In this document: piece by piece, positions 1 through 33,575 of the stretch
Numbering within the stretch: position 1 is the stretch's first letter
Layout: every line of letters starts with the position of its first letter
IMG/VR virus record: IMGVR_UViG_637000261_000005
Origin: a virus
Lineage: Duplodnaviria > Heunggongvirae > Uroviricota > Caudoviricetes
Strand: one strand, 5' to 3'
Length of the DNA stretch: 33,575 nucleotides
Notes under the pieces: model-generated
What the model saw: the letters and a program-made list of their open reading frames with translations, nothing else
Databases searched by the model: none
Told to the model about the DNA's origin: nothing
Made by a program: the position numbers and the translations under genes

Positions 1-141
1 TTACTGCTTACACTGTAAGAACGCCGCAAACTCCGCTCCCCAGAAGCTCATCCGTATTTCGCACAGCGAACCGTGCAGCATCCAGATGATGAGGATTGCC
101 GTCACGCAGAACGTGATGGCCGTAAGCGATTTTTGCGACAT
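1..141 (-). CDS. Hok/Gef-family type I toxin, HokA-like (46 aa)
   Basis: Own minus-strand translation (too short for the ORF track): MSQKSLTAITFCVTAILIIWMLHGSLCEIRMSFWGAEFAAFLQCKQ. It has one hydrophobic helix followed by the SLCE...AAFL.C signature of Hok/HokA. AGGAG (minus strand, 154-150) lies 8 nt before the ATG at 141-139. The stop codon is the first 3 nt of the window. Confidence 0.7.
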   Translation of the reverse strand: MSQKSLTAITFCVTAILIIWMLHGSLCEIRMSFWGAEFAAFLQCKQ

Positions 142-331
142 AGCGCTTGCTCCTTTTTCGGGGAGGCGCTAACCTATCACTTGCTTAGGGTAGACGGTTA
201 GGGCCTCGGTTAAACAAAAATGTTTTCCGGGGCCTTTCCACATCTGGCCTTCAGGTATTCCCTCCGACCATCAGCCGAAAGGCACCCGCGCGTAATCTAT
301 CGCTTTTTTGTTACTCCGGCAATTCTGCTCG
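142..331 (-). promoter_or_regulatory. Putative hok leader / antisense (mok-sok-like) control region, lying between the reconstructed ogr stop and hok
   Basis: Position upstream of the hok-like ORF. It contains GC-rich hairpins (for example GGCCTCGG...CCGGGGCC around 201-236 and GCCTTC...GAAAGGC around 248-281). No sequence-level assignment of Sok or mok was possible by eye. Confidence 0.3.
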
Positions 332-400
332 TTAATTCTGAGGTAAGGGCAAACTCATCTGATTGTTTCCTCTGTGTGAAGTTGGCAGTTCATGCCACGG
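332..400 (-). pseudogene. ogr: Displaced 3' end of ogr, separated from the 5' part by IS2
   Basis: Joining 1915..1720 to 400..332 and counting the shared ACGG once gives an uninterrupted 86-codon frame. It ends ...WHELPTSHRGNNQMSLPLPQN*. The LPLP tail resembles the C-terminus I recall for P2 Ogr (..HPLPSGQQ..). Confidence 0.5.
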
Positions 401-479
401 TAGACTGGCCCCCTGAATCTCCAGACAACCAGTATCACTTAAATAAGTGATAGTCTAAAAACTAGTCATTGGAGTACAG

Positions 480-845
480 ATGATTGATGTCTTAGGGCCG
501 GAGAAACGCAGACGGCGTACCACACAGGAAAGGATCGCAATTGTTCAGCAGAGCTTTGAACCGGGGATGACGGTCTCCCTCGTTGCCCGGCAACATGGTG
601 TAGCAGCCAGCCAGTTATTTCTCTGGCGTAAGCAATACCAGGAAGGAAGTCTTACTGCTGTGGCCGCCGGAGAACAGGTTGTTCCTGCCTCTGAACTTGC
701 TGCCGCCATGAAGCAGATTAAAGAACTCCTGCGCCTGCTCGGCAAGAAAACGATGGAAAATGAACTCCTCAAAGAAGCCGTTGAATATGGACGGGCAAAA
801 AAGTGGATAGCGCACGCGCCCTTATTGCCCGGGGATGGGGAGTAA
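480..845 (+). CDS. insC: IS2 transposase OrfA (InsC)
   Basis: The 121-aa [56 protein letters not shown]... is recognised as IS2 InsC (HTH, IS3 family). Confidence 0.95.
797..803 (+). promoter_or_regulatory. A6G (AAAAAAG) programmed -1 frameshift site joining IS2 orfA to orfB
   Basis: The heptamer sits in the orfA/orfB overlap, as is established for IS3-family elements. Confidence 0.7.
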
Positions 846-1708
846 GCTTAGTCAGCCGTTGTCTCCGGGTGTCGCGTGCGCAGTTGCACGTCATTCTCAG
901 ACGAACCGATGACTGGATGGATGGCCGCCGCAGTCGTCACACTGATGATACGGATGTGCTTCTCCGTATACACCATGTTATCGGAGAGCTGCCCACGTAT
1001 GGTTATCGTCGGGTATGGGCGCTGCTTCGCAGACAGGCAGAACTTGATGGTATGCCAGCGATCAATGCCAAACGTGTTTACCGGATCATGCGCCAGAATG
1101 CGCTGTTGCTTGAGCGAAAGCCTGCTGTACCGCCATCGAAACGGGCACATACAGGCAGAGTGGCCGTGAAAGAAAGCAATCAGCGATGGTGCTCTGACGG
1201 GTTCGAGTTCTGCTGTGATAACGGAGAGAGACTGCGTGTCACGTTCGCGCTGGACTGCTGTGATCGTGAGGCACTGCACTGGGCGGTGACTACCGGCGGC
1301 TTCAACAGTGAAACAGTACTGGACGTCATGCTGGGTGCGGTGGAACGCCGCTTCGGCAACGATCTTCCGTCGTCTCCAGTGGAGTGGCTGACGGATAATG
1401 GTTCATGCTACCGGGCTAATGAAACACGCCAGTTCGCCCGGATGTTGGGACTTGAACCGAAGAACACGGCGGTGCGGAGTCCGGAGAGTAACGGAATAGC
1501 AGAGAGCTTCGTGAAAACGATAAAGCGTGACTACATCAGTATCATGCCCAAACCAGACGGGTTAACGGCAGCAAAGAACCTTGCAGAGGCGTTCGAGCAT
1601 TATAACGAATGGCATCCGCATAGTGCGCTGGGTTATCGCTCGCCACGGGAATATCTGCGGCAGCGGGCTTGTAATGGGTTAAGTGATAACAGATGTCTGG
1701 AAATATAG
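803..1708 (+). CDS. insD: IS2 transposase OrfB (InsD), DDE integrase-like domain
   Basis: The 301-aa ORF ends ...[32 protein letters not shown] and is recognised as IS2 InsD. Confidence 0.95.
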
Positions 1709-1719
1709 GGGCAAATCCA

Positions 1720-1915
1720 ACGGGATGCCCTCTGATGAGTGAATGGGGGAGGCGTGCTTTGAAGTGAATTTGTGGAAGGCTTCCAGTGTTGAGAAACATA
1801 CGCCGCATTCTAGATTGTTACACTGATAATACTTTTGTCTCACGGTGTTTGAATCATTTTCCGGACGACTGGTGCGGATACGGGCAGATGCGCCACAAAG
1901 CGGACAACGGAACAT
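1720..1915 (-). pseudogene. ogr: Ogr late-gene transcription activator (zinc finger), 5' 65 codons, interrupted by IS2
   Basis: MFRCPLCGASARIRTSRPENDSNTVRQKYYQCNNLECGVCF... carries the CxxC...CxxxxC pattern and aligns with P2 Ogr (MFHCPLC...YHQCQNVNCSATF). The last 13 codons of the tracked 78-aa ORF ([12 protein letters not shown]) are read from the IS2 end. Confidence 0.85.
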
Positions 1916-1945
1916 AGCGACCTCTCTTATTGTAGTGCTTACACT

Positions 1946-1974
1946 ATTCTAGGTTGTATTCTCTAAGATTTAAA
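1946..1974 (-). promoter_or_regulatory. Candidate sigma70 promoter for ogr (-35 TTTAAA, 17-nt spacer, -10 TAGAAT)
   Basis: On the minus strand the -35 is at 1974-1969 and the -10 at 1951-1946. GAGAGG Shine-Dalgarno precedes the ogr ATG. Based on hexamer match only. Confidence 0.3.
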
Positions 1975-2020
1975 CATGACTTTCTCTATATAATGATTTT
2001 TAGCATTAGTTAATAAACGA

Positions 2021-2042
2021 ACGGCACTCTAAGGAGCGCCGT
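2021..2042 (-). terminator. Hairpin 9 nt downstream of the 1039-aa ORF (ACGGCACTC-TAAG-GAGCGCCGT, one mismatch), candidate terminator
   Basis: A 9-bp GC-rich stem sits in an otherwise AT-rich stretch and is followed on the minus strand by TCGTTTATT. It lies between the cargo gene stop (2051) and the ogr promoter candidate. Confidence 0.45.
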
Positions 2043-2050
2043 CAAAGATA

Positions 2051-5000
2051 TTATTCTGATGTCACTCTTTGCGAGTGAGCTATTTTTAAATCAGCGTTTC
2101 CTTCAAATACTATATTCAACTCATAGTTAAGAGTTAGCTTGAATTTATCTGAGTCACTTTTGATATTCTCTGAAGTGACATTTACTAACTTATTATTATC
2201 ATATTCTCTAATAATTAATTTAGTGAAGTAGTTATCCTTTACCACAAGAGAAAATGGTTGATTAACAAATGGTAAGAAGTAAACCTTACGGGTACCGGAT
2301 TCAGTAGTTATGTTCATAGAGCCATCATCATTTTTTCTCATTAGTTCTCTGAGGTTGGGATTATCGAAAAGCATACGATTATATTGCTGAAAGATCTCTT
2401 TACTCATCACAAGAACCAGTTTGCCAGCCAAGTCAGCAGATGATTTTATGTGATCAATCAACATATTGAAATCTTCTATTACGGTATGTTGCGAACAGCC
2501 AGTGCTAAATAAATTTGAAAGTATTATTCTCTGGATGTCCTTGAGAATTAAGTCTGCTTGAATATCACCTTCATTGATATAAGGGATGGATTCTATTCCT
2601 TCGGCATACGGTTCTTTATCTATCTTAATAGATATCTTATGTTTTGTGAAACAATCGCTAGCCTGCTTAAAATCAATAGATTTGAAAAGTGAAAGAGGGA
2701 GCGTTTTCTTGATGCGTTTACGAAGATGTTCTGATGTTTTACGTGCAGTGCTATCTAGTCGATGTACATCTATGGCAGCATCCTGAAGTCTCATATCAAG
2801 ATCTTTCTTTAGCATGTTAATATGCTCTTGAAGCAACTTTCTTAAGTTTTCTTTTTTTGTTTGGAGATCGTCCAATGTTAAAGTCAGCTTGATTTTAGTG
2901 TATTCGATGGAGTTACAAATTTTTGATAATACTCCAATGAGTCGTTGCTTCTCACGATATGTTATATAGTTGTTTTCTATTGCTTCTTTTATTTCTTTTG
3001 ATACGCTATCGTTCTTTTTAGAAAAAATTAATAATAGCTGAACCCATGATTGTTCCATATCAATAAATCCACAGTCAAAAACATTACTGTAAACTCTGCC
3101 CATCACCATGTCTGTTTTATCATAGTCACGTAAACGCCTTGCTAAACTATTCATCCACCCATTGTGCTCCATATTTTCAGACCATGTCCACAGGCAGATT
3201 CTAATTAATATCTTGATTAGTTGGCTTGCATTATCAATTTCTTCAGTGGGAGTTTCATATCCACCGGTTTGGTCAATAAGTTTACCCTCTAAAATAAGTT
3301 TAATGTAATGTGTCATTAGTTTGTCAGAAGTATTGATTCTTGATGTCAGATAAAGACATGTGCATATACGCATGTCAGTCAACGCATTTATGATGGCAAT
3401 ATTGAACCACTCTCTGTCTGAATTGAAGTTTAGTTTTTTGGATATGAAAAAACCCGGGTTAAAAAGCTGGCCTTTGTAACTGTATTTTTCTACCGAATGG
3501 CTGTCAATATTCATTGAGTGCTGCCATCGGTTAATAAGATCGACGGCTGTATCAATAGTAGAAGGATCGCGAGTCTGTGTTGCATCAATAATCATCGATG
3601 GAAGTTCTTGTAGTTGCGTTTTGCAAAATAATTCAAATAAATCTGAATTCTCTGTATTGCAGAAACGAAAGTTTATGCTTTCTTGATATTGCTCCCAAAC
3701 AGTGATATAGGTTCTTAATATACGATTATAACGTGAACGAAGCGAGGCATTTAAGAGTGATTGGTTGTTTCGGAACCATTCTGTTAATATTGACCATTGT
3801 GAACGAGTAATTCCCATATAGATACAAAGTTCATTGCTGATAAGATGTTTTCTATTATTGATAATACGCACTCCGCTCCAAAGACATAATTCAAAAAATC
3901 TTTCAGAAAGATTAATTTTATCCATGGAATTATTTGATATTTTATAAACTTCATCTGAAAACTCATATTGAAAACTCCGTTCAAATAATTCTGTAGTGAT
4001 CAGTAAGAAGTTATTGTTGGTATTATCATCTTGAAAAAAATACAAATCGCAGAGATTATTAAAGTTATTAATTAATGCAGAGATAGCATTGTCAAAACTA
4101 ATGAGATCAGAATCCCGCAGATACATATACGTATCTGCTGTTATAGCCTGCATTGTAAGACTTACGGAAAAATCTCCTCCTTTAATCGGAGCCCTATAAA
4201 AACATTGCTTAAGTATTTTTATTAATAAGCTGTCTGGTTTGATATTTTTAACGCTAAAAAGTATCTTACCCGTGGATTCTGTTTCTTTTGTACGATTATC
4301 ACCAATGACAAATGACGCAAAATGATTCTTCTTTTTTAGTTGGTAATTAATAAGATTAAGAGTAAGTTGAAAAGGACGGTGATATAAACTTAACTCATCT
4401 TCCTTAGAATAACTGCTAGCCACAGATATGTATTCTCCTTTGTAATCGGCTTGCGTGATTTCTAAATTTGAATAGTTATGTTTTTGATAGATAGGGTATA
4501 ACCTAAGCTTGGCTGAGATTTTGTTACAAATATGGGGCATTACTATTTCGAAGGCAATGTATCGCTTTATAATTATTTGCCGTTTTACATCATCAAGAAT
4601 TTCAAGACTCACGATAAAGAACCAAATAGAAAGAACTATGTTTATCAAAAGCCATAATATGCTGATTAGACAAGCTATACCATAAAGATAACTTCCAAAG
4701 ACAGTTTTAATTAGTACACTGAGAAGTATAAATCCTGATAAGAAAAGCCCGCTGAGTCCAGCAAGCATGAATCCTGAGTAACGCTGATAAGCAGTTTGGG
4801 CTATTTTTCTATCTGCCTTTTTTTGGAATAAGACACTTACTAAACCTATAACAAGGGGGTATACAATACCAATAATTGTCAATTGGCCACTTAAAATGGT
4901 TGTTTGCCATTCGGTTAATGAATGCCTAAACGGGAAATAATGTAAAAGATTATTTTTTATAAATAATTCGTTTAAATATCCAACATAAAGTAGTACAAAT

Positions 5001-5170
5001 GAAAAAGCTGATATGCAAAGTACTGATTTAACCGGTGAGGATGTTAATCTTATGATGTTTTTTTCAATAAAATTCCATTTTAAATTCGAATAAAATGGAT
5101 TTTTAACCATTTTATTACGAACATAGTTCTTTGCTAAAATCTCTGTTGCACTTAAAAATTGTCCAATCAT
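2051..5170 (-). CDS. Uncharacterised 1039-aa membrane protein (4-5 N-terminal TM helices plus about 840 aa of soluble, largely helical region); prophage cargo, function unknown
   Basis: A 3.1-kb uninterrupted ORF lies in about 28-32% GC DNA (my hand count of sampled lines), where stop codons should be frequent. Hydrophobic segments occur at about aa 49-66, 91-115, 132-154 and 160-190. A heptad-like charged stretch spans about aa 762-822. I found no Walker A, HExxH, nuclease, TIR or SIR2 signature. Confidence 0.9.
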   Translation of the reverse strand: MIGQFLSATEILAKNYVRNKMVKNPFYSNLKWNFIEKNIIRLTSSPVKSVLCISAFSFVLLYVGYLNELFIKNNLLHYFPFRHSLTEWQTTILSGQLTIIGIVYPLVIGLVSVLFQKKADRKIAQTAYQRYSGFMLAGLSGLFLSGFILLSVLIKTVFGSYLYGIACLISILWLLINIVLSIWFFIVSLEILDDVKRQIIIKRYIAFEIVMPHICNKISAKLRLYPIYQKHNYSNLEITQADYKGEYISVASSYSKEDELSLYHRPFQLTLNLINYQLKKKNHFASFVIGDNRTKETESTGKILFSVKNIKPDSLLIKILKQCFYRAPIKGGDFSVSLTMQAITADTYMYLRDSDLISFDNAISALINNFNNLCDLYFFQDDNTNNNFLLITTELFERSFQYEFSDEVYKISNNSMDKINLSERFFELCLWSGVRIINNRKHLISNELCIYMGITRSQWSILTEWFRNNQSLLNASLRSRYNRILRTYITVWEQYQESINFRFCNTENSDLFELFCKTQLQELPSMIIDATQTRDPSTIDTAVDLINRWQHSMNIDSHSVEKYSYKGQLFNPGFFISKKLNFNSDREWFNIAIINALTDMRICTCLYLTSRINTSDKLMTHYIKLILEGKLIDQTGGYETPTEEIDNASQLIKILIRICLWTWSENMEHNGWMNSLARRLRDYDKTDMVMGRVYSNVFDCGFIDMEQSWVQLLLIFSKKNDSVSKEIKEAIENNYITYREKQRLIGVLSKICNSIEYTKIKLTLTLDDLQTKKENLRKLLQEHINMLKKDLDMRLQDAAIDVHRLDSTARKTSEHLRKRIKKTLPLSLFKSIDFKQASDCFTKHKISIKIDKEPYAEGIESIPYINEGDIQADLILKDIQRIILSNLFSTGCSQHTVIEDFNMLIDHIKSSADLAGKLVLVMSKEIFQQYNRMLFDNPNLRELMRKNDDGSMNITTESGTRKVYFLPFVNQPFSLVVKDNYFTKLIIREYDNNKLVNVTSENIKSDSDKFKLTLNYELNIVFEGNADLKIAHSQRVTSE

Positions 5171-5260
5171 GAATTACTCTTCTATAAAGTGTGGGTCTAC
5201 TAACTAAACTGGAACTTTTACTATTGAGTCATATTCCCTTGGACGGGATGGACTGTGAAG

Positions 5261-5266
5261 ATTATA
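5261..5266 (-). promoter_or_regulatory. Perfect TATAAT -10 hexamer about 90 nt upstream of the cargo ORF (weak -35)
   Basis: The minus strand reads ...CCCACATGACAGAGGAAGTCAAGTATAATCTTC. This is the only consensus -10 I see in the 248-bp AT-rich gap 5171-5418. Confidence 0.25.
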
Positions 5267-5418
5267 CTTGACTTCCTCTGTCATGTGGGAAAAACATCCG
5301 TATTATTGTTAGCATCTGGTTGATGCCCCAACCTCTGACATCTAGTGGGCTGATACATTATCTTTTGTTCTTACTGTCAGTGTAGAAGCACATCTCAAAA
5401 ATAATATTTTTAAGAGAT

Positions 5419-6528
5419 TTATTCTGTTTCTGCTATCCATTCCGGGATTTTTGCTTCAAGTTCAAGCTGCGTGGTAAAGCCGCTGTTATCAATGGTGTGC
5501 TCGGCTTTTGCAATAGTCCAGTCCTGATAATCAATCTCGCTTTTAAAGCCTGTCACTGTGCCATGCATTTCGGGATAGAGTTCTGCACGACCACGCGCCA
5601 GCGTGATGGAGAATGATGCGGCTCCGCGTTGTAGCTGCTGCCACTTTGCCGCCGCTGCGCGTCTTGCTGCCTGCTCGTTCTGATAAGTCTTGCGTAACAC
5701 AAACACGTTGCCTTCCGCACCTTCCATATAGTCGCCTTCCCGACTGCTGCTTTTCTCCTTTTTGGGTTTTGGCGGTTTGCGGCGTTTCACGCTGACTTTT
5801 TTCTTTTTCCCGTAATTAAGATCAAGCCAGTAGGCGCGTACCCCCGTATACGCCTCGCGGTCAGCAATGCGGAACTGATGGCGATCGCCGCTGCTGCGTG
5901 TAATGGCGAACGAGGGCAACGGCTGCCCCTGTGCGTTCACGCCACCACCTGGCATGATGAATAACAGATTGCCGCTTTTTACCGTGGCGATTGCTCCCAG
6001 CATTTCCGCCATGCGCGTAAGAAAGGACATGTCGCTTTCTTCGGTCTGGTCGGCGTGGTCGATTTCGATATCCATCAGCATTTCGCTGATTTGCGGTTTC
6101 AGACCGTACCGATGAGTGATGGCGGATACCACACGCTCAACGGTCACATCATGCCAGGACACCTCACGTTTAACGTTAAATTCATCCCGAAAATCTGCGC
6201 TTCTGGCTGAAACAGTCAGCCTGTCCGGCGGTCCTTCGTGAGCGATTTCATCAACAATGTAAGTGCCTTTTTCTGTCAGCGGTTCCCCTTTCCAGCCAAT
6301 GAGAACCGTCAGACGCGCGCCCCGTGGCGGTAGCTGCAACTGACCATCCGCATCATCCAGCGTGATGGTGAGCTGGTCCGCCTCAAATCCCCGGTTGTCG
6401 GTCAGTTACAGGCTCATCAGGCGCTCCGCCACGCCTGACAGCGTTTTACCCTCCGAGAGAATATCAAAATCCGGCATTTTCACGGGGGCCGTGCCCTGAC
6501 TGAGCAATTGCATGGTGGTGTCGGTCAT
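5419..6528 (-). pseudogene. D: Tail protein gpD with an in-frame TAA after codon 40
   Basis: The two tracked ORFs (6406-6660 and 5419-6339) are in the same frame. Reading through gives ...GVAERLMSL*LTDNRGFEADQLTITLDDADGQLQLPPRGARLTVLIGWKGEPL..., which is colinear with P2 gpD (..RRLISLTMTDNRGFEADQLDIELDD..). The stop is at 6408-6406. The ATG at 6528 is preceded by GGGAGGGAG. Confidence 0.85.
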
Positions 6529-6582
6529 CTGCTCCCTCCCTGTGCGGCATGGTCGCATGTGCGTGCGGAGGGGGTTACTGCT

Positions 6583-6608
6583 TTTTGTTGTCGCCGTGGC
6601 GGGAGAAC
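6583..6608 (+). promoter_or_regulatory. TTTTGTTGT-N12-AGAAC element in the D|FI divergent intergenic region; candidate Ogr-responsive late promoter site
   Basis: The same 9-mer, 12-nt spacer and 5-mer recur at 25253-25278 in the O|P intergenic region. It resembles the TGT-N12-ACA dyad established for P2 late promoters but reads TGT-N12-AGA. Confidence 0.4.
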
Positions 6609-6685
6609 GGCGCAGGGGTGAGATTACGCGCGTGGTGGGTGATGATTGTTGCTGAATCATTTAACGGATACAAGGGGCTGAAGCT

Positions 6686-7870
6686 ATGAGTGAAACTCGT
6701 TTTCATGGTGCCCGTGTTACGGAGAATACCGACCTGGTAACAGCGATTAACGATGTTGATTCCAGCGTTATCGGTATCGTGGCAACGGCGGATGATGCGG
6801 ACGCGAAGCTGTTCCCGCTGAACAAGCCCACACTGCTGACCCGCGTCAATGACGTGCTGGGAAAATGCGGGACAACGGGGACGCTTTATCGTGCGCTTAA
6901 GGCCATCGCAGACCAGGTGAGCACAAAGGTGATCGTCGTTCGCGTGGCTGAACACAAAGAAGAAGACGGAAAGACGCAGGATCAACTGGTTATCGGTGGT
7001 TCTGAGGATGACGGCAGCTATACGGGGATGTATGCGCTGCTTGTTGCAGAGCAGGATGAAAGCATCGGATACCGTCCGCGTATTCTGGCCGCGCCGGAGC
7101 TGGACACGGAGGCGGTAACAAAATCCCTGTGCGTGATTGCAGATAAACTGCGCGCGTTTGTGTATGCCTCATGTCATGGCTGTAACACGATGGCCGAGGC
7201 AATTACCTACCGCCAGAAATTCAACGAACGTGAGGTGATGCTCTTATGGCCGGACTTCATCGCCTACAACCCGAAAAATGGCAAAAACGAAACGTTCCCC
7301 GCGCCTGCCTATGCGTGCGGCCTTCGTGCGTACATTGACCATGAACAGGGATGGCACAAATCGCTGTCCAACGTTCCGGTTAAAAATGTGCTGGGGATGT
7401 CGAGGCATGTGTTCTGGTCGTTGCAGGCCGAAGACAGCGATGCCAACAGCCTCAACGACAAAGAAATCACGACCATTATTCGTCGCAACGGGTTCCGCTT
7501 CTGGGGTAACCGCACACCGGAAACGAACGCCTACATCTTTGAGGTGTATACCCGAACCGCACAGGTGCTGGCTGATTCAATTGCGGAAGCGCAGTTTGAA
7601 ACCATCGACAGTCCACTGACGCCTGCGAATGTGAAGGATGTTATCAGTGCCATCAGGGCAAAACTGGATTCACTGGTGACTGCCGGGAAACTGATTGGCG
7701 CGGAGTGCTGGTATGACGTGGTGGATAACAGCACCACGGATTTACGTCAGGGACGTGTGCGTATTCGCTACAAATATACGCCCGTTCCGCCACTGGAAGA
7801 CATGGAGCTTTACCAGACGTTTACTGATGAATACTTTGAACCCGCATTTGCGGTGCTGGGAGGTGCCTGA
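6686..7870 (+). CDS. FI: Contractile tail sheath protein (gpFI)
   Basis: 394 aa, the size and sequence character of P2 FI. It is followed directly by tube, E/E', T and U. Confidence 0.9.
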   Translation: MSETRFHGARVTENTDLVTAINDVDSSVIGIVATADDADAKLFPLNKPTLLTRVNDVLGKCGTTGTLYRALKAIADQVSTKVIVVRVAEHKEEDGKTQDQLVIGGSEDDGSYTGMYALLVAEQDESIGYRPRILAAPELDTEAVTKSLCVIADKLRAFVYASCHGCNTMAEAITYRQKFNEREVMLLWPDFIAYNPKNGKNETFPAPAYACGLRAYIDHEQGWHKSLSNVPVKNVLGMSRHVFWSLQAEDSDANSLNDKEITTIIRRNGFRFWGNRTPETNAYIFEVYTRTAQVLADSIAEAQFETIDSPLTPANVKDVISAIRAKLDSLVTAGKLIGAECWYDVVDNSTTDLRQGRVRIRYKYTPVPPLEDMELYQTFTDEYFEPAFAVLGGA

Positions 7871-8380
7871 TGGCTGTGCCAAAACATCTTCGCTTTTTTA
7901 CGCTGTTTGTGGATGGTGAAAACGAAGTGGGTAATGTGACGTCCGTCACTCTGCCTAAGCTGACGCGCAAAACCGACAGCTACCGGGGTGGTGGCATGAT
8001 GGGTGCGGTAAGTATTGATCTCGGTCTGGACGACTCCGCGCTTGATGCGAGCTTTGTCATGGGGGCGCAGTTCGTGAGCTGTTCCTTAAGTATGGCGGCA
8101 CGATTGACGGCACGCTGCTGCGTTTTGCGGGTGAATACTACACCGATGCAGAAAGCGACCTGTATGAAGTCGAAATGCGCGGACGTGTGACGGAAATTGA
8201 TATGGGGGAAGCCAAACAGGGCGAAGCCACATCACACACTTACGCCATTAAAACACCTACTACAAGCTGAGTGTTAACGATCGCCCGTTGTGGGAGATTG
8301 ACCTGCTGAACTTCATTTACCGGAAGGACGGCAAGGACATTGTGCCCGATCGCATCCGTTCCGCGCTTGGGCTTGGCTGA
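7870..8380 (+). pseudogene. FII: Tail tube protein (gpFII) with two frameshifts
   Basis: Frame 0 reads MAVPKHLRFFTLFVDGENEVGNVTSVTLPKLTRKTDSYRGGGMMGAVSIDLGL...ASFVMG. Homology continues in a second frame from about 8070 (VRELFLKYGGTIDGTLLRFAGEYYTDAESDLYEVEMRGRVTEIDMGEAKQGEATSHTYAIK). It then moves to a third frame from 8258 (YYKLSVNDRPLWEIDLLNFIYRKDGKDIVPDRIRSALGLG*). The shifts lie near the G5 run at 8061-8065 and near 8250-8258. Confidence 0.85.
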
Positions 8381-8435
8381 TAAGTAATATGCTGGCGGCG
8401 CAGTGCGTCGCCTCTGACTGAAAAGGAGACAACAG

Positions 8436-8810
8436 ATGAAAGACATCGATACTGAAACCCGGAATAACACCGTGGCGGATAATGTGACGGCAGTTGAGGA
8501 TATGGCTGTCGAACGTGGCGTAAAACTGACCCGACCAATTGAGCGTGGTGCCGAAAAAATCACGTATGTGGAGATCACCGGGGCTATTGAGCAGGCTGGA
8601 TCCCTGCGTGGTCTGTCGCTGTCTGATGTGCTGAATCTGAAAGCGGATACCATGTTCACGCTGTTGCCTCGCGTGACCTCGCCACGACTGGATGAAGTGA
8701 TGATTAAAAAAATGTCGTCACGCGATTTTATTCAGTTGTGCGCTGTGGCTGTAAATTTTATGAGCGAGCCAGACTCTGGCGCGAAGAGCGTGCAGGAGAC
8801 GGCAGCGTAA
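8436..8810 (+). CDS. E: Tail assembly chaperone gpE
   Basis: AAGGAG lies 7 nt upstream of the ATG. The stretch ..LRGLSLSDVLNLKADTMFTLLPRVTSP.. is gpE-like. It occupies the position between tube and tape measure. Confidence 0.85.
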   Translation: MKDIDTETRNNTVADNVTAVEDMAVERGVKLTRPIERGAEKITYVEITGAIEQAGSLRGLSLSDVLNLKADTMFTLLPRVTSPRLDEVMIKKMSSRDFIQLCAVAVNFMSEPDSGAKSVQETAA

Positions 8811-8923
8811 TCACCCTGGTGTGCTTTGAGCACATCGAAGATCTGGTGGCGGATATTGCCGCCATTTTTAACTGGTCGCCCGCCGAAATCTTCATGATGA
8901 CGCCCGGCGAAGTGGTTAGCTGA
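8436..8923 (+). CDS. gpE+E' -1 frameshift fusion product
   Basis: The slippery heptamer A_AAT_TTT at 8753-8759 lies in the E zero frame (GTA AAT TTT). The -1 frame then reads KFYERARLWREERAGDGSVITLVCFEHIEDLVADIAAIFNWSPAEIFMMTPGEVVS* and ends 1 nt before the tape-measure ORF. This is the conserved tail-chaperone frameshift architecture. Confidence 0.75.
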
Positions 8924-8924
8924 C

Positions 8925-11768
8925 GTGAGCGGGCGGCACTTCGTAGCGGGAATGCAGACAATGAAGACTCTTGATATCCGGGTCGCTTTCAGCGCCGTTG
9001 ACAGGCTGACCCGGCCTGCCGAAAACGCCCGCCGCCTGATGGGGCAGTTTGGTGACTCCATCCAGCGAACGCAGGGGGCGATCAAAAATCTCGAGCGTCA
9101 GGCGCGATCATTTGAGCGCGCCCGTGACGCTGTCAGTAAAGCGGATGCTGGCATCGTGAAAGCACGACGCCAGCTTAACGCCCTTAATCAGTTACAACGC
9201 ACGGGTACAGTGCTCAGCGAAAAACAACAAAAGCTGATGCAGCAGTTAAGCACCCGGCTTGAACGCCTGAATGAATCGCGCACACGGGAAATTCAGAAAA
9301 TGCGGGAGCTTGGCGGAGAGCTGAAACGCCACGGCATTTCCCTGACAGGTAGCGATAACACCATCCAGCAGGCCATCAGACGCACCGAACAGTACAACAA
9401 CCAGCTTGAACGCGAACGGCAGGCGCTTGCGCGTGTAACACGGGCGCGTGAGCGGTATTCGCGCGCGCAGGAAACAGCGGGAAAACTGAAAACAGGTGGT
9501 GCGCTGGCAATTGGTGCGGCAGCGGCGGGCGGCTATGCTGCCGGGCGTTTTTTGCAGCCTGCGATCGGGTTCGGCAAAGAGATGTCCCGCGTTCAGGCAC
9601 TGACGCGAATCGACCAGAACAGCCCGCAGTTTAAGGCGCTGCGTGAGCAGGCGTTAAAACTTGGCTCTGAAACGCAGTTCACCGCAGGCGATGCCGCCAG
9701 TGGACAGGCATTTCTTGCAATGGCTGGCTTTACACCACAGGCCATTCAGGCTGCGCTCCCTGGCGTACTGAGCATGGCAACGGCTGGCGGTATGGACCTC
9801 GGTGAGACGGCGGATATTGGCTCAAATATTCTGACGCAGTTCGGTCTTTCTGCTGACCAGATGGACCGGGTCGGCGACACACTCACCGCAGCGTTTACCC
9901 GTACCAACACTGACCTTCGCGCACTGGGTGAAACCATGAAATATGCAGGTCCGGTGGCGGGTAAGCTGGGAATATCTCTGGAGCAGGCCGCAGCGATGGC
10001 GGGCGTGCTGGCGAATATGGGTATCAGGGGGAGTGATGCTGGTACGGCAATGCGTGCCAGCCTGGCTCGTCTGGCATCACCGCCAAAGGCGGCAGCAGAG
10101 GCGCTGAAAGAGCTTGGCGTGTCTGTCTCGGATGCCGGGGGCAAAATGCGCCCGATGGAGGATGTGCTGGCTGACCTTTATAAAGCTACCCGCAAATACG
10201 GGGAAGTTGACCGGGTATCGTTCTTTAAGGACATTGCCGGAGAAGAGGCTTTCACATCATTTATGGCCCTCGTTGATGCGGCAGGTGACGGCTCCTTACC
10301 CAAACTGAGAAAAGAACTTGAAGGCGCGCGCGGTGAGGCTGAACGCACGGCAAAGGTTATGGCCAACAACCTTGACGGCGATCTGAAATCACTCAGCAGT
10401 GCATGGGAAGGGTTGCGCATCCGCATTGCAGATCTGATTGACGGTCCGCTGCGTTCTGTCACGCAGTGGCTCACGCGTGTGGTATCAAAGGTGACGGCGC
10501 TGGCGCAGGCCCATCCCGCACTGACGCGCCAGCTACTGATTGCAGGCGGTGCATTGCTGGCAATGACTGCAACGGTTGGCTCGTTGTCGCTGGCTATTGG
10601 TGTGCTTGCTGGCCCGCTGGCAAAACTGCGTCTTGGTTTTTCCCTCCTGACCGGATCAATGAATGCTGTCAGGGTTCTGCCAGCACTATGGGGAATGGTG
10701 ACGGGTTCCGTTTCTTTACTGGGAGGCGCTATCGGGGCGTTGTTCAGTCCGGTTGGTCTTATCGTGGCTGCGCTTGCCGGAGCTGCCGTTCTTATCTGGA
10801 AATACTGGGATCCCATCAGGGCATTTTTTGCCGGGGTGTTCAGCGGGATTATGGAAAGGCTGACCCCGTTGCGCGAAACCTTTGAACGGTTTGGTCCTGT
10901 TTTTGACGCAATCGGGAGTGGGATCAGCCAGGTGTTTAACTGGTTTAAATCGCTGCTGTCACCGATGGAGTCCAGCAAGGAAACTCTGGATAAATGTACC
11001 AGTGCTGGCGAGATATTCGGTAACGTTCTTGGCGGTGCGTTACAACTTGTTCTGACACCTGCAAAAATGTTGCTGGATACGCTGGCGTGGATACTTGAAA
11101 AGCTTGGTGTGCTTCCGGATGAAGCGGAAAGGGCGCGCAAGAAAATCGAAGACGCACAGCGTGCGGCCATTCTTCAGGACAAGGTTGCCTTGCTTCAGGG
11201 GGATCTGGCGAAAATCAATCCGCCGAAGCCTGTGGAAAATGGCAATGGCACCGGAGGTGATAACCCCAAAGACAATAAACCGCTCACAGACAGCAATACC
11301 GGTACGCTGCGCAGACTCAGCAAAATTGCTGATAACACAGGTAAGCTGGTTGAGGAGACGAAAAAACGCATTGGCCCCGGCGATATTGTCTTTAAAAACC
11401 TGCCCCGAGCACTTGCTGTTCGTGGGGAGTGGCAGGAGCGGAAGATTGCGCAGGTCAGTAAGCCTGCCCCCGCAATTAATATCACACCCGTGGTTCCGGC
11501 TCCGCTGCCTCCGGCGCTGGTCCCTGTTGTTGCAGCCAGCTCCCGCCCGGTGGCGGAGGCTATACGATCTCCAGTGGCATCAGTTCCTGTAACTTCCCGT
11601 AACCGGGAGCCTGTTGCCTTCGGATTTGGTGGTGAAATTCATGTTCATCTGCATAACGTTGTTACGCAGAATCCCCGCGAACTGGCGAAACTGGTCGGTG
11701 AAATGGTCAGGGCAGAAATGGAACGGCGCGCCCGTGCCGGGCGTGGCTGTTTTTACGATAAAGATTGA
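8925..11768 (+). CDS. T: Tail tape measure protein (gpT)
   Basis: 947 aa. It has an N-terminal coiled-coil character and a central Gly/Ala-rich hydrophobic block, and sits after E/E'. The true start may be the ATG at 8952 or 8961 rather than the GTG at 8925. Confidence 0.9.
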   Translation: MSGRHFVAGMQTMKTLDIRVAFSAVDRLTRPAENARRLMGQFGDSIQRTQGAIKNLERQARSFERARDAVSKADAGIVKARRQLNALNQLQRTGTVLSEKQQKLMQQLSTRLERLNESRTREIQKMRELGGELKRHGISLTGSDNTIQQAIRRTEQYNNQLERERQALARVTRARERYSRAQETAGKLKTGGALAIGAAAAGGYAAGRFLQPAIGFGKEMSRVQALTRIDQNSPQFKALREQALKLGSETQFTAGDAASGQAFLAMAGFTPQAIQAALPGVLSMATAGGMDLGETADIGSNILTQFGLSADQMDRVGDTLTAAFTRTNTDLRALGETMKYAGPVAGKLGISLEQAAAMAGVLANMGIRGSDAGTAMRASLARLASPPKAAAEALKELGVSVSDAGGKMRPMEDVLADLYKATRKYGEVDRVSFFKDIAGEEAFTSFMALVDAAGDGSLPKLRKELEGARGEAERTAKVMANNLDGDLKSLSSAWEGLRIRIADLIDGPLRSVTQWLTRVVSKVTALAQAHPALTRQLLIAGGALLAMTATVGSLSLAIGVLAGPLAKLRLGFSLLTGSMNAVRVLPALWGMVTGSVSLLGGAIGALFSPVGLIVAALAGAAVLIWKYWDPIRAFFAGVFSGIMERLTPLRETFERFGPVFDAIGSGISQVFNWFKSLLSPMESSKETLDKCTSAGEIFGNVLGGALQLVLTPAKMLLDTLAWILEKLGVLPDEAERARKKIEDAQRAAILQDKVALLQGDLAKINPPKPVENGNGTGGDNPKDNKPLTDSNTGTLRRLSKIADNTGKLVEETKKRIGPGDIVFKNLPRALAVRGEWQERKIAQVSKPAPAINITPVVPAPLPPALVPVVAASSRPVAEAIRSPVASVPVTSRNREPVAFGFGGEIHVHLHNVVTQNPRELAKLVGEMVRAEMERRARAGRGCFYDKD

Positions 11769-11774
11769 GGAGTC

Positions 11775-12269
11775 ATGGCCATGATGATGATCTACGGCAT
11801 GTTTGTTTTTGAGCTGCGCACGCTGCCGCATCAGCAGTTACAGCAAAACAAAAGCTGGCGGCATGTGAAAAATGAACGCGTTAACCGTTCAGCAAGCTGG
11901 CAGTATATCGGTGCAGGTGATGATCGCATCGTTCTTTCTGGTGTGCTTTATCCTGAAATTACAGGTGGCGAAGTGTCGCTGTCGCTGCTGACTACGCAGG
12001 CGTATACAGGACGACCCTGGCCTTTGATTGATGGCGTCGGGCAGATTTACGGCATGTATGTCCTGACTGAAACGAATACGACCCGCTCCGAGTTTGATCG
12101 CTACGGTAAGGCGAAAAAGATAGAATTTTCACTGACTCTTGAACGCTGTGATGAGGATTTGCGGGAGCGCCTGCAATCCTCATCGTTCAGTGATATGCTG
12201 TCCGGCTTCAAAGATAAGGTGACATCATCTCTTAACAGCGCGGCCAGTTCAGTTAAAGGGCTGTTCTGA
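11775..12269 (+). CDS. U: Tail protein gpU
   Basis: MAMMMIYGMFVFELRTLPHQQLQQNKSWRHVKNERVNR... aligns with P2 gpU (MMMVLGLFVFMLRTVPYQELQYQRNWRHASNSRVNR..). Confidence 0.9.
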   Translation: MAMMMIYGMFVFELRTLPHQQLQQNKSWRHVKNERVNRSASWQYIGAGDDRIVLSGVLYPEITGGEVSLSLLTTQAYTGRPWPLIDGVGQIYGMYVLTETNTTRSEFDRYGKAKKIEFSLTLERCDEDLRERLQSSSFSDMLSGFKDKVTSSLNSAASSVKGLF

Positions 12270-12277
12270 TTTAACAC

Positions 12278-12308
12278 AAAAACCGCTAATGGTCAGATTA
12301 GCGGTTTT
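12278..12308. terminator. Bidirectional rho-independent terminator shared by convergent gpU and the invertase
   Basis: AAAAACCGCTAAT-GGTCAG-ATTAGCGGTTTT forms a 12-bp stem with T-rich tracts on both strands. The invertase stop codon lies in the right arm. Confidence 0.7.
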
Positions 12309-12915
12309 CATTTTCCTGAGTCTGCCCGGTTGTTTCTTCAGTCTGTATATCGCCTACAGGGTGATAACGATAAATCGTCGATGTGCCAATGCCGTAAATT
12401 ATTGCCAGTTGTTTTCTGTCGTGCCCGTTTTTGATTAGCCTTGCTATTTGCTCATGCTGTTCTTTTGTCAGCTTCGGTCGACGTCCGCCTGTGCGCCCCC
12501 TTGCGCGCGCTGCCGCCAGCCCGGCCAGTGTACGTTCAACAATTAATTCACGTTCCATTTCAGCCAGGGCACCCATCACGTGGAAGAAAAAACGCCCCAT
12601 TGGAGAAGATGTGTCTATGCTGTCGGTCAGACTGCGAAAATTAATCCCTCGCTCCCGTAGTTCCCCGACGAGAGAAATCAGATGTTTCATGCTTCGCCCG
12701 AGGCGATCCAGTTTCCAGACAACCAGCGTGTCACCTTTTTGAAGGCGCTTTAAAGCGCGTTTTAATCCCGGTCGGTCTGTCTTTGTCCCGCTTAATTTAT
12801 CTTCAAATATTTGTTCACATCCTGCACAAACAAGAGCGTTTTGTTGCAGGTCTGTATTCTGGTCATTTGTTGATACCCTTACATAGCCAATCAGCACACT
12901 GAATCTCCCGTCCAA
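12298..12915 (-). CDS. pin: Serine DNA invertase of the Gin/Pin/Cin/Hin family
   Basis: ..LIGYVRVSTNDQNTDLQQNALVCAGCEQIFEDKLSGTKTDRPGLKRALKRLQKGDTLVVWKLDRLGRSMKHLISLVGELRERGINFRSLTDSIDTSSPMGRFFFHVMGALAEMEREL.. is near-identical to Mu Gin as I recall it. The functional start is probably the GTG at 12897 (VLIGY). Confidence 0.95.
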   Translation of the reverse strand: MDGRFSVLIGYVRVSTNDQNTDLQQNALVCAGCEQIFEDKLSGTKTDRPGLKRALKRLQKGDTLVVWKLDRLGRSMKHLISLVGELRERGINFRSLTDSIDTSSPMGRFFFHVMGALAEMERELIVERTLAGLAAARARGRTGGRRPKLTKEQHEQIARLIKNGHDRKQLAIIYGIGTSTIYRYHPVGDIQTEETTGQTQENENR

Positions 12916-12951
12916 AAGCGCAAATCATGCCATGCAGGCCAGAAACGGCCA

Positions 12952-12977
12952 TTATTTAAAACCTCGGTTTACGAGAA
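12952..12977. promoter_or_regulatory. gix/pix-like recombination site (TTATTTAAAACC-TC-GGTTTACGAGAA)
   Basis: A 12+2+12 layout with AAACC/GGTTT half-site cores and a central TC. It closely resembles the Mu gix site TTATCCAAAACC-TC-GGTTTACAGGAA and is inverted relative to the site at 15631-15656. Confidence 0.85.
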
Positions 12978-13673
12978 CTCGGCACAAGCGGGGAGAAAAT
13001 ACCGTTACTCAGTACAGCGAATACCTGGACCAATCGACAAACATTCAGCGGTGGCCTTTCTGGGGAACTGTCCGGCAATGCCGCTACTGCAACAAAGCTG
13101 AAAACAGCACGAAAAATTGCTGGAGTTGGTTTTGATGGTTCTAGCGATATCTCAATTAGTGCCAAAAATGTCAATGCATTTGCACTCCGACAAACAGGTA
13201 ATACTGTTAATGGTGATACATCCGTTGGATGGAATTGGGATAGTGGTGCATATAACGCCCTGATTGGTGGTGCATCTGCATTAATTCTTCACTTTAATAT
13301 AAATGCTGGTAGCTGTCCTGCCGTACAATTCCGTGTGAATTATAAAAATGGTGGCATTTCCTACAGGTCGGCTCGTGATGGTTATGGGGTTGAATTACGT
13401 TGGTCAGATTTCTATACCACGACACGAAAACCTTCAGCGGGAGATGTTGGTGCATATACGCGGGCAGAATGTAACTCAATGTTTATTACAGGTATTCGCC
13501 TTGGCGGTCTGTCATCTGTTCAGACATGGAATGGTCCCGGCTGGTCTGACAGGTCAGGTTATGTCGTTACGGGTTCAGTTAACGGAAACCGTGATGAATT
13601 AATTGATACAACACAGGCAAGGCCAATTCAGTATTGCATTAATGGGACGTGGTATAACGCGGGGAGTATTTAA
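12963..13673 (+). CDS. Silent alternative tail-fibre C-terminal cassette (no start of its own; would fuse to the gpH constant part after inversion)
   Basis: The frame is open from the crossover site. After inversion the fibre would read ..VIEYLGL|RELGTSGEKIPLLSTANTWTNRQTFSGGLSGELSGNAATATKLKTARKIAGVGFDGSSDISISAKNV...RPIQYCINGTWYNAGSI*. Its C-terminal motif parallels the expressed ..[17 protein letters not shown]. Confidence 0.8.
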   Translation, partial: LGLRELGTSGEKIPLLSTANTWTNRQTFSGGLSGELSGNAATATKLKTARKIAGVGFDGSSDISISAKNVNAFALRQTGNTVNGDTSVGWNWDSGAYNALIGGASALILHFNINAGSCPAVQFRVNYKNGGISYRSARDGYGVELRWSDFYTTTRKPSAGDVGAYTRAECNSMFITGIRLGGLSSVQTWNGPGWSDRSGYVVTGSVNGNRDELIDTTQARPIQYCINGTWYNAGSI

Positions 13674-13675
13674 CG

Positions 13676-14209
13676 ATGATGCACTTAAAAAACATTACTG
13701 CTGGCAACCCTAAAACAAAAGAGCAATACCAGCTAACAAAGCAATTTAACATCAAATGGCTTTATTCAGATGATGGAAAAAACTGGTATGAGGAACAAAA
13801 GAATTTCCAGCCAGACACTTTGAAAATGGTCTATTACCATAACGGCGTTATTATTTGTATTGAAAAGGATGTTTCAGCAATTAATCCGGAAGGCGCAAGC
13901 GTCGTTGAATTACCTGATATTACAGCAAATCGCCGGGCTGATATTTCGGGGAAATGGTTGTTCAAAGATGGCGTAGTGATAAAGCGAACTTATACCGAGG
14001 AAGAGCAGAGGCAACAAGCGGAAAATGAAAAGCAAAGCCTGTTGCAACTTGTCAGGGATAAAACCCAGCTATGGGACTCACAGCTACGGCTGGGCATCAT
14101 TTCCGACGAGAATAAACAAAAATTAACCGAGTGGATGCTCTATGCGCAGAAAGTCGAATCTACAGACACCTCCAGCCTGCCAGTAACGTTTCCCGAACAA
14201 CCAGAATGA
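13676..14209 (+). CDS. Tail fibre assembly protein (Mu U / Tfa family), silent orientation
   Basis: [40 protein letters not shown]... has the typical Tfa N-terminus. The gene is intact at 177 aa. Confidence 0.9.
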   Translation: MMHLKNITAGNPKTKEQYQLTKQFNIKWLYSDDGKNWYEEQKNFQPDTLKMVYYHNGVIICIEKDVSAINPEGASVVELPDITANRRADISGKWLFKDGVVIKRTYTEEEQRQQAENEKQSLLQLVRDKTQLWDSQLRLGIISDENKQKLTEWMLYAQKVESTDTSSLPVTFPEQPE

Positions 14210-14237
14210 GAGAAGGCCCGATATTGGGCCTTAATTT

Positions 14238-14846
14238 TTACTCAGGCTTTTGTGGCCATTCGGGATTTGCTGTATCCACACGGCTGACCAGAACGCTGTA
14301 GCGTTCCCATGACTCCAGTCGTGTGCGTTCCTCATCCATCGCCATATTCAGCCTGACAGCGCGTTCCAGTGGCTGAATAACGCTTTCAGCTTCAGAAAGC
14401 AACGCGACCTTTTGTGATTCGGCCTGTTGTTGCTGTTCGTCTGCTGTATAAATCCGCTTAACCACAGTTCCGTCCTTAAACATCCACTTCCCTGAATCAT
14501 CGGCACGACGATTGGCTGTTATATCTGGAATCTCAACGACACTAAAGCCTTCGGGATTAAGTGTTGGGGCATCTTTGGTTATGGCAACAATAATATTATT
14601 TTCGTCGTATACAATCTTTATGGTGTCGTCCTGAAAGTTATTTACTTCCTCATACCAGTTTTTACCGTCTTCGGACCATAACCAGATAACATCAAAATTC
14701 TTTGTTAGCTGATATTGTTCTTTTGTTTTTGGATTTCCGGACTTAATATTTTTTAATATGCTGCATAATTTACACCTGTGCGACGTTATACCATGTGCCA
14801 TTGATGTATTTTTGTATTGGTCTGAAGATGGCTTCATCATCGCCAT
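14238..14846 (-). CDS. Tail fibre assembly protein (Tfa family), expressed orientation; start codon problematic
   Basis: ..[62 protein letters not shown]... is TfaE/Mu U-like. The expected ATG (14766, MQH..) is out of frame by 1 nt. The only in-frame ATGs (14801, 14846) lie inside gpH. Confidence 0.75.
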
Positions 14847-16920
14847 CTACTTCACCAATGATTCTTAATCCGGTAATTGCGTGTCCGGCTTTTTCATAAC
14901 GACCACCACGCGCCATCAATTGAACAACACGCGTACCCAGGCGAACATCTTTTACATAGCGTGAATCAAAATTCCCCCAGTTGCTGGGCTGTATCTGACC
15001 GTTAACAGAAAATATTACCGAGTTATCTGTATTTCGCTGGCTATAGAAATGCCATCCTGCCTCATTGCCTAACTCTGCAACTACTGGACGGGTTGAAGCA
15101 CCCCATAAATTAAACGTTGCATTCTTTGTGGAGTTGTTGGAGCTGGATAGCGTGAATTTTTTACCATCCCCGGCCTGAATATTTTTAAAAGCAATAGCCA
15201 CTCCATTCTGAAAGCGGAATACACGCTGACTATTAGCATAAACATCCAGAATACCGTCTCCATTCTGTTTAAATCCGGTGTCATTATCACCAAGAACAAT
15301 AGAGCTACCACCTAACGCATTCGTCGAACCAACTCCAAGACTGCCATTAATGACAGCATTAACAAGAATATTTAGTGCATCCCATTTCAGCGTCATCAGG
15401 TCTTTTGTTGTGGTGCTCTGGCGGCTTCTCCATTTGAAATATTCATTGCCGTTGTCGCCTGTTTCAAACCACATGTATGAATCAGTGTCACCATCGGCAT
15501 CATTTTTAAATCCAATCTTCGCCCAGTCAGTATTTCGAATCCAGGCAAGGATTGAGTCATTTTCAAAAGTAAGCCCACCGGACAAGGTATCGCCATTTTT
15601 TTGCACGGCGTTACCAGCCCTGTTTACCGTTTCCTGTAAACCGAGGTATTCGATAACGGCAGCAACGGTCGATTTCGCAAGAATATCCCGCCCGACTTTT
15701 GTCAGGGTTGCCAGGCTGGCGACATCATTCCCCGTAAAATACGGAAACCTGTCTGCCGCAGTAGCAAGCCCGGCCAGCGCCGTCAGGGTGGCATCTTTCG
15801 GTTGCTTACCCGCAAGCGCGTTAGTCATGGTGGTCGCAAAATTCGGGGCGTTTCCCAGCGCCGCCGCTAACTCGTTCAGCGTATTCAGTGCGTCAGGTGA
15901 CGAATCTACAAGGGCGGCAATCGCAGCCATAACGAAAGCCGTGCTTGCGATTTGGGTATTATTCGTTCCCTGTCGCGCAGCTGGCGTTGTTGGCGTTCCG
16001 GTCAGCGCAGGACTGTTTAAGGGCGCTTTCTTGTTCGTTTCATCCATTACCGCCTTAACCGCTTTCGATGTCGCGGCCAGTGTTTCAGACGTGCTGTTGG
16101 TGGCACTACTGAGCTGGACTATCCCTTTTTGTGCCGTCGTGGCGTCCTGAGCGGTATATTTTGCGTTAGCAAGGTCATACGCGGCCTTTACTGCTTTCGG
16201 CGTTGCAGCCTGCGTTTCAGACGTGCTGTTGGTGGCGCTACTGAGCTGGACAAGGCCTTTTCGCGTCGTGCTGGCATCCTGCGCAGTATATTTACCGTTA
16301 GCAAGATCATACGCGGCCTTTACTGCTTTCGGCGTTGCAGCCTGCGTTTCAGACACGCTGTTAGTGGCGCTACTGAGTTGAACAAAGCCTTTTGCGGTCA
16401 GCGAGGCGTCCGGGTGACGTCGTGACTGTTCATGCTCTTTCAGTTTGTCATCCACGTAATCCACTGTGGCCATCACCATGGTGTTGTCCACGGTAAGCGC
16501 CACGGTGGCAGTGCTGGATACGGTCAGAATGGTGCGAAATGTTTGTGCACGACCGGACCCTTCGGCAACGGCTGGCTTGTAACTTTCGGCAGTATTTCCC
16601 ACCGCGATTAAATCGCCGTGCTCATCAAATACACCAATTTCCCGGATCCAGAATCCGCCCGTTTCAGGAGGAATAACCAGCTCCGCAATAATGCGGTTCT
16701 GATGTGTTGCGTCCAGGATGACGCGATTAACAGTATGTCGCCACACCTCATGCACCAGACGGGTCTGCTTACTGTCTGGTGTGGGCAACGTGCCGCCACC
16801 GTCGCCCACGGCCATATGAGTCAGGCGGACAGGCTTACCATCTGGCGCGGCTACCTGAGCTAATTTTTTTGCACCCGTATCGGTGATAATGGTTTTAAAT
16901 TTTCGTGTTGTGGTACTCAT
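14770..16920 (-). CDS. H: Tail fibre protein gpH (P2-type N-terminal domain; Mu S-type C-terminus supplied by the invertible segment)
   Basis: 716 aa. The N-terminus [43 protein letters not shown] is gpH-like. The gix-like site falls at ..[10 protein letters not shown]... Confidence 0.9.
15631..15656. promoter_or_regulatory. gix/pix-like recombination site inside gpH (TTCCTGTAAACC-GA-GGTATTCGATAA)
   Basis: Nearly identical to the Mu gixL sequence TTCCTGTAAACCGAGGTTTTGGATAA as I recall it. It is the inverted partner of 12952-12977. Confidence 0.85.
16045..16392 (-). repeat. 132-bp (44-aa) tandem coding repeats in gpH, about 2.6 copies
   Basis: [44 protein letters not shown] / [44 protein letters not shown] / [27 protein letters not shown].. 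. This is the known phage tail-fibre repeat motif. Confidence 0.85.
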
Positions 16921-16922
16921 GC

Positions 16923-17453
16923 TTAATCGCCTGGATAAATGGTAATAACTTCACCGTCATAAGTTGCCGCCGCTGCGAAAATATCCCCCGGAATTTCCTG
17001 AATGATATTCAGCCCTGTCATGTGGCGGCTGACCGGGCGGGCATCAGCAATCAACCGCTCCATTTCCAGATACATTTCCTCCGTCACGCCACTGTCCAGC
17101 GTGCCGACTTCAACGGTAAATGTTCCCGGTTCTCCGCCGAACTCCCACCACTCAGACACGCGAATGAGGTATCCCAGCGGCTCAATGGCCCGGCGCAGTG
17201 CGCTGATGGTCCCTTTGTGTCGGTGTATCAGCCATGCATCACGAATAACCTGTCGCTTTGTCTCTTCCGGCCAGTTGCGATCCCAGCGGTCAACGGAAAA
17301 CGCCCAGGCGAGATAAGGCAGCAGATGCACCGGGCAGGTGTCCGGCGACCACAGCGTGTTGAGGTCTACCGGAATGTCTGTAATGCGTGTTCCGACGGCT
17401 TCGGCACAACGCATGAAATTGCTGGCTGATGGTGGTAACAACGAATTACTCAT
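16923..17453 (-). CDS. I: Baseplate protein gpI
   Basis: Synteny (J-I-H) and size. The likely start is MSNSLLPPSAS at 17453, overlapping the gpJ stop; the tracked ORF extends to 17486. Confidence 0.85.
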   Translation of the reverse strand: MSNSLLPPSASNFMRCAEAVGTRITDIPVDLNTLWSPDTCPVHLLPYLAWAFSVDRWDRNWPEETKRQVIRDAWLIHRHKGTISALRRAIEPLGYLIRVSEWWEFGGEPGTFTVEVGTLDSGVTEEMYLEMERLIADARPVSRHMTGLNIIQEIPGDIFAAAATYDGEVITIYPGD

Positions 17454-18342
17454 TGCGTCCACCTTCGCTGATGGTGAATGACTCACAGCGCGCCGCCTGT
17501 ATGTCGCTGATGGCCATATTCTGTGTGGGTTCGATTATCTCCACGCGTTGCACACCGTGCACATGCAGTGCGGCAGCAATGGCGGACAACGCCACGTCCT
17601 GACCGATAAGCCCCTGCTCAGCCAGCCACTTCCTGAACGACGATTCAGCCGCGGCCAGAATAGGTTCGGATTCCGGGCCGGGGTAAAAGTACAGTTTTGC
17701 ATTCAGCCGCCATGTCACGATTCTGGCACTCTGTACGGTCAGGCGGTCGGCCACCGGGCGGGTATCCTCTGCATTCAGAACGGCGCGAACGGTATTAAGC
17801 AACGCCTCCGTTGCTGTGCCGTCGCCCTCAGTGGACAGGATGGAAACCGTCACGTTGGCCGGAGACGGGCTGATGGCCCGCGCATCGCGTACCAGACCGC
17901 TGGCGCTGCGTGCAAAATACTCGTATGCACCTGACGGGCCAGCAACACTCAGACCGTCATATGCCCGTTGCGCCCGTAGTCTCAGCGAGGTGTCACTTTC
18001 CATCACTGCATCGGTGGTATCCGTTGCCGGAGTGATAACCAGGCGCTTTGTGTTCATATTGCCCGCGAGGTTGTCCAGGTCTGTCCCGGCGCTGTGGCTT
18101 AGCATGCAGGCGCGTGCACCCTCATTGACCCGCTGGCGTAACAGCATTTCACGAAACGACATGGTTTGAGCGATAACGTTAAGGGGTTCCGATTCCAGCT
18201 CCAGCGCGGCGGAAACGGCTTCACGCTGTTCGGCGGGATAGGACGCAATCATCATGGCCTTTGTGTCAGCCAGAATTGCCTCAAAGTCAGGCTCCGCGAT
18301 GATGGCGGGTTCCGGTAACTGTGAAAGGTCAACGGCAGGCAT
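17446..18342 (-). CDS. J: Baseplate wedge protein gpJ
   Basis: 298 aa, with synteny W-J-I. Confidence 0.85.
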   Translation of the reverse strand: MPAVDLSQLPEPAIIAEPDFEAILADTKAMMIASYPAEQREAVSAALELESEPLNVIAQTMSFREMLLRQRVNEGARACMLSHSAGTDLDNLAGNMNTKRLVITPATDTTDAVMESDTSLRLRAQRAYDGLSVAGPSGAYEYFARSASGLVRDARAISPSPANVTVSILSTEGDGTATEALLNTVRAVLNAEDTRPVADRLTVQSARIVTWRLNAKLYFYPGPESEPILAAAESSFRKWLAEQGLIGQDVALSAIAAALHVHGVQRVEIIEPTQNMAISDIQAARCESFTISEGGRNE

Positions 18343-18345
18343 GAT

Positions 18346-18696
18346 TTACTCCCTCAGCGTGATGGTTAATTCAACATTCTGCATGGTCTGCATGACAGTG
18401 CCCGACAGCGTCACCCCGGCGCGGCCTCCTGCCTTCCAGACAACGTCGATAGCGTCCAGGGCAATGCGGGGTTCCCATCGTGTCAGCGCAATCACGGCAG
18501 CACTCATGCATTGCAGACGCGTGGTGTTATTCATGGGTTCGTCAATCAAATCAGGCACAAGGCTGCCATATTCCCGTCGCATAACCCGGCTTGCCAGCGG
18601 GGTGGTCAGGATGTCCCTGACTGACTGTTTCAGGTGCTCCATATCGTTCAGGTTTCCCGTTCCGTCCGGGTTCATTCCTGTGTAGCGGGTTGTCAC
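18346..18696 (-). CDS. W: Baseplate protein gpW (gp25-like)
   Basis: 116 aa, between V and J. Confidence 0.85.
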   Translation of the reverse strand: MTTRYTGMNPDGTGNLNDMEHLKQSVRDILTTPLASRVMRREYGSLVPDLIDEPMNNTTRLQCMSAAVIALTRWEPRIALDAIDVVWKAGGRAGVTLSGTVMQTMQNVELTITLRE

Positions 18697-19274
18697 TGCG
18701 GGCCTCCTGTCGAATCGCTGCCACCTTTAACGCCACCGTGTTTATGCGTATGCACTGTGATGCCGTTTGAGGTGAAATTGCCGCCGCTGTGCGTGATATT
18801 GCCGCTCATCTTTCCCCCTTTTGTGACGTCAAGCGTCGCCGTTCTCAGAAGGTCTGTGCATTCCACGACGGGCGTATCCAGTGTCACGCTGACGGATGCC
18901 TGCAGGGTGGCTGTTTTCATGCCGCTGGCGCTCAGTGCGCCTGCGTCCGCGTCGTAGCGGAACACCGCGCCATCCGGCGCGCTGACCACGATTTCTTTCA
19001 GGCTTTTGCCGGGGGCCGGAATGGCATCACTCCACAGGCTGCCAATTATCATGGCGGTTTCCGGGTTGCCGCCAATGCAGGCAATTACCACCTGTTCGCC
19101 TGGTGATGGCGGCAGCCACACATTGAAGGCTCCCGCGCGAGAGGTGTTCCAGCGCAGCCAACCTGTTTCCAGTTCGCCGCTGCGAACGCGCACGCGCCAG
19201 GACTTCTCATCAACTTCAGAGATGATCCCGGTGCGGATGATATTGCTCAGTAGCCGCATGAGTTCTGCGCTCAC
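18693..19274 (-). CDS. V: Baseplate central spike protein gpV
   Basis: 193 aa. The stretch ..GELETGWLRW...GEQVVIACIGGNPETAMIIGSLWSD.. is typical of gpV. Confidence 0.85.
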   Translation of the reverse strand: MSAELMRLLSNIIRTGIISEVDEKSWRVRVRSGELETGWLRWNTSRAGAFNVWLPPSPGEQVVIACIGGNPETAMIIGSLWSDAIPAPGKSLKEIVVSAPDGAVFRYDADAGALSASGMKTATLQASVSVTLDTPVVECTDLLRTATLDVTKGGKMSGNITHSGGNFTSNGITVHTHKHGGVKGGSDSTGGPQ

Positions 19275-19915
19275 CGTACAGCCTCCGCAATCCGGCCCAG
19301 CACCGTGTTATAAATCAGGCGCTCATCTGCCTGGCTGATACCCAGCAGCTCACGTACCGGGTAATCGGTGAAAATGCCCGGCGCAACCTGATCGCGCTCA
19401 CCGAACTGATGAACGCGTGCAATACGTGCGGCCACGCCGCTGTAACCCACCGTCACACCGGAAGCATCTGCACGGGCTTTCAGGTAGCGGGCGGTGCGCA
19501 GTTTTACGAACATGGGGACGCGCTTTGTGCTGTCCTGGTTGATGCGCCGGGTGCGTATTTCCAGAAAGCGGTCGATGTCATCCCGGTAAAACGTGCGGAT
19601 GCTGTTTTTATCCTCATCCCACCCGGTGATGGTTCGCCCGTATTTCCCCGTGTCGTGATGCCAGTTTTTCAGCGTGCGTGCTTCGTTATTCCAGATAAAG
19701 CGAATGCGCTCCTGTATCCGGGTTACGTGGCGTCTGCGTGGTGTCCATGCGGTCCCGTCCGGCGCTTTCTGTGGCCGGATACGTGCCTGCTGGGCGCGGC
19801 GTAAATCCTGTGCCAGCTTTCTGGCGATGTTATTGATGGCCTGCTGATTCAGGCTGTCGCGGATGGCCTCAAAGGTTTCATCCACGCGAGTGAATGCCTT
19901 ATCCATCGCTTTCAC
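19271..19915 (-). CDS. S: Tail completion / virion morphogenesis protein (gpS position)
   Basis: Position between R and V, with overlapping stop/start codons. It is longer (214 aa) than the roughly 150 aa I recall for P2 gpS. Confidence 0.7.
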   Translation of the reverse strand: MKAMDKAFTRVDETFEAIRDSLNQQAINNIARKLAQDLRRAQQARIRPQKAPDGTAWTPRRRHVTRIQERIRFIWNNEARTLKNWHHDTGKYGRTITGWDEDKNSIRTFYRDDIDRFLEIRTRRINQDSTKRVPMFVKLRTARYLKARADASGVTVGYSGVAARIARVHQFGERDQVAPGIFTDYPVRELLGISQADERLIYNTVLGRIAEAVR

Positions 19916-20366
19916 CCCACGTCACATCCTGGAATACATGCGACCAGTCGCCTTCGGAAGATGGCAGGCGGGGTTTTGGCTCCAGCAGGTGTTCTGCCTG
20001 CGGTGTGCCCTGACTGCTGCGCGTGATGCGAACGCGTTCCCGCAGGGGGAGCGTAAACAGGAGATCGGCGCTGTCATCGTCATTGATAACGGCGGAAAAT
20101 TTGATGTCCTGATTACGCTCAGGGTTGAGCAACAACTGTGGCTGATTTTCGGATAACCACGCCAGCAGCGGCAGCGTGAGGTCGTCCAGCTCCCCGGCGT
20201 AATCCATGACAAACATCACCATCTGATAGCGGTAAACAAACGATGGGGTTTCTCCGGTCGTTTCAATGTTGCCGCTCTCCACGAAAATGGTGAATTTTTC
20301 CGGGTTAGCCTGACACCATCGGCATGAACGGGTCATGGCTTCACGCAGGGAATCAGTTTTCAGCAT
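19899..20366 (-). CDS. R: Tail completion protein gpR
   Basis: MLKTDSLREAMTRS...LPLLAWLSENQP.. aligns with P2 gpR (MLKPDSLRRALT...VPVLAWLRENQP). Confidence 0.85.
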   Translation of the reverse strand: MLKTDSLREAMTRSCRWCQANPEKFTIFVESGNIETTGETPSFVYRYQMVMFVMDYAGELDDLTLPLLAWLSENQPQLLLNPERNQDIKFSAVINDDDSADLLFTLPLRERVRITRSSQGTPQAEHLLEPKPRLPSSEGDWSHVFQDVTWGESDG

Positions 20367-20643
20367 GGTTGTTATCCTCGTTGTTCAGTCGTTGCAGCCT
20401 GCGCTGTTCCAGTAATTCAATGGCCCGTTTATCCGCGTTACAGGTTTCCAGTGCATCCAGAAGGCGGTCGCCCCATATACCGAGATTTCCCCATGTGGGA
20501 GTGTCAGGGAAGGGGGGAGGCGTTACCGGTATGGTCAGCGTCTGCGGTATAAGCCGGACTGACGGCGCTGGCAGTGGCGCGTTCTGCGTGCCTGCGCAGC
20601 CTGTCAGTAAAACGAGCGTCAGGCAAAGCGTGGGCGCATTCAT
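20353..20643 (-). CDS. Outer-membrane spanin lipoprotein (Rz1/LysC-like)
   Basis: MNAPTLCLTLVLLTGCAG has a lipobox LLTGC and a Pro-rich mature part. Its 5' part overlaps the 3' end of the i-spanin gene in another frame. Confidence 0.8.
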   Translation of the reverse strand: MNAPTLCLTLVLLTGCAGTQNAPLPAPSVRLIPQTLTIPVTPPPFPDTPTWGNLGIWGDRLLDALETCNADKRAIELLEQRRLQRLNNEDNNHAEN

Positions 20644-20911
20644 CTTTTGCAATATCGTTGCGTAGCTGTTCACGTCTTACCTCTCCGTCCTGATTGCGTT
20701 GCTGATTTTCCACGCGGAGTTGCGCCAGCACCTGCTGCATATCCTGTACCCCGGCGCTGATGATATTCAGGGTGTCGGCGGTACTTTTCAGGGTGCTGGC
20801 CTGCGCTTCGTTTCTGGCGTTCTCCCGGCCCAGCGACCACGACAGACGCATGGATGTTCCCCATCCGGCAGTCAGAAGGAAAGCGACGCCAAGCGTGGGC
20901 CAGAGCTTCAT
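20504..20911 (-). CDS. Inner-membrane spanin (Rz/LysB-like)
   Basis: The start MKLWPTLGVAFLLTAGWG (N-terminal TM) forms an ATGA overlap with the endolysin stop. A coiled-coil-like middle follows. The tracked ORF is N-terminally over-extended. Confidence 0.75.
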   Translation of the reverse strand: MKLWPTLGVAFLLTAGWGTSMRLSWSLGRENARNEAQASTLKSTADTLNIISAGVQDMQQVLAQLRVENQQRNQDGEVRREQLRNDIAKDECAHALPDARFTDRLRRHAERATASAVSPAYTADADHTGNASPLP

Positions 20912-21300
20912 GCCGGATAGGCTCCGTGTGGTAACTGAAAATGCGGTCCGTCTTTCAGGGTCTTCCAGTCGCCGCCCCATTCCACCGGAATATTCAGTTC
21001 CCGGCTGGCCTGTCTGAATGCTGCTGCGATTTTTTCGTACAGCGGCCATTCCCATGACATCTGGCTGCCGATATAAGCCACAACATCCACGGCATGCCCC
21101 GTAAGGTGGCGGCTGTTCATGGTCTGGCTCTTACCCGTGGCCACCAGTTGCTTCTGGCGGTAACGGCTGCGCAACCCTTCGGTGATACCAAAATCCACTT
21201 CCGAGATTTCCAGTGCCCGTCGGGTCACTTTCACCAGATCAGGATTTACACCCTGCAAATTCTTTTCGCTCCGGCTGCTGAATTTAAATGTGTTGCTCAT
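20908..21300 (-). CDS. Endolysin, peptidase M15 family (zinc D-Ala-D-Ala carboxypeptidase / L-Ala-D-Glu peptidase-like)
   Basis: 130 aa with SRHLTGHAVDV ... DGPHFQL (the H..D..H zinc ligand pattern of M15 peptidases). It sits between the holin and the spanins. Confidence 0.8.
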   Translation of the reverse strand: MSNTFKFSSRSEKNLQGVNPDLVKVTRRALEISEVDFGITEGLRSRYRQKQLVATGKSQTMNSRHLTGHAVDVVAYIGSQMSWEWPLYEKIAAAFRQASRELNIPVEWGGDWKTLKDGPHFQLPHGAYPA

Positions 21301-21620
21301 TCGTCCTTCTCCTTCACCCTGCGATTAAAGGCCGCAATAACCTTGTCGCGTGCTTTCTCTGCACCCATAAAACCGATTGATGCGCCGATAAACGTCACGG
21401 CATCTTCAGGAAACCCGAAGAAGCGCAACGACCCGGCCACGGCCATGGCAAGAACGCCGCACGCCAGCGATCCCGTTACGGTCTGAACCAGTGTTCGTCC
21501 GTCATAAAGGCTCATCAGCGCGGAAATGCTGACCGCCGCGCCTACTGCATACACCGTTGGCAGGTGGTCAAAGAGCCACGCAATAACCTGCTCTGTGATC
21601 CCTGTTTGAATGGTGCTCAC
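21297..21620 (-). CDS. Putative holin (107 aa, 2-3 TM segments, charged C-terminus)
   Basis: GTG at 21620 is preceded by GGGGGAG. The product is VSTIQTGITEQVIAWLFDHLPTVYAVGAAVSISALMSL...GVLAMAVAGSLRFF...FIGASIGFMGAEKARDKVIAAFNRRVKEKDE. The longer tracked ORF overlaps gpX and is not credible. Confidence 0.65.
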   Translation of the reverse strand: MSTIQTGITEQVIAWLFDHLPTVYAVGAAVSISALMSLYDGRTLVQTVTGSLACGVLAMAVAGSLRFFGFPEDAVTFIGASIGFMGAEKARDKVIAAFNRRVKEKDE

Positions 21621-21622
21621 TG

Positions 21623-21823
21623 CTACTCCCCCCACAACTGAATCATTTCTCGTTTCTTCTTCTCCGGCTCCGGCATCTCCACTTCCTGCCCGGCGTCCAG
21701 AAATACCTGCTGACAGAGTCCGGGGTTGGCATCCAGCACCTTTTCGGTGACGCCCTGCGTCGTGCCGTAGTACCGGAAACAGAGCGAATCCACGGTGTCG
21801 CCTTCCAGTGCCTTCACTTTCAT
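21623..21823 (-). CDS. X: Tail protein gpX (LysM-like)
   Basis: MKVKALEGDTVDSLCFRYYGTTQGVTEKVLDANPGL.. aligns with P2 gpX (MKTFALQGDTLDAICVRYYGRTEGVVETVLAANPGL). There is an ATGA overlap with the gpL stop. Confidence 0.85.
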   Translation of the reverse strand: MKVKALEGDTVDSLCFRYYGTTQGVTEKVLDANPGLCQQVFLDAGQEVEMPEPEKKKREMIQLWGE

Positions 21824-22326
21824 CAGCACAACTCCGCAAAGATTCGCGGGCGGCACAGAATGTCAGAGATGGCCCAGCTCACATCACGCCACAAATCCGA
21901 TGTCTGTATATCCAGAGCGTCTGCCCGGCGGTCGCCCTTGTCCGTAGTGTCTGCATCACGATAACGCTCCAGAATCAGGGCGCGCGTGGCGGTATAAACA
22001 GCATTGCGCCAGTGCCAGAGATTGACGCTTTCTCCGTTAATTACGGGTGCCGGAACATCGGCCAGCGTCTGATGGCCAGCTGCCTGCTGTTCCTGCTGCC
22101 ATGCTTCCAGCTCGCGGGTAACGTGTGCCACAGCCCCGGTGGCAGTATGCAGCAGGCGGGAGGTGGTCACGCGCCCCGGCAGTCGTACCGCCAGACGCAG
22201 CTCGCGCAGCACAATATCCGGCCAGAATGCACCCGCTGAAATGCGGGTATCGCCATCATCGGTATCGGTGATGTCGTCCTCTGCGGGTCCGGGTTCAGTT
22301 CTGGCAACTATAGTCATGGGGTTCAC
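21823..22326 (-). CDS. L: Head completion protein gpL
   Basis: 167 aa, with synteny M-L-X. Confidence 0.85.
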   Translation of the reverse strand: MNPMTIVARTEPGPAEDDITDTDDGDTRISAGAFWPDIVLRELRLAVRLPGRVTTSRLLHTATGAVAHVTRELEAWQQEQQAAGHQTLADVPAPVINGESVNLWHWRNAVYTATRALILERYRDADTTDKGDRRADALDIQTSDLWRDVSWAISDILCRPRIFAELC

Positions 22327-22349
22327 TCCTGAAAAAAAATCGGCGGTGG

Positions 22350-22395
22350 GTGCGCGGTGTAAACGGTCACGGAGTCAAACTGGAACACCGCGCAC
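22350..22395. repeat. 11-bp perfect inverted repeat (GTGCGCGGTGT ... ACACCGCGCAC, 24-nt spacer) in the M-L gap
   Basis: Seen directly in the sequence. On the minus strand it is followed by ..CCGATTTTTTTT before the gpL Shine-Dalgarno. Confidence 0.5.
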
Positions 22396-22482
22396 GCCGC
22401 CCGCTGACGGGTCAGTCGTTAACCGCGCTTCGCCTTCTGCGTCGCGGTGGTTTTTCGTGTTGCAGGCTTCCGCGTTGTCTTT

Positions 22483-23229
22483 TTACTTTTGCTGCTTTTT
22501 GCTGCTTTCGTCCTGCGCCTGCTGTGCGCTGGCGTCTTCTGGTTCGGCTGCGGAATCGGCTTTTTTCAGGGCGCGGGAAAGGGTTGCAATCTCGCGTTTC
22601 ACACCTGCGTTCGGGTTCAGGTGCATTGCTTCGCGCAGCAGCTTCAGTGACAGGGCCATGCTGTCCGCATCACTCAGGCCACGGCGGGCAAAGGCGCACG
22701 CTTTGCATAATTTGGCGCGCACTTCGTCCGGCATGTCCTGGTCGGTGACAATCTCCCGGAGGGTGTCCAGTGGTTCGATAAAGGCGGACAAATCCGCGTC
22801 GGCATCCGTCCCGGCCTGCGTCAGTACCGGATTACAGATTTCTTCGGTCAGTACCGTGGCAGCAGTACGGCCAAAGTTATCCGGCATGATGAGGTTGTGA
22901 CGGACTACATACGCGCCGATACGCAGCGCAAGCGGAAGATCGCCACAGTCAATCGCCCACACCATCAGCGTGGCAATCACTTCATCCTGCTGCCCGCCGT
23001 CAGCCTCCAGCGTTCCCTCAATCCAGCCGGAAAAATCCGGCAACAACTCTTTTTTGATGGCGGCTTTCGCGCTTCTGGCCTGTACGCCCTTAAGCCGGGC
23101 CTGTGCCAGACGCAGACGATACAGCACCTCTTCATGCGCGGTACGCGCGGCGTGGTCCACGCCTTCATTCGCCCGGCCTGCGCGCTGTGCCATCACGTTC
23201 TGCCAGTGTTGTTGTGCAGGAGTAATCAT
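22483..23229 (-). CDS. M: Terminase small / endonuclease subunit gpM
   Basis: 248 aa, with synteny N-M-L. Confidence 0.85.
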   Translation of the reverse strand: MITPAQQHWQNVMAQRAGRANEGVDHAARTAHEEVLYRLRLAQARLKGVQARSAKAAIKKELLPDFSGWIEGTLEADGGQQDEVIATLMVWAIDCGDLPLALRIGAYVVRHNLIMPDNFGRTAATVLTEEICNPVLTQAGTDADADLSAFIEPLDTLREIVTDQDMPDEVRAKLCKACAFARRGLSDADSMALSLKLLREAMHLNPNAGVKREIATLSRALKKADSAAEPEDASAQQAQDESSKKQQK

Positions 23230-23274
23230 TTTTGCTCTCCGTTACAGGCGGGCATGATGCCCGCCGTGAGTTGA

Positions 23275-24326
23275 TTAGCTGTCGGCGAACTTCAGGCCAG
23301 TAACCATCGCGCACTTGCCATAGTCTTCAACGACATAAGCGTCATTGATGGACTGGTAGGTGGCGATGCGGTTGTATTCCGGCTCGTCTTTCATCAGGCG
23401 ACGCATTGAACCTTTCTGCCAGTAAATCGACAGGTTGTTGAACGAGGTGATCAGCATCGTTGCATCCGGGAAGAACGGCGCAAGGAACACGCCCAGCCCG
23501 CCAATGGTGCGCGATGACAGGATGAGCTGCCCGGCGAGTAATTCCGCATTGGGATTCTGGCCGCTGATGCTGTTCAGCACGGGCAGACGCAGCGAGTTAA
23601 ACAGGTTGCGCCCCATAATCACCACGAGGTCGTCAGCTTCCTTGTGCCATTCATCCAGCAGGGATGAACGCGCGTCCTGTACCAGTGCATCAGCGTTCGC
23701 ATACTTACCCGCGTGCGCCACGGTGTTGTCCATGTTGCGGGAGGTCAGCGTCACGTCATTCATAACGCGTTCGCTGGCGTCGGTTCTGATGTGCTCCAGC
23801 CAGCCCACGTTAACGTCCTGAAGCAGCTTGTTGGTGCTGAAGTTGGACTCATCCGCGTGAGACGTGCCGTTGAAACCGATCATGATGCGGTCAAGCGCCA
23901 CCTGTCGGGCAATCTGTGCGCTGATGCGGGACTGAAAATCAGGGTGTGCCGACCAGGCATCAAGCTGCGGATACGAAATAAACGTGTCGTAGTTCACCTG
24001 TTCACACTGATATTTGCGGTTTTTCAGATCAACCACGTTATTCGGGTTACGGCGTTTTGTGCCGTCATAACTGGTATTCGTGCGCGCAATCGGTCCTGTG
24101 GTATCCAGGAGGATTTTTTCGCCTTTCTGGTCGGTCACGCCGATCACGTTATTTTTTTCGTAAATTCGGTACTTTCCTTTGAGGTGTTTTCAAAACGCTG
24201 CTGCACCGCGGGTTCCACGGTAAATCGCGACACCAGTGCAGATACCGGGATATTATTAAGCGACACCTGCTGCGCCATATAGCAACCCAGCTTGTTGCGG
24301 GTAATATCTGACATCACCAGATTCAT
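23275..24326 (-). pseudogene. N: Major capsid protein gpN, frameshifted at or next to an A7 run
   Basis: The upstream ORF reads ..SRFTVEPAVQQRFENTSKESTEFTKKIT* (compare P2 N ..KKFTVEPSVTQTLMNTMQESSDFLTRIN..). Homology continues in another frame as ..VIGVTDQKGEKILLDTTGP... The junction is ACGAAAAAAATAACGTGATC (T7 on the plus strand at 24152-24158). Confidence 0.8.
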
Positions 24327-24349
24327 AAAAAATTTGCTCCTTTGTCTAA

Positions 24350-25186
24350 TCAGAAGTCGGCCAGCTGGTCGGAGGCTGCGCCCGTTGCGGTGAAGCGGTT
24401 CTGCGGATCGCCGTCCTGCGTGCGCAGTTTTTCCTTCAGTGCTGCCAGCTCTGTGGTCAGTGACGTAATTTTCTGGCGGTCCTGCTGATGGCGGGTTTCC
24501 AGCACATTAAAACGGTCGATAATGTCGGCCTGTGACGTTGCGACGCCTTCCACCGCTTCCTGAATACGGGAAAAACTGGCGTCATCCGCTTTGCGGCCAC
24601 GGCCAATAATCCCCATTACGCGGTTAAACCACTGGGTGCCTTCTTCCTGGCGTTGTTCTGCCATTTCGATGATTTCAGACTCGATGGCTTCGGAGATAAG
24701 CGGCGCTTCACCCTGGATACTGTTAAACGTCATCACCGCCTGACGTTGCTGTGCCGTGAATTTCAGGCGCTCAGTGCCCAGGCTTGCCGGGGTGTCGGTC
24801 ATCGCCAGCCCGACCAGATAGGCGCGCCCGTTAACGGAGAACTGCGGGTGCAGTTCGATACTGGAATAGATTTTCTTGCCGTCCGCAACAAGCTGCTTCA
24901 TGCGCTCGGTCGGTTCGATTTCTGCATACAGCGCAGTACGTCCGGCCAGCGGACCTTCCGTAATCTCTTCCGTACTCAGTGCGGTGACATCGCCCATTGC
25001 GGAAAATTCGCTTGACGGGCATGGCGAGAGATAGTGCTCAACGTTCACGCGGGCAGCGTAAACATCCGGGTTGAAGTTCTCGGCGGCTTCACGCAGATGC
25101 ACCGGACTGATTTCACGGCCATCAACAGTTGATCCGGAGACAGCCACGCGAAACTTTTTGCGGGATGTCTTTTTTTCATTAGCCAT
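24350..25186 (-). CDS. O: Capsid scaffolding protein gpO
   Basis: MANEKKTSRKKFRVAVSGSTVDGREISP.. aligns with P2 gpO (MAKKVSKFFRIGVEGDTCDGRVISA..). GAGGGG Shine-Dalgarno precedes the ATG at 25186. Confidence 0.9.
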   Translation of the reverse strand: MANEKKTSRKKFRVAVSGSTVDGREISPVHLREAAENFNPDVYAARVNVEHYLSPCPSSEFSAMGDVTALSTEEITEGPLAGRTALYAEIEPTERMKQLVADGKKIYSSIELHPQFSVNGRAYLVGLAMTDTPASLGTERLKFTAQQRQAVMTFNSIQGEAPLISEAIESEIIEMAEQRQEEGTQWFNRVMGIIGRGRKADDASFSRIQEAVEGVATSQADIIDRFNVLETRHQQDRQKITSLTTELAALKEKLRTQDGDPQNRFTATGAASDQLADF

Positions 25187-25252
25187 AGTTTTTGCCCCTC
25201 TGACTGGTTCTTCAGTCATGATGGCAAAGCGTAACAGGCTGATACAAAGGGC

Positions 25253-25278
25253 TTTTGTTGTAAGAAAACGGCCAGAAC
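25253..25278 (+). promoter_or_regulatory. TTTTGTTGT-N12-AGAAC element in the O|P divergent intergenic region; candidate late promoter activator site
   Basis: The flanking 9-mer and 5-mer are identical to 6583-6608. It is centred about 73 nt before the P ATG and about 81 nt before the O ATG. TAATCT (25311-25316) is a possible -10 for P. Confidence 0.4.
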
Positions 25279-25340
25279 AGAGGGTTAAGGAGAACAGTTT
25301 CGCGCGCGGGTAATCTTCCTGTAATTACTCAGGGGGAGCA

Positions 25341-27092
25341 ATGATTCAGGACGCTTTTGTGCGCCAGCGTGCGCGGCAACTTTACTGGCAGGGTTATCCG
25401 CCCGCAGAAATATCACGTCTGATGGGAATAAACCCGAACACGATTTATGCGTGGAAAAAACGTGACCAGTGGGATGAAACGCCACCCGGGCAGCGTGTCA
25501 CGCAGTCCATCGATGCGCGCCTCATCCAGCTTACTGAAAAACAGAATAAAACAGGCGGTGACTTTAAGGAAATAGACCTGCTGACCCGGCAGCTTAAAAA
25601 GCTGCATGATGGCCAGCCGGATGTGATGGCCGCAGGAAAGAAAGGCCGGGCGAAAAAACTCAAAAATCATTTCACGCCGGAACAGATTGCCGCACTGCGG
25701 GAAAAAATCATCAGCAGGCTGGAGTGGCATCAGCGGGGCTGGTTTGACTCCCTGACCCTTTGCAGGGAAGCCGGGATACGTAACAGGATGATCCTGAAAT
25801 CCCGACAGATTGGGGCGACCTGGTATTTTGCACAGGAAGCACTGCTGATGGCGCTGCGTGACGATGTGGCGCAACCTTACCAGCGTAACCAGATTTTTTT
25901 GTCTGCGTCGCGTCGTCAGGCGTTCCAGTTTAAAAGCATTATTCAGAAGGCCGCGGCTGAAGTTGATGTGGAGCTGAAAGGGGGCGATAAAATCATCCTC
26001 TCCAACGGCGCAGAGCTGCATTTTCTCGGCACTTCTGCTGCGTCGGCACAGTCCTATACGGGCAATTTTTATTTTGATGAATTTTTCTGGGTCAGTCGCT
26101 TTGCTGAACTGCGCAAGGTGGCTGGCGCTATGGCAACCCTCAGCGGACTGCGGCGCACCTACTTCTCCACGCCATCCACCGAAACGCACGAGGCATACGC
26201 CTACTGGAACGGCGACCGCTGGAACGAGAAAAAGGCCTCGCATAAACGCCAGCGTTTTTCTGTGGACTGGAAAACGCTGCATAACGGGCTTATCTGCCCT
26301 GACCGGACGTGGCGGCAAATTGTCACGCTGGAAGATGTGGTTAATCACGGCTGGAAACACACCGATATCGACGAAATTCGTGATGAAAACACCGAAGACG
26401 AGTTCCTCAATCTCTATATGTGTGAGTTTGTCCGCGAAGGGGAATCGGCATTTAACCTGAATATCCTGATTGGCTGCGGCGTTGACGGATACGACGACTG
26501 GAAAGACTGGAAACCTTTTGCTCCCCGCCCGATGGGGAATCGTCCGGTATGGATTGGGTATGACGCAAACGGCAGCAGTGGCAACGGCGACAGCGGCGCT
26601 GTGTCCGTGGTGGTTCCTCCGTCTGTTCCTGGTGGCCGTTTTCGAACGGTGGAGACGCGACGCGTTCAGGGGCTGGAGTTTGAAGAACAGGCCAGAGTCA
26701 TTGAAGAGTTCACGTGTCGCTACAACGTGGAACACATCGGCATTGATGTGACGGGCGGGAACGGGGAGGCTGTTTATCAGATAGTGAAACGGTTTTTCCC
26801 TGCCGCTATTCCGTACACCTTCACGCTGTCATCAAAACGGTCGCTGGTACTGAAAATGCTGCAAATAATGCGTGCCGGGCGGTGGGAATACGATCGCGCC
26901 GAACGCGAGCTGGTCGCGGCCTTTAACGCCGTGCGTAAGGTGAAAACACCGGGCGGCTTTATCACTTACGAAACGGACCGAGCGAGGGGGATCAGCCACG
27001 GCGACCTTGCGTGGGCAACCATGCTTGCTGTCATTAACGAACCGATTGGCGGCGAAGGAGAAAACGAGCGTTTCACGGTTATGGAGTTCTGA
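25341..27092 (+). CDS. P: Terminase large (ATPase) subunit gpP
   Basis: 583 aa, divergent from O and followed by Q as in P2. Confidence 0.9.
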   Translation: MIQDAFVRQRARQLYWQGYPPAEISRLMGINPNTIYAWKKRDQWDETPPGQRVTQSIDARLIQLTEKQNKTGGDFKEIDLLTRQLKKLHDGQPDVMAAGKKGRAKKLKNHFTPEQIAALREKIISRLEWHQRGWFDSLTLCREAGIRNRMILKSRQIGATWYFAQEALLMALRDDVAQPYQRNQIFLSASRRQAFQFKSIIQKAAAEVDVELKGGDKIILSNGAELHFLGTSAASAQSYTGNFYFDEFFWVSRFAELRKVAGAMATLSGLRRTYFSTPSTETHEAYAYWNGDRWNEKKASHKRQRFSVDWKTLHNGLICPDRTWRQIVTLEDVVNHGWKHTDIDEIRDENTEDEFLNLYMCEFVREGESAFNLNILIGCGVDGYDDWKDWKPFAPRPMGNRPVWIGYDANGSSGNGDSGAVSVVVPPSVPGGRFRTVETRRVQGLEFEEQARVIEEFTCRYNVEHIGIDVTGGNGEAVYQIVKRFFPAAIPYTFTLSSKRSLVLKMLQIMRAGRWEYDRAERELVAAFNAVRKVKTPGGFITYETDRARGISHGDLAWATMLAVINEPIGGEGENERFTVMEF

Positions 27093-28138
27093 TGAGCAGA
27101 AAAAATAAAAAAGTGCGCATGAGTTCACGCATTGATCTCGCTGATGCGCTCAGGAAAGAATCATCGCTCAGTGCATTCACATTTGATGGTCCTTATCGCC
27201 TGACCGGGCATGACCTGCTGGACAATATGTACTGTGCTGATAACGGGCGGTGGTATGAAACCCCGGTGGACTGGTACGGTCTGGCAAGAGCTGCCCGGCA
27301 AACGTCCTGGCATCAGTCTGCGCTTTATTTTAAGCGCAATGTATTGCTCGGTTGCTACATCCCGCACCCGCTGCTTTCCCGGCAGGATTTCTCGGCGCTG
27401 GCGCTGGACTGGTTTGTGTTCGGTAACGCATTCCTTGAGCTTCGAAGCAATATGCTCGGCGAACCGCTTAAATTACGGCACGCCCTGGCGAAATACATGC
27501 GACGCGGAAGCGATCTTGAATCATGGAGGTATGTGCAGGATGGCAAGGATGCGTTTCAGTTTCGCCCAGGCAAAGTGTGTCACCTGATGAATCCTGACAT
27601 TAACCAGGAAATCTACGGCATGCCGGAATATCTCGGCGCATTACTCTCGGCCAGCCTGTCTCATTCGGCGGACATGTTCAGAAAACTGTATTACGACAAC
27701 GGATCCCACGCCGGGTGCATCATCTACATCGGTGCCGCGCAGGTAAACCGCGAAAGCATGGACTCCCTGAAAGAAACGCTACAGGGTGCGCGTGGTGGTG
27801 GTGCGTTTAAAAACGTGCTCATTCATGCGCCCAACGGGGGCAAAGAGGGGGTGCAAATTTTGCCGTTCCAGCAGATCACCGCAAAGGATGAGTTCATGAA
27901 TGTTAAGGCGGCATCCCGTGATGATGTGCTGGCTGCGCACCGCGTTCCGCCGCAACTGATGGGGGCGATGCCGGGTGAAAAAAGTGCGTTTGGTGATGTG
28001 GAGAAGGCCGCGCGGGTTTACGCAATTAACGAGCTGATGCCCGTCATGGAGGCCATGAAGCACATCAATGACTGGCTTGGCGAAGAGGTGATCCGCTTTA
28101 ACCCTTACGCACTGTTAGACATCCAGCCCACATCCTGA
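27092..28138 (+). CDS. Q: Portal protein gpQ
   Basis: 348 aa. It has an ATGA overlap with P and is the last late gene before the non-coding cos-type region. Confidence 0.9.
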   Translation: MSRKNKKVRMSSRIDLADALRKESSLSAFTFDGPYRLTGHDLLDNMYCADNGRWYETPVDWYGLARAARQTSWHQSALYFKRNVLLGCYIPHPLLSRQDFSALALDWFVFGNAFLELRSNMLGEPLKLRHALAKYMRRGSDLESWRYVQDGKDAFQFRPGKVCHLMNPDINQEIYGMPEYLGALLSASLSHSADMFRKLYYDNGSHAGCIIYIGAAQVNRESMDSLKETLQGARGGGAFKNVLIHAPNGGKEGVQILPFQQITAKDEFMNVKAASRDDVLAAHRVPPQLMGAMPGEKSAFGDVEKAARVYAINELMPVMEAMKHINDWLGEEVIRFNPYALLDIQPTS

Positions 28139-28164
28139 CGCGCTTCGCTTGTCTGCTGCTTCGC

Positions 28165-28189
28165 CGGGGCATAAAAAATTTATGCCCCG
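28165..28189 (+). terminator. Perfect 11-bp hairpin after gpQ (CGGGGCATAAA-AAA-TTTATGCCCCG)
   Basis: Seen directly, 27 nt after the Q stop. No U-tract follows, so terminator function is uncertain. Confidence 0.4.
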
Positions 28190-28468
28190 ACTCTCCAGCT
28201 CCTGTATCAGTCAGATAATTTCACGACGCCTTCCAGTTTATCGCCACCATCGACGGTCAGACTCTTACGCAATCCCACCGCGTTGACTGCATGTTCTCGC
28301 CGCCTCAGTGCGATTTTGACGGCCTTACCTTTCACCCCATCAAATCAGAATCCCTCACGTATTTTTCACGCTCAGCGTGAGAAATACGGCCATTCTGTCG
28401 TGTCGCTGCGACATCGTTAAGGGAACGCTATTTACCCCCTGAAACGCGGGCTGTTCCCCCGTCACCTG

Positions 28469-28492
28469 CGCGCAGAAAAAGCGCGTTTTTTT
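28469..28492 (+). terminator. CGCGC-AGAAAAA-GCGCG hairpin followed by T7: rho-independent terminator-like
   Basis: A GC stem plus a run of seven T residues on the plus strand. Confidence 0.4.
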
Positions 28493-28561
28493 GTGCACGC
28501 ACGGATCCTTGACGGATCCAGCCGCCACGCGGGCTGGAAGGGCAAAAATTCGTTCAAAAAA

Positions 28562-28588
28562 ATTGTGCAAATTTGTGCACTATTGTGC
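28562..28588. repeat. Three TTGTGCA heptamers at exact 10-bp phasing, with a fourth copy at 28491-28497
   Basis: aTTGTGCAaatTTGTGCActaTTGTGCAgc, seen directly. The nearby direct repeat is ACGGATCC-TTG-ACGGATCC (28499-28517). Confidence 0.6.
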
Positions 28589-28628
28589 AGCAGGGCGATG
28601 TGCGATTATCGCCCTGGTTTGAGGGGGA

Positions 28629-29219
28629 TCAGGTGTTATTTTTATCTGTCGTCAGTGGGCTAAACCATCCACAATTTACATCGCATGACTGATGCGTTCT
28701 GTCCTCGTGTTTCTCCTGCCACAATGCTTTTCCGCCAGCCTTTATGATGGCTCTTTCAACATCCCGCTCGTATCGCAAGGGCTGAAATACGTCATTAATG
28801 AAATATTCGCTTATGTCCGGAAGCGATACTGCAAAATTATTTGTTTGTTGCGCCGTCCTGCTATGCAGCAAAGCGGCATGCTTTAATGCGTCCTGTGCTT
28901 TCTGGAATTTAAGTGCATAGTCAGTGGCGATTTTTTCCAGTTCAGCGATTCGGTTGTCTTTGGTTTCCAGCCAATCAAGTAGCGCCAATACTTCAGGATC
29001 CCCGACATCCAACACTGTTACGCGTGATTTTTCATAATGTTCGTCAGCAAGAGTTCGGCCAATTTTGAAATCTCCATCATCACCATAACCGGAGCAGGCA
29101 TAAACAACCTGTGCTCCAGATATTCGCTGAATTGACATTTCCTCGCCGCAAATAGGGCATTTCGGTACTGGCACAGGTGAATAACGTTCACGTAATGCCT
29201 GATAGTTGATTTCGCTCAT
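28629..29219 (-). CDS. Hypothetical protein with an N-terminal Cys-pair (zinc-ribbon-like) motif and an Ea22-like coiled-coil motif
   Basis: 196 aa. It contains ..KCPICGEEM...VYACSG.. and ..LLDWLETKDNRIAELEK.., reminiscent of lambdoid ead/Ea22-like proteins. A hairpin CAGGGCGAT..ATCGCCCTG lies just downstream (28590-28615). Confidence 0.6.
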   Translation of the reverse strand: MSEINYQALRERYSPVPVPKCPICGEEMSIQRISGAQVVYACSGYGDDGDFKIGRTLADEHYEKSRVTVLDVGDPEVLALLDWLETKDNRIAELEKIATDYALKFQKAQDALKHAALLHSRTAQQTNNFAVSLPDISEYFINDVFQPLRYERDVERAIIKAGGKALWQEKHEDRTHQSCDVNCGWFSPLTTDKNNT

Positions 29220-29282
29220 TAAGTCGTTCTCCTTGTTTATGTTCTGAGGTGGAGAGCAGGGCGAACTCGCCCTGATGTTGTG

Positions 29283-29594
29283 TTATTCAGGAAATAACGC
29301 CCGGATATTTCCGGCCATCTGACTGGTTATCTGTGCGGTTGATACTGGCTGTGATGCGGGGCGTTCTGTCCTGGTTTGTGTCACTGATAACGCTTCATCA
29401 CCAGCCCATGCAGCCAGTCGATAAGCCTCTGCCGGATTCATTTTCAGAAGTGCCAGCCCGGCCAGAAAAGCCACGCGTTGGCCGCTTTTGCGGGCTTCTG
29501 GTGTAAGGCTGTCCAGCCAGGCGCATGCTTCTCCTTCGTTCTTGACGGCGGTGGGCTTCAGATAGAAACTTATCCGTCTGGTTGGAGTCGTCAT
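29283..29594 (-). CDS. ParR/StbB-like partition adaptor (103 aa)
   Basis: The start MTTPTRRISFYLKP is preceded by AAGGAG. ..ACAWLDSLTPEARKSGQRVAFLAGLALLKMNP.. parallels R1 ParR (..CDTLDSIPQGERSRLNRAALTAGLALYRQNP..). The gene lies immediately downstream of the ParM-like gene. Confidence 0.7.
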   Translation of the reverse strand: MTTPTRRISFYLKPTAVKNEGEACAWLDSLTPEARKSGQRVAFLAGLALLKMNPAEAYRLAAWAGDEALSVTQTRTERPASQPVSTAQITSQMAGNIRALFPE

Positions 29595-29598
29595 TGGT

Positions 29599-30204
29599 TT
29601 ACTCCTTGTCCATTGCGTACAGCCCATTAACCAGAGCAAACTGTGGCACCCCGTCCGCGATGAAAGTCGCATTAACTCCGCAGGCTTCGCGGATAGCGGG
29701 TGCCACAATCTCCGCCCCTCCACCGACAACCATCACCCGCCCGTAACCCGAAAAAACCGCCAGCGCGCGGATCACGCGTTGTTTCAGTGTTTCTTCCTTT
29801 TCACGAATTACCGCCATCAGGCTGGCGTAATGCGCGTCATTGTGGATGTGCTGGCGCAGCCAGGCTTCATCATGGCGATGTTCGATAATGGTATTGGCGA
29901 TGTGGTGACTGGTGCGCATACCGTTAGTGGCCATCACCGACAGTACGGCATCGGCCATCAGAGAAACGCCCACGTGTGGATCGCAAAACACCTGGCTGAT
30001 ACCTGCCAGTTGCCCCTGAACCTTTGCCACATCCAGCGTGGTTCCGCCCAAATCCACAATCAGCAGGGATTCAAACGGACTCATGTCAGCCAGTGCCTTA
30101 AAGCCAGCCGGAATGGATTCAGGCATAACCTGTACGTTACGGATAGTGAATGCTTCGCCGTTCTGGTACTCCACCGGGCGCATGACGTTCGCTTTTTTGC
30201 GGTT
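29599..30204 (-). pseudogene. ParM/StbA-like actin-type segregation ATPase, 5'-truncated by IS911 (about 118 N-terminal codons missing)
   Basis: [73 protein letters not shown].. is colinear with R1 ParM (..[38 protein letters not shown]...[28 protein letters not shown]..). The homology starts exactly at the IS911 end. Confidence 0.85.
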
Positions 30205-30212
30205 TGAAGTGG

Positions 30213-31381
<1,169 letters not shown>

Positions 31382-31453
31382 TGGAGCACCTGTGTTGTTC
31401 TGAGGTGAGCATATCACCTCTGTTCAGGTGGCCAAATTCAGTGTGCCACTTCA

Positions 31454-31718
31454 AACCGAAGAACACGGCGGTGCGGAGTCCGGAGAGTAACGGAATAGCA
31501 GAGAGCTTCGTGAAAACGATAAAGCGTGACTACATCAGTATCATGCCCAAACCAGACGGGTTAACGGCAGCAAAGAACCTTGCAGAGGCGTTCGAGCATT
31601 ATAACGAATGGCATCCGCATAGTGCGCTGGGTTATCACTCGCCACGGGAATATCTGCGGCAGCGGGCTTGTAATGGGTTAAGTGATAACAGATGTCTGGA
31701 AATATAGGGGCAAATCCA
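31454..31718 (+). mobile_element. IS2 right-end fragment (last 265 bp), truncated by IS911
   Basis: It matches 1455-1719 of the full copy with one difference that I can see (CGC to CAC, R to H). It ends GGGGCAAATCCA at 31718. Confidence 0.9.
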
Positions 31719-31917
31719 CTGCGGCACAGATCAGCTCGGAAAGTTCGTTAAGTGCATCCAGATCATCAGCGTAAAAAGCCACGTCATACAGACTTCGGAT
31801 TGCTCTGGTCAATGAGTCACGGGCCGCACGTTCAGCATGAGCGCCTGATGCACTTAAGCGAAAATAAAAACGCTCAAGTGCTTTGTTAATGAGAGTTTTA
31901 TATTCTTTGCCCATCAC
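31719..31917 (-). pseudogene. Hypothetical early-region gene, 3'-truncated by the IS2 fragment
   Basis: MMGKEYKTLINKALERFYFRLSASGAHAERAARDSLTRAIRSLYDVAFYADDLDALNELSELICAAV. The tracked ORF then reads into IS2 and ends with the same [12 protein letters not shown] tail as ogr::IS2. Confidence 0.5.
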
Positions 31918-31925
31918 AACGCCCT

Positions 31926-32126
31926 TTAATCTGCTTTCTGTATTTCAGCTTCTGAATCCATACAAATAATTTCGATATAGGGTTCATCGCCATTAACCTG
32001 GCGTGCCTTTTCAGCTTCGCTAATGATTTCTTGTACGGTCTGGTACGGAAGTTCCACAAGCAGTCGCGTGCCGTTCAGATAAACGTAAGTGGCTTCGTCG
32101 GCTCCGTTTTTACCCGCCGGAGTCAC
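31926..32126 (-). CDS. Hypothetical small protein or gene fragment abutting IS629 (possibly 5'-truncated)
   Basis: The 66-aa ORF starts (GTG) at the very first base outside the IS629 end. No recognisable family. Confidence 0.35.
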   Translation of the reverse strand: MTPAGKNGADEATYVYLNGTRLLVELPYQTVQEIISEAEKARQVNGDEPYIEIICMDSEAEIQKAD

Positions 32127-32168
32127 TGAACCGCCCCGGGTTTCCTGGAGAGTGTTTTATCTGTGAAC

Positions 32169-33059
32169 TCAGGCTGCCAGATCATCGTTTCCGATGGAAG
32201 CATAATAAGCTTTTTCTGCTTCTGCCGGAGGGATGTGGCCCAGCCTTTCCAGCAATCGTCGATTATTATACCAGTCCACCCACGTGAGTGTGGCCAGTTC
32301 CACTTCTGCACGGTTTTTCCAGCTCTTACGGTGTATTACCTCCGCTTTGTAAAGACCATTGATGCTCTCCGCCATCGCGTTGTCATACGAGTCGCCTGTA
32401 CTTCCTGTTGATGCCAGTAATCCGGCTTCCTTAAGCCGCTGTGTGTAGGCCAGCGATACATACTGAGAACCTTTATCACTGTGATGGACCGTGCCGGACG
32501 GTCGACGGGCCCATAACGCCTGCTCCAGTGCATCCAGCACGAATGTCGTCTCCATGGACGATGAGACCCGCCACCCCACGATGTATCCGGCAAACACATC
32601 AATGATGAACGCCACATAGACGAAGCCCTGCCATGTGCTGACGTAAGTAAAATCAGCCACCCACAGCTGGTCAGGTCGTTCTGCCACGAACTGACGGTTT
32701 ACGCGGTCGCCTGCGGCAACGGCTTTCCGGCTGATGGTCGTACGGACCTTTTTACCCCGGAGAACACCGGCAAGTCCCATAACCGCCATGAGACGTGCCA
32801 CAGTGCATCTGGCCACTCTGATGCCTTCCCGTAACAACTGACGCCAGACTTTACGCACACCGTATACCTGATGATTCCCATCGTATACGCGCAGTATCTC
32901 TTTCTTCAGCCAGTCATCGCGCTGCGCACGGGCACTGCGTTTATCAGGATGATGTCGCTGTTGCTGACAGTGGTAATACGTTGACGGGGCAATATGTAGT
33001 TCACTGCATACCGGTCCGACCCCGTACAGCTTACGCAGCTTATCCAGCAGTGGCATCAC
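32169..33059 (-). CDS. IS629 OrfB (DDE transposase)
   Basis: 296-aa ORF with ..[27 protein letters not shown]...[10 protein letters not shown].... Confidence 0.9.
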
Positions 33060-33382
33060 TTTTTCCAGAGGCGGTCGAACTCCGCCTTCGCAAAATAAGC
33101 GGAAGCCTGGCGAAGGATATCGTTACTGCGGCGCAGTTCACGATTTTCACGTTCCAGCTCTTTCAGACGCTGACGTTCAGCGGTGGTGAGCCCGCCATCA
33201 CCGCCTCCGGTATCCCGCTCATGCTGGCGTACCCAGACACGCAGAGTCTCCGGTGTACAGCCAATCTTTGGGGCAATGGAACAAATTGCCGCCCACTGTG
33301 AGTCATATTCGCCCTGACTTTCCAGAACCATACGAATCGCCCTCTGACGGACTTCGGGGGAAAAACGAGTATTTTTAGTCAT
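33056..33382 (-). CDS. IS629 OrfA
   Basis: [64 protein letters not shown]... Confidence 0.9.
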
Positions 33383-33437
33383 CCTGTTTACCTCTTTCTC
33401 AGGGAGTTTAGTCTCCAGGATTCCCGGGGCGGTTCAC

Positions 33438-33575
33438 ATGATGAACGGCGGCAATATTCTGACGCTCCAGAAAATTCTGGGGCACGCAAAGATTCAGACA
33501 ACGATGATTTATGCCCATCTTGCGCCGGATTACCTGCAGGATGCGGTGAGGTTTAATCCACTAGGAGGTGCTTAA
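33438..33575 (+). pseudogene. int: Tyrosine integrase, last 45 codons only (5' part removed at the IS629 junction)
   Basis: Own translation: MMNGGNILTLQKILGHAKIQTTMIYAHLAPDYLQDAVRFNPLGGA*. This is the C-terminal catalytic-Tyr box (..LGH....T..YAH) of phage integrases. The stop codon is the last 3 nt of the window. Confidence 0.85.

Follow-up and report, generated by a model that had tools for sequence, protein, structure and literature searches.

How a low-GC gene came to lie between two conserved genes of a P2-type prophage, and what the large protein that it encodes might do, are the questions raised by the stretch of viral DNA analyzed here, the 33,575 nucleotides of IMG/VR record IMGVR_UViG_637000261_000005, referred to below as the window. 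Base composition sets the insert apart. In 200-nt sliding windows, GC stays between 0.25 and 0.39 throughout the region from ~1900 to 5450 and lies between 0.50 and 0.64 in the flanks, bearing out the sharp discontinuity claimed in an earlier note on this DNA, which had itself asked for such a plot. The low-GC island described there on the basis of hand counts is real, and the estimate of 28–30% was slightly low, as GC is 33.2% for positions 1916–5418 (53.5% for the rest of the window, 5419–33575) and 32.8% for the open reading frame of the 1039-aa protein at 2051–5170, with 29.7% at third codon positions; the value for the neighboring gpD gene is 53.9%. The 248-bp gap upstream of the frame, also described as AT-rich, has a GC content of 35–40% and so is less AT-rich than the frame itself. 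At 33% GC, the island is AT-rich relative to its host, as looked for in H-NS-type silencing, the genomes of E. coli and Shigella having a GC content of about 51%.

The edges of the island can be placed by comparison with P88 (L009), which aligns to window positions 1722–1955 and 5423–5900, with only 6 nt separating the two blocks in P88. Read directly from the sequences, the P88 junction consists of the gpD stop codon, 6 nt, and the ogr leader, at a place where the window has 3,467 bp. The right edge drawn in the earlier note is exact, with the gpD stop codon at 5419–5421 and P88 homology restarting at 5423, but the left edge was 36 nt off. Positions 1916–1951, the 36 nt upstream of the ogr ATG, which begin with TAGAAT, are P88 sequence, so that the insert itself comprises 1952–5418. 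The main features of the locus are as follows.

1952–5418 (3,467 bp), minus strand: inserted low-GC cargo cassette, delimited by the P88 alignment, the junction sequences, and GC
2051–5170, minus strand: open reading frame for a 1039-aa protein of an uncharacterized family, from the ORF list, with its reading frame intact
1679–1951, minus strand: ogr (late-gene activator) with its conserved 36-nt leader and its 3' end replaced by IS-derived sequence (Pfam Ogr_Delta, E 4e-14)
5419–6528, minus strand: gpD (tail/baseplate hub), a pseudogene with a premature stop at 6406–6408 (codon 41)

The P88 empty site shows directly that the insert was acquired horizontally between two conserved phage genes, as had been proposed. 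Across E. coli, 1,202 genomes carry both gpD and ogr, and in 720 of them the two are neighbors; three further unrelated cargos occupy the same junction in other relatives, and the cargo of the window is found in 5 of 5,426 complete genomes, each time at this junction. As related prophages have either nothing or a different cargo there, the gpD/ogr junction of P88-like prophages is a further cargo site, which could be searched for additional ones. The gene, its upstream region, and the hairpin that follows it are also found as a unit in unrelated elements, and the island is almost certainly a horizontally acquired single-gene cargo cassette, or moron, in a P88-like (Xuanwuvirus, P2-type) prophage. 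Neither direct nor inverted repeats flank the cassette at its ends; only short chance repeats occur there, leaving a transposon or att-type insertion by way of flanking repeats unsupported. Megablast and tblastn searches of 50,697 phage genomes matched neither the island nor the protein, so that the island is untraceable to any sequenced phage, and in IMG/VR the family is nearly restricted to this one prophage lineage. Together, these observations indicate that the gene belongs mainly to plasmids and islands; its family is spread over 377 plasmid records and ~500 clusters at 50% identity, mostly from Gammaproteobacteria.

Besides its one open reading frame, the cassette contains an upstream region and a terminator-like hairpin.

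5171–5418, minus strand: upstream region (248 nt) with a candidate weak promoter, TTCCCA-19-TATAAT, from sequence and from the hexamers in the closest homologue
2020–2043, minus strand: terminator-like hairpin, part of the cassette, from a terminator scan and conservation in four contexts

Of the promoter-gene-terminator unit claimed earlier, the downstream end is borne out by a putative terminator, and the upstream end has a candidate promoter. The TATAAT reported at 5266–5261 (minus strand) is present, but this hexamer is no more frequent than chance, with 10 copies in the window, five of them inside the AT-rich island, against 10.6 expected from shuffles. Because the sole −35-like hexamer, a poor TTCCCA at 5291–5286, lies 19 nt away, a consensus scan called no promoter at this TATAAT. 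Promoter-like sites in the region number 26, compared with 16.8 ± 4.1 in shuffles. Support for a promoter comes only from the closest homologue, which, in a different context, has TTGCCA-19-TATACT at the aligned position; the cassette may carry a weak promoter of its own. The hairpin claimed at 2021–2042 is found at 2020–2043, beginning 7 nt past the stop codon, and scans as terminator-like: of its 10 pairs, 6 are G-C, and its T run is weak. It occurs in the same post-stop position in four unrelated contexts, with 3 of its 10 pairs changed on both sides in compensatory fashion. Terminator-like sites overall (4, compared with 2.8 ± 2.1) are not above shuffles, and the weight of the hairpin as a putative terminator comes only from this conservation across contexts. 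The ogr promoter proposed at 1946–1974 can be recognized as TTTAAA-17-TAGAAT, with 9 of 12 matches, and straddles the insert junction, so that this candidate takes its −10 from the phage and its −35 from cargo sequence. In the island, no Rfam family reached its gathering score, and a noncoding RNA or riboswitch there is unsupported.

The encoded protein belongs to a widespread family that is without domain annotation, misnamed in databases, and absent from PADLOC. No family of Pfam, NCBIfam, or PADLOC-DB v2 matches it at E ≤ 1, PHROGs gave a noise match only (E 0.015), nine distant family members are likewise without Pfam domains, and no description of the family was found in literature on the protein accessions and on capsid-fold or transmembrane (TM) defence proteins. 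A word-indexed search returned 183 homologues, and the 507 clusters formed at 50% identity are almost all full length, at 1030–1150 aa. A dN/dS of 0.195, relative to a 71%-identical homologue, shows that purifying selection acts on the frame and its family. Product names assigned by PGAP are either “MFS transporter” or “hypothetical.” The former label fails because only four TM helices are predicted, from hydropathy peaks at aa 47–65, 97–115, 136–154, and 169–187, and because no MFS or transporter domain is found in Pfam or NCBIfam; the four helices all lie within aa 47–187, compared with twelve in two bundles for an MFS transporter. The predicted architecture is instead the following.

4610–5032, minus strand: N-terminal membrane domain (aa 47–187) with four predicted TM helices, from hydropathy
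2696–4591, minus strand: central body (aa 194–825), probably cytoplasmic, with a small alpha/beta module at aa ~236–330 followed by a long alpha-helical region
2066–2695, minus strand: predicted C-terminal HK97-fold domain (major-capsid-protein/encapsulin-like), aa ~826–1035

According to the positive-inside rule, the N terminus would face the cytoplasm, as would the remainder of the protein. For the C-terminal domain, prediction of an HK97 fold is backed by two models and two search methods, and the predicted structure fits the HK97 topology, which is defined by an E-loop hairpin, a spine helix, and A and P domains. This fold is a prediction without sequence support, as no capsid or encapsulin profile of Pfam matches the domain and a PDB-sequence profile search gave 0 hits. 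Comparison by hhalign with the prophage's own P2-family capsid protein returned a probability of 0.8%, so that sequence kinship with that protein is unsupported as well. A protein that would join a conserved membrane domain to a capsid-fold domain, as predicted here, was found described nowhere.

Variation within the family is distributed unevenly across this architecture. The TM domain is the most conserved part, with 52% identity to a distant clade (17–24% elsewhere) and a dN/dS of 0.10, and most of the invariant columns of the family alignment (A1) fall within aa 80–203. The HK97-like domain is the least conserved, with 17% identity to the same clade and a dN/dS of 0.31. Such a pairing of a conserved membrane domain with a variable HK97-like domain is the pattern that would be expected for an effector joined to a variable sensor, although the HK97-like fold could serve self-assembly instead of sensing.

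Clues to function come from the company that the gene keeps. Known or candidate anti-phage genes lie immediately beside the homologue in all seven of the other loci examined, a count that, for hand-picked loci, does not represent a statistical enrichment and that includes several neighbors (PDC, HEC) that are only candidate systems. The 71%-identical homologue adjoins a complete Lamassu LmuABC system (E-values 1e-81 to 5e-197), and an IncF plasmid homologue has as neighbors a CBASS cyclase with its 4TM effector, PDC-S06, HsdR, and VapBC. Near other homologues are an HEC-04/AbiL-like ATPase and a RES protein (on a second plasmid), PDC-S15 and PDC-M04A with an HNH protein (on a P4-like island), HEC-08 (on an integrative and conjugative element, ICE), and the TIR protein PDC-S35 (at another locus). 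One further homologue is located within an hsdM-hsdS-[gene]-hsdR operon, where it overlaps hsdS by 7 nt. In the contexts examined, the gene is solitary everywhere, with no conserved partner. PADLOC gave 0 hits, revealing no homology to a known defence protein; since known or candidate anti-phage genes stand alongside in all seven of these loci, the gene probably represents a novel type of phage defence. If so, it would add a system that consists of a single gene and lends itself to testing, and, being carried by many IncF resistance plasmids in E. coli and Klebsiella, it may alter how susceptible clinical strains are to phages.

The same distribution bears on a reading in which the cargo would serve lysogenic conversion or the fitness of a mobile element, with no role in phage defence, such as a transporter or channel, an envelope-stress or colonization factor, or a maintenance or addiction function. 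The PGAP name, the conserved multi-TM domain, the many homologues that lie beside toxin-antitoxin and partition genes on conjugative plasmids, and the lack of a match among the defence HMMs of PADLOC are all consistent with such a role. Against this, TM helices number just four in the protein, neither Pfam nor NCBIfam contains a transporter domain that matches it, a cytoplasmic extension of 850 aa bearing a capsid fold would be unexpected in a transporter, and known or candidate defence neighbors are immediate in all seven contexts examined, one homologue even being placed inside an hsd operon. A fitness gene of this type thus appears unlikely.

Taken as a whole, the evidence is on balance best explained by an acquired cassette encoding a single-gene anti-phage membrane protein that confers superinfection immunity. 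Horizontal transfer brought the 3.47-kb cassette precisely to the point where the gpD stop codon meets the ogr leader. According to this model, its product would be a solitary 1039-aa inner-membrane protein in which a four-helix domain leads into a mainly helical body of ~630 aa and then an HK97-fold C terminus. The cytoplasmic part, including the capsid-like domain, would recognize a component of the infecting phage, the likeliest target being assembling phage capsid proteins, which share the HK97 fold, and the conserved membrane domain would act as an effector that disturbs the inner membrane, resulting in abortive infection. That sensing by the protein is linked to capsids is a tentative suggestion. 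If the capsid-like domain is indeed the sensor, the host side would be using a virus-derived fold to detect the same fold in invaders. In a stronger and doubtful form of the proposal, which covers enterobacterial plasmids, prophages, satellite-like islands, and ICEs, the family would represent a new class of single-protein immune receptor with an exapted capsid fold, the HK97-like domain engaging or co-assembling with the major capsid protein of an infecting tailed phage (capsid mimicry) and the conserved four-helix effector collapsing the membrane; this would make it the first defence system in which capsid assembly is detected by a capsid-derived domain.

Two variations on this theme dispense with a membrane effector. 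The tethered HK97-fold domain might act as a non-lethal poison of assembly, co-assembling with the incoming major capsid protein so as to divert or block procapsid formation, with the TM domain serving as a mere anchor, in a manner comparable to that of satellite-encoded capsid homologues that redirect the capsid assembly of their helpers. Such a role is quite unlikely, as no other part of the protein comes close to the TM domain in conservation, as the many polar and small residues that are invariant in that domain would be surprising in a passive anchor, and as the HK97-like domain shows no sequence similarity to any capsid protein, including that of the prophage itself. Alternatively, the protein might be a superinfection-exclusion factor that acts at the inner membrane during DNA entry, like the Sie proteins of prophages, with a purely structural cytoplasmic part. 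Membrane proteins of this injection-blocking kind are often carried by prophages, and the predicted inner-membrane location of the protein, itself prophage cargo, would fit. This too is highly improbable, for the Sie proteins known so far are small while predictions put ~85% of this one in the cytoplasm, family members reside mostly on plasmids and islands rather than on phages, and it is the cytoplasmic C terminus that varies, not the periplasmic loops.

Another issue is the state of this particular copy, for the host is a decaying P2/P88-type prophage. Neither this decay nor the identity of the cargo had been mentioned in the earlier note. On one side of the cassette, ogr has been cut by an insertion sequence.

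401–1719, plus strand: IS3-family (IS2-like) insertion sequence interrupting ogr, with OrfA (HTH_Tnp_1) and OrfB (rve)

Window homology to P88 and to L002 ends at ~1720, and intact ogr in relatives measures 261 bp. Window positions 1–400 correspond to 7425–7824 of L002 and positions 1720–2000 to 7821–8101, so that the two L002 blocks overlap by 4 bp, fitting a target-site duplication of the insertion sequence. On the other side, gpD is a pseudogene because of its premature stop at codon 41, as seen by comparison with the intact 369-aa gpD of L002; Pfam Phage_GPD matches the downstream part of the frame. The capsid gene of the prophage also appears to be N-terminally truncated. Between the cargo gene itself and the closest allele in E. 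coli there are 4 nonsynonymous and 0 synonymous changes, among them R961, at a position that is Cys in at least 90% of the family, suggesting that the window copy may be impaired. It is nevertheless very unlikely that the gene in this genome is a decaying passenger without current function, the youngest part of a dying prophage, as might be read from the damage to ogr, gpD, and the capsid gene, the loss of a near-invariant Cys among four replacements, and the many Shigella cluster members that are fragments, since the 3,120-nt frame, of 33% GC, remains open throughout, a count of four changes does not allow relaxed selection to be distinguished from chance, and purifying selection acts on the family as a whole.

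Comparison with known systems indicates that low-GC cargo between conserved genes of P2-type prophages is an ordinary, well-described class, so that novelty lies in the cargo. Published cargos of P2-type prophages are likewise AT-rich, horizontally acquired, located between conserved genes, and swapped among near-identical prophages, and as a class they are enriched in anti-phage functions. The published hotspots are the gpA-gpQ, tail-gene, and integrase-side sites, whereas the site described here is the gpD/ogr junction of P88-like (Xuanwuvirus) prophages, and the protein, with its 0 hits in PADLOC, is unrelated to the cargos in those hotspot papers. With the morons of lambdoid phages, which are promoter-gene-terminator units, the cassette shares its position between genes adjacent in P88, its deviant composition, and a hairpin terminator that travels with it; unlike them, it has only a candidate promoter and is found mostly outside phages, on plasmids, islands, and an ICE. 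The anticodon nuclease PrrC is a defence gene embedded in a type I restriction-modification operon, and the distant homologue that lies between hsdS and hsdR, overlapping hsdS, is placed in a PrrC-like way, at one locus only; the window copy, unlike PrrC, adjoins no restriction-modification system. Encapsulins, gene transfer agents, and Ccm of SaPIbov5 provide examples of free-standing, shell-forming HK97 proteins, whereas the predicted domain described here, without sequence similarity to any of these, would form the ~210-aa terminus of a 1039-aa membrane protein. A further parallel is with CapRel-SJ46, Lit, and Avs7/8/10, defence proteins that are triggered by the phage major capsid protein and sense it via TPR-like or other folds or a short motif (PMC13581612). 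As in these systems, the hypothesized trigger would be an HK97-fold capsid protein, and sensor and effector would be combined in a single polypeptide. None of the STAND NTPase, toxin, or protease domains of such proteins is found here with Pfam; instead, the immune protein itself is predicted to bear the capsid fold, and its membrane domain is the putative effector.

The sharp discontinuity in G+C content described by the earlier note is borne out by a sliding-window profile, which runs at 0.25-0.39 from about position 1900 to 5450 and at 0.50-0.64 on both flanks, and by exact counts; the low G+C content counted by hand stands, with exact values slightly less extreme.

G+C content by exact count
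1916-5418: 33.2%
2051-5170, minus strand, cargo ORF: 32.8% (GC3 29.7%)
gpD, tail/baseplate hub gene: 53.9%
Rest of the window: 53.5%

The island holds only one long ORF (2051-5170, minus strand), which encodes the cargo protein of 1039 aa. By sequence comparison, its flanks are assigned to a P88-like prophage of the genus Xuanwuvirus (Peduoviridae), the window at 5419-12300 being 96-98% identical to phages P88, P884B11 and 520873. In phages of the P88 type, the tail block FI-FII-E-T-U and gpD are divergent, and the last genes of the prophage are ogr, the late-gene activator, and a hok/gef gene. Pfam matches in the window include Phage_GPD, Ogr_Delta, GpU, a P2-family capsid protein and GPO scaffold. 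A hok/gef toxin gene lies at the window start (1-141, minus strand, with 142-400 alongside) and adjoins ihfA in E. coli relatives; no Sok/hok RNA family was found in window 1-7000 (Rfam, gathering score). At 12298-14846, a serine DNA invertase (Resolvase and HTH_7) stands beside two opposed tail-fibre assembly genes (Caudo_TAP), an arrangement likewise present in P88 that looks like an invertible host-range switch.

The cassette has been acquired, and its limits can be read from P88, which aligns with window 1722-1955 and 5423-5900 and in which 6 nt separate the two blocks. Read directly, the P88 junction passes from the gpD stop TGA through ggaact to TAGAATAG, the remainder of the ogr leader and ATG, whereas that of the window passes from the gpD stop TAA (5421-5419) through 3,467 nt to TAGAATAG (from 1951) and ATG (1915). 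This reading against P88 places the insert at 1952-5418; the right edge proposed in the earlier note was thus exact, and its left edge took in 36 nt of conserved ogr leader. As no direct or inverted repeats were found flanking the insert, there is no indication of a transposon or integrase site. The insertion wholly replaced the sequence upstream of the TAGAAT preceding ogr (window 1916-1974), so that any ogr promoter now has a cargo-derived -35 region; in the ogr promoter that had been proposed at 1946-1974, only the -10 is phage DNA and the -35 is cargo DNA. Read-through from gpD toward ogr must cross the putative cargo terminator in the window.

Comparison across E. coli indicates that the gpD-ogr junction of P88-like prophages is a cargo site. 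A query joining the ogr end to the gpD end showed the two genes side by side in 720 out of 1,202 E. coli genomes; in the remaining 480 or so, the halves matched apart. Three genomes with gpD and ogr non-adjacent were inspected for cargo, and each carries a different one at the same place.

Cargo at the gpD-ogr junction in three further E. coli genomes
L006, 4460-5599: YecA-family gene
L007, 5142-5807: gene for a 221-aa hypothetical protein
L008, 4404-5801: gene for a 465-aa hypothetical protein, opposite strand

Depending on the cargo, 13-43 nt of the original ogr leader survive. The cargo of the window itself is rare: of 5,426 complete E. coli genomes, 5 have it, each time between gpD and ogr, and eight IMG/VR prophage contigs carry it with an identity of at least 98%; the 90% cluster of the protein has 692 members, with Shigella and E. 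coli predominating.

The transcription signals claimed for the cassette differ in their standing. The hairpin downstream of the cargo gene was found, at 2020-2043, and a G+C-rich hairpin directly follows the stop codon at the equivalent position in four unrelated genomic contexts, with three of ten pairs altered on both sides across them, which reasonably supports a putative terminator of the cassette's own. The perfect TATAAT at 5266-5261 is present; the hexamer occurs in the window at chance frequency (10 against 10.6 expected). A promoter scan made no call there, and the sole -35-like hexamer, TTCCCA, lies 19 nt upstream. One point favours a promoter of the cassette's own, namely TTGCCA-19-TATACT at the aligned position in the closest homologue (71% protein identity, in another neighbourhood), and the promoter is a poorly supported candidate. 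No RNA family was found in the cassette region (Rfam).

The cargo protein has no match in Pfam, NCBIfam or PADLOC, and a PHROGs search with it returned noise only. A word-indexed search gave 183 matches and an exhaustive profile search 507 clusters at 50% identity, nearly all of 1030-1150 aa and matching end to end, which indicates a real family of constant architecture. Its hosts are Enterobacterales and other Gammaproteobacteria (Shewanella, Pseudoalteromonas, Psychrobacter, Vibrio and others), with one Desulforhopalus outside them. By tblastn, members of the family were located on 377 plasmid records (216 conjugative), mainly from Escherichia, Klebsiella and Enterobacter, and in none of 50,697 phage genomes.

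The protein is predicted to consist of four transmembrane helices, then a helical body, then a domain with the HK97 fold. Hydrophobic helices lie at aa 47-65, 97-115, 136-154 and 169-187; the positive-inside rule would place both the N-terminus and the whole stretch beyond aa 190 in the cytoplasm. Because the protein has four such helices and matches no transporter profile, PGAP's name for it, "MFS transporter", was rejected. In an AlphaFold2 model of the full protein from a 29-sequence alignment (pLDDT 81.6, pTM 0.66), a helical membrane domain is followed by a small alpha/beta module at aa ~236-330, a long stretch of helices and, at the C-terminus, an alpha/beta domain. Modelled separately (pLDDT 89.2, pTM 0.85), aa 796-1039 has matches that include encapsulins, T4 gp24, lambda gpE, HK97 gp5, SaPIbov5 Ccm, a GTA capsid protein and a P2-family capsid protein; in a Foldseek run against BFVD, differing in both method and library from the other structural matches, the best-scoring matches that had a name were likewise capsid or head proteins (probability 1.00). 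The model runs from a beta hairpin through a 21-residue helix and a mixed helical/strand block to long strands, an order that fits the E-loop, spine helix, A domain and P domain. Because no sequence-level capsid signal was found in the C-terminal domain, the HK97 assignment is one of fold, made on predicted models, rather than a claim of homology.

Conservation across the protein is uneven.

Identity to a distant clade, and dN/dS against the 71% homologue
Transmembrane domain: identity 52%, dN/dS 0.10
Central parts: identity 20-24%, dN/dS 0.12-0.24
HK97-like domain: identity 17%, dN/dS 0.31
Whole protein: dN/dS 0.195

An effector with a specificity or sensor domain would be expected to show such a pairing of a conserved membrane module and a distal domain that evolves fast; the pairing does not prove that reading. 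Invariant residues in the transmembrane domain include Q96, G101, P105, G133, G138, G141 and N177.

The gene is always solitary, and in unrelated elements the genes directly beside it belong to known or candidate defence systems.

Neighbours of the cargo gene's homologues
L015, 3681-8228, short metagenomic contig with the closest non-identical homologue (71%): complete Lamassu LmuA/LmuB/LmuC (E 1e-81 to 5e-197)
L004, IncF plasmid: CBASS cyclase with 4TM effector, PDC-S06, HsdR, VapBC, DUF3800
L003, plasmid: HEC-04/AbiL-like ATPase, RES protein
L011, P4-like primase-bearing island: PDC-S15, PDC-M04A, HNH protein
L013, ICE: HEC-08, RES and Mrr-like genes
L016, plasmid-like contig: PDC-S35 TIR protein
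L026, 2890-12529, integrase-bearing IMG/VR contig: homologue embedded in an hsdM-hsdS-(gene)-hsdR operon, with a 7-nt overlap with hsdS

The neighbourhood is one of known or candidate defence in 7 of 7 loci examined, these being hand-picked and several neighbours being candidate systems (PDC and HEC) only. The homologue of the last locus has 1071 aa and 25% identity, and the hsdR beside it is split into two ORFs.

We infer an anti-phage function for the cargo gene, in which the cytoplasmic part would act as sensor of some component of the phage, with the membrane domain as effector. Capsid proteins of the phage would be the favoured trigger because the sensor-like end has a capsid fold, because HK97-fold proteins contact one another in capsomers, and because defence systems already known are often triggered by capsid proteins. 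The alternatives are poisoning of capsid assembly without cell killing, exclusion at DNA entry, a role outside defence, and a passenger gene in decay.

That the gene is a decaying passenger is set against purifying selection on this solitary gene and an ORF still fully open. The host prophage itself is in decay. At about 401-1719, an IS3-family (IS2-like) element (OrfA, 121 aa with HTH_Tnp_1; OrfB, 301 aa with rve), whose flanks share a 4-bp overlap (397-400 and 1720-1723), interrupts the 3' part of ogr and replaces about the last 21 of its 86 codons, so that the late-gene activator is probably damaged. In gpD (5419-6528, minus strand), a premature stop at 6406-6408 (codon 41, Ser in the intact relative L002), beyond which the remainder is still in frame, makes the gene a pseudogene in the window. 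The P2-family major capsid gene (23275-24348, minus strand) is open for 290 codons only, its Pfam match beginning at profile position 50 with in-frame stops just upstream, and may be broken as a third sign of decay. Between the cargo allele and the E. coli allele L001, which is 99.9% identical, there are four amino-acid changes (codons 239, 489, 718 and 961 of 2051-5170) and no synonymous ones; the L001/L002 allele has K239, N718 and C961. Position 961 is Arg here and Cys in at least 90% of the family. In a Shigella-type background, these changes may mark the beginnings of a loss of function.

Compared with known systems, the protein falls by sequence within no known defence family, nor among MFS transporters, and by predicted fold within the HK97 superfamily. 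A literature search, not exhaustive, found no published account of the family or of an HK97-fold domain within a defence protein, and published surveys of P2 hotspots list sites other than gpD-ogr. Taken at face value, the finding of the earlier note is ordinary, since its layout, with a promoter that is a candidate only, is the textbook one for a moron at a cargo site of P2 type; the novelty lies in the cargo, which is not ordinary.

Follow-up and report, generated by a model that had tools for sequence, protein, structure and literature searches.

A single large open reading frame (ORF) separates the conserved neighbors D and ogr in a P2-like prophage within the 33,575-nucleotide stretch of viral DNA analyzed here (the window). 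What this gene encodes, how it came to lie there, and what it does for its carriers are the questions that the locus raises. The initial annotation described the product as an orphan multi-pass membrane protein and the gene as prophage cargo, most plausibly an exclusion or abortive-infection effector.

Cargo at the D–ogr Junction

The ORF begins with an ATG, encodes 1039 aa, and lies on the same strand as ogr and D. The uninterrupted 3.1-kb, co-directional frame that had been described is thereby confirmed, with exactly the same bounds (Table 1). At 32.8% GC, the chance of encountering 1039 stop-free codons is ~1e-35.

Alignment to UTI89 by blastn delimits the insert: homology stops at 1956 and restarts at 5423, and the 5 bp that lie between the flanks at the empty UTI89 site are replaced by the cassette. 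The latter holds the cargo ORF alone, preceded by 252 bp and followed by 94 bp, in agreement with the earlier statement that no partner gene is adjacent. The possibility that ogr or D acts as its partner in a two-gene system was considered and rejected, since these conserved core genes are also present at empty sites.

Table 1. Features of the cargo cassette and its flanks, with positions given in the window
Feature	Position	Strand	Basis
ogr, late-gene activator, downstream flank of the hotspot	1679..1915	minus	Pfam Ogr_Delta, 4e-14
Cargo cassette at the D–ogr junction, 3466 bp, 33.0% GC	1957..5422		blastn against the empty junction of UTI89 (L019)
Terminator-like hairpin, 10-bp stem, 6 GC pairs, 8 nt past the stop	2020..2043	minus	pattern match only
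Cargo ORF, 1039 aa: 4-TM + α-solenoid + predicted HK97-fold protein	2051..5170	minus	
Predicted C-terminal HK97-fold (capsid/encapsulin-like) domain, aa 821-1039	2054..2710	minus	
Cytoplasmic α-helical solenoid, aa 336-820, two long end helices (766-797, 802-820)	2711..4165	minus	
Flexible loop, aa 686-700, pLDDT below 50, family motif MVSGRxYSG	3071..3115	minus	AF2 model, alignment
Basic exit helix (194-224) and small α/β insert (231-335), aa 191-335	4166..4600	minus	AF2 model
Four-helix TM module, aa 46-190	4601..5035	minus	hydropathy, invariant columns
N-terminal cytoplasmic helices, aa 1-45, 7 K+R	5036..5170	minus	
Upstream region of the ORF, 252 bp, acquired with the gene	5171..5422	minus	empty-site comparison
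gpD, tail/baseplate hub ORF, upstream flank of the hotspot	5419..6339	minus	Pfam Phage_GPD, 6e-16

Occupancy of the junction was tabulated from 60 records spread across the 1205 matching ones, with fractions referring to those that match both flanks. D abuts ogr in about two-thirds of these E. coli P2-like prophages, where the empty junction appears as a ~720-bp span. The remaining prophages harbor at least eight alternative cargos, and the occupants include DUF3800, DUF2971, PIN, ParA, YecA, ComF plus a hypothetical, and other hypothetical genes. The cassette has a GC content of 0.33 versus 0.53-0.55 in its flanks, and the cargo gene is found in 5 of 5426 complete E. coli genomes. The traits that define P2-like hotspot cargo, namely a fixed core-gene junction, frequent emptiness, unrelated occupants, and atypical composition, are all found here. 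Composition, rarity, and occupancy thus mark the gene as horizontally acquired cargo at a variable junction and not as a core component, as initially proposed.

Hotspots of accessory genes in P2 have been described previously (PMC9122126, PMC13586616), and D–ogr follows the same logic. The old/tin (A–Q) and Z/fun (between tail genes) cargos of P2 are likewise low-GC accessory genes at fixed core-gene junctions with many occupants. The gene studied here differs from them in its junction, and its product has no relationship to Old, Tin, or Fun. As a site in P2-like prophages, D–ogr provides a further well-documented case of a cargo hotspot.

The host prophage is decayed and carries IS insertions, a truncated D, and an inverted tail block. 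The 3′ end of ogr is replaced by an IS2-like insertion at 1719/1720, and the gpD ORF falls short of the Pfam profile at its N-terminus, with the Phage_GPD match covering profile positions 64-304 of 305. Because of this decay, selection for a prophage-borne defense at D–ogr is uncertain in the present case.

A sigma-70-like site (TCTACA-18-GATAAT, 5386-5357) lies upstream of the ORF as a consensus match only, and the 252-bp upstream region shows no significant enrichment of promoter-like sites. Downstream, the T-tail of the terminator-like hairpin is weak. A search for structured RNA in the cassette gave no Rfam match at E ≤ 1, and the flanking repeats consist of short chance repeats only.

Family Distribution and Annotation

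The orphan designation does not hold, as relatives are plentiful. The family comprises at least 509 clusters at 50% identity, with members of ~1030-1150 aa that share a common architecture, and a homolog is present on 377 PLSDB plasmids. Carriers include hundreds of sequenced plasmids from E. coli, Klebsiella, Enterobacter, and Salmonella, conjugative IncF plasmids among them, and several homologs are pseudogenized. A tblastn search of 50,697 deposited phage genomes returned no match to the cargo protein.

Database searches agree with the earlier view that the protein lacks a catalytic signature and does not belong to a characterized family. The cargo protein has no match at E ≤ 1 to Pfam or NCBIfam profiles or to PADLOC-DB v2.0.0 (PDC candidate models included), and PHROGs yielded one noise match (0.015) and nothing usable. 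When 43 family members were searched against Pfam at E ≤ 0.1, no capsid or encapsulin family appeared and the matches were scattered single-member noise; 43 relatives searched against PADLOC gave just four sporadic single-member matches (E 0.0015-0.033). Two family profiles, built from alignments of closer relatives (A1) and of very diverse members (A2), were compared with PDB sequences; none was found with A1, and A2 retrieved only 2mpk at the noise level (E 0.95). The accessions WP_264716223, WP_013362823, and WP_023909028 were mentioned neither in the literature searched nor in the DefensePredictor supplements, and literature searches for capsid-like domains in defense proteins likewise found nothing. 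Nor does the cargo protein bear any resemblance to Crouga, Bandua, Aernus, Toga, Reve, or Hailong, all recently named P4 systems.

RefSeq designates the protein an "MFS transporter". MFS transporters possess twelve TM helices arranged in two six-helix bundles and are recognized by MFS_1, Sugar_tr, or related profiles. The label was rejected because the protein has 4 TM helices, not 12, and because neither a Pfam nor an NCBIfam match exists for the protein, nor a Pfam match for 42 relatives. The same lack of support applies to the UniRef name "nicotinate-nucleotide adenylyltransferase". Both names represent a propagated misannotation that is corrected here.

Membrane Module

The initial annotation counted four to five hydrophobic helices in the first ~190 aa. 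Hydropathy and a full-length AF2 model of the 1039-aa protein (pLDDT 81, pTM 0.67) locate four TM helices, at aa 46-66, 85-114, 134-158, and 160-190. Loop charges indicate that the N-terminus is cytoplasmic, as is the ~850-aa soluble part. The cargo protein is a 4-TM protein of the inner membrane, with N-in/C-in topology and ~850 aa of its length in the cytoplasm.

The TM module has the highest information content of all regions and is the most conserved part of the protein. In relatives that are ~25% identical overall, identity reaches 50-55% in the TM module and 13-22% in the HK97 domain, and the α/β insert (aa 231-335) is the least conserved of all regions. Judged from these alignments, the cytoplasmic domains diverge fast while the TM module is strongly conserved. 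TM2 carries the motif QLTIIGIVYPLVIGLVS, the motif YSGFMLAGLSGL marks the start of TM3, and conserved TM4 residues include W173, N177, S181, and W183-F184-F185; the invariant TM residues include P105 and N177 and also Q96, G138, S140, and W173. Ahead of the module, alignment A1 of closer relatives shows no variation at E36 and almost none at W32. No match to a pore-forming family was found for the TM module.

Four-helix inner-membrane modules borne by prophages or defense islands also occur in RexB (lambda RexAB), KwaA (Kiwa), and the S-4TM CBASS-type effectors. The initial annotation had likened the protein to RexB and KwaA in topology only, and this assessment stands: the four-TM topology is present, and no PADLOC model or Pfam S_4TM matches. 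By analogy, a membrane-depolarizing role common to RexB, KwaA, S-4TM, and the cargo protein is plausible. Unlike these systems, the cassette has no partner gene (RexA, KwaB, or cyclase), and the neighbors of homologs vary between loci. Sensor and effector would here be joined in one 1039-aa polypeptide.

An inner-membrane protein that is borne by a prophage, seems to rely on its own upstream region for expression, and has its membrane module as the conserved part could also act in superinfection exclusion without cell death. Located where phage DNA crosses the membrane, the 4-TM module would then block injection, akin to SieA or T4 Imm, while the cytoplasmic part would merely stabilize or localize it. 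Known Sie proteins are small, however, and a passive anchor would hardly account for a solenoid plus capsid-fold part of ~850 aa that is kept at full length in at least 509 clusters. Many carriers, moreover, are plasmids and restriction-modification (R-M) operons, not prophages, and exclusion is accordingly a rather improbable explanation.

Cytoplasmic Part and Predicted HK97-Fold Domain

The soluble part had been described as ~840 aa of helical sequence. This description is apt for the solenoid, but aa 231-335 and ~821-1039 are of α/β type. The heptad-like stretch noted at aa 762-822 coincides with the two long helices that close the solenoid in the AF2 model. Conserved solenoid residues include W492-E493, D544/W549, N595/D599/R601, and R657. 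In the flexible loop, R692 is invariant in 43 diverse members, and G691 and Y694 are at least 90% conserved.

The C-terminal domain (aa 821-1039) is predicted with high confidence to adopt the HK97 capsid/encapsulin fold. The model contains a β-hairpin (831-851) resembling an E-loop, a long helix (867-888) resembling the spine helix, and, for the remainder, two short helices and a β-sheet core, so that the A-/P-domain core, spine helix, and E-loop hairpin of the structural class are all present in the predicted domain. The fold assignment derives from predicted models and not from solved structures, and identity to HK97-fold proteins is 5-12%. This domain, which was absent from the earlier sequence-only reading, is the most interesting feature of the protein.

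HK97-fold shell proteins, including major capsid proteins, encapsulins, gene transfer agent (GTA) capsids, and Ccm, share the predicted fold with the cargo protein and have no detectable sequence similarity to it. No membership in Pfam Phage_capsid, Linocin_M18, or Phage_cap_P2 was found, nor was a PDB sequence match. Capsid and encapsulin subunits are free-standing proteins of ~250-400 aa that form pentamers and hexamers and thereby build closed icosahedral shells. The domain described here is instead the tail of a 1039-aa integral membrane protein and is accompanied by no portal, terminase, protease, or cargo genes; the neighborhoods of 23 other loci likewise contain no head or cargo genes. 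An encapsulin or capsid proper was rejected as an identity for the protein, since the domain is fused behind 820 aa with four TM helices and morphogenesis and cargo genes are missing. Shell formation by the domain is sterically unlikely.

The fold also invites the proposal that the protein interferes with capsid assembly without aborting infection. By analogy with satellite Ccm and Sid, the HK97-fold domain would co-assemble with or cap the growing procapsids of a competing phage, tethering them to the membrane and poisoning head assembly. Capsid lattice contacts are lineage-specific, though, and identity to any capsid is only 5-12%; interference of this kind also leaves the TM module unexplained as the most conserved part. 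It is therefore quite unlikely.

Genomic Neighborhoods of Homologs

Homologs are always single genes, and their neighbors change from locus to locus. On IncF plasmids (one such homolog is WP_013362823, carried for example by pF1267-2), they lie near an ABC-type ATPase, RES, DUF3800, VapBC, and an S-4TM effector, and also adjoin toxin-antitoxin (TA) and partition genes. A homolog in a P4-primase (satellite-like) island is found with FRG, DUF3800, and HNH, while an integrative and conjugative element (ICE) carries one with RES and Mrr-like genes. In chromosomal islets, the accompanying genes are DUF3800, HNH, TIR, RES, or PIN, as in a Serratia islet with the order DUF3800-HNH-homolog-415 aa-TIR. 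A very distant member on a short metagenomic contig is flanked by a type IIG R-M gene and PDC-M15A.

Four marine loci (L029, L031, L035, and L045) share the order hsdM-hsdS-[homolog]-hsdR, with ORFs that abut or overlap in the hsdS–hsdR slot. HsdM is 96% identical and the homolog in the slot only 37%, which suggests that the latter is swapped or rapidly diverging. A gene that lies within a type I R-M operon typically functions in defense, a pattern termed "guilt-by-embedding" (bioRxiv 10.1101/2024.01.29.577857). Examples, with the defense role established by experiment, are prrC, which occupies the hsdS–hsdR slot (PMC12707154), and tgvAB (PMC11411939). The defense or exclusion role assigned to the gene at the outset thus gains support from its context, both the defense islands on independent replicons and the R-M embedding, with the function itself being inferred.

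Since homologs occupy the slot of prrC at the four loci, with abutting or overlapping ORFs (PMC12707154), the protein could be a PrrC-like guardian that is held inactive by a type I R-M complex and fires when the complex is inhibited by a phage anti-restriction protein. The embedded homologs are distant, however, and most family members are not embedded; the cargo copy, together with hundreds of enterobacterial plasmid, ICE, and islet copies, stands alone without adjacent R-M. The protein is also unrelated to PrrC and TgvAB, with no ABC-ATPase or (anticodon-)nuclease domain in searches by Pfam, PADLOC, and fold, and no GmrSD domains. A guardian role is very improbable.

The frequent placement of family members on conjugative IncF plasmids beside TA and partition genes, along with the RefSeq and UniRef labels, would also fit a non-immune gene. 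Such a gene might serve the mobile element through addiction or stability, plasmid exclusion, or envelope remodeling, or it might encode a transporter. The MFS label, as noted above, lacks support, and R-M embedding and co-location with TIR, RES, HNH, and PDC genes point to defense instead, which makes a non-immune function unlikely.

Proposed Function and Implications

The presence of relatives in defense islands and type I restriction operons makes a new kind of anti-phage gene the most likely identity. With a probability of roughly one half, the cargo gene constitutes a mobile anti-phage (or anti-MGE) defense, complete in a single gene, from an undescribed family, as judged from sequence and gene context. 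Genomic association is the whole basis of the defense role, and the gene's absence from deposited phage genomes, its scarcity in E. coli chromosomes (5/5426), and the pseudogenization of several homologs speak against it.

In such a defense, the conserved 4-TM bundle would be the effector, acting either as a pore or channel that collapses the membrane potential or by blocking a step of infection that takes place at the membrane. Sensing and regulation would fall to the fast-evolving cytoplasmic part. The HK97-fold domain may form capsomer-like pentamers or hexamers that gather several 4-TM bundles, or it may recognize a component of phage head assembly by mimicking a capsid subunit, with the major capsid protein, scaffold, prohead protease, and portal as candidates. 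Engagement late in infection would gate the membrane module, and the infection would be aborted.

A more specific and doubtful version casts the protein as a capsid-mimic immune sensor, in which an HK97-fold domain derived from a phage capsid or encapsulin ancestor, and joined through the solenoid to a 4-TM pore, is a decoy capsid subunit that opens this pore. Co-assembly of the major capsid protein or scaffold with this domain would open the pore and abort infection. Alternatively, the trigger might be cleavage by the prohead protease at the solenoid/HK97 junction, which corresponds in position to the site at which the delta domain is cleaved from genuine capsid proteins.

To our knowledge, the HK97 fold has so far been found only in shell-forming proteins, namely the capsids of tailed phages and herpesviruses, encapsulins, GTAs, and satellite capsid proteins. 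With a conserved family that fuses it to an integral membrane module and moves among defense hotspots, a viral structural protein would have been exapted in a new way, and bacterial immunity would probably have gained a new sensing principle. A capsid-mimic sensor, if real, would be the first immune protein to detect viruses by impersonating a capsid building block. As the family resides on hundreds of sequenced plasmids and is widespread on clinical IncF plasmids, it could affect phage therapy and plasmid ecology.

An acquired single-gene cassette between D and ogr

The 1039-aa protein is encoded by an ATG-initiated ORF that agrees with the initial annotation in coordinates, strand, length and co-orientation with gpD and ogr. 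At 32.8% GC, 1039 stop-free codons have a chance probability of about 1e-35. GC content is ~0.53-0.55 in the tail genes versus 0.33 across the gene. In an alignment with the empty junction of E. coli UTI89 (L019), whose flanks lie 5 bp apart, homology ends at 1956 and restarts at 5423, thereby delimiting an acquired cassette. The cassette contains this ORF alone, in keeping with the claim that no partner gene is adjacent, and has neither an Rfam match nor detectable flanking repeats.

The flanking D and ogr sequences are matched by 1205 records of complete E. coli genomes. In a spread sample of 60 of these, D abuts ogr (span ~720 bp) in about two-thirds of both-flank matches, and unrelated inserts occupy the junction otherwise: DUF3800, DUF2971, PIN, ParA, YecA, ComF with a hypothetical protein, and several hypotheticals. 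The 1039-aa gene is carried by only 5 of 5426 complete E. coli genomes and is not a conserved core component. The D-ogr junction, empty or variably filled, is therefore a genuine cargo hotspot with this gene as a rare occupant, as first proposed. Such a hotspot is an already known type of locus, and this one had been noted earlier, a correction to the initial annotation; the D-ogr junction is not named in Rousset et al. 2022 (PMC9122126) or Moura de Sousa et al. 2026 (PMC13586616). The alternative occupants (hits H52-H103) include at least four distinct hypothetical proteins; most occupants are uncharacterised and are potential defence candidates.

Features of the prophage, the 1039-aa protein and the loci of its homologs
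Feature	Location	Strand	Remarks
IS2-like IS3-family element	480-1719		orfA 480-845, orfB 803-1708
ogr	1679-1915	minus	Pfam Ogr_Delta, 4e-14
Cargo cassette	1957-5422		3466 bp; sole ORF, 1039-aa gene
Downstream region of ORF	94 bp within cassette	minus	terminator-like hairpin 2043-2020
1039-aa ORF	2051-5170	minus	ATG start
Upstream region of ORF	252 bp within cassette	minus	sigma-70-like site 5386-5357
gpD	5419-6339	minus	Pfam Phage_GPD, 6e-16
84-aa ORF	6406-6660		upstream of D
FI-FII-E-T-U block	6686-12269	plus	inverted
DNA invertase	12298-12915	minus	resolvase-type
Tail-fibre-assembly gene	13676-14209	plus	
Tail-fibre-assembly gene	14238-14846	minus	
A-Q hotspot region	28629-33059		past portal gene
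IS3-family element	30213-31417		within ParM gene
IS3-family transposase	32169-33059		
Four TM helices	aa 46-66, 85-114, 134-158, 160-190		hydropathy and AlphaFold2
Basic exit helix	after TM4		
Small alpha/beta insert	aa 231-335		AlphaFold2
All-helical solenoid	aa 336-820		ends in two long helices; AlphaFold2
Alpha/beta domain	aa about 821-1039		AlphaFold2
Type I R-M operon with embedded homolog, L031	6872-16635		Psychromonas
Type I R-M operon with embedded homolog, L045	6890-16529		IMG/VR island
IncF plasmids			neighbours ABC-type AAA ATPase, RES, DUF3800, VapBC/MazE-PIN, YobI-ATPase, S-4TM effector
Rep3 plasmid			neighbours PIN_12, PLD-like genes
Island with P4-type primase			neighbours FRG, DUF3800, HNH
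ICE			neighbours RES, Mrr-like genes
Serratia chromosomal islet	between phn/arsP and nrdD		DUF3800-HNH-homolog-415 aa-TIR
Metagenomic contig			neighbours type IIG REase-MTase fragment, PDC-M15A

State of the carrier prophage

The carrier prophage is decayed. The IS2-like element, which reaches to 1719, has replaced the 3′ end of ogr, leaving only 65 native codons with an intact zinc finger and a last 13 aa that are IS-derived; in intact relatives (L001, L019) Ogr is 86 aa long and a Hok/Gef gene comes next. Roughly the first 63 positions of the Phage_GPD profile are missing from the D ORF, and the 84-aa ORF upstream looks like its displaced N-terminus. In contrast to canonical P2, the FI-to-U tail block runs opposite to D/ogr and to the H-to-O genes; UTI89 and VG38-53E1 share this arrangement, which therefore points to a widespread, possibly defective P2-like lineage. 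Adjoining the end of the inverted block, the invertase and two opposed tail-fibre-assembly genes look like an invertible host-range switch (12298-14846). The classical A-Q hotspot region holds an Ead/Ea22-like gene, a StbB-like gene and the interrupted ParM gene. This content is in line with the plasmid-partition cargo reported for roughly one in four P2-like phages (PMC9122126), and the number of IS copies agrees with a Shigella-like genome.

Relatives of the 1039-aa protein

The 1039-aa protein has no match in Pfam, NCBIfam or PADLOC and only noise in PHROGs, and family profiles match no PDB sequence; no Pfam or PADLOC family is common to 43 diverse members. Its database labels, "MFS transporter" and "nicotinate-nucleotide adenylyltransferase", are unsupported, and the transporter assignment was rejected. 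The label "orphan", on the other hand, does not hold: exhaustive profile searching yields at least 509 clusters at 50% identity (152 below 1e-30), almost all full-length at 1030-1150 aa. Shigella and E. coli hold near-identical copies (692-sequence cluster), Erwinia and Pantoea hold relatives at 50-71% identity, and many proteins of ~1069 aa with ~25-27% identity are spread across the Enterobacteriaceae. Among species-representative genomes, further homologs come from Vibrio, Shewanella, Pseudoalteromonas, Alteromonas, Psychromonas, Psychrobacter, Aliikangiella and one Desulforhopalus. By tblastn, homologs are present on 377 PLSDB plasmids, 216 of them conjugative (Escherichia, Klebsiella, Enterobacter, Salmonella), and in none of 50,697 deposited phage genomes. 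The marine gammaproteobacterial homologs of loci L030, L032, L034, L035 and L036 are truncated, split into 2-3 ORFs or interrupted, that of L035 by a 388-aa opposite-strand ORF; they suggest pseudogenes and frequent loss.

Domain architecture

Hydropathy and an AlphaFold2 model (pLDDT 81, pTM 0.67) settle the 4-5 N-terminal hydrophobic helices originally noted at four. K+R counts (7 before TM1, 2 in loop 67-84, 5 in loop 115-133 and 7 after TM4) indicate an N-in/C-in topology with a cytoplasmic part of ~850 aa. This part was described as helical, which is true of the solenoid and not of the two modelled alpha/beta regions; the charged heptad-like stretch falls on the long helices that close the solenoid. 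Conservation is strongest by a wide margin in the TM module, with motifs QLTIIGIVYPLVIGLVS, YSGFMLAGLSGL and W173/N177/S181/W183-F184-F185. In relatives ~25% identical overall, its identity is 50-55%, compared to 13-22% for the C-terminal domain and 15-27% for the insert. A disordered loop (aa 686-700) bears the family motif MVSGRxYSG, in which R692 is invariant.

The modelled C-terminal domain structurally matches HK97 gp5 (1ohg 10.5, 3qpr 10.1), T4 gp24, lambda gpE, T5, SaPIbov5 Ccm, cf-PICI and GTA capsids and herpesvirus capsid floors, these matches spanning 177-201 of its 225 residues with 5-12% identity. Its hairpin (831-851), long helix (867-888), two short helices and sheet core would reproduce the canonical order of E-loop, spine helix and A/P-domain. 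Because of these matches and this order, an HK97 fold is strongly predicted. Structurally, the protein would belong to the HK97-fold class, but it lies outside the capsid and encapsulin families by sequence, gene context and architecture, and no sequence-level kinship with them is detectable. No paper was found that describes a membrane protein with a fused HK97-fold domain, or such a domain in a defence protein, and both the family and its domain combination are undescribed as far as these searches reach.

Genomic contexts of homologs

All loci examined hold the homolog as a single gene among variable neighbours. PADLOC matches in 137 flanking ORFs are most often to type I R-M subunits. The order hsdM-hsdS-homolog-hsdR, with abutting or overlapping ORFs, was checked gene by gene in Aliikangiella (L029), Psychromonas (L031, L035) and the integrase-flanked island L045, where hsdR is split into two ORFs. 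HsdM is 96% identical between L031 and L045, whereas the embedded homologs share only 37%, which implies slot swapping or very fast divergence. The slot between hsdS and hsdR is that of prrC (PMC12707154), and the embedded genes tgvAB have proven anti-phage activity (PMC11411939). Payne et al. consider one embedded instance enough for a defence hypothesis (bioRxiv 10.1101/2024.01.29.577857); their candidates, included in PADLOC, do not contain this family. A PrrC-like guardian of R-M is an unlikely rival reading, which the shared slot favours and the many stand-alone homologs with no adjacent R-M speak against. A non-immune function in mobile elements, or transport, is a further unlikely rival, which the frequency on conjugative plasmids favours and the defence-type surroundings speak against.

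On IncF plasmids, a compact accessory islet surrounds the homolog (L002-L007; pCHS4.4-1, L018, 355-10516). One version comprises an S-4TM pore-forming effector with partner, AAA ATPase, VapBC, the homolog and DUF3800; in the other, the homolog and RES accompany an ABC-type ATPase and its two small ORFs. These islets, located by ccdAB/repE or colicin M, may be an unrecognised plasmid defence island. In the Serratia islet (L013-L016), a 415-aa protein that lacks both annotation and Pfam matches (11734-12981) always lies between the homolog and a TIR_2 gene; it could be a TIR partner or a candidate defence gene in its own right.

Proposed function

Cargo status, membrane topology, the order of domains, the gradient of conservation and the defence-type genomic associations are taken as shown; the mechanism is a proposal. 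The invariant, polar-residue-rich 4-TM bundle would be the effector, forming a pore or channel or blocking a membrane step, while the rapidly diverging cytoplasmic part would sense infection. Exclusion by blocking injection is a rival reading of the same bundle. To our knowledge, the HK97 fold everywhere else forms pentamers and hexamers and contacts scaffold, protease or cargo through its inner face. Given this property, the domain may either gather several 4-TM bundles or recognise a head-assembly component by capsid mimicry; a capsid-mimic sensor specifically is unlikely. Direct poisoning of capsid assembly is another rival that would draw on this fold. The large N-terminal part is attached to the HK97 domain at the place where capsid proteins carry delta or scaffold domains, so that a decoy substrate cleaved by the prohead protease is conceivable.

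In working mode the protein would be nearest to abortive-infection or exclusion systems in which a single polypeptide includes a membrane effector. RexB, KwaA and S-4TM effectors have topology alone in common with the protein, as the initial annotation held for the first two, since it has no partner gene and no profile match to them. That annotation's overall interpretation is supported by the cargo location and the defence-type contexts of homologs. A role in defence or mobile-element conflict is the preferred reading, with a probability of roughly two in three; defence through a membrane effector, taken as a whole, stands at even odds. The 1039-aa protein would be a new protein system with a putative function, made more interesting by its predicted capsid-fold domain, the R-M embedding of homologs and their wide plasmid distribution.

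Follow-up and report, generated by a model that had tools for sequence, protein, structure and literature searches.

An inverted FI–U tail gene block is the fixed order of a P88-like prophage clade and most likely stems from one ancient inversion

Introduction

In phage P2 (record NC_001895), the genes V W J I H G fun(Z) FI FII E E' T U D ogr follow one another in this order on a single strand, with the FI–U block colinear with V–G, D as the last gene of the F operon, and U and D abutting without a terminator. The window, i.e., the whole stretch of 33,575 nucleotides of viral DNA analyzed here, departs from this canonical synteny in that FI–U lies on the strand opposite to D and V–G. This raises the question of whether the block was rearranged, or misassembled, in this particular genome, whether it is a segment that switches orientation, or whether the order belongs to a lineage, and of how D would be transcribed once detached from the block. 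A previous reading of the letters alone (hereafter, the sequence-only reading) offered two options: an old, accommodated inversion with D now served by a bidirectional late promoter region, or a distinct module order of the lineage.

Results

Gene map of the window

Gene identities and strands were re-established with PHROG and Pfam scans and with tblastn using P2 proteins (Table 1). They confirmed the split between strands, with D, the invertase gene, H/G, ogr and the cargo gene on the minus and FI-FII-E/E'-T-U (6686-12269) on the plus strand; U hence converges on the invertase gene while FI diverges from D, as previously read. I, J, W and V were located on the minus strand, beyond H. Both the gene set and the order inside FI-FII-E-E'-T-U are those of P2 (Peduovirus). 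The cargo protein between D and ogr had no match in Pfam or PADLOC scans. This D–ogr slot is a variable locus, and other cargo was present there in relatives, namely ParA (locus L004) and hok/gef (P88).

Table 1. Coordinates of the features discussed in the text, with the evidence for each.
Feature	Position	Strand	Evidence or remark
ogr/delta-type late activator gene	1679-1915	minus	Pfam Ogr_Delta PF04606, E=4e-14; tblastn with P2 Ogr, 38% identity
Cargo ORF between D and ogr, 1039 aa	2051-5170	minus	ORF list
D (tail/baseplate hub)	5419-6528	minus	PHROG 52; intact phiSM orthologue matches Pfam Phage_GPD
Divergent D–FI intergenic region, inferred bidirectional late promoter	6529-6685		157 bp
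GACCAT, predicted -10 of D-side late promoter	6549-6554	minus	predicted TSS near 6542
TGT-N12-AGA dyad, predicted Ogr-type activator site	6589-6606		one dyad in the gap
GATGAT, predicted -10 of FI-side late promoter	6641-6646	plus	predicted TSS near 6653
FI, tail sheath	6686-7870	plus	PHROG 23 (E=2e-128); Pfam Phage_sheath_1, Phage_sheath_1C, Gp18_domIII_N
FII, tail tube, pseudogene in the window	7870-8380	plus	intact orthologue matches Pfam Phage_tube
E, tail assembly chaperone	8436-8810	plus	PHROG 103; tblastn with P2 E
E' frameshift extension	8819-8974	plus	compared with P88 and JNE151685 E' ORFs
T, tape measure protein	8961-11768	plus	PHROG 28; 99% identical to phiSM T; 2808 bp as in P88
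U (gpU), tail protein	11775-12269	plus	Pfam Phage_P2_GpU, E=5.5e-39
Gin/Cin/Pin-type serine DNA invertase	12298-12897	minus	Pfam Resolvase and HTH_7; PHROG 125
gix-like crossover site, left end of tail-fibre invertible segment	12948-12977		partner 15631-15660; inverted repeat I2
G	14238-14846	minus	family scans; tblastn with P2 proteins
H	14770-16920	minus	family scans; tblastn with P2 proteins
O–P gap	25187-25340		154 bp
TGT-N12-AGA dyad in O–P gap (comparator; pP/pO homologue)	25259-25276		

The inverted order is shared by functional relatives

Positions 5000-14000 of the window showed 93-98% identity over 77-95% of their length to Xuanwuvirus P884B11, phiSM, P88 and 520873, among others. 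By nucleotide identity and gene order, the window is classified as a P88-like (Xuanwuvirus) Peduoviridae prophage. Identity to P88 and phiSM, phages of Escherichia and Citrobacter, reached 95-98% across 5424-14000, and the annotated records of both have the same arrangement as the window: D (minus), FI FII E E' T U (plus), invertase (minus), invertible tail-fibre segment and then H, with the same 157-bp D–FI gap and dyad. Unlike them, the window has FII, E', D and N inactivated by lesions, and its D–ogr slot contains another cargo gene. Experiments have shown both phages to be functional: P88 can be induced with mitomycin, produces plaques and bears a contractile tail (PMC5285337), and phiSM is released spontaneously and lysogenises (PMC6456863).

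We also counted both junctions in complete Escherichia coli genomes, requiring contiguity at ≥95% identity. The D–FI junction was contiguous in 1355 of 5426 genomes, about a quarter, and the U–invertase junction in 621. The difference from P2, taken alone, might suggest a recent 5.6-kb inversion private to the window genome, or an assembly error. Both are refuted by the P88 and phiSM records, i.e., by independently sequenced functional phages in which the junctions are likewise contiguous, and by the D–FI junction count. In addition, neither inverted repeats nor IS scars link the two junctions, the 25 longest pairs shown in 6350-12450 being scattered chance matches. Such a private event or error is therefore hardly conceivable. 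Many intact, inducible relatives share the order, which the sequence-only reading had itself named as grounds for rejecting a rearrangement event. The order thus represents normal lineage synteny, and an event in the window genome has to be discarded.

The order extends well beyond Xuanwuvirus. A set of 80 genome loci with a D alignment was assembled by means of two D peptide patterns and a ranking by similarity, which does not make it an unbiased survey; in it, all 48 sampled loci whose D was 61-98% identical to that of Xuanwuvirus had the inverted order, and they came from more than 20 enterobacterial genera. P2-like D loci (46-54% to Xuanwuvirus D) were colinear wherever FI fell inside the fetched DNA. 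The inverted FI–U block was also found between G and D in SEN5 (Salmonella; ICTV genus Senquatrovirus) and phiT5282H (Enterobacter; Novemvirus), as in the window, but there D was only 62-77% identical and no invertase gene lay beside U, so that U converges directly on a tail fibre assembly gene. In the sense of being visible in deposited annotations, the inverted order is already known, from at least three ICTV genera. However, we found no discussion of it in the literature searched, which included work on P88, phiSM, SEN4/5, Burkholderia P2-like phages, Xenorhabdus tailocins, global P2-like virus diversity and P2 defence hotspots.

Tree splits and protein divergence point to one old inversion

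Neighbour-joining trees (unrooted) of D and of FI each contained a split separating 47 inverted from 23 colinear loci. phiCTX and one Mannheimia phage were colinear, and the polarity of the inversion rests on these two outgroup phages. This clean split in both trees, together with the colinear outgroups, points to a single old inversion that became fixed, and the inverted order is best read from these trees as the mark of a deep, large and old branch of the P2-like phages.

The block could also have been acquired already reversed from a different phage lineage instead of being inverted in place. P2-like phages are mosaic, and exchange does occur: in tblastn comparisons with P2, H and G of the window were 83-91% identical, against about 45% for their neighbours. 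Nevertheless, the FI–U proteins (about 33-48%, from T to D) have diverged from P2 to an extent similar to that of the remaining core structural proteins (about 26-61%), with FI, FII, U and D matching Q, P, N, V, W and J in degree, which argues that the block is not a foreign import. The identical split in the D and FI trees also opposes such a module swap, which we regard as quite improbable. FI-FII-E/E'-T-U thus points opposite to the remaining late genes because the entire P88-like clade to which it belongs has this gene order as a fixed trait, and a single ancient inversion is very likely its origin. The two options of the sequence-only reading consequently both hold and amount to the same thing, the promoter part being a matter of comparative geometry (see below).

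Crossover sites for the adjacent invertase flank another segment

As the invertase gene adjoins the U end of the block, FI–U might be regarded as a programmed segment flipped by this serine recombinase. The crossover core motif, however, occurred in the window only at the two sites that bracket the tail-fibre segment (12948-12977 and 15631-15660), apart from one match with two mismatches at 20476, and neither the D–FI nor the U–invertase junction had a crossover site. The two gaps likewise hold no inverted repeat with one arm in each. Moreover, 1357 of the 1373 E. coli records that matched the D–FI junction carried the same junction, and the alternative orientation was not seen among these 1373 records from complete genomes. 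Finally, clade members that lack the invertase, such as an O157:H7 locus and SEN5, have the same order. As an explanation for the FI–U orientation, a Gin/Cin/Pin-type invertible segment is contradicted by the position of the sites and by the single orientation observed, and its probability is negligible.

The D–FI gap has the geometry of a bidirectional late promoter

P2 late promoters are Ogr-dependent and share the consensus TGT-N12-ACA (PMC3931495), a dyad that lies ahead of the late operon at about -55 (PMC3931495; NC_001895). In line with the previous claim, the D–FI and O–P gaps of the window share the element CTTTTGTTGT-N12-AGAAC (6588-6608 and 25258-25278, respectively); TTGT-N12-AGAAC had only three exact matches in the whole window. 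The dyad within it differs by one base from TGT-N12-ACA, with AGA in the window and its closest relatives and ACA in more distant clade members, and the prophage itself encodes an Ogr/Delta zinc-finger activator (PF04606, 1679-1915). Of 51 inverted loci, 44 had a single dyad in this position. In the window, the distance from its centre (6597.5) to the ATG is 69.5 nt for D and 88.5 nt for FI. The distance to FI matches that in P2 pF, with a presumed centring at -55: in pF, 82.5 nt separate the dyad centre from the FI ATG, and the hexamer GAAAAT begins 44.5 nt from that centre. In both phages, a pF-type dyad is found about 83-88 nt upstream of FI.

On the FI side, 25 of 27 dereplicated inverted loci and 15 of 16 colinear ones had an nAnnAT hexamer starting at a distance of 43.5 nt from the dyad centre. 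On the D side, an nAnnnT hexamer started at 43.5 nt in 22 of the 27 inverted loci and at 44.5 nt in the other five. As a negative control, the equivalent side upstream of pF in the colinear loci showed a D-side-type hexamer in just 2 of 16. Within the window, correctly spaced hexamers were found only at the D–FI and O–P dyads, on both flanks of each. This layout resembles that of P2 pP/pO, a gap of about 150-170 bp with one central TGT-N12-nCA-type dyad whose centre has a -10-like hexamer 43.5 nt away in each direction. The P2 record (NC_001895) annotates one activator site there, and the annotated pP and pO start sites lie at a distance of 55.5 nt from it, one on each side. In the window, the D–FI dyad would serve D and FI instead of P and O. 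From this geometry we infer that the gap is a bidirectional Ogr-type late promoter.

It could be argued that the order is typical of the lineage and yet D does not use the pF dyad, being expressed from an independent promoter or in some other way, with the central dyad incidental. The D-side hexamer GACCAT is indeed a weak -10, and the implied D leader is short, about 14 nt. On the other hand, the D-side hexamer was kept at P2 spacing in all 27 dereplicated loci amid divergent flanks and was absent from that spot upstream of pF in colinear phages; the distance between the D ATG and the dyad was constrained to 64.5-82.5 nt in nearly all dyad-bearing loci (the sole outlier, L049, had 55.5 nt); and a sigma-70 scan gave no promoter-like site towards D in the gap. 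Expression of D independently of the dyad is thus unlikely, and a promoter shared between D and FI is retained as the preferred reading.

A predicted terminator closes the FI–U unit

The bidirectional terminator proposed between U and the invertase gene was also recovered, as a hairpin (12279-12308) whose 12-bp stem encloses a 6-nt loop. It folds with -15.7 kcal/mol (z-score -3.5) when read from the plus strand and with -17.1 kcal/mol (z-score -3.7) when read from the minus strand, and the TAA stop codon of the invertase gene (12298-12300) sits within the stem. The hairpin reads AAAACC...GGTTTT, followed by CATTTT on the plus and TTTTTGTGTT on the minus strand; with this stable stem, an A-run upstream and a T-run downstream, a stem followed by a U-tract, i.e., an intrinsic terminator, is predicted on both strands. 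RNA folding on both strands and a terminator scan support this prediction, and a hairpin was also present behind U in most inverted loci. The window differs from P2 in that its block is inverted, D stands as a divergent unit of its own and a predicted terminator follows U.

Damage in the tail genes of the window copy

The sequence-only reading had missed that the FI–U block is damaged in the window copy, where frameshifts or stop codons affect FII, E', D and N. In FII, three-frame translation and alignment to phiSM, P88 and JNE151685 revealed two 1-bp homopolymer deletions, after 8060 (G6 to G5) and after 8249 (A5 to A4), and tblastn matches were spread over three frames. E' contains a premature TGA at 8921-8923 (TGG in relatives) and D an in-frame TAA at 6406-6408 (codon 41; TCA in relatives). 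P884B11, fetched as a whole-genome reference, was left out of lesion counting because its own capsid annotation is broken. Of 1031 E. coli genomes, none had the D stop, and an identical FII G5 run was seen in 3 of 1087, so the lesions are private or sporadic, and they could be sequencing errors.

Discussion

In the scenario that we propose, the pF promoter would have been carried along in the ancient inversion of the FI–U block, one break falling immediately upstream of the pF activator site and the other separating U from D. This would have set pF back to back with D, such that one palindromic Ogr-type dyad in the 157-bp gap may serve two mirror-image late promoters, like pP/pO in P2. The FI-side promoter would drive FI to U and the D-side promoter D, possibly on towards ogr, while the FI–U transcript, which in P2 continues into D, would now stop at the hairpin common to the converging invertase gene.

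A broader proposal, to which we assign even chances, is that the palindromic Ogr site made pF "inversion-ready", and that a single inversion, broken immediately upstream of the pF dyad, would have created a second pP/pO-like bidirectional late promoter. The late programme of the clade would then consist of two mirror-symmetric dyads (O–P and D–FI) giving four transcription units, with no separate pV, and D and ogr on a late unit of their own would constitute a rewired positive-feedback arm. This two-dyad architecture is apparently not described for the clade in the literature searched.

As a discovery, the inverted order as such carries little weight, a very common group of prophages having it as its standard map. 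For annotators and synteny-based P2 detectors, it means that this order should not be taken as rearrangement or misassembly. The orientation of FI–U provides a clean marker that divides enterobacterial Peduoviridae into two deep clades, and the D–FI gap would represent a compact, testable second case of one Ogr dyad for two divergent late promoters.

Orientation of the FI-U block in the window and in its relatives

Gene identities in the window were assigned from an ORF map combined with PHROG and Pfam scans and with tblastn searches using all P2 late proteins. In the P2 reference record, the order ...H G fun(Z) FI FII E E' T U D ogr is found on one strand. The window does not show this canonical synteny, since the FI-U block lies on the plus strand, and the block is therefore inverted relative to P2, in agreement with the strand layout proposed by the sequence-only reading. 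As also described there, D diverges from FI over a 157-bp gap (D|FI gap, 6529-6685), and U and the invertase gene are convergent.

Features of the window (tblastn, searches with P2 late proteins)
Feature	Position	Strand	Basis
IS3-family orfA	480-845	+
IS3-family orfB	803-1708	+	rve, rve_3, HTH_21 domains
ogr	1679-1915	-	Pfam Ogr_Delta, gene intact
Cargo ORF, 1039 aa	2051-5170	-	ORF map
D	5419-6528	-	PHROG/Pfam, tblastn
-10-like hexamer GACCAT, D side	6549-6554	-	spacing from dyad centre
-10-like hexamer GATGAT, FI side	6641-6646	+	spacing from dyad centre
FI	6686-7870	+	PHROG/Pfam, tblastn
FII (tube gene)	7870-8380	+	PHROG/Pfam, tblastn
E	8436-8810	+	PHROG/Pfam, tblastn
E'	8819-8974	+	PHROG/Pfam, tblastn
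T	8961-11768	+	PHROG/Pfam, tblastn
U	11775-12269	+	PHROG/Pfam, tblastn
Serine invertase, Gin/Cin/Pin-type	12298-12897	-	PHROG/Pfam
Tail fibre assembly gene in invertible segment	13676-14209	+
G; second tail fibre assembly gene in invertible segment	14238-14846	-	PHROG/Pfam, tblastn
H	14770-16920	-	PHROG/Pfam, tblastn
I, J, W, V and head genes as far as O	beyond H	-	scans, tblastn
P, Q	farther along than U	+	scans, tblastn

Between 5000 and 14000, the window shares 93-98% identity with Xuanwuvirus phages, among them P884B11, Citrobacter phage phiSM and P88, and the annotated records of P88 and phiSM have exactly the gene order and orientations of the window. Both phages are functional: P88 is inducible by mitomycin-C, forms plaques with a burst size of ~65 and has a contractile tail in the electron microscope (PMC5285337), and phiSM, which is spontaneously released, produces plaques and can lysogenise K-12 strains (PMC6456863). 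Of 5426 complete E. coli genomes, 1355 carried a contiguous D|FI junction (window 6250-6950; identity ~95% or more). The U|invertase junction was contiguous in 621; in the others, the match ended just past the U stop codon and was followed by different cargo. Taken together, the functional relatives and the contiguous junctions rule out both a misassembly and an inversion private to this genome. The inverted order is thus the lineage synteny of the P88-like Xuanwuvirus group, i.e., its normal map, as the sequence-only reading had anticipated for the case that intact, inducible relatives shared it.

Among E. coli prophages, homology breaks a few bases past the U stop codon, at ~12274-12276 (window ~12270-12279; 9320-9477 in genome locus L003), and the module 3' of U varies, with the invertase in the window and an LbetaH-domain gene in O157:H7. 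The site just past U is marked as a recombination or cargo hotspot, the positional counterpart of the P2 Z/fun locus.

With regard to the flanks of the window, the variable D-to-ogr locus is occupied by the 1039-aa cargo ORF, and in relatives by ParA, hok/gef or other cargo. Pfam and PADLOC scans of the cargo protein gave no match; a sigma-70-like promoter match lies just 5' of the ORF (5386-5357, minus strand). The ORF is possibly an uncharacterised gene for lysogenic conversion or defence. At the left edge, an IS3-family element (480-1708, plus strand) adjoins ogr at its 3' end or overlaps it, and at the right edge (33429-33569, plus strand) only a short C-terminal integrase-like match was present (P2 Int residues 276-323). 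A P2 A-type replication gene was not detected in the window, whose early region appears either unlike that of P2 or else rearranged or truncated.

Depth and origin of the inverted order

A deeper survey, covering one genome per species and queried with aligned D proteins from Xuanwuvirus and P2, returned 80 loci, at which gene order was mapped by local tblastn. All 48 loci with a D protein 61-98% identical to Xuanwuvirus D carried J-I-H-(G) on one strand and U-T-FII-FI on the opposite one, followed by D-ogr. Their hosts were Salmonella, Edwardsiella, Serratia, Erwinia, Pantoea, Enterobacter, Klebsiella, Kosakonia, Brenneria, Pectobacterium, Symbiopectobacterium, Xenorhabdus, Photorhabdus, Providencia, Morganella, Hafnia, Yersinia and other genera. 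The P2-like D loci (46-54% identical to Xuanwuvirus D) with FI within the fetched DNA were colinear, and neighbour-joining trees built from D and from FI both contained the exact split between 47 inverted and 23 colinear loci. The inverted order is also found in named phages of two more ICTV genera, SEN5 of Salmonella (Senquatrovirus) and phiT5282H of Enterobacter (Novemvirus), whereas the distant Peduoviridae Pseudomonas phiCTX and a Mannheimia phage are colinear, and the colinear order is therefore likely ancestral.

In tblastn comparisons with P2, identities were 33-48% for the FI-U proteins and D, 26-61% for other core structural proteins and 83-91% for H and G. With the block about as diverged from P2 as the rest of the core structural set, an inversion in situ is favoured over the acquisition of a foreign module. 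The simplest account is a single old inversion fixed in a major enterobacterial clade, and the earlier interpretation, an old accommodated inversion or an order proper to the lineage, is supported by the 48 loci and by both trees. Although no comment on the inverted order was found in the literature searched, we rate it as already known, since annotated genomes deposited for three genera show it plainly.

No sign of ongoing switching of the FI-U block was observed. A check for junction inverted repeats revealed, among the pairs listed for 6350-12450, none linking an arm in the D|FI gap with one in the U|invertase gap. The block also fails as an invertase-flipped segment, given that the gix-like crossover sites (12948-12977 and 15631-15660) enclose only the tail-fibre segment and that clade members without an invertase have the same order. 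The tail-fibre segment is of the Gin/Cin/Pin-type, invertible, ~2.7 kb long and equipped with alternative H C-termini, and was 88-93% identical to invertible-segment regions of Mu, D108 and P1.

Nine bases past the U stop codon, a hairpin with a perfect 12-bp stem and a 6-nt loop (12279-12308) is bordered by A/T runs on each side and contains the invertase TAA (12298-12300) in its stem; its folding energy was -15.7 kcal/mol for the plus strand (z-score about -3.5) and -17.1 kcal/mol for the minus strand (about -3.7). Strong hairpins of unrelated sequence lie within tens of bases 3' of U in most inverted loci, whereas the P2 coding sequences of U and D adjoin with no intervening terminator, from which we infer that the predicted terminator after U is part of the clade's accommodation of the order.

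Lesions in the late genes of this copy

Relative to phiSM, P88 and E. coli JNE151685, the late genes of this prophage carry at least five inactivating lesions: 1-bp deletions in the G6 (after 8060) and A5 (after 8249) runs of FII, TCA>TAA at codon 41 of D (6406-6408), TGG>TGA in E' (8921-8923) and a frameshift in the capsid gene N, split over two frames near 24150 in tblastn with P2 late proteins. None of 1031 E. coli genomes had the D stop TAA, and the FII G5 run was identical in only 3 of 1087. These lesions are either recent prophage decay or sequence errors; in both cases, no tail can be made from the block in its given sequence.

A predicted bidirectional late promoter between D and FI

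The D|FI gap contains one dyad, TGT-N12-AGA (6589-6606), whose centre (6597.5) is 88.5 nt away from the start codon of FI and 69.5 nt away from that of D. TGT-N12-ACA is the consensus of the Ogr-dependent P2 late promoters (PMC3931495), and in the P2 record the divergent pP and pO use one annotated activator site, with annotated starts 55.5 nt on each side of its centre. Within the inverted clade (n = 51; 48 genome loci, the window, P88 and phiSM), a single dyad was found at the same place in 44 loci, reading AGA in close relatives and the canonical ACA in distant ones. Its centre lies 74.5-88.5 nt from the FI ATG and, in nearly all dyad loci, 64.5-82.5 nt from a D ATG preceded by a Shine-Dalgarno sequence (55.5 nt in the outlier, locus L049).

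On the FI side, an nAnnAT -10-like hexamer begins at precisely 43.5 nt from the centre of the dyad in 25 of 27 dereplicated inverted loci; on the D side, an nAnnnT hexamer is found at 43.5 nt in 22 and at 44.5 nt in the other 5. The P2 counterparts are TAGCCT (pP), GAAACT (pO) and CAATCT (pV) at 43.5 nt and GAAAAT (pF) at 44.5 nt. As a control, 16 dereplicated colinear loci had the FI-side hexamer in 15 cases and an upstream-side hexamer in 2. Correctly spaced hexamers accompany 2 of the 18 dyad-like motifs in the window, those of the D|FI gap and of the 154-bp O|P gap (25187-25340), on both sides in each. From the conserved dyad, the hexamer spacing and the pP/pO geometry, we infer that the D|FI gap is a mirror-symmetric bidirectional Ogr-type late promoter, comparable to the P2 pP/pO pair. 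The predicted start of the FI transcript lies near 6653; that of the D transcript, near 6542, would leave a 14-nt leader carrying GGAGGGAG.

A P2 pV-type late promoter was not found (window 18693-20366, minus strand): the O|P and D|FI gaps apart, no dyad has a properly spaced -10, and R/S-like genes continue into V with no gap between them. The genes from O to G may therefore be transcribed as a single long late unit in the P88-like lineage. The only mildly new element is the putative shared-dyad promoter of D and FI, together with the two-dyad layout of the late programme.

Follow-up and report, generated by a model that had tools for sequence, protein, structure and literature searches.

An IS911-truncated ParM/ParR-type partition module in a P88-like prophage and its intact relatives

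The closest described counterparts of the locus analysed here are the ParMRC systems of the plasmids R1 and R100, the AlpC/AlpA/alpS system of the Corynebacterium glutamicum prophage CGP3, the Ea22 protein of phage lambda and the gpA–gpQ hotspot of P2-like phages. In the integrated prophage CGP3 the actin-like AlpC and its adaptor AlpA act in viral DNA transport and replication (PMC4446434, PMC5539076), and lambda Ea22, a pro-lysogenic protein of the exo–xis region, has been linked to the lysis–lysogeny decision and not to defence (PMC7093339, PMC10834534). For the hotspot, about one quarter of P2-like phages were reported to carry a putative partition system, and the exact three-gene block considered here is listed in the supplement of that survey (Rousset et al. 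2022, Cell Host Microbe, PMC9122126). The gene block as such is already known, from NCBI annotation, from the PHROG label 'partition protein' and from this listing; what is added here is a candidate palindrome pair upstream of parM and a near 1:1 linkage of the pair to the type of gpA. The locus is the same as that of the survey, where the pair was treated as hotspot content, whereas the present comparison indicates a backbone of the lineage that goes with the gpA type; the variable slot starts after parR, and the copy under study is an IS911-truncated remnant.

The window, by which the whole analysed stretch of 33,575 nucleotides is meant, is covered between positions 9000 and 33575 to 80–83% at 97–98% identity by P88, P884B11 and Shae_phiSM, with collinear structural and early genes, indicating a Xuanwuvirus (P88-like Peduoviridae) prophage and, for the locus itself, the right-hand end of its early operon. 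The prophage is defective, being without gpA, cox, C and most of int, and it is riddled and further broken by additional IS elements. Three minus-strand genes are present at coordinates that the initial annotation had given correctly to the base: an intact Ead/Ea22-like gene of 196 aa (28629..29219), an intact gene for a ParR/StbB-type adaptor of 103 aa (29283..29594), and a parM pseudogene consisting of the C-terminal 201 codons and the stop (29599..30204). The intergenic region at 28139..28628, between the Ea22-like gene and the portal gene gpQ (27092–28138, plus strand) that borders it, presumably contains cos. This placement is inferred from location, with gpQ on one side and the last gene of the early operon on the other as in P2, and from the linear-record termini of the Xuanwuvirus P884B11, which map to 28544/28545, because a 19-mer of P2 cos was absent from the window with up to three mismatches allowed. 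The place of the locus, with gpA to one side and the portal gene to the other, agrees with the earlier statement that the slot next to cos corresponds to the old/tin position of P2. In intact relatives the gene for the gpA replication endonuclease is followed by parM (319 aa), parR (103 aa), a variable stretch of one or a few cargo genes, then cos and the portal gene; the search for such intact versions in P2-like phages was successful in P88, P884B11, Shae_phiSM and others.

The remaining ParM fragment matches Pfam PF21523 (E 2.3e-69) and just the last 39 positions of StbA_N. Comparison with the intact 319-aa homologues shows that it comprises residues 119–319, so that exactly 118 N-terminal codons are gone, including those for the phosphate-1 motif IDDGSTNIK, which confirms the roughly 118 codons and the IS911 breakpoint named in the initial annotation. 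The 606 nt that are left carry 2 differences from the E. coli locus L001. Homology with the intact loci ends at 30204, and at 30205 begins the terminal repeat TGAAGTGGTCAACAAAAACTGGCC of a complete minus-strand IS911 of 1249 bp (30205..31453; orfA 31079–31417, orfB 30213–31052), delimited by its terminal repeats and the breakpoint in parM and matching the annotated IS911 of phage Sf6 at 100%. One record only, an S. boydii contig, has this IS911 junction in common with the window, so that a Shigella source is probable. Adjoining it is the 3' fragment of a second, plus-strand IS (31454..31718), recognised by the end of an ORF (31381–31707) and by a terminal sequence, ...GGGGCAAATCCA, that ends at 31719; this fragment is probably IS2, judging by the C terminus of InsD and the terminal repeat of that element. 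Beyond it a minus-strand piece of the phage early region survives (31719..32127), which matches L001 at 13340–13748 (98.8%) and locus L003 at 31672–32080 by blastn and holds a DUF4754 gene (31678–31917; Pfam E 1.8e-41) and part of the next gene. From the position of this piece it follows that 5.2 kb were lost between it and parM codon 118, in an IS911-bounded deletion that took the 5' end of parM, its upstream control region, the gpA replication endonuclease and several early genes. The parM upstream region of the relatives, with both conserved palindromes, has no copy in the window, and the earlier claim that sequence upstream of parM had been removed is borne out. Full-length ParM homology with intact nucleotide-binding motifs is found in L001, P88 and other intact relatives and is missing from the window copy; the module is dead here, and parM is a pseudogene.

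The intact ParM homologues align over residues 2–316 with R1 ParM (PDB 1mwk; E 1.2e-92, about 50% identity) and retain the motif GGGAE and a second motif of 17 residues. For ParR, the mechanically called ORF extends over 29283–29729, and the protein was taken as 103 aa with its start at the ATG at 29594 because all homologues begin there. This protein, identical to WP_000211289 of L001, matches Pfam PF10784 Plasmid_stab_B (E 7.8e-23) and PHROG 2515 (E 5e-57), and the top PDB match of the family profile is 2JD3, the ParR/StbB of pB171 (E 0.014, residues 8–69). A ribbon-helix-helix fold is presumed for it; the AlphaFold monomer was of low confidence (pLDDT 56), insufficient for fold comparison, and the PDB profile search served in its place. 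The adaptor is small and encoded directly downstream of parM, with a predicted DNA-binding N terminus and ParM-binding tail. The matches of ParM, ParR and the Ea22-like protein are far beyond chance, and the three initial assignments all stood up to profile searches. On this homology the pair very probably represents a true type II (R1-like) actin-type partition pair, and the same very high confidence extends jointly to the pseudogene status of the window copy. Within the ParR family, the DNA-reading N terminus (RRISFYLKP) and the ParM-binding C-terminal tail (NIRALFPE) are invariant and the linker between them is variable, an observation that we also count in favour of a cis site at the palindromes described below.

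The same synteny is found in P88, P884B11, Shae_phiSM and 569R5, in eight E. coli loci and in E. albertii, Salmonella, Cronobacter and Hafnia. Among 5426 complete E. coli genomes, 1307 (24%) carry parMR, a frequency that is difficult to reconcile with the initial view of a partition module as unexpected in a P2-like phage. With at least 80% coverage, parMR is detected in 1278 genomes and P88-type gpA in 1355. This linkage of about 1:1, preserved in the Hafnia and Cronobacter relatives, indicates that parMR is inherited vertically with P88-type gpA and is a conserved backbone module of P88-like phages, always directly downstream of gpA, with variation confined to the gene or genes between parR and cos; the slot had been described as holding three cargo genes, and that description does not apply to parMR. 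Values of dN/dS of 0.06–0.10, at dS up to 0.21, point to strong purifying selection on the intact module. The phage ParMs are at least 95% identical to one another, and the nearest plasmid ParM is only 52% identical, indicating an old acquisition by phages. The latter value also speaks decisively against the proposal that a plasmid ParM/ParR pair was brought beside a P2-like prophage by IS911 or another IS, with intact homologues on plasmids only. The window is indeed full of IS elements, and IS911 adjoins parM; however, IS911 marks the flank from which phage sequence has disappeared and not one at which any was acquired, the intact gpA–parM–parR–cos synteny is present in the isolated, plaque-forming or induced phages P88, Shae_phiSM and P884B11, and this synteny recurs, with no IS911 present, in over 1200 chromosomes of E. 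coli. Recent plasmid-to-phage chimerism through an IS is refuted by the identity gap, the synteny and the side of the loss, and we leave it practically no probability.

In the relatives, two conserved palindromes of the form GGGAyT-N4-AATCCC, 73 bp apart, are located upstream of parM, where they bracket the gpA stop codon and occur nowhere else in the whole phage genomes. Conservation from E. coli through to Hafnia covers the arms and the spacing, with the central 4 nt and the flanks varying; it is inflated for one palindrome because that copy lies within the gpA coding sequence. The comparison with R1/R100 ParMRC shows likeness in the full-length homology of ParM, in the common Pfam family of ParR with its comparable C-terminal tail, and in the gene order of parM followed by parR after a 4-nt gap. 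It differs in that the phage pair sits directly behind gpA in an integrating, rolling-circle P2-like phage and that the phage ParR has 103 aa as against 116–147 aa; in the window ParM is moreover truncated and its upstream region deleted. Upstream of the phage parM no R1-like iteron array was found, just a 76-nt intergenic gap, two 38-nt repeats and the two palindromes, whereas the parC regions of the plasmid relatives are iteron arrays of 240–340 bp with their own promoter and are not homologous to the phage upstream region. A sigma-70 consensus promoter was likewise absent upstream of parM in the E. coli and Hafnia loci. Little weight attaches to this absence, and as weak hexamers resembling -35/-10 elements are present between the palindromes, the pair may be expressed in the lysogen. 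The pair of palindromes is a candidate minimal parC-like centromere or operator. It may also be that they are no ParR sites at all, as both score as terminator-like hairpins on the antisense strand in the E. coli and Hafnia loci: they would then be antisense intrinsic terminators or RNA hairpins, with the ParR site elsewhere or lost and ParMR working without a dedicated parC or being only autoregulated. T-rich tracts follow both palindromes on the opposite strand, and conserved arms around a variable centre are compatible with a hairpin loop too. On the other hand, this would be a strange place for terminators of antisense transcripts that cross 1.3 kb of parR–parM, the two copies keep a fixed spacing around the gpA stop, and R1-type plasmids have parC iterons on both sides of the promoter that precedes parM (locus L015), a comparable layout in spite of a very different number of sites. 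We regard the terminator reading as rather unlikely, though it is the most serious of the alternatives.

For the intact module, with the palindromes as candidate centromere or operator, it is proposed that ParR dimers would bind both of them, that the conserved ParR tail would capture ParM–ATP filaments, and that the filaments would push apart or position circular, non-integrated phage genomes. The two genes would be co-expressed with gpA from the early promoter, as suggested by their place in the early operon behind gpA, the missing consensus promoter and the almost exclusively chromosomal state of the element, which together argue for a transient action and not for long-term maintenance of a plasmid prophage. 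The module would then act after infection before integration, and again after induction during gpA-driven replication. CGP3 AlpC/AlpA is favoured as the functional model by analogy, since there too an integrated prophage has an actin-like ATPase and a DNA-binding adaptor that work on phage DNA once it is excised and replicating. The two systems differ in host phylum and in phage type, AlpC belongs to the divergent actin-like proteins whereas the P88 protein is closely related to ParM, and no close sequence relationship is claimed. The searchable literature yielded no functional work on P88-like ParM or ParMR. This mode of action is put forward tentatively, at a little short of an even chance, and the complete explanation, in which identity, pseudogene status and mode of action are blended, is slightly favoured.

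A different use of the pair, tentatively suggested for P88-like phages by Rousset et al. 2022 (PMC9122126), is long-term persistence as low-copy plasmids, and the initial annotation had likewise considered a phage-plasmid. The pair is of a bona fide plasmid-partition type, the P1-like phage-plasmid D6 has a related ParM (47.5% identical), and one circular PLSDB record of 34,461 bp, pZ1323PEC0009-2, is a complete P88-like genome, which indicates that an episomal state is visible at least occasionally. However, the places of parMR in the complete E. coli assemblies are 1453 chromosomal against 2 on plasmids, so that in complete assemblies the element does not present itself as an autonomous extrachromosomal replicon, this circular record being the exception, and the single record could be excised phage DNA from spontaneous induction. 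All intact relatives retain the integrase and the C/Cox switch. For P88, induction from a chromosomal site is documented, and for phiSM, lysogeny by way of integration (PMC5285337, PMC6456863), both being described as integrated, inducible prophages. Long-term maintenance is thus a poor fit and improbable as the function of the module. Its replication gene argues in the same direction: gpA (Pfam Phage_GPA) is an initiator of the rolling-circle type, a mode that we presume from P2, and not a copy-controlled theta replicon. The transient reading can be sharpened to the proposition that intact P88-like phages use a stripped-down ParMRC, made of an R1-like ParM, a ParR of 103 aa and, across the end of gpA, a centromere or operator of two palindromes, genetically coupled to a rolling-circle replicon and positioning or separating monomeric DNA circles in the non-integrated phases; in this specific form it is possible and somewhat more doubtful than the general mode of action. 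If true, phages of the P2 family would possess a cytoskeleton of their own, and a facultative carrier or episomal state might be open to them; the window would be a dead witness to this system only.

The Ea22-like gene is the sole real hotspot cargo in the window, and a swappable one, as the variable cargo gene of the locus. Its 196-aa product matches Pfam PF13935 Ead_Ea22 above the gathering threshold, coiled coil included (E 2.1e-32; 113 bits, cut-off 27), and shares 98% identity with a cluster of 486 members; it shows CPIC at residues 21–24, YACSG at 40–44 and LLDWLETKDNRIAELEK at 79–95. The family is modular, with an exchangeable N module (C21, C24, C42 and H61), a conserved coiled coil LLxxLE...RIAELE, in which L80, L81, L84, A92 and L94 are the invariant columns within LLDWLE...RIAELEK, and an exchangeable C-terminal domain. 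The four putative ligands are conserved among the homologues that share the N module, and Cys-free modules replace it in others. Of the initial description as an Ea22-like zinc-ribbon protein, the Ea22 family is therefore confirmed, and the zinc ribbon is plausible for one N-module subfamily only, on the three Cys and one His, with Pfam zinc-ribbon matches that are all sub-threshold (E 0.014–0.11). The Pfam Ead_Ea22 N-terminal and coiled-coil region and the tripartite modular build are shared with lambda Ea22. By contrast, the window gene is found where a P2-like early operon ends next to cos and not in an exo–xis region, and the C-x2-C...C...H motif of its N module is lacking in many members of the family. 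Its C-terminal domain is unrelated to the solved lambda domain; among PDB sequences the protein matched none, with E values up to 10 allowed, hence the C-terminal (dimerisation) domain of lambda Ea22 is absent.

The position between gpA and gpQ fits a known, documented hotspot of anti-phage defence, and defence-like genes (e.g., AAA with Peptidase_S8) are inserted beside StbA/Plasmid_stab_B in other loci. It could be supposed on these grounds that the actin-like pair, with or without the Ea22-like protein, is repurposed cargo for exclusion, defence or incompatibility, directed perhaps against the stability of competing plasmids or phages or at manipulation of the host. However, none of the three proteins, ParM, ParR and the Ea22-like one, matched a defence family of PADLOC-DB with E values up to 0.01, parMR tracks the gpA type, unlike the varying hotspot cargo, and the catalytic motifs of ParM, the termini of ParR and the gene order are as expected of a partition system that works; the association of lambda Ea22 with lysogeny, cited above, weighs on the same side. 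We consider such repurposing very improbable. A known defence system of the P2 old/tin hotspot was rejected as a candidate, as no PADLOC family matched.

The window itself is of little weight, being a pseudogene module in a decayed prophage and an ordinary, catalogued part of P88-like prophages. Beyond the window the result has a modest but real bearing: about a quarter of E. coli genomes contain, within an integrating phage, an actin segregation pair of plasmid type that is intact and strongly conserved. The linkage to the gpA type and the palindrome pair give a concrete starting point for experiments, and surveys of the hotspot should begin the variable slot after parR and not after gpA. Phage 500465-2 (Gemsvirus), considered as a close relative devoid of ParMR, proved uninformative, its record being a truncated prophage prediction with host genes. 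A scan of genome contigs with ParM contributed little outside Enterobacterales: it returned three species representatives only, and the match labelled Vagococcus among them is likely to represent contamination.

Three genes were observed on the minus strand at 28629-30204, and the ORF listing and profile searches bear out the initial annotation of them in every detail, the interpretation attached to it being only partly supported. They are an Ead/Ea22-like gene of 196 aa (28629-29219; Pfam Ead_Ea22, E 2.1e-32, 113 bits against a cut-off of 27), whose product includes the CPIC, YACSG and LLDWLETKDNRIAELEK strings quoted earlier, a ParR/StbB-type adaptor gene of 103 aa (29283-29594; Pfam Plasmid_stab_B, E 7.8e-23; PHROG 2515 'partition protein', E 5e-57), and a truncated parM (29599-30204; ParM C-terminal domain PF21523, E 2.3e-69), in which the N-terminal domain model is matched at its last 39 positions only. 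The mechanical ORF of parR spans 29283-29729, and its start was set at the ATG at 29594 that all homologues use. Exactly 118 codons of parM are missing relative to intact 319-aa homologues, in line with the earlier estimate of about 118, and the surviving 606 nt show 2 differences from an intact E. coli copy; likeness to intact parM loci stops at 30204, and the terminal repeat of IS911, which ends at 31453, begins directly beside it at 30205. The truncated frame (29599-30219, minus strand) runs 15 nt into this repeat, up to a TTG, and with IS911 in the same orientation, read-through expression of the ParM C-terminal fragment, ParR and the Ea22-like protein is in principle conceivable. The partition module is inoperative in the window, as ParM lacks its N-terminal domain and the upstream site and gpA (the replication endonuclease gene) are deleted; only parR and the Ea22-like gene are intact. 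Such modules are already known from the NCBI annotation (ParM, plasmid partitioning/stability protein, ead/Ea22-like protein), from PHROGs, which labels both ParM and ParR as partition proteins, and from the hotspot survey of Rousset et al. (PMC9122126); the window holds a broken copy.

The window is collinear with the Xuanwuvirus phages P88, P884B11 and Citrobacter phage Shae_phiSM (phiSM), with 97-98% identity over the tail, head, terminase and portal genes. IS elements or their fragments, at least four in number, interrupt the prophage: an IS3-family element near the left end (401-1719); IS911 (30205-31453); a 3' fragment of another, IS2-like element (31454-31718), which we take to be IS2; and an IS3-family (IS3-like) element at about 32128-33400. 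A 409-bp remnant of the phage early region with a DUF4754 gene (31719-32127) and a short C-terminal integrase fragment (33439-33575; 78% identity to phiSM int) were also observed. Set against L001, an intact E. coli prophage, the window lacks the 5.2 kb that separates codon 118 of parM from the DUF4754 gene; in L001 this stretch carries the parM 5' end, gpA and several further genes of the early region. Also missing are cox, C and most of int. This is a defective prophage remnant in which truncation of parM is one among several IS-associated lesions. The IS911-parM junction was detected in 0 of 5426 complete E. coli genomes and is shared with a Shigella boydii contig in PLSDB, which points to a probable origin in Shigella.

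Intact relatives, in phages and in chromosomes from E. coli to Hafnia, all have one fixed order: gpA (913-946 aa, Pfam Phage_GPA), parM, parR, variable gene(s), cos and portal. The gpA-parM-parR order was observed in phages P88, P884B11, Shae_phiSM and vB_EcoM-569R5, in a circular 34.5-kb record, in E. coli chromosomes, including O157:H7 and ST131, and in E. albertii, Salmonella, Cronobacter and Hafnia. Among the 5426 complete E. coli genomes, 1307 carry the parMR segment (1278 at coverage of at least 80%) and 1355 carry P88-type gpA (3' 1.2 kb) at coverage of at least 80%, so the association is almost one-to-one. Among the compared intact loci, variation is confined to the parR-cos stretch, which in P88 contains two small hypotheticals, in phiSM a membrane protein gene on the plus strand, in ST131 DUF4760 and a hypothetical, and in one Hafnia locus no gene, while the Ea22-like gene lies there in 226 genomes covering at least 80% of the 2.2-kb query. 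Since only this content varies, the true hotspot starts after parR, and ParM-ParR is backbone, not cargo; the earlier description of three cargo genes in one slot is not supported.

Over its whole length, the intact phage ParM can be aligned with R1 ParM (PDB 1mwk; E 1.2e-92, about 50% identity), and it keeps its GGGAE motif and a 17-residue motif. The phage ParMs exhibit at least 95% mutual identity, against 52% to the nearest plasmid ParMs (IncF, IncL/M) and 47.5% to the ParM of the P1-like phage-plasmid D6; a recent IS-mediated transfer from a plasmid, the chimerism that had been considered, is therefore excluded. Pairwise dN/dS of parM is 0.06-0.10, with dS up to 0.21. Across ParR homologues (52-97% identity), the strand region RRISFYLKP at the N terminus, two helices and the tail NIRALFPE at the C terminus are retained, with a hypervariable linker at about residues 66-92, as expected for a ParR, in which a flexible linker joins a DNA-binding domain to a tail that binds ParM. 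The best PDB match of the ParR family profile is the pB171 ParR/StbB structure 2JD3 (E 0.014); the AlphaFold monomer (pLDDT 56) was too uncertain for use. The ParM/ParR assignment thus survives profile searches, and on these alignments the two are a genuine type II pair, under selection and anciently acquired. ParR alleles at four further loci (L006-L009) have the first ~18 and the last ~8 residues in common with that of L001 and differ overall by up to about 45%, mostly in the linker, while the adjacent ParMs are still at least 98% identical, which suggests recombination or relaxed constraint on the linker. A 226-kb contig attributed to Vagococcus sp. (Firmicutes; NZ_JBQPOM010000071.1) also encodes a ParM with 98% identity to that of the E. 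coli phage, most likely because the assembly is contaminated or mislabelled.

Plasmid relatives carry an iteron-rich parC of 240-340 bp upstream of parM, whereas the gpA-parM gap of the phages is only 76 nt. A repeat search exposed two 38-nt direct repeats, 73 bp apart, in the last gpA codons and this gap, bracketing the gpA stop codon (L001 8492-8529 and 8565-8602), each with a palindrome GGGAyT-N4-AATCCC that is found at no other place in complete phage genomes and has no copy in the window, where the equivalent region is deleted. Conservation of the arms and of their spacing extends from E. coli to Hafnia, and the central four bases and flanks vary. The pair is a candidate minimal ParR-binding centromere or operator around a weak promoter-like stretch, a layout that would resemble a miniature R1 parC; alternatively, the palindromes may be antisense terminators, as their hairpins score terminator-like on the antisense strand. 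One copy sits within gpA coding sequence.

No experimental paper on the function of intact P88-like ParMR was found in the searchable literature. Both P88 and phiSM have been described as inducible phages that reside integrated in the chromosome (PMC5285337, PMC6456863). The parMR genes follow gpA and close the early operon, and no consensus promoter was found upstream of parM; of the 1455 places where the element occurs in complete E. coli genomes, 1453 are chromosomal. In P2, gpA-driven rolling-circle replication yields monomeric circles, the packaging substrate; such circles would form a plasmid-like DNA population and a possible substrate for a ParMRC machine. This replication mode, the early-operon position, the chromosomal census and the inducible, integrated state of the phages together favour a model in which ParMR would act transiently on phage circles that are not integrated, both after infection and following induction. 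A precedent is AlpC/AlpA, encoded by the integrated prophage CGP3 (PMC4446434, PMC5539076). The long-term plasmid-prophage state tentatively suggested by Rousset et al. (PMC9122126) fits that census poorly, although one circular 'plasmid' record (NZ_CP148288.1, pZ1323PEC0009-2, 34,461 bp) is a complete P88-like genome with integrase, C/Cox, gpA and parMR, representing phage DNA that was excised and then caught by the assembly, or else a rare episomal state. A defence role for the module finds no support, with no PADLOC matches.

Homologues of the Ea22-like protein are three-part mosaics of an exchangeable N module, a coiled-coil segment, which is the sole family-wide conserved part, and an exchangeable C-terminal domain. 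The Ea22-like assignment stands, and the 'zinc ribbon' is a putative, plausible label; C21, C24, C42 and H61 of the N module are conserved inside its subfamily only. Lambda Ea22 favours lysogeny (PMC7093339, PMC10834534), and no sequence match to its solved C-terminal domain was found in the protein. A second insertion point was observed between ogr and gpD, where a low-GC (about 33%) 3.5-kb insert (1957-5422), extra relative to other P88-like phages, contains one minus-strand ORF (2051-5170; 1039 aa) whose product joins a multi-pass membrane region at the N terminus to a large soluble part. It is without a match in Pfam or PADLOC, occurs in 5 of the 5426 complete E. coli genomes under the PGAP names 'MFS transporter' or 'hypothetical', and is a candidate orphan cargo or abortive-infection gene. 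In the Shae_phiSM record (OR565851.1), the 369-aa 'ogr/Delta-like zinc finger family protein' (window 5419-6339) is the gpD tail protein by Pfam (Phage_GPD), and product naming in this entry appears to be shifted or mislabelled.
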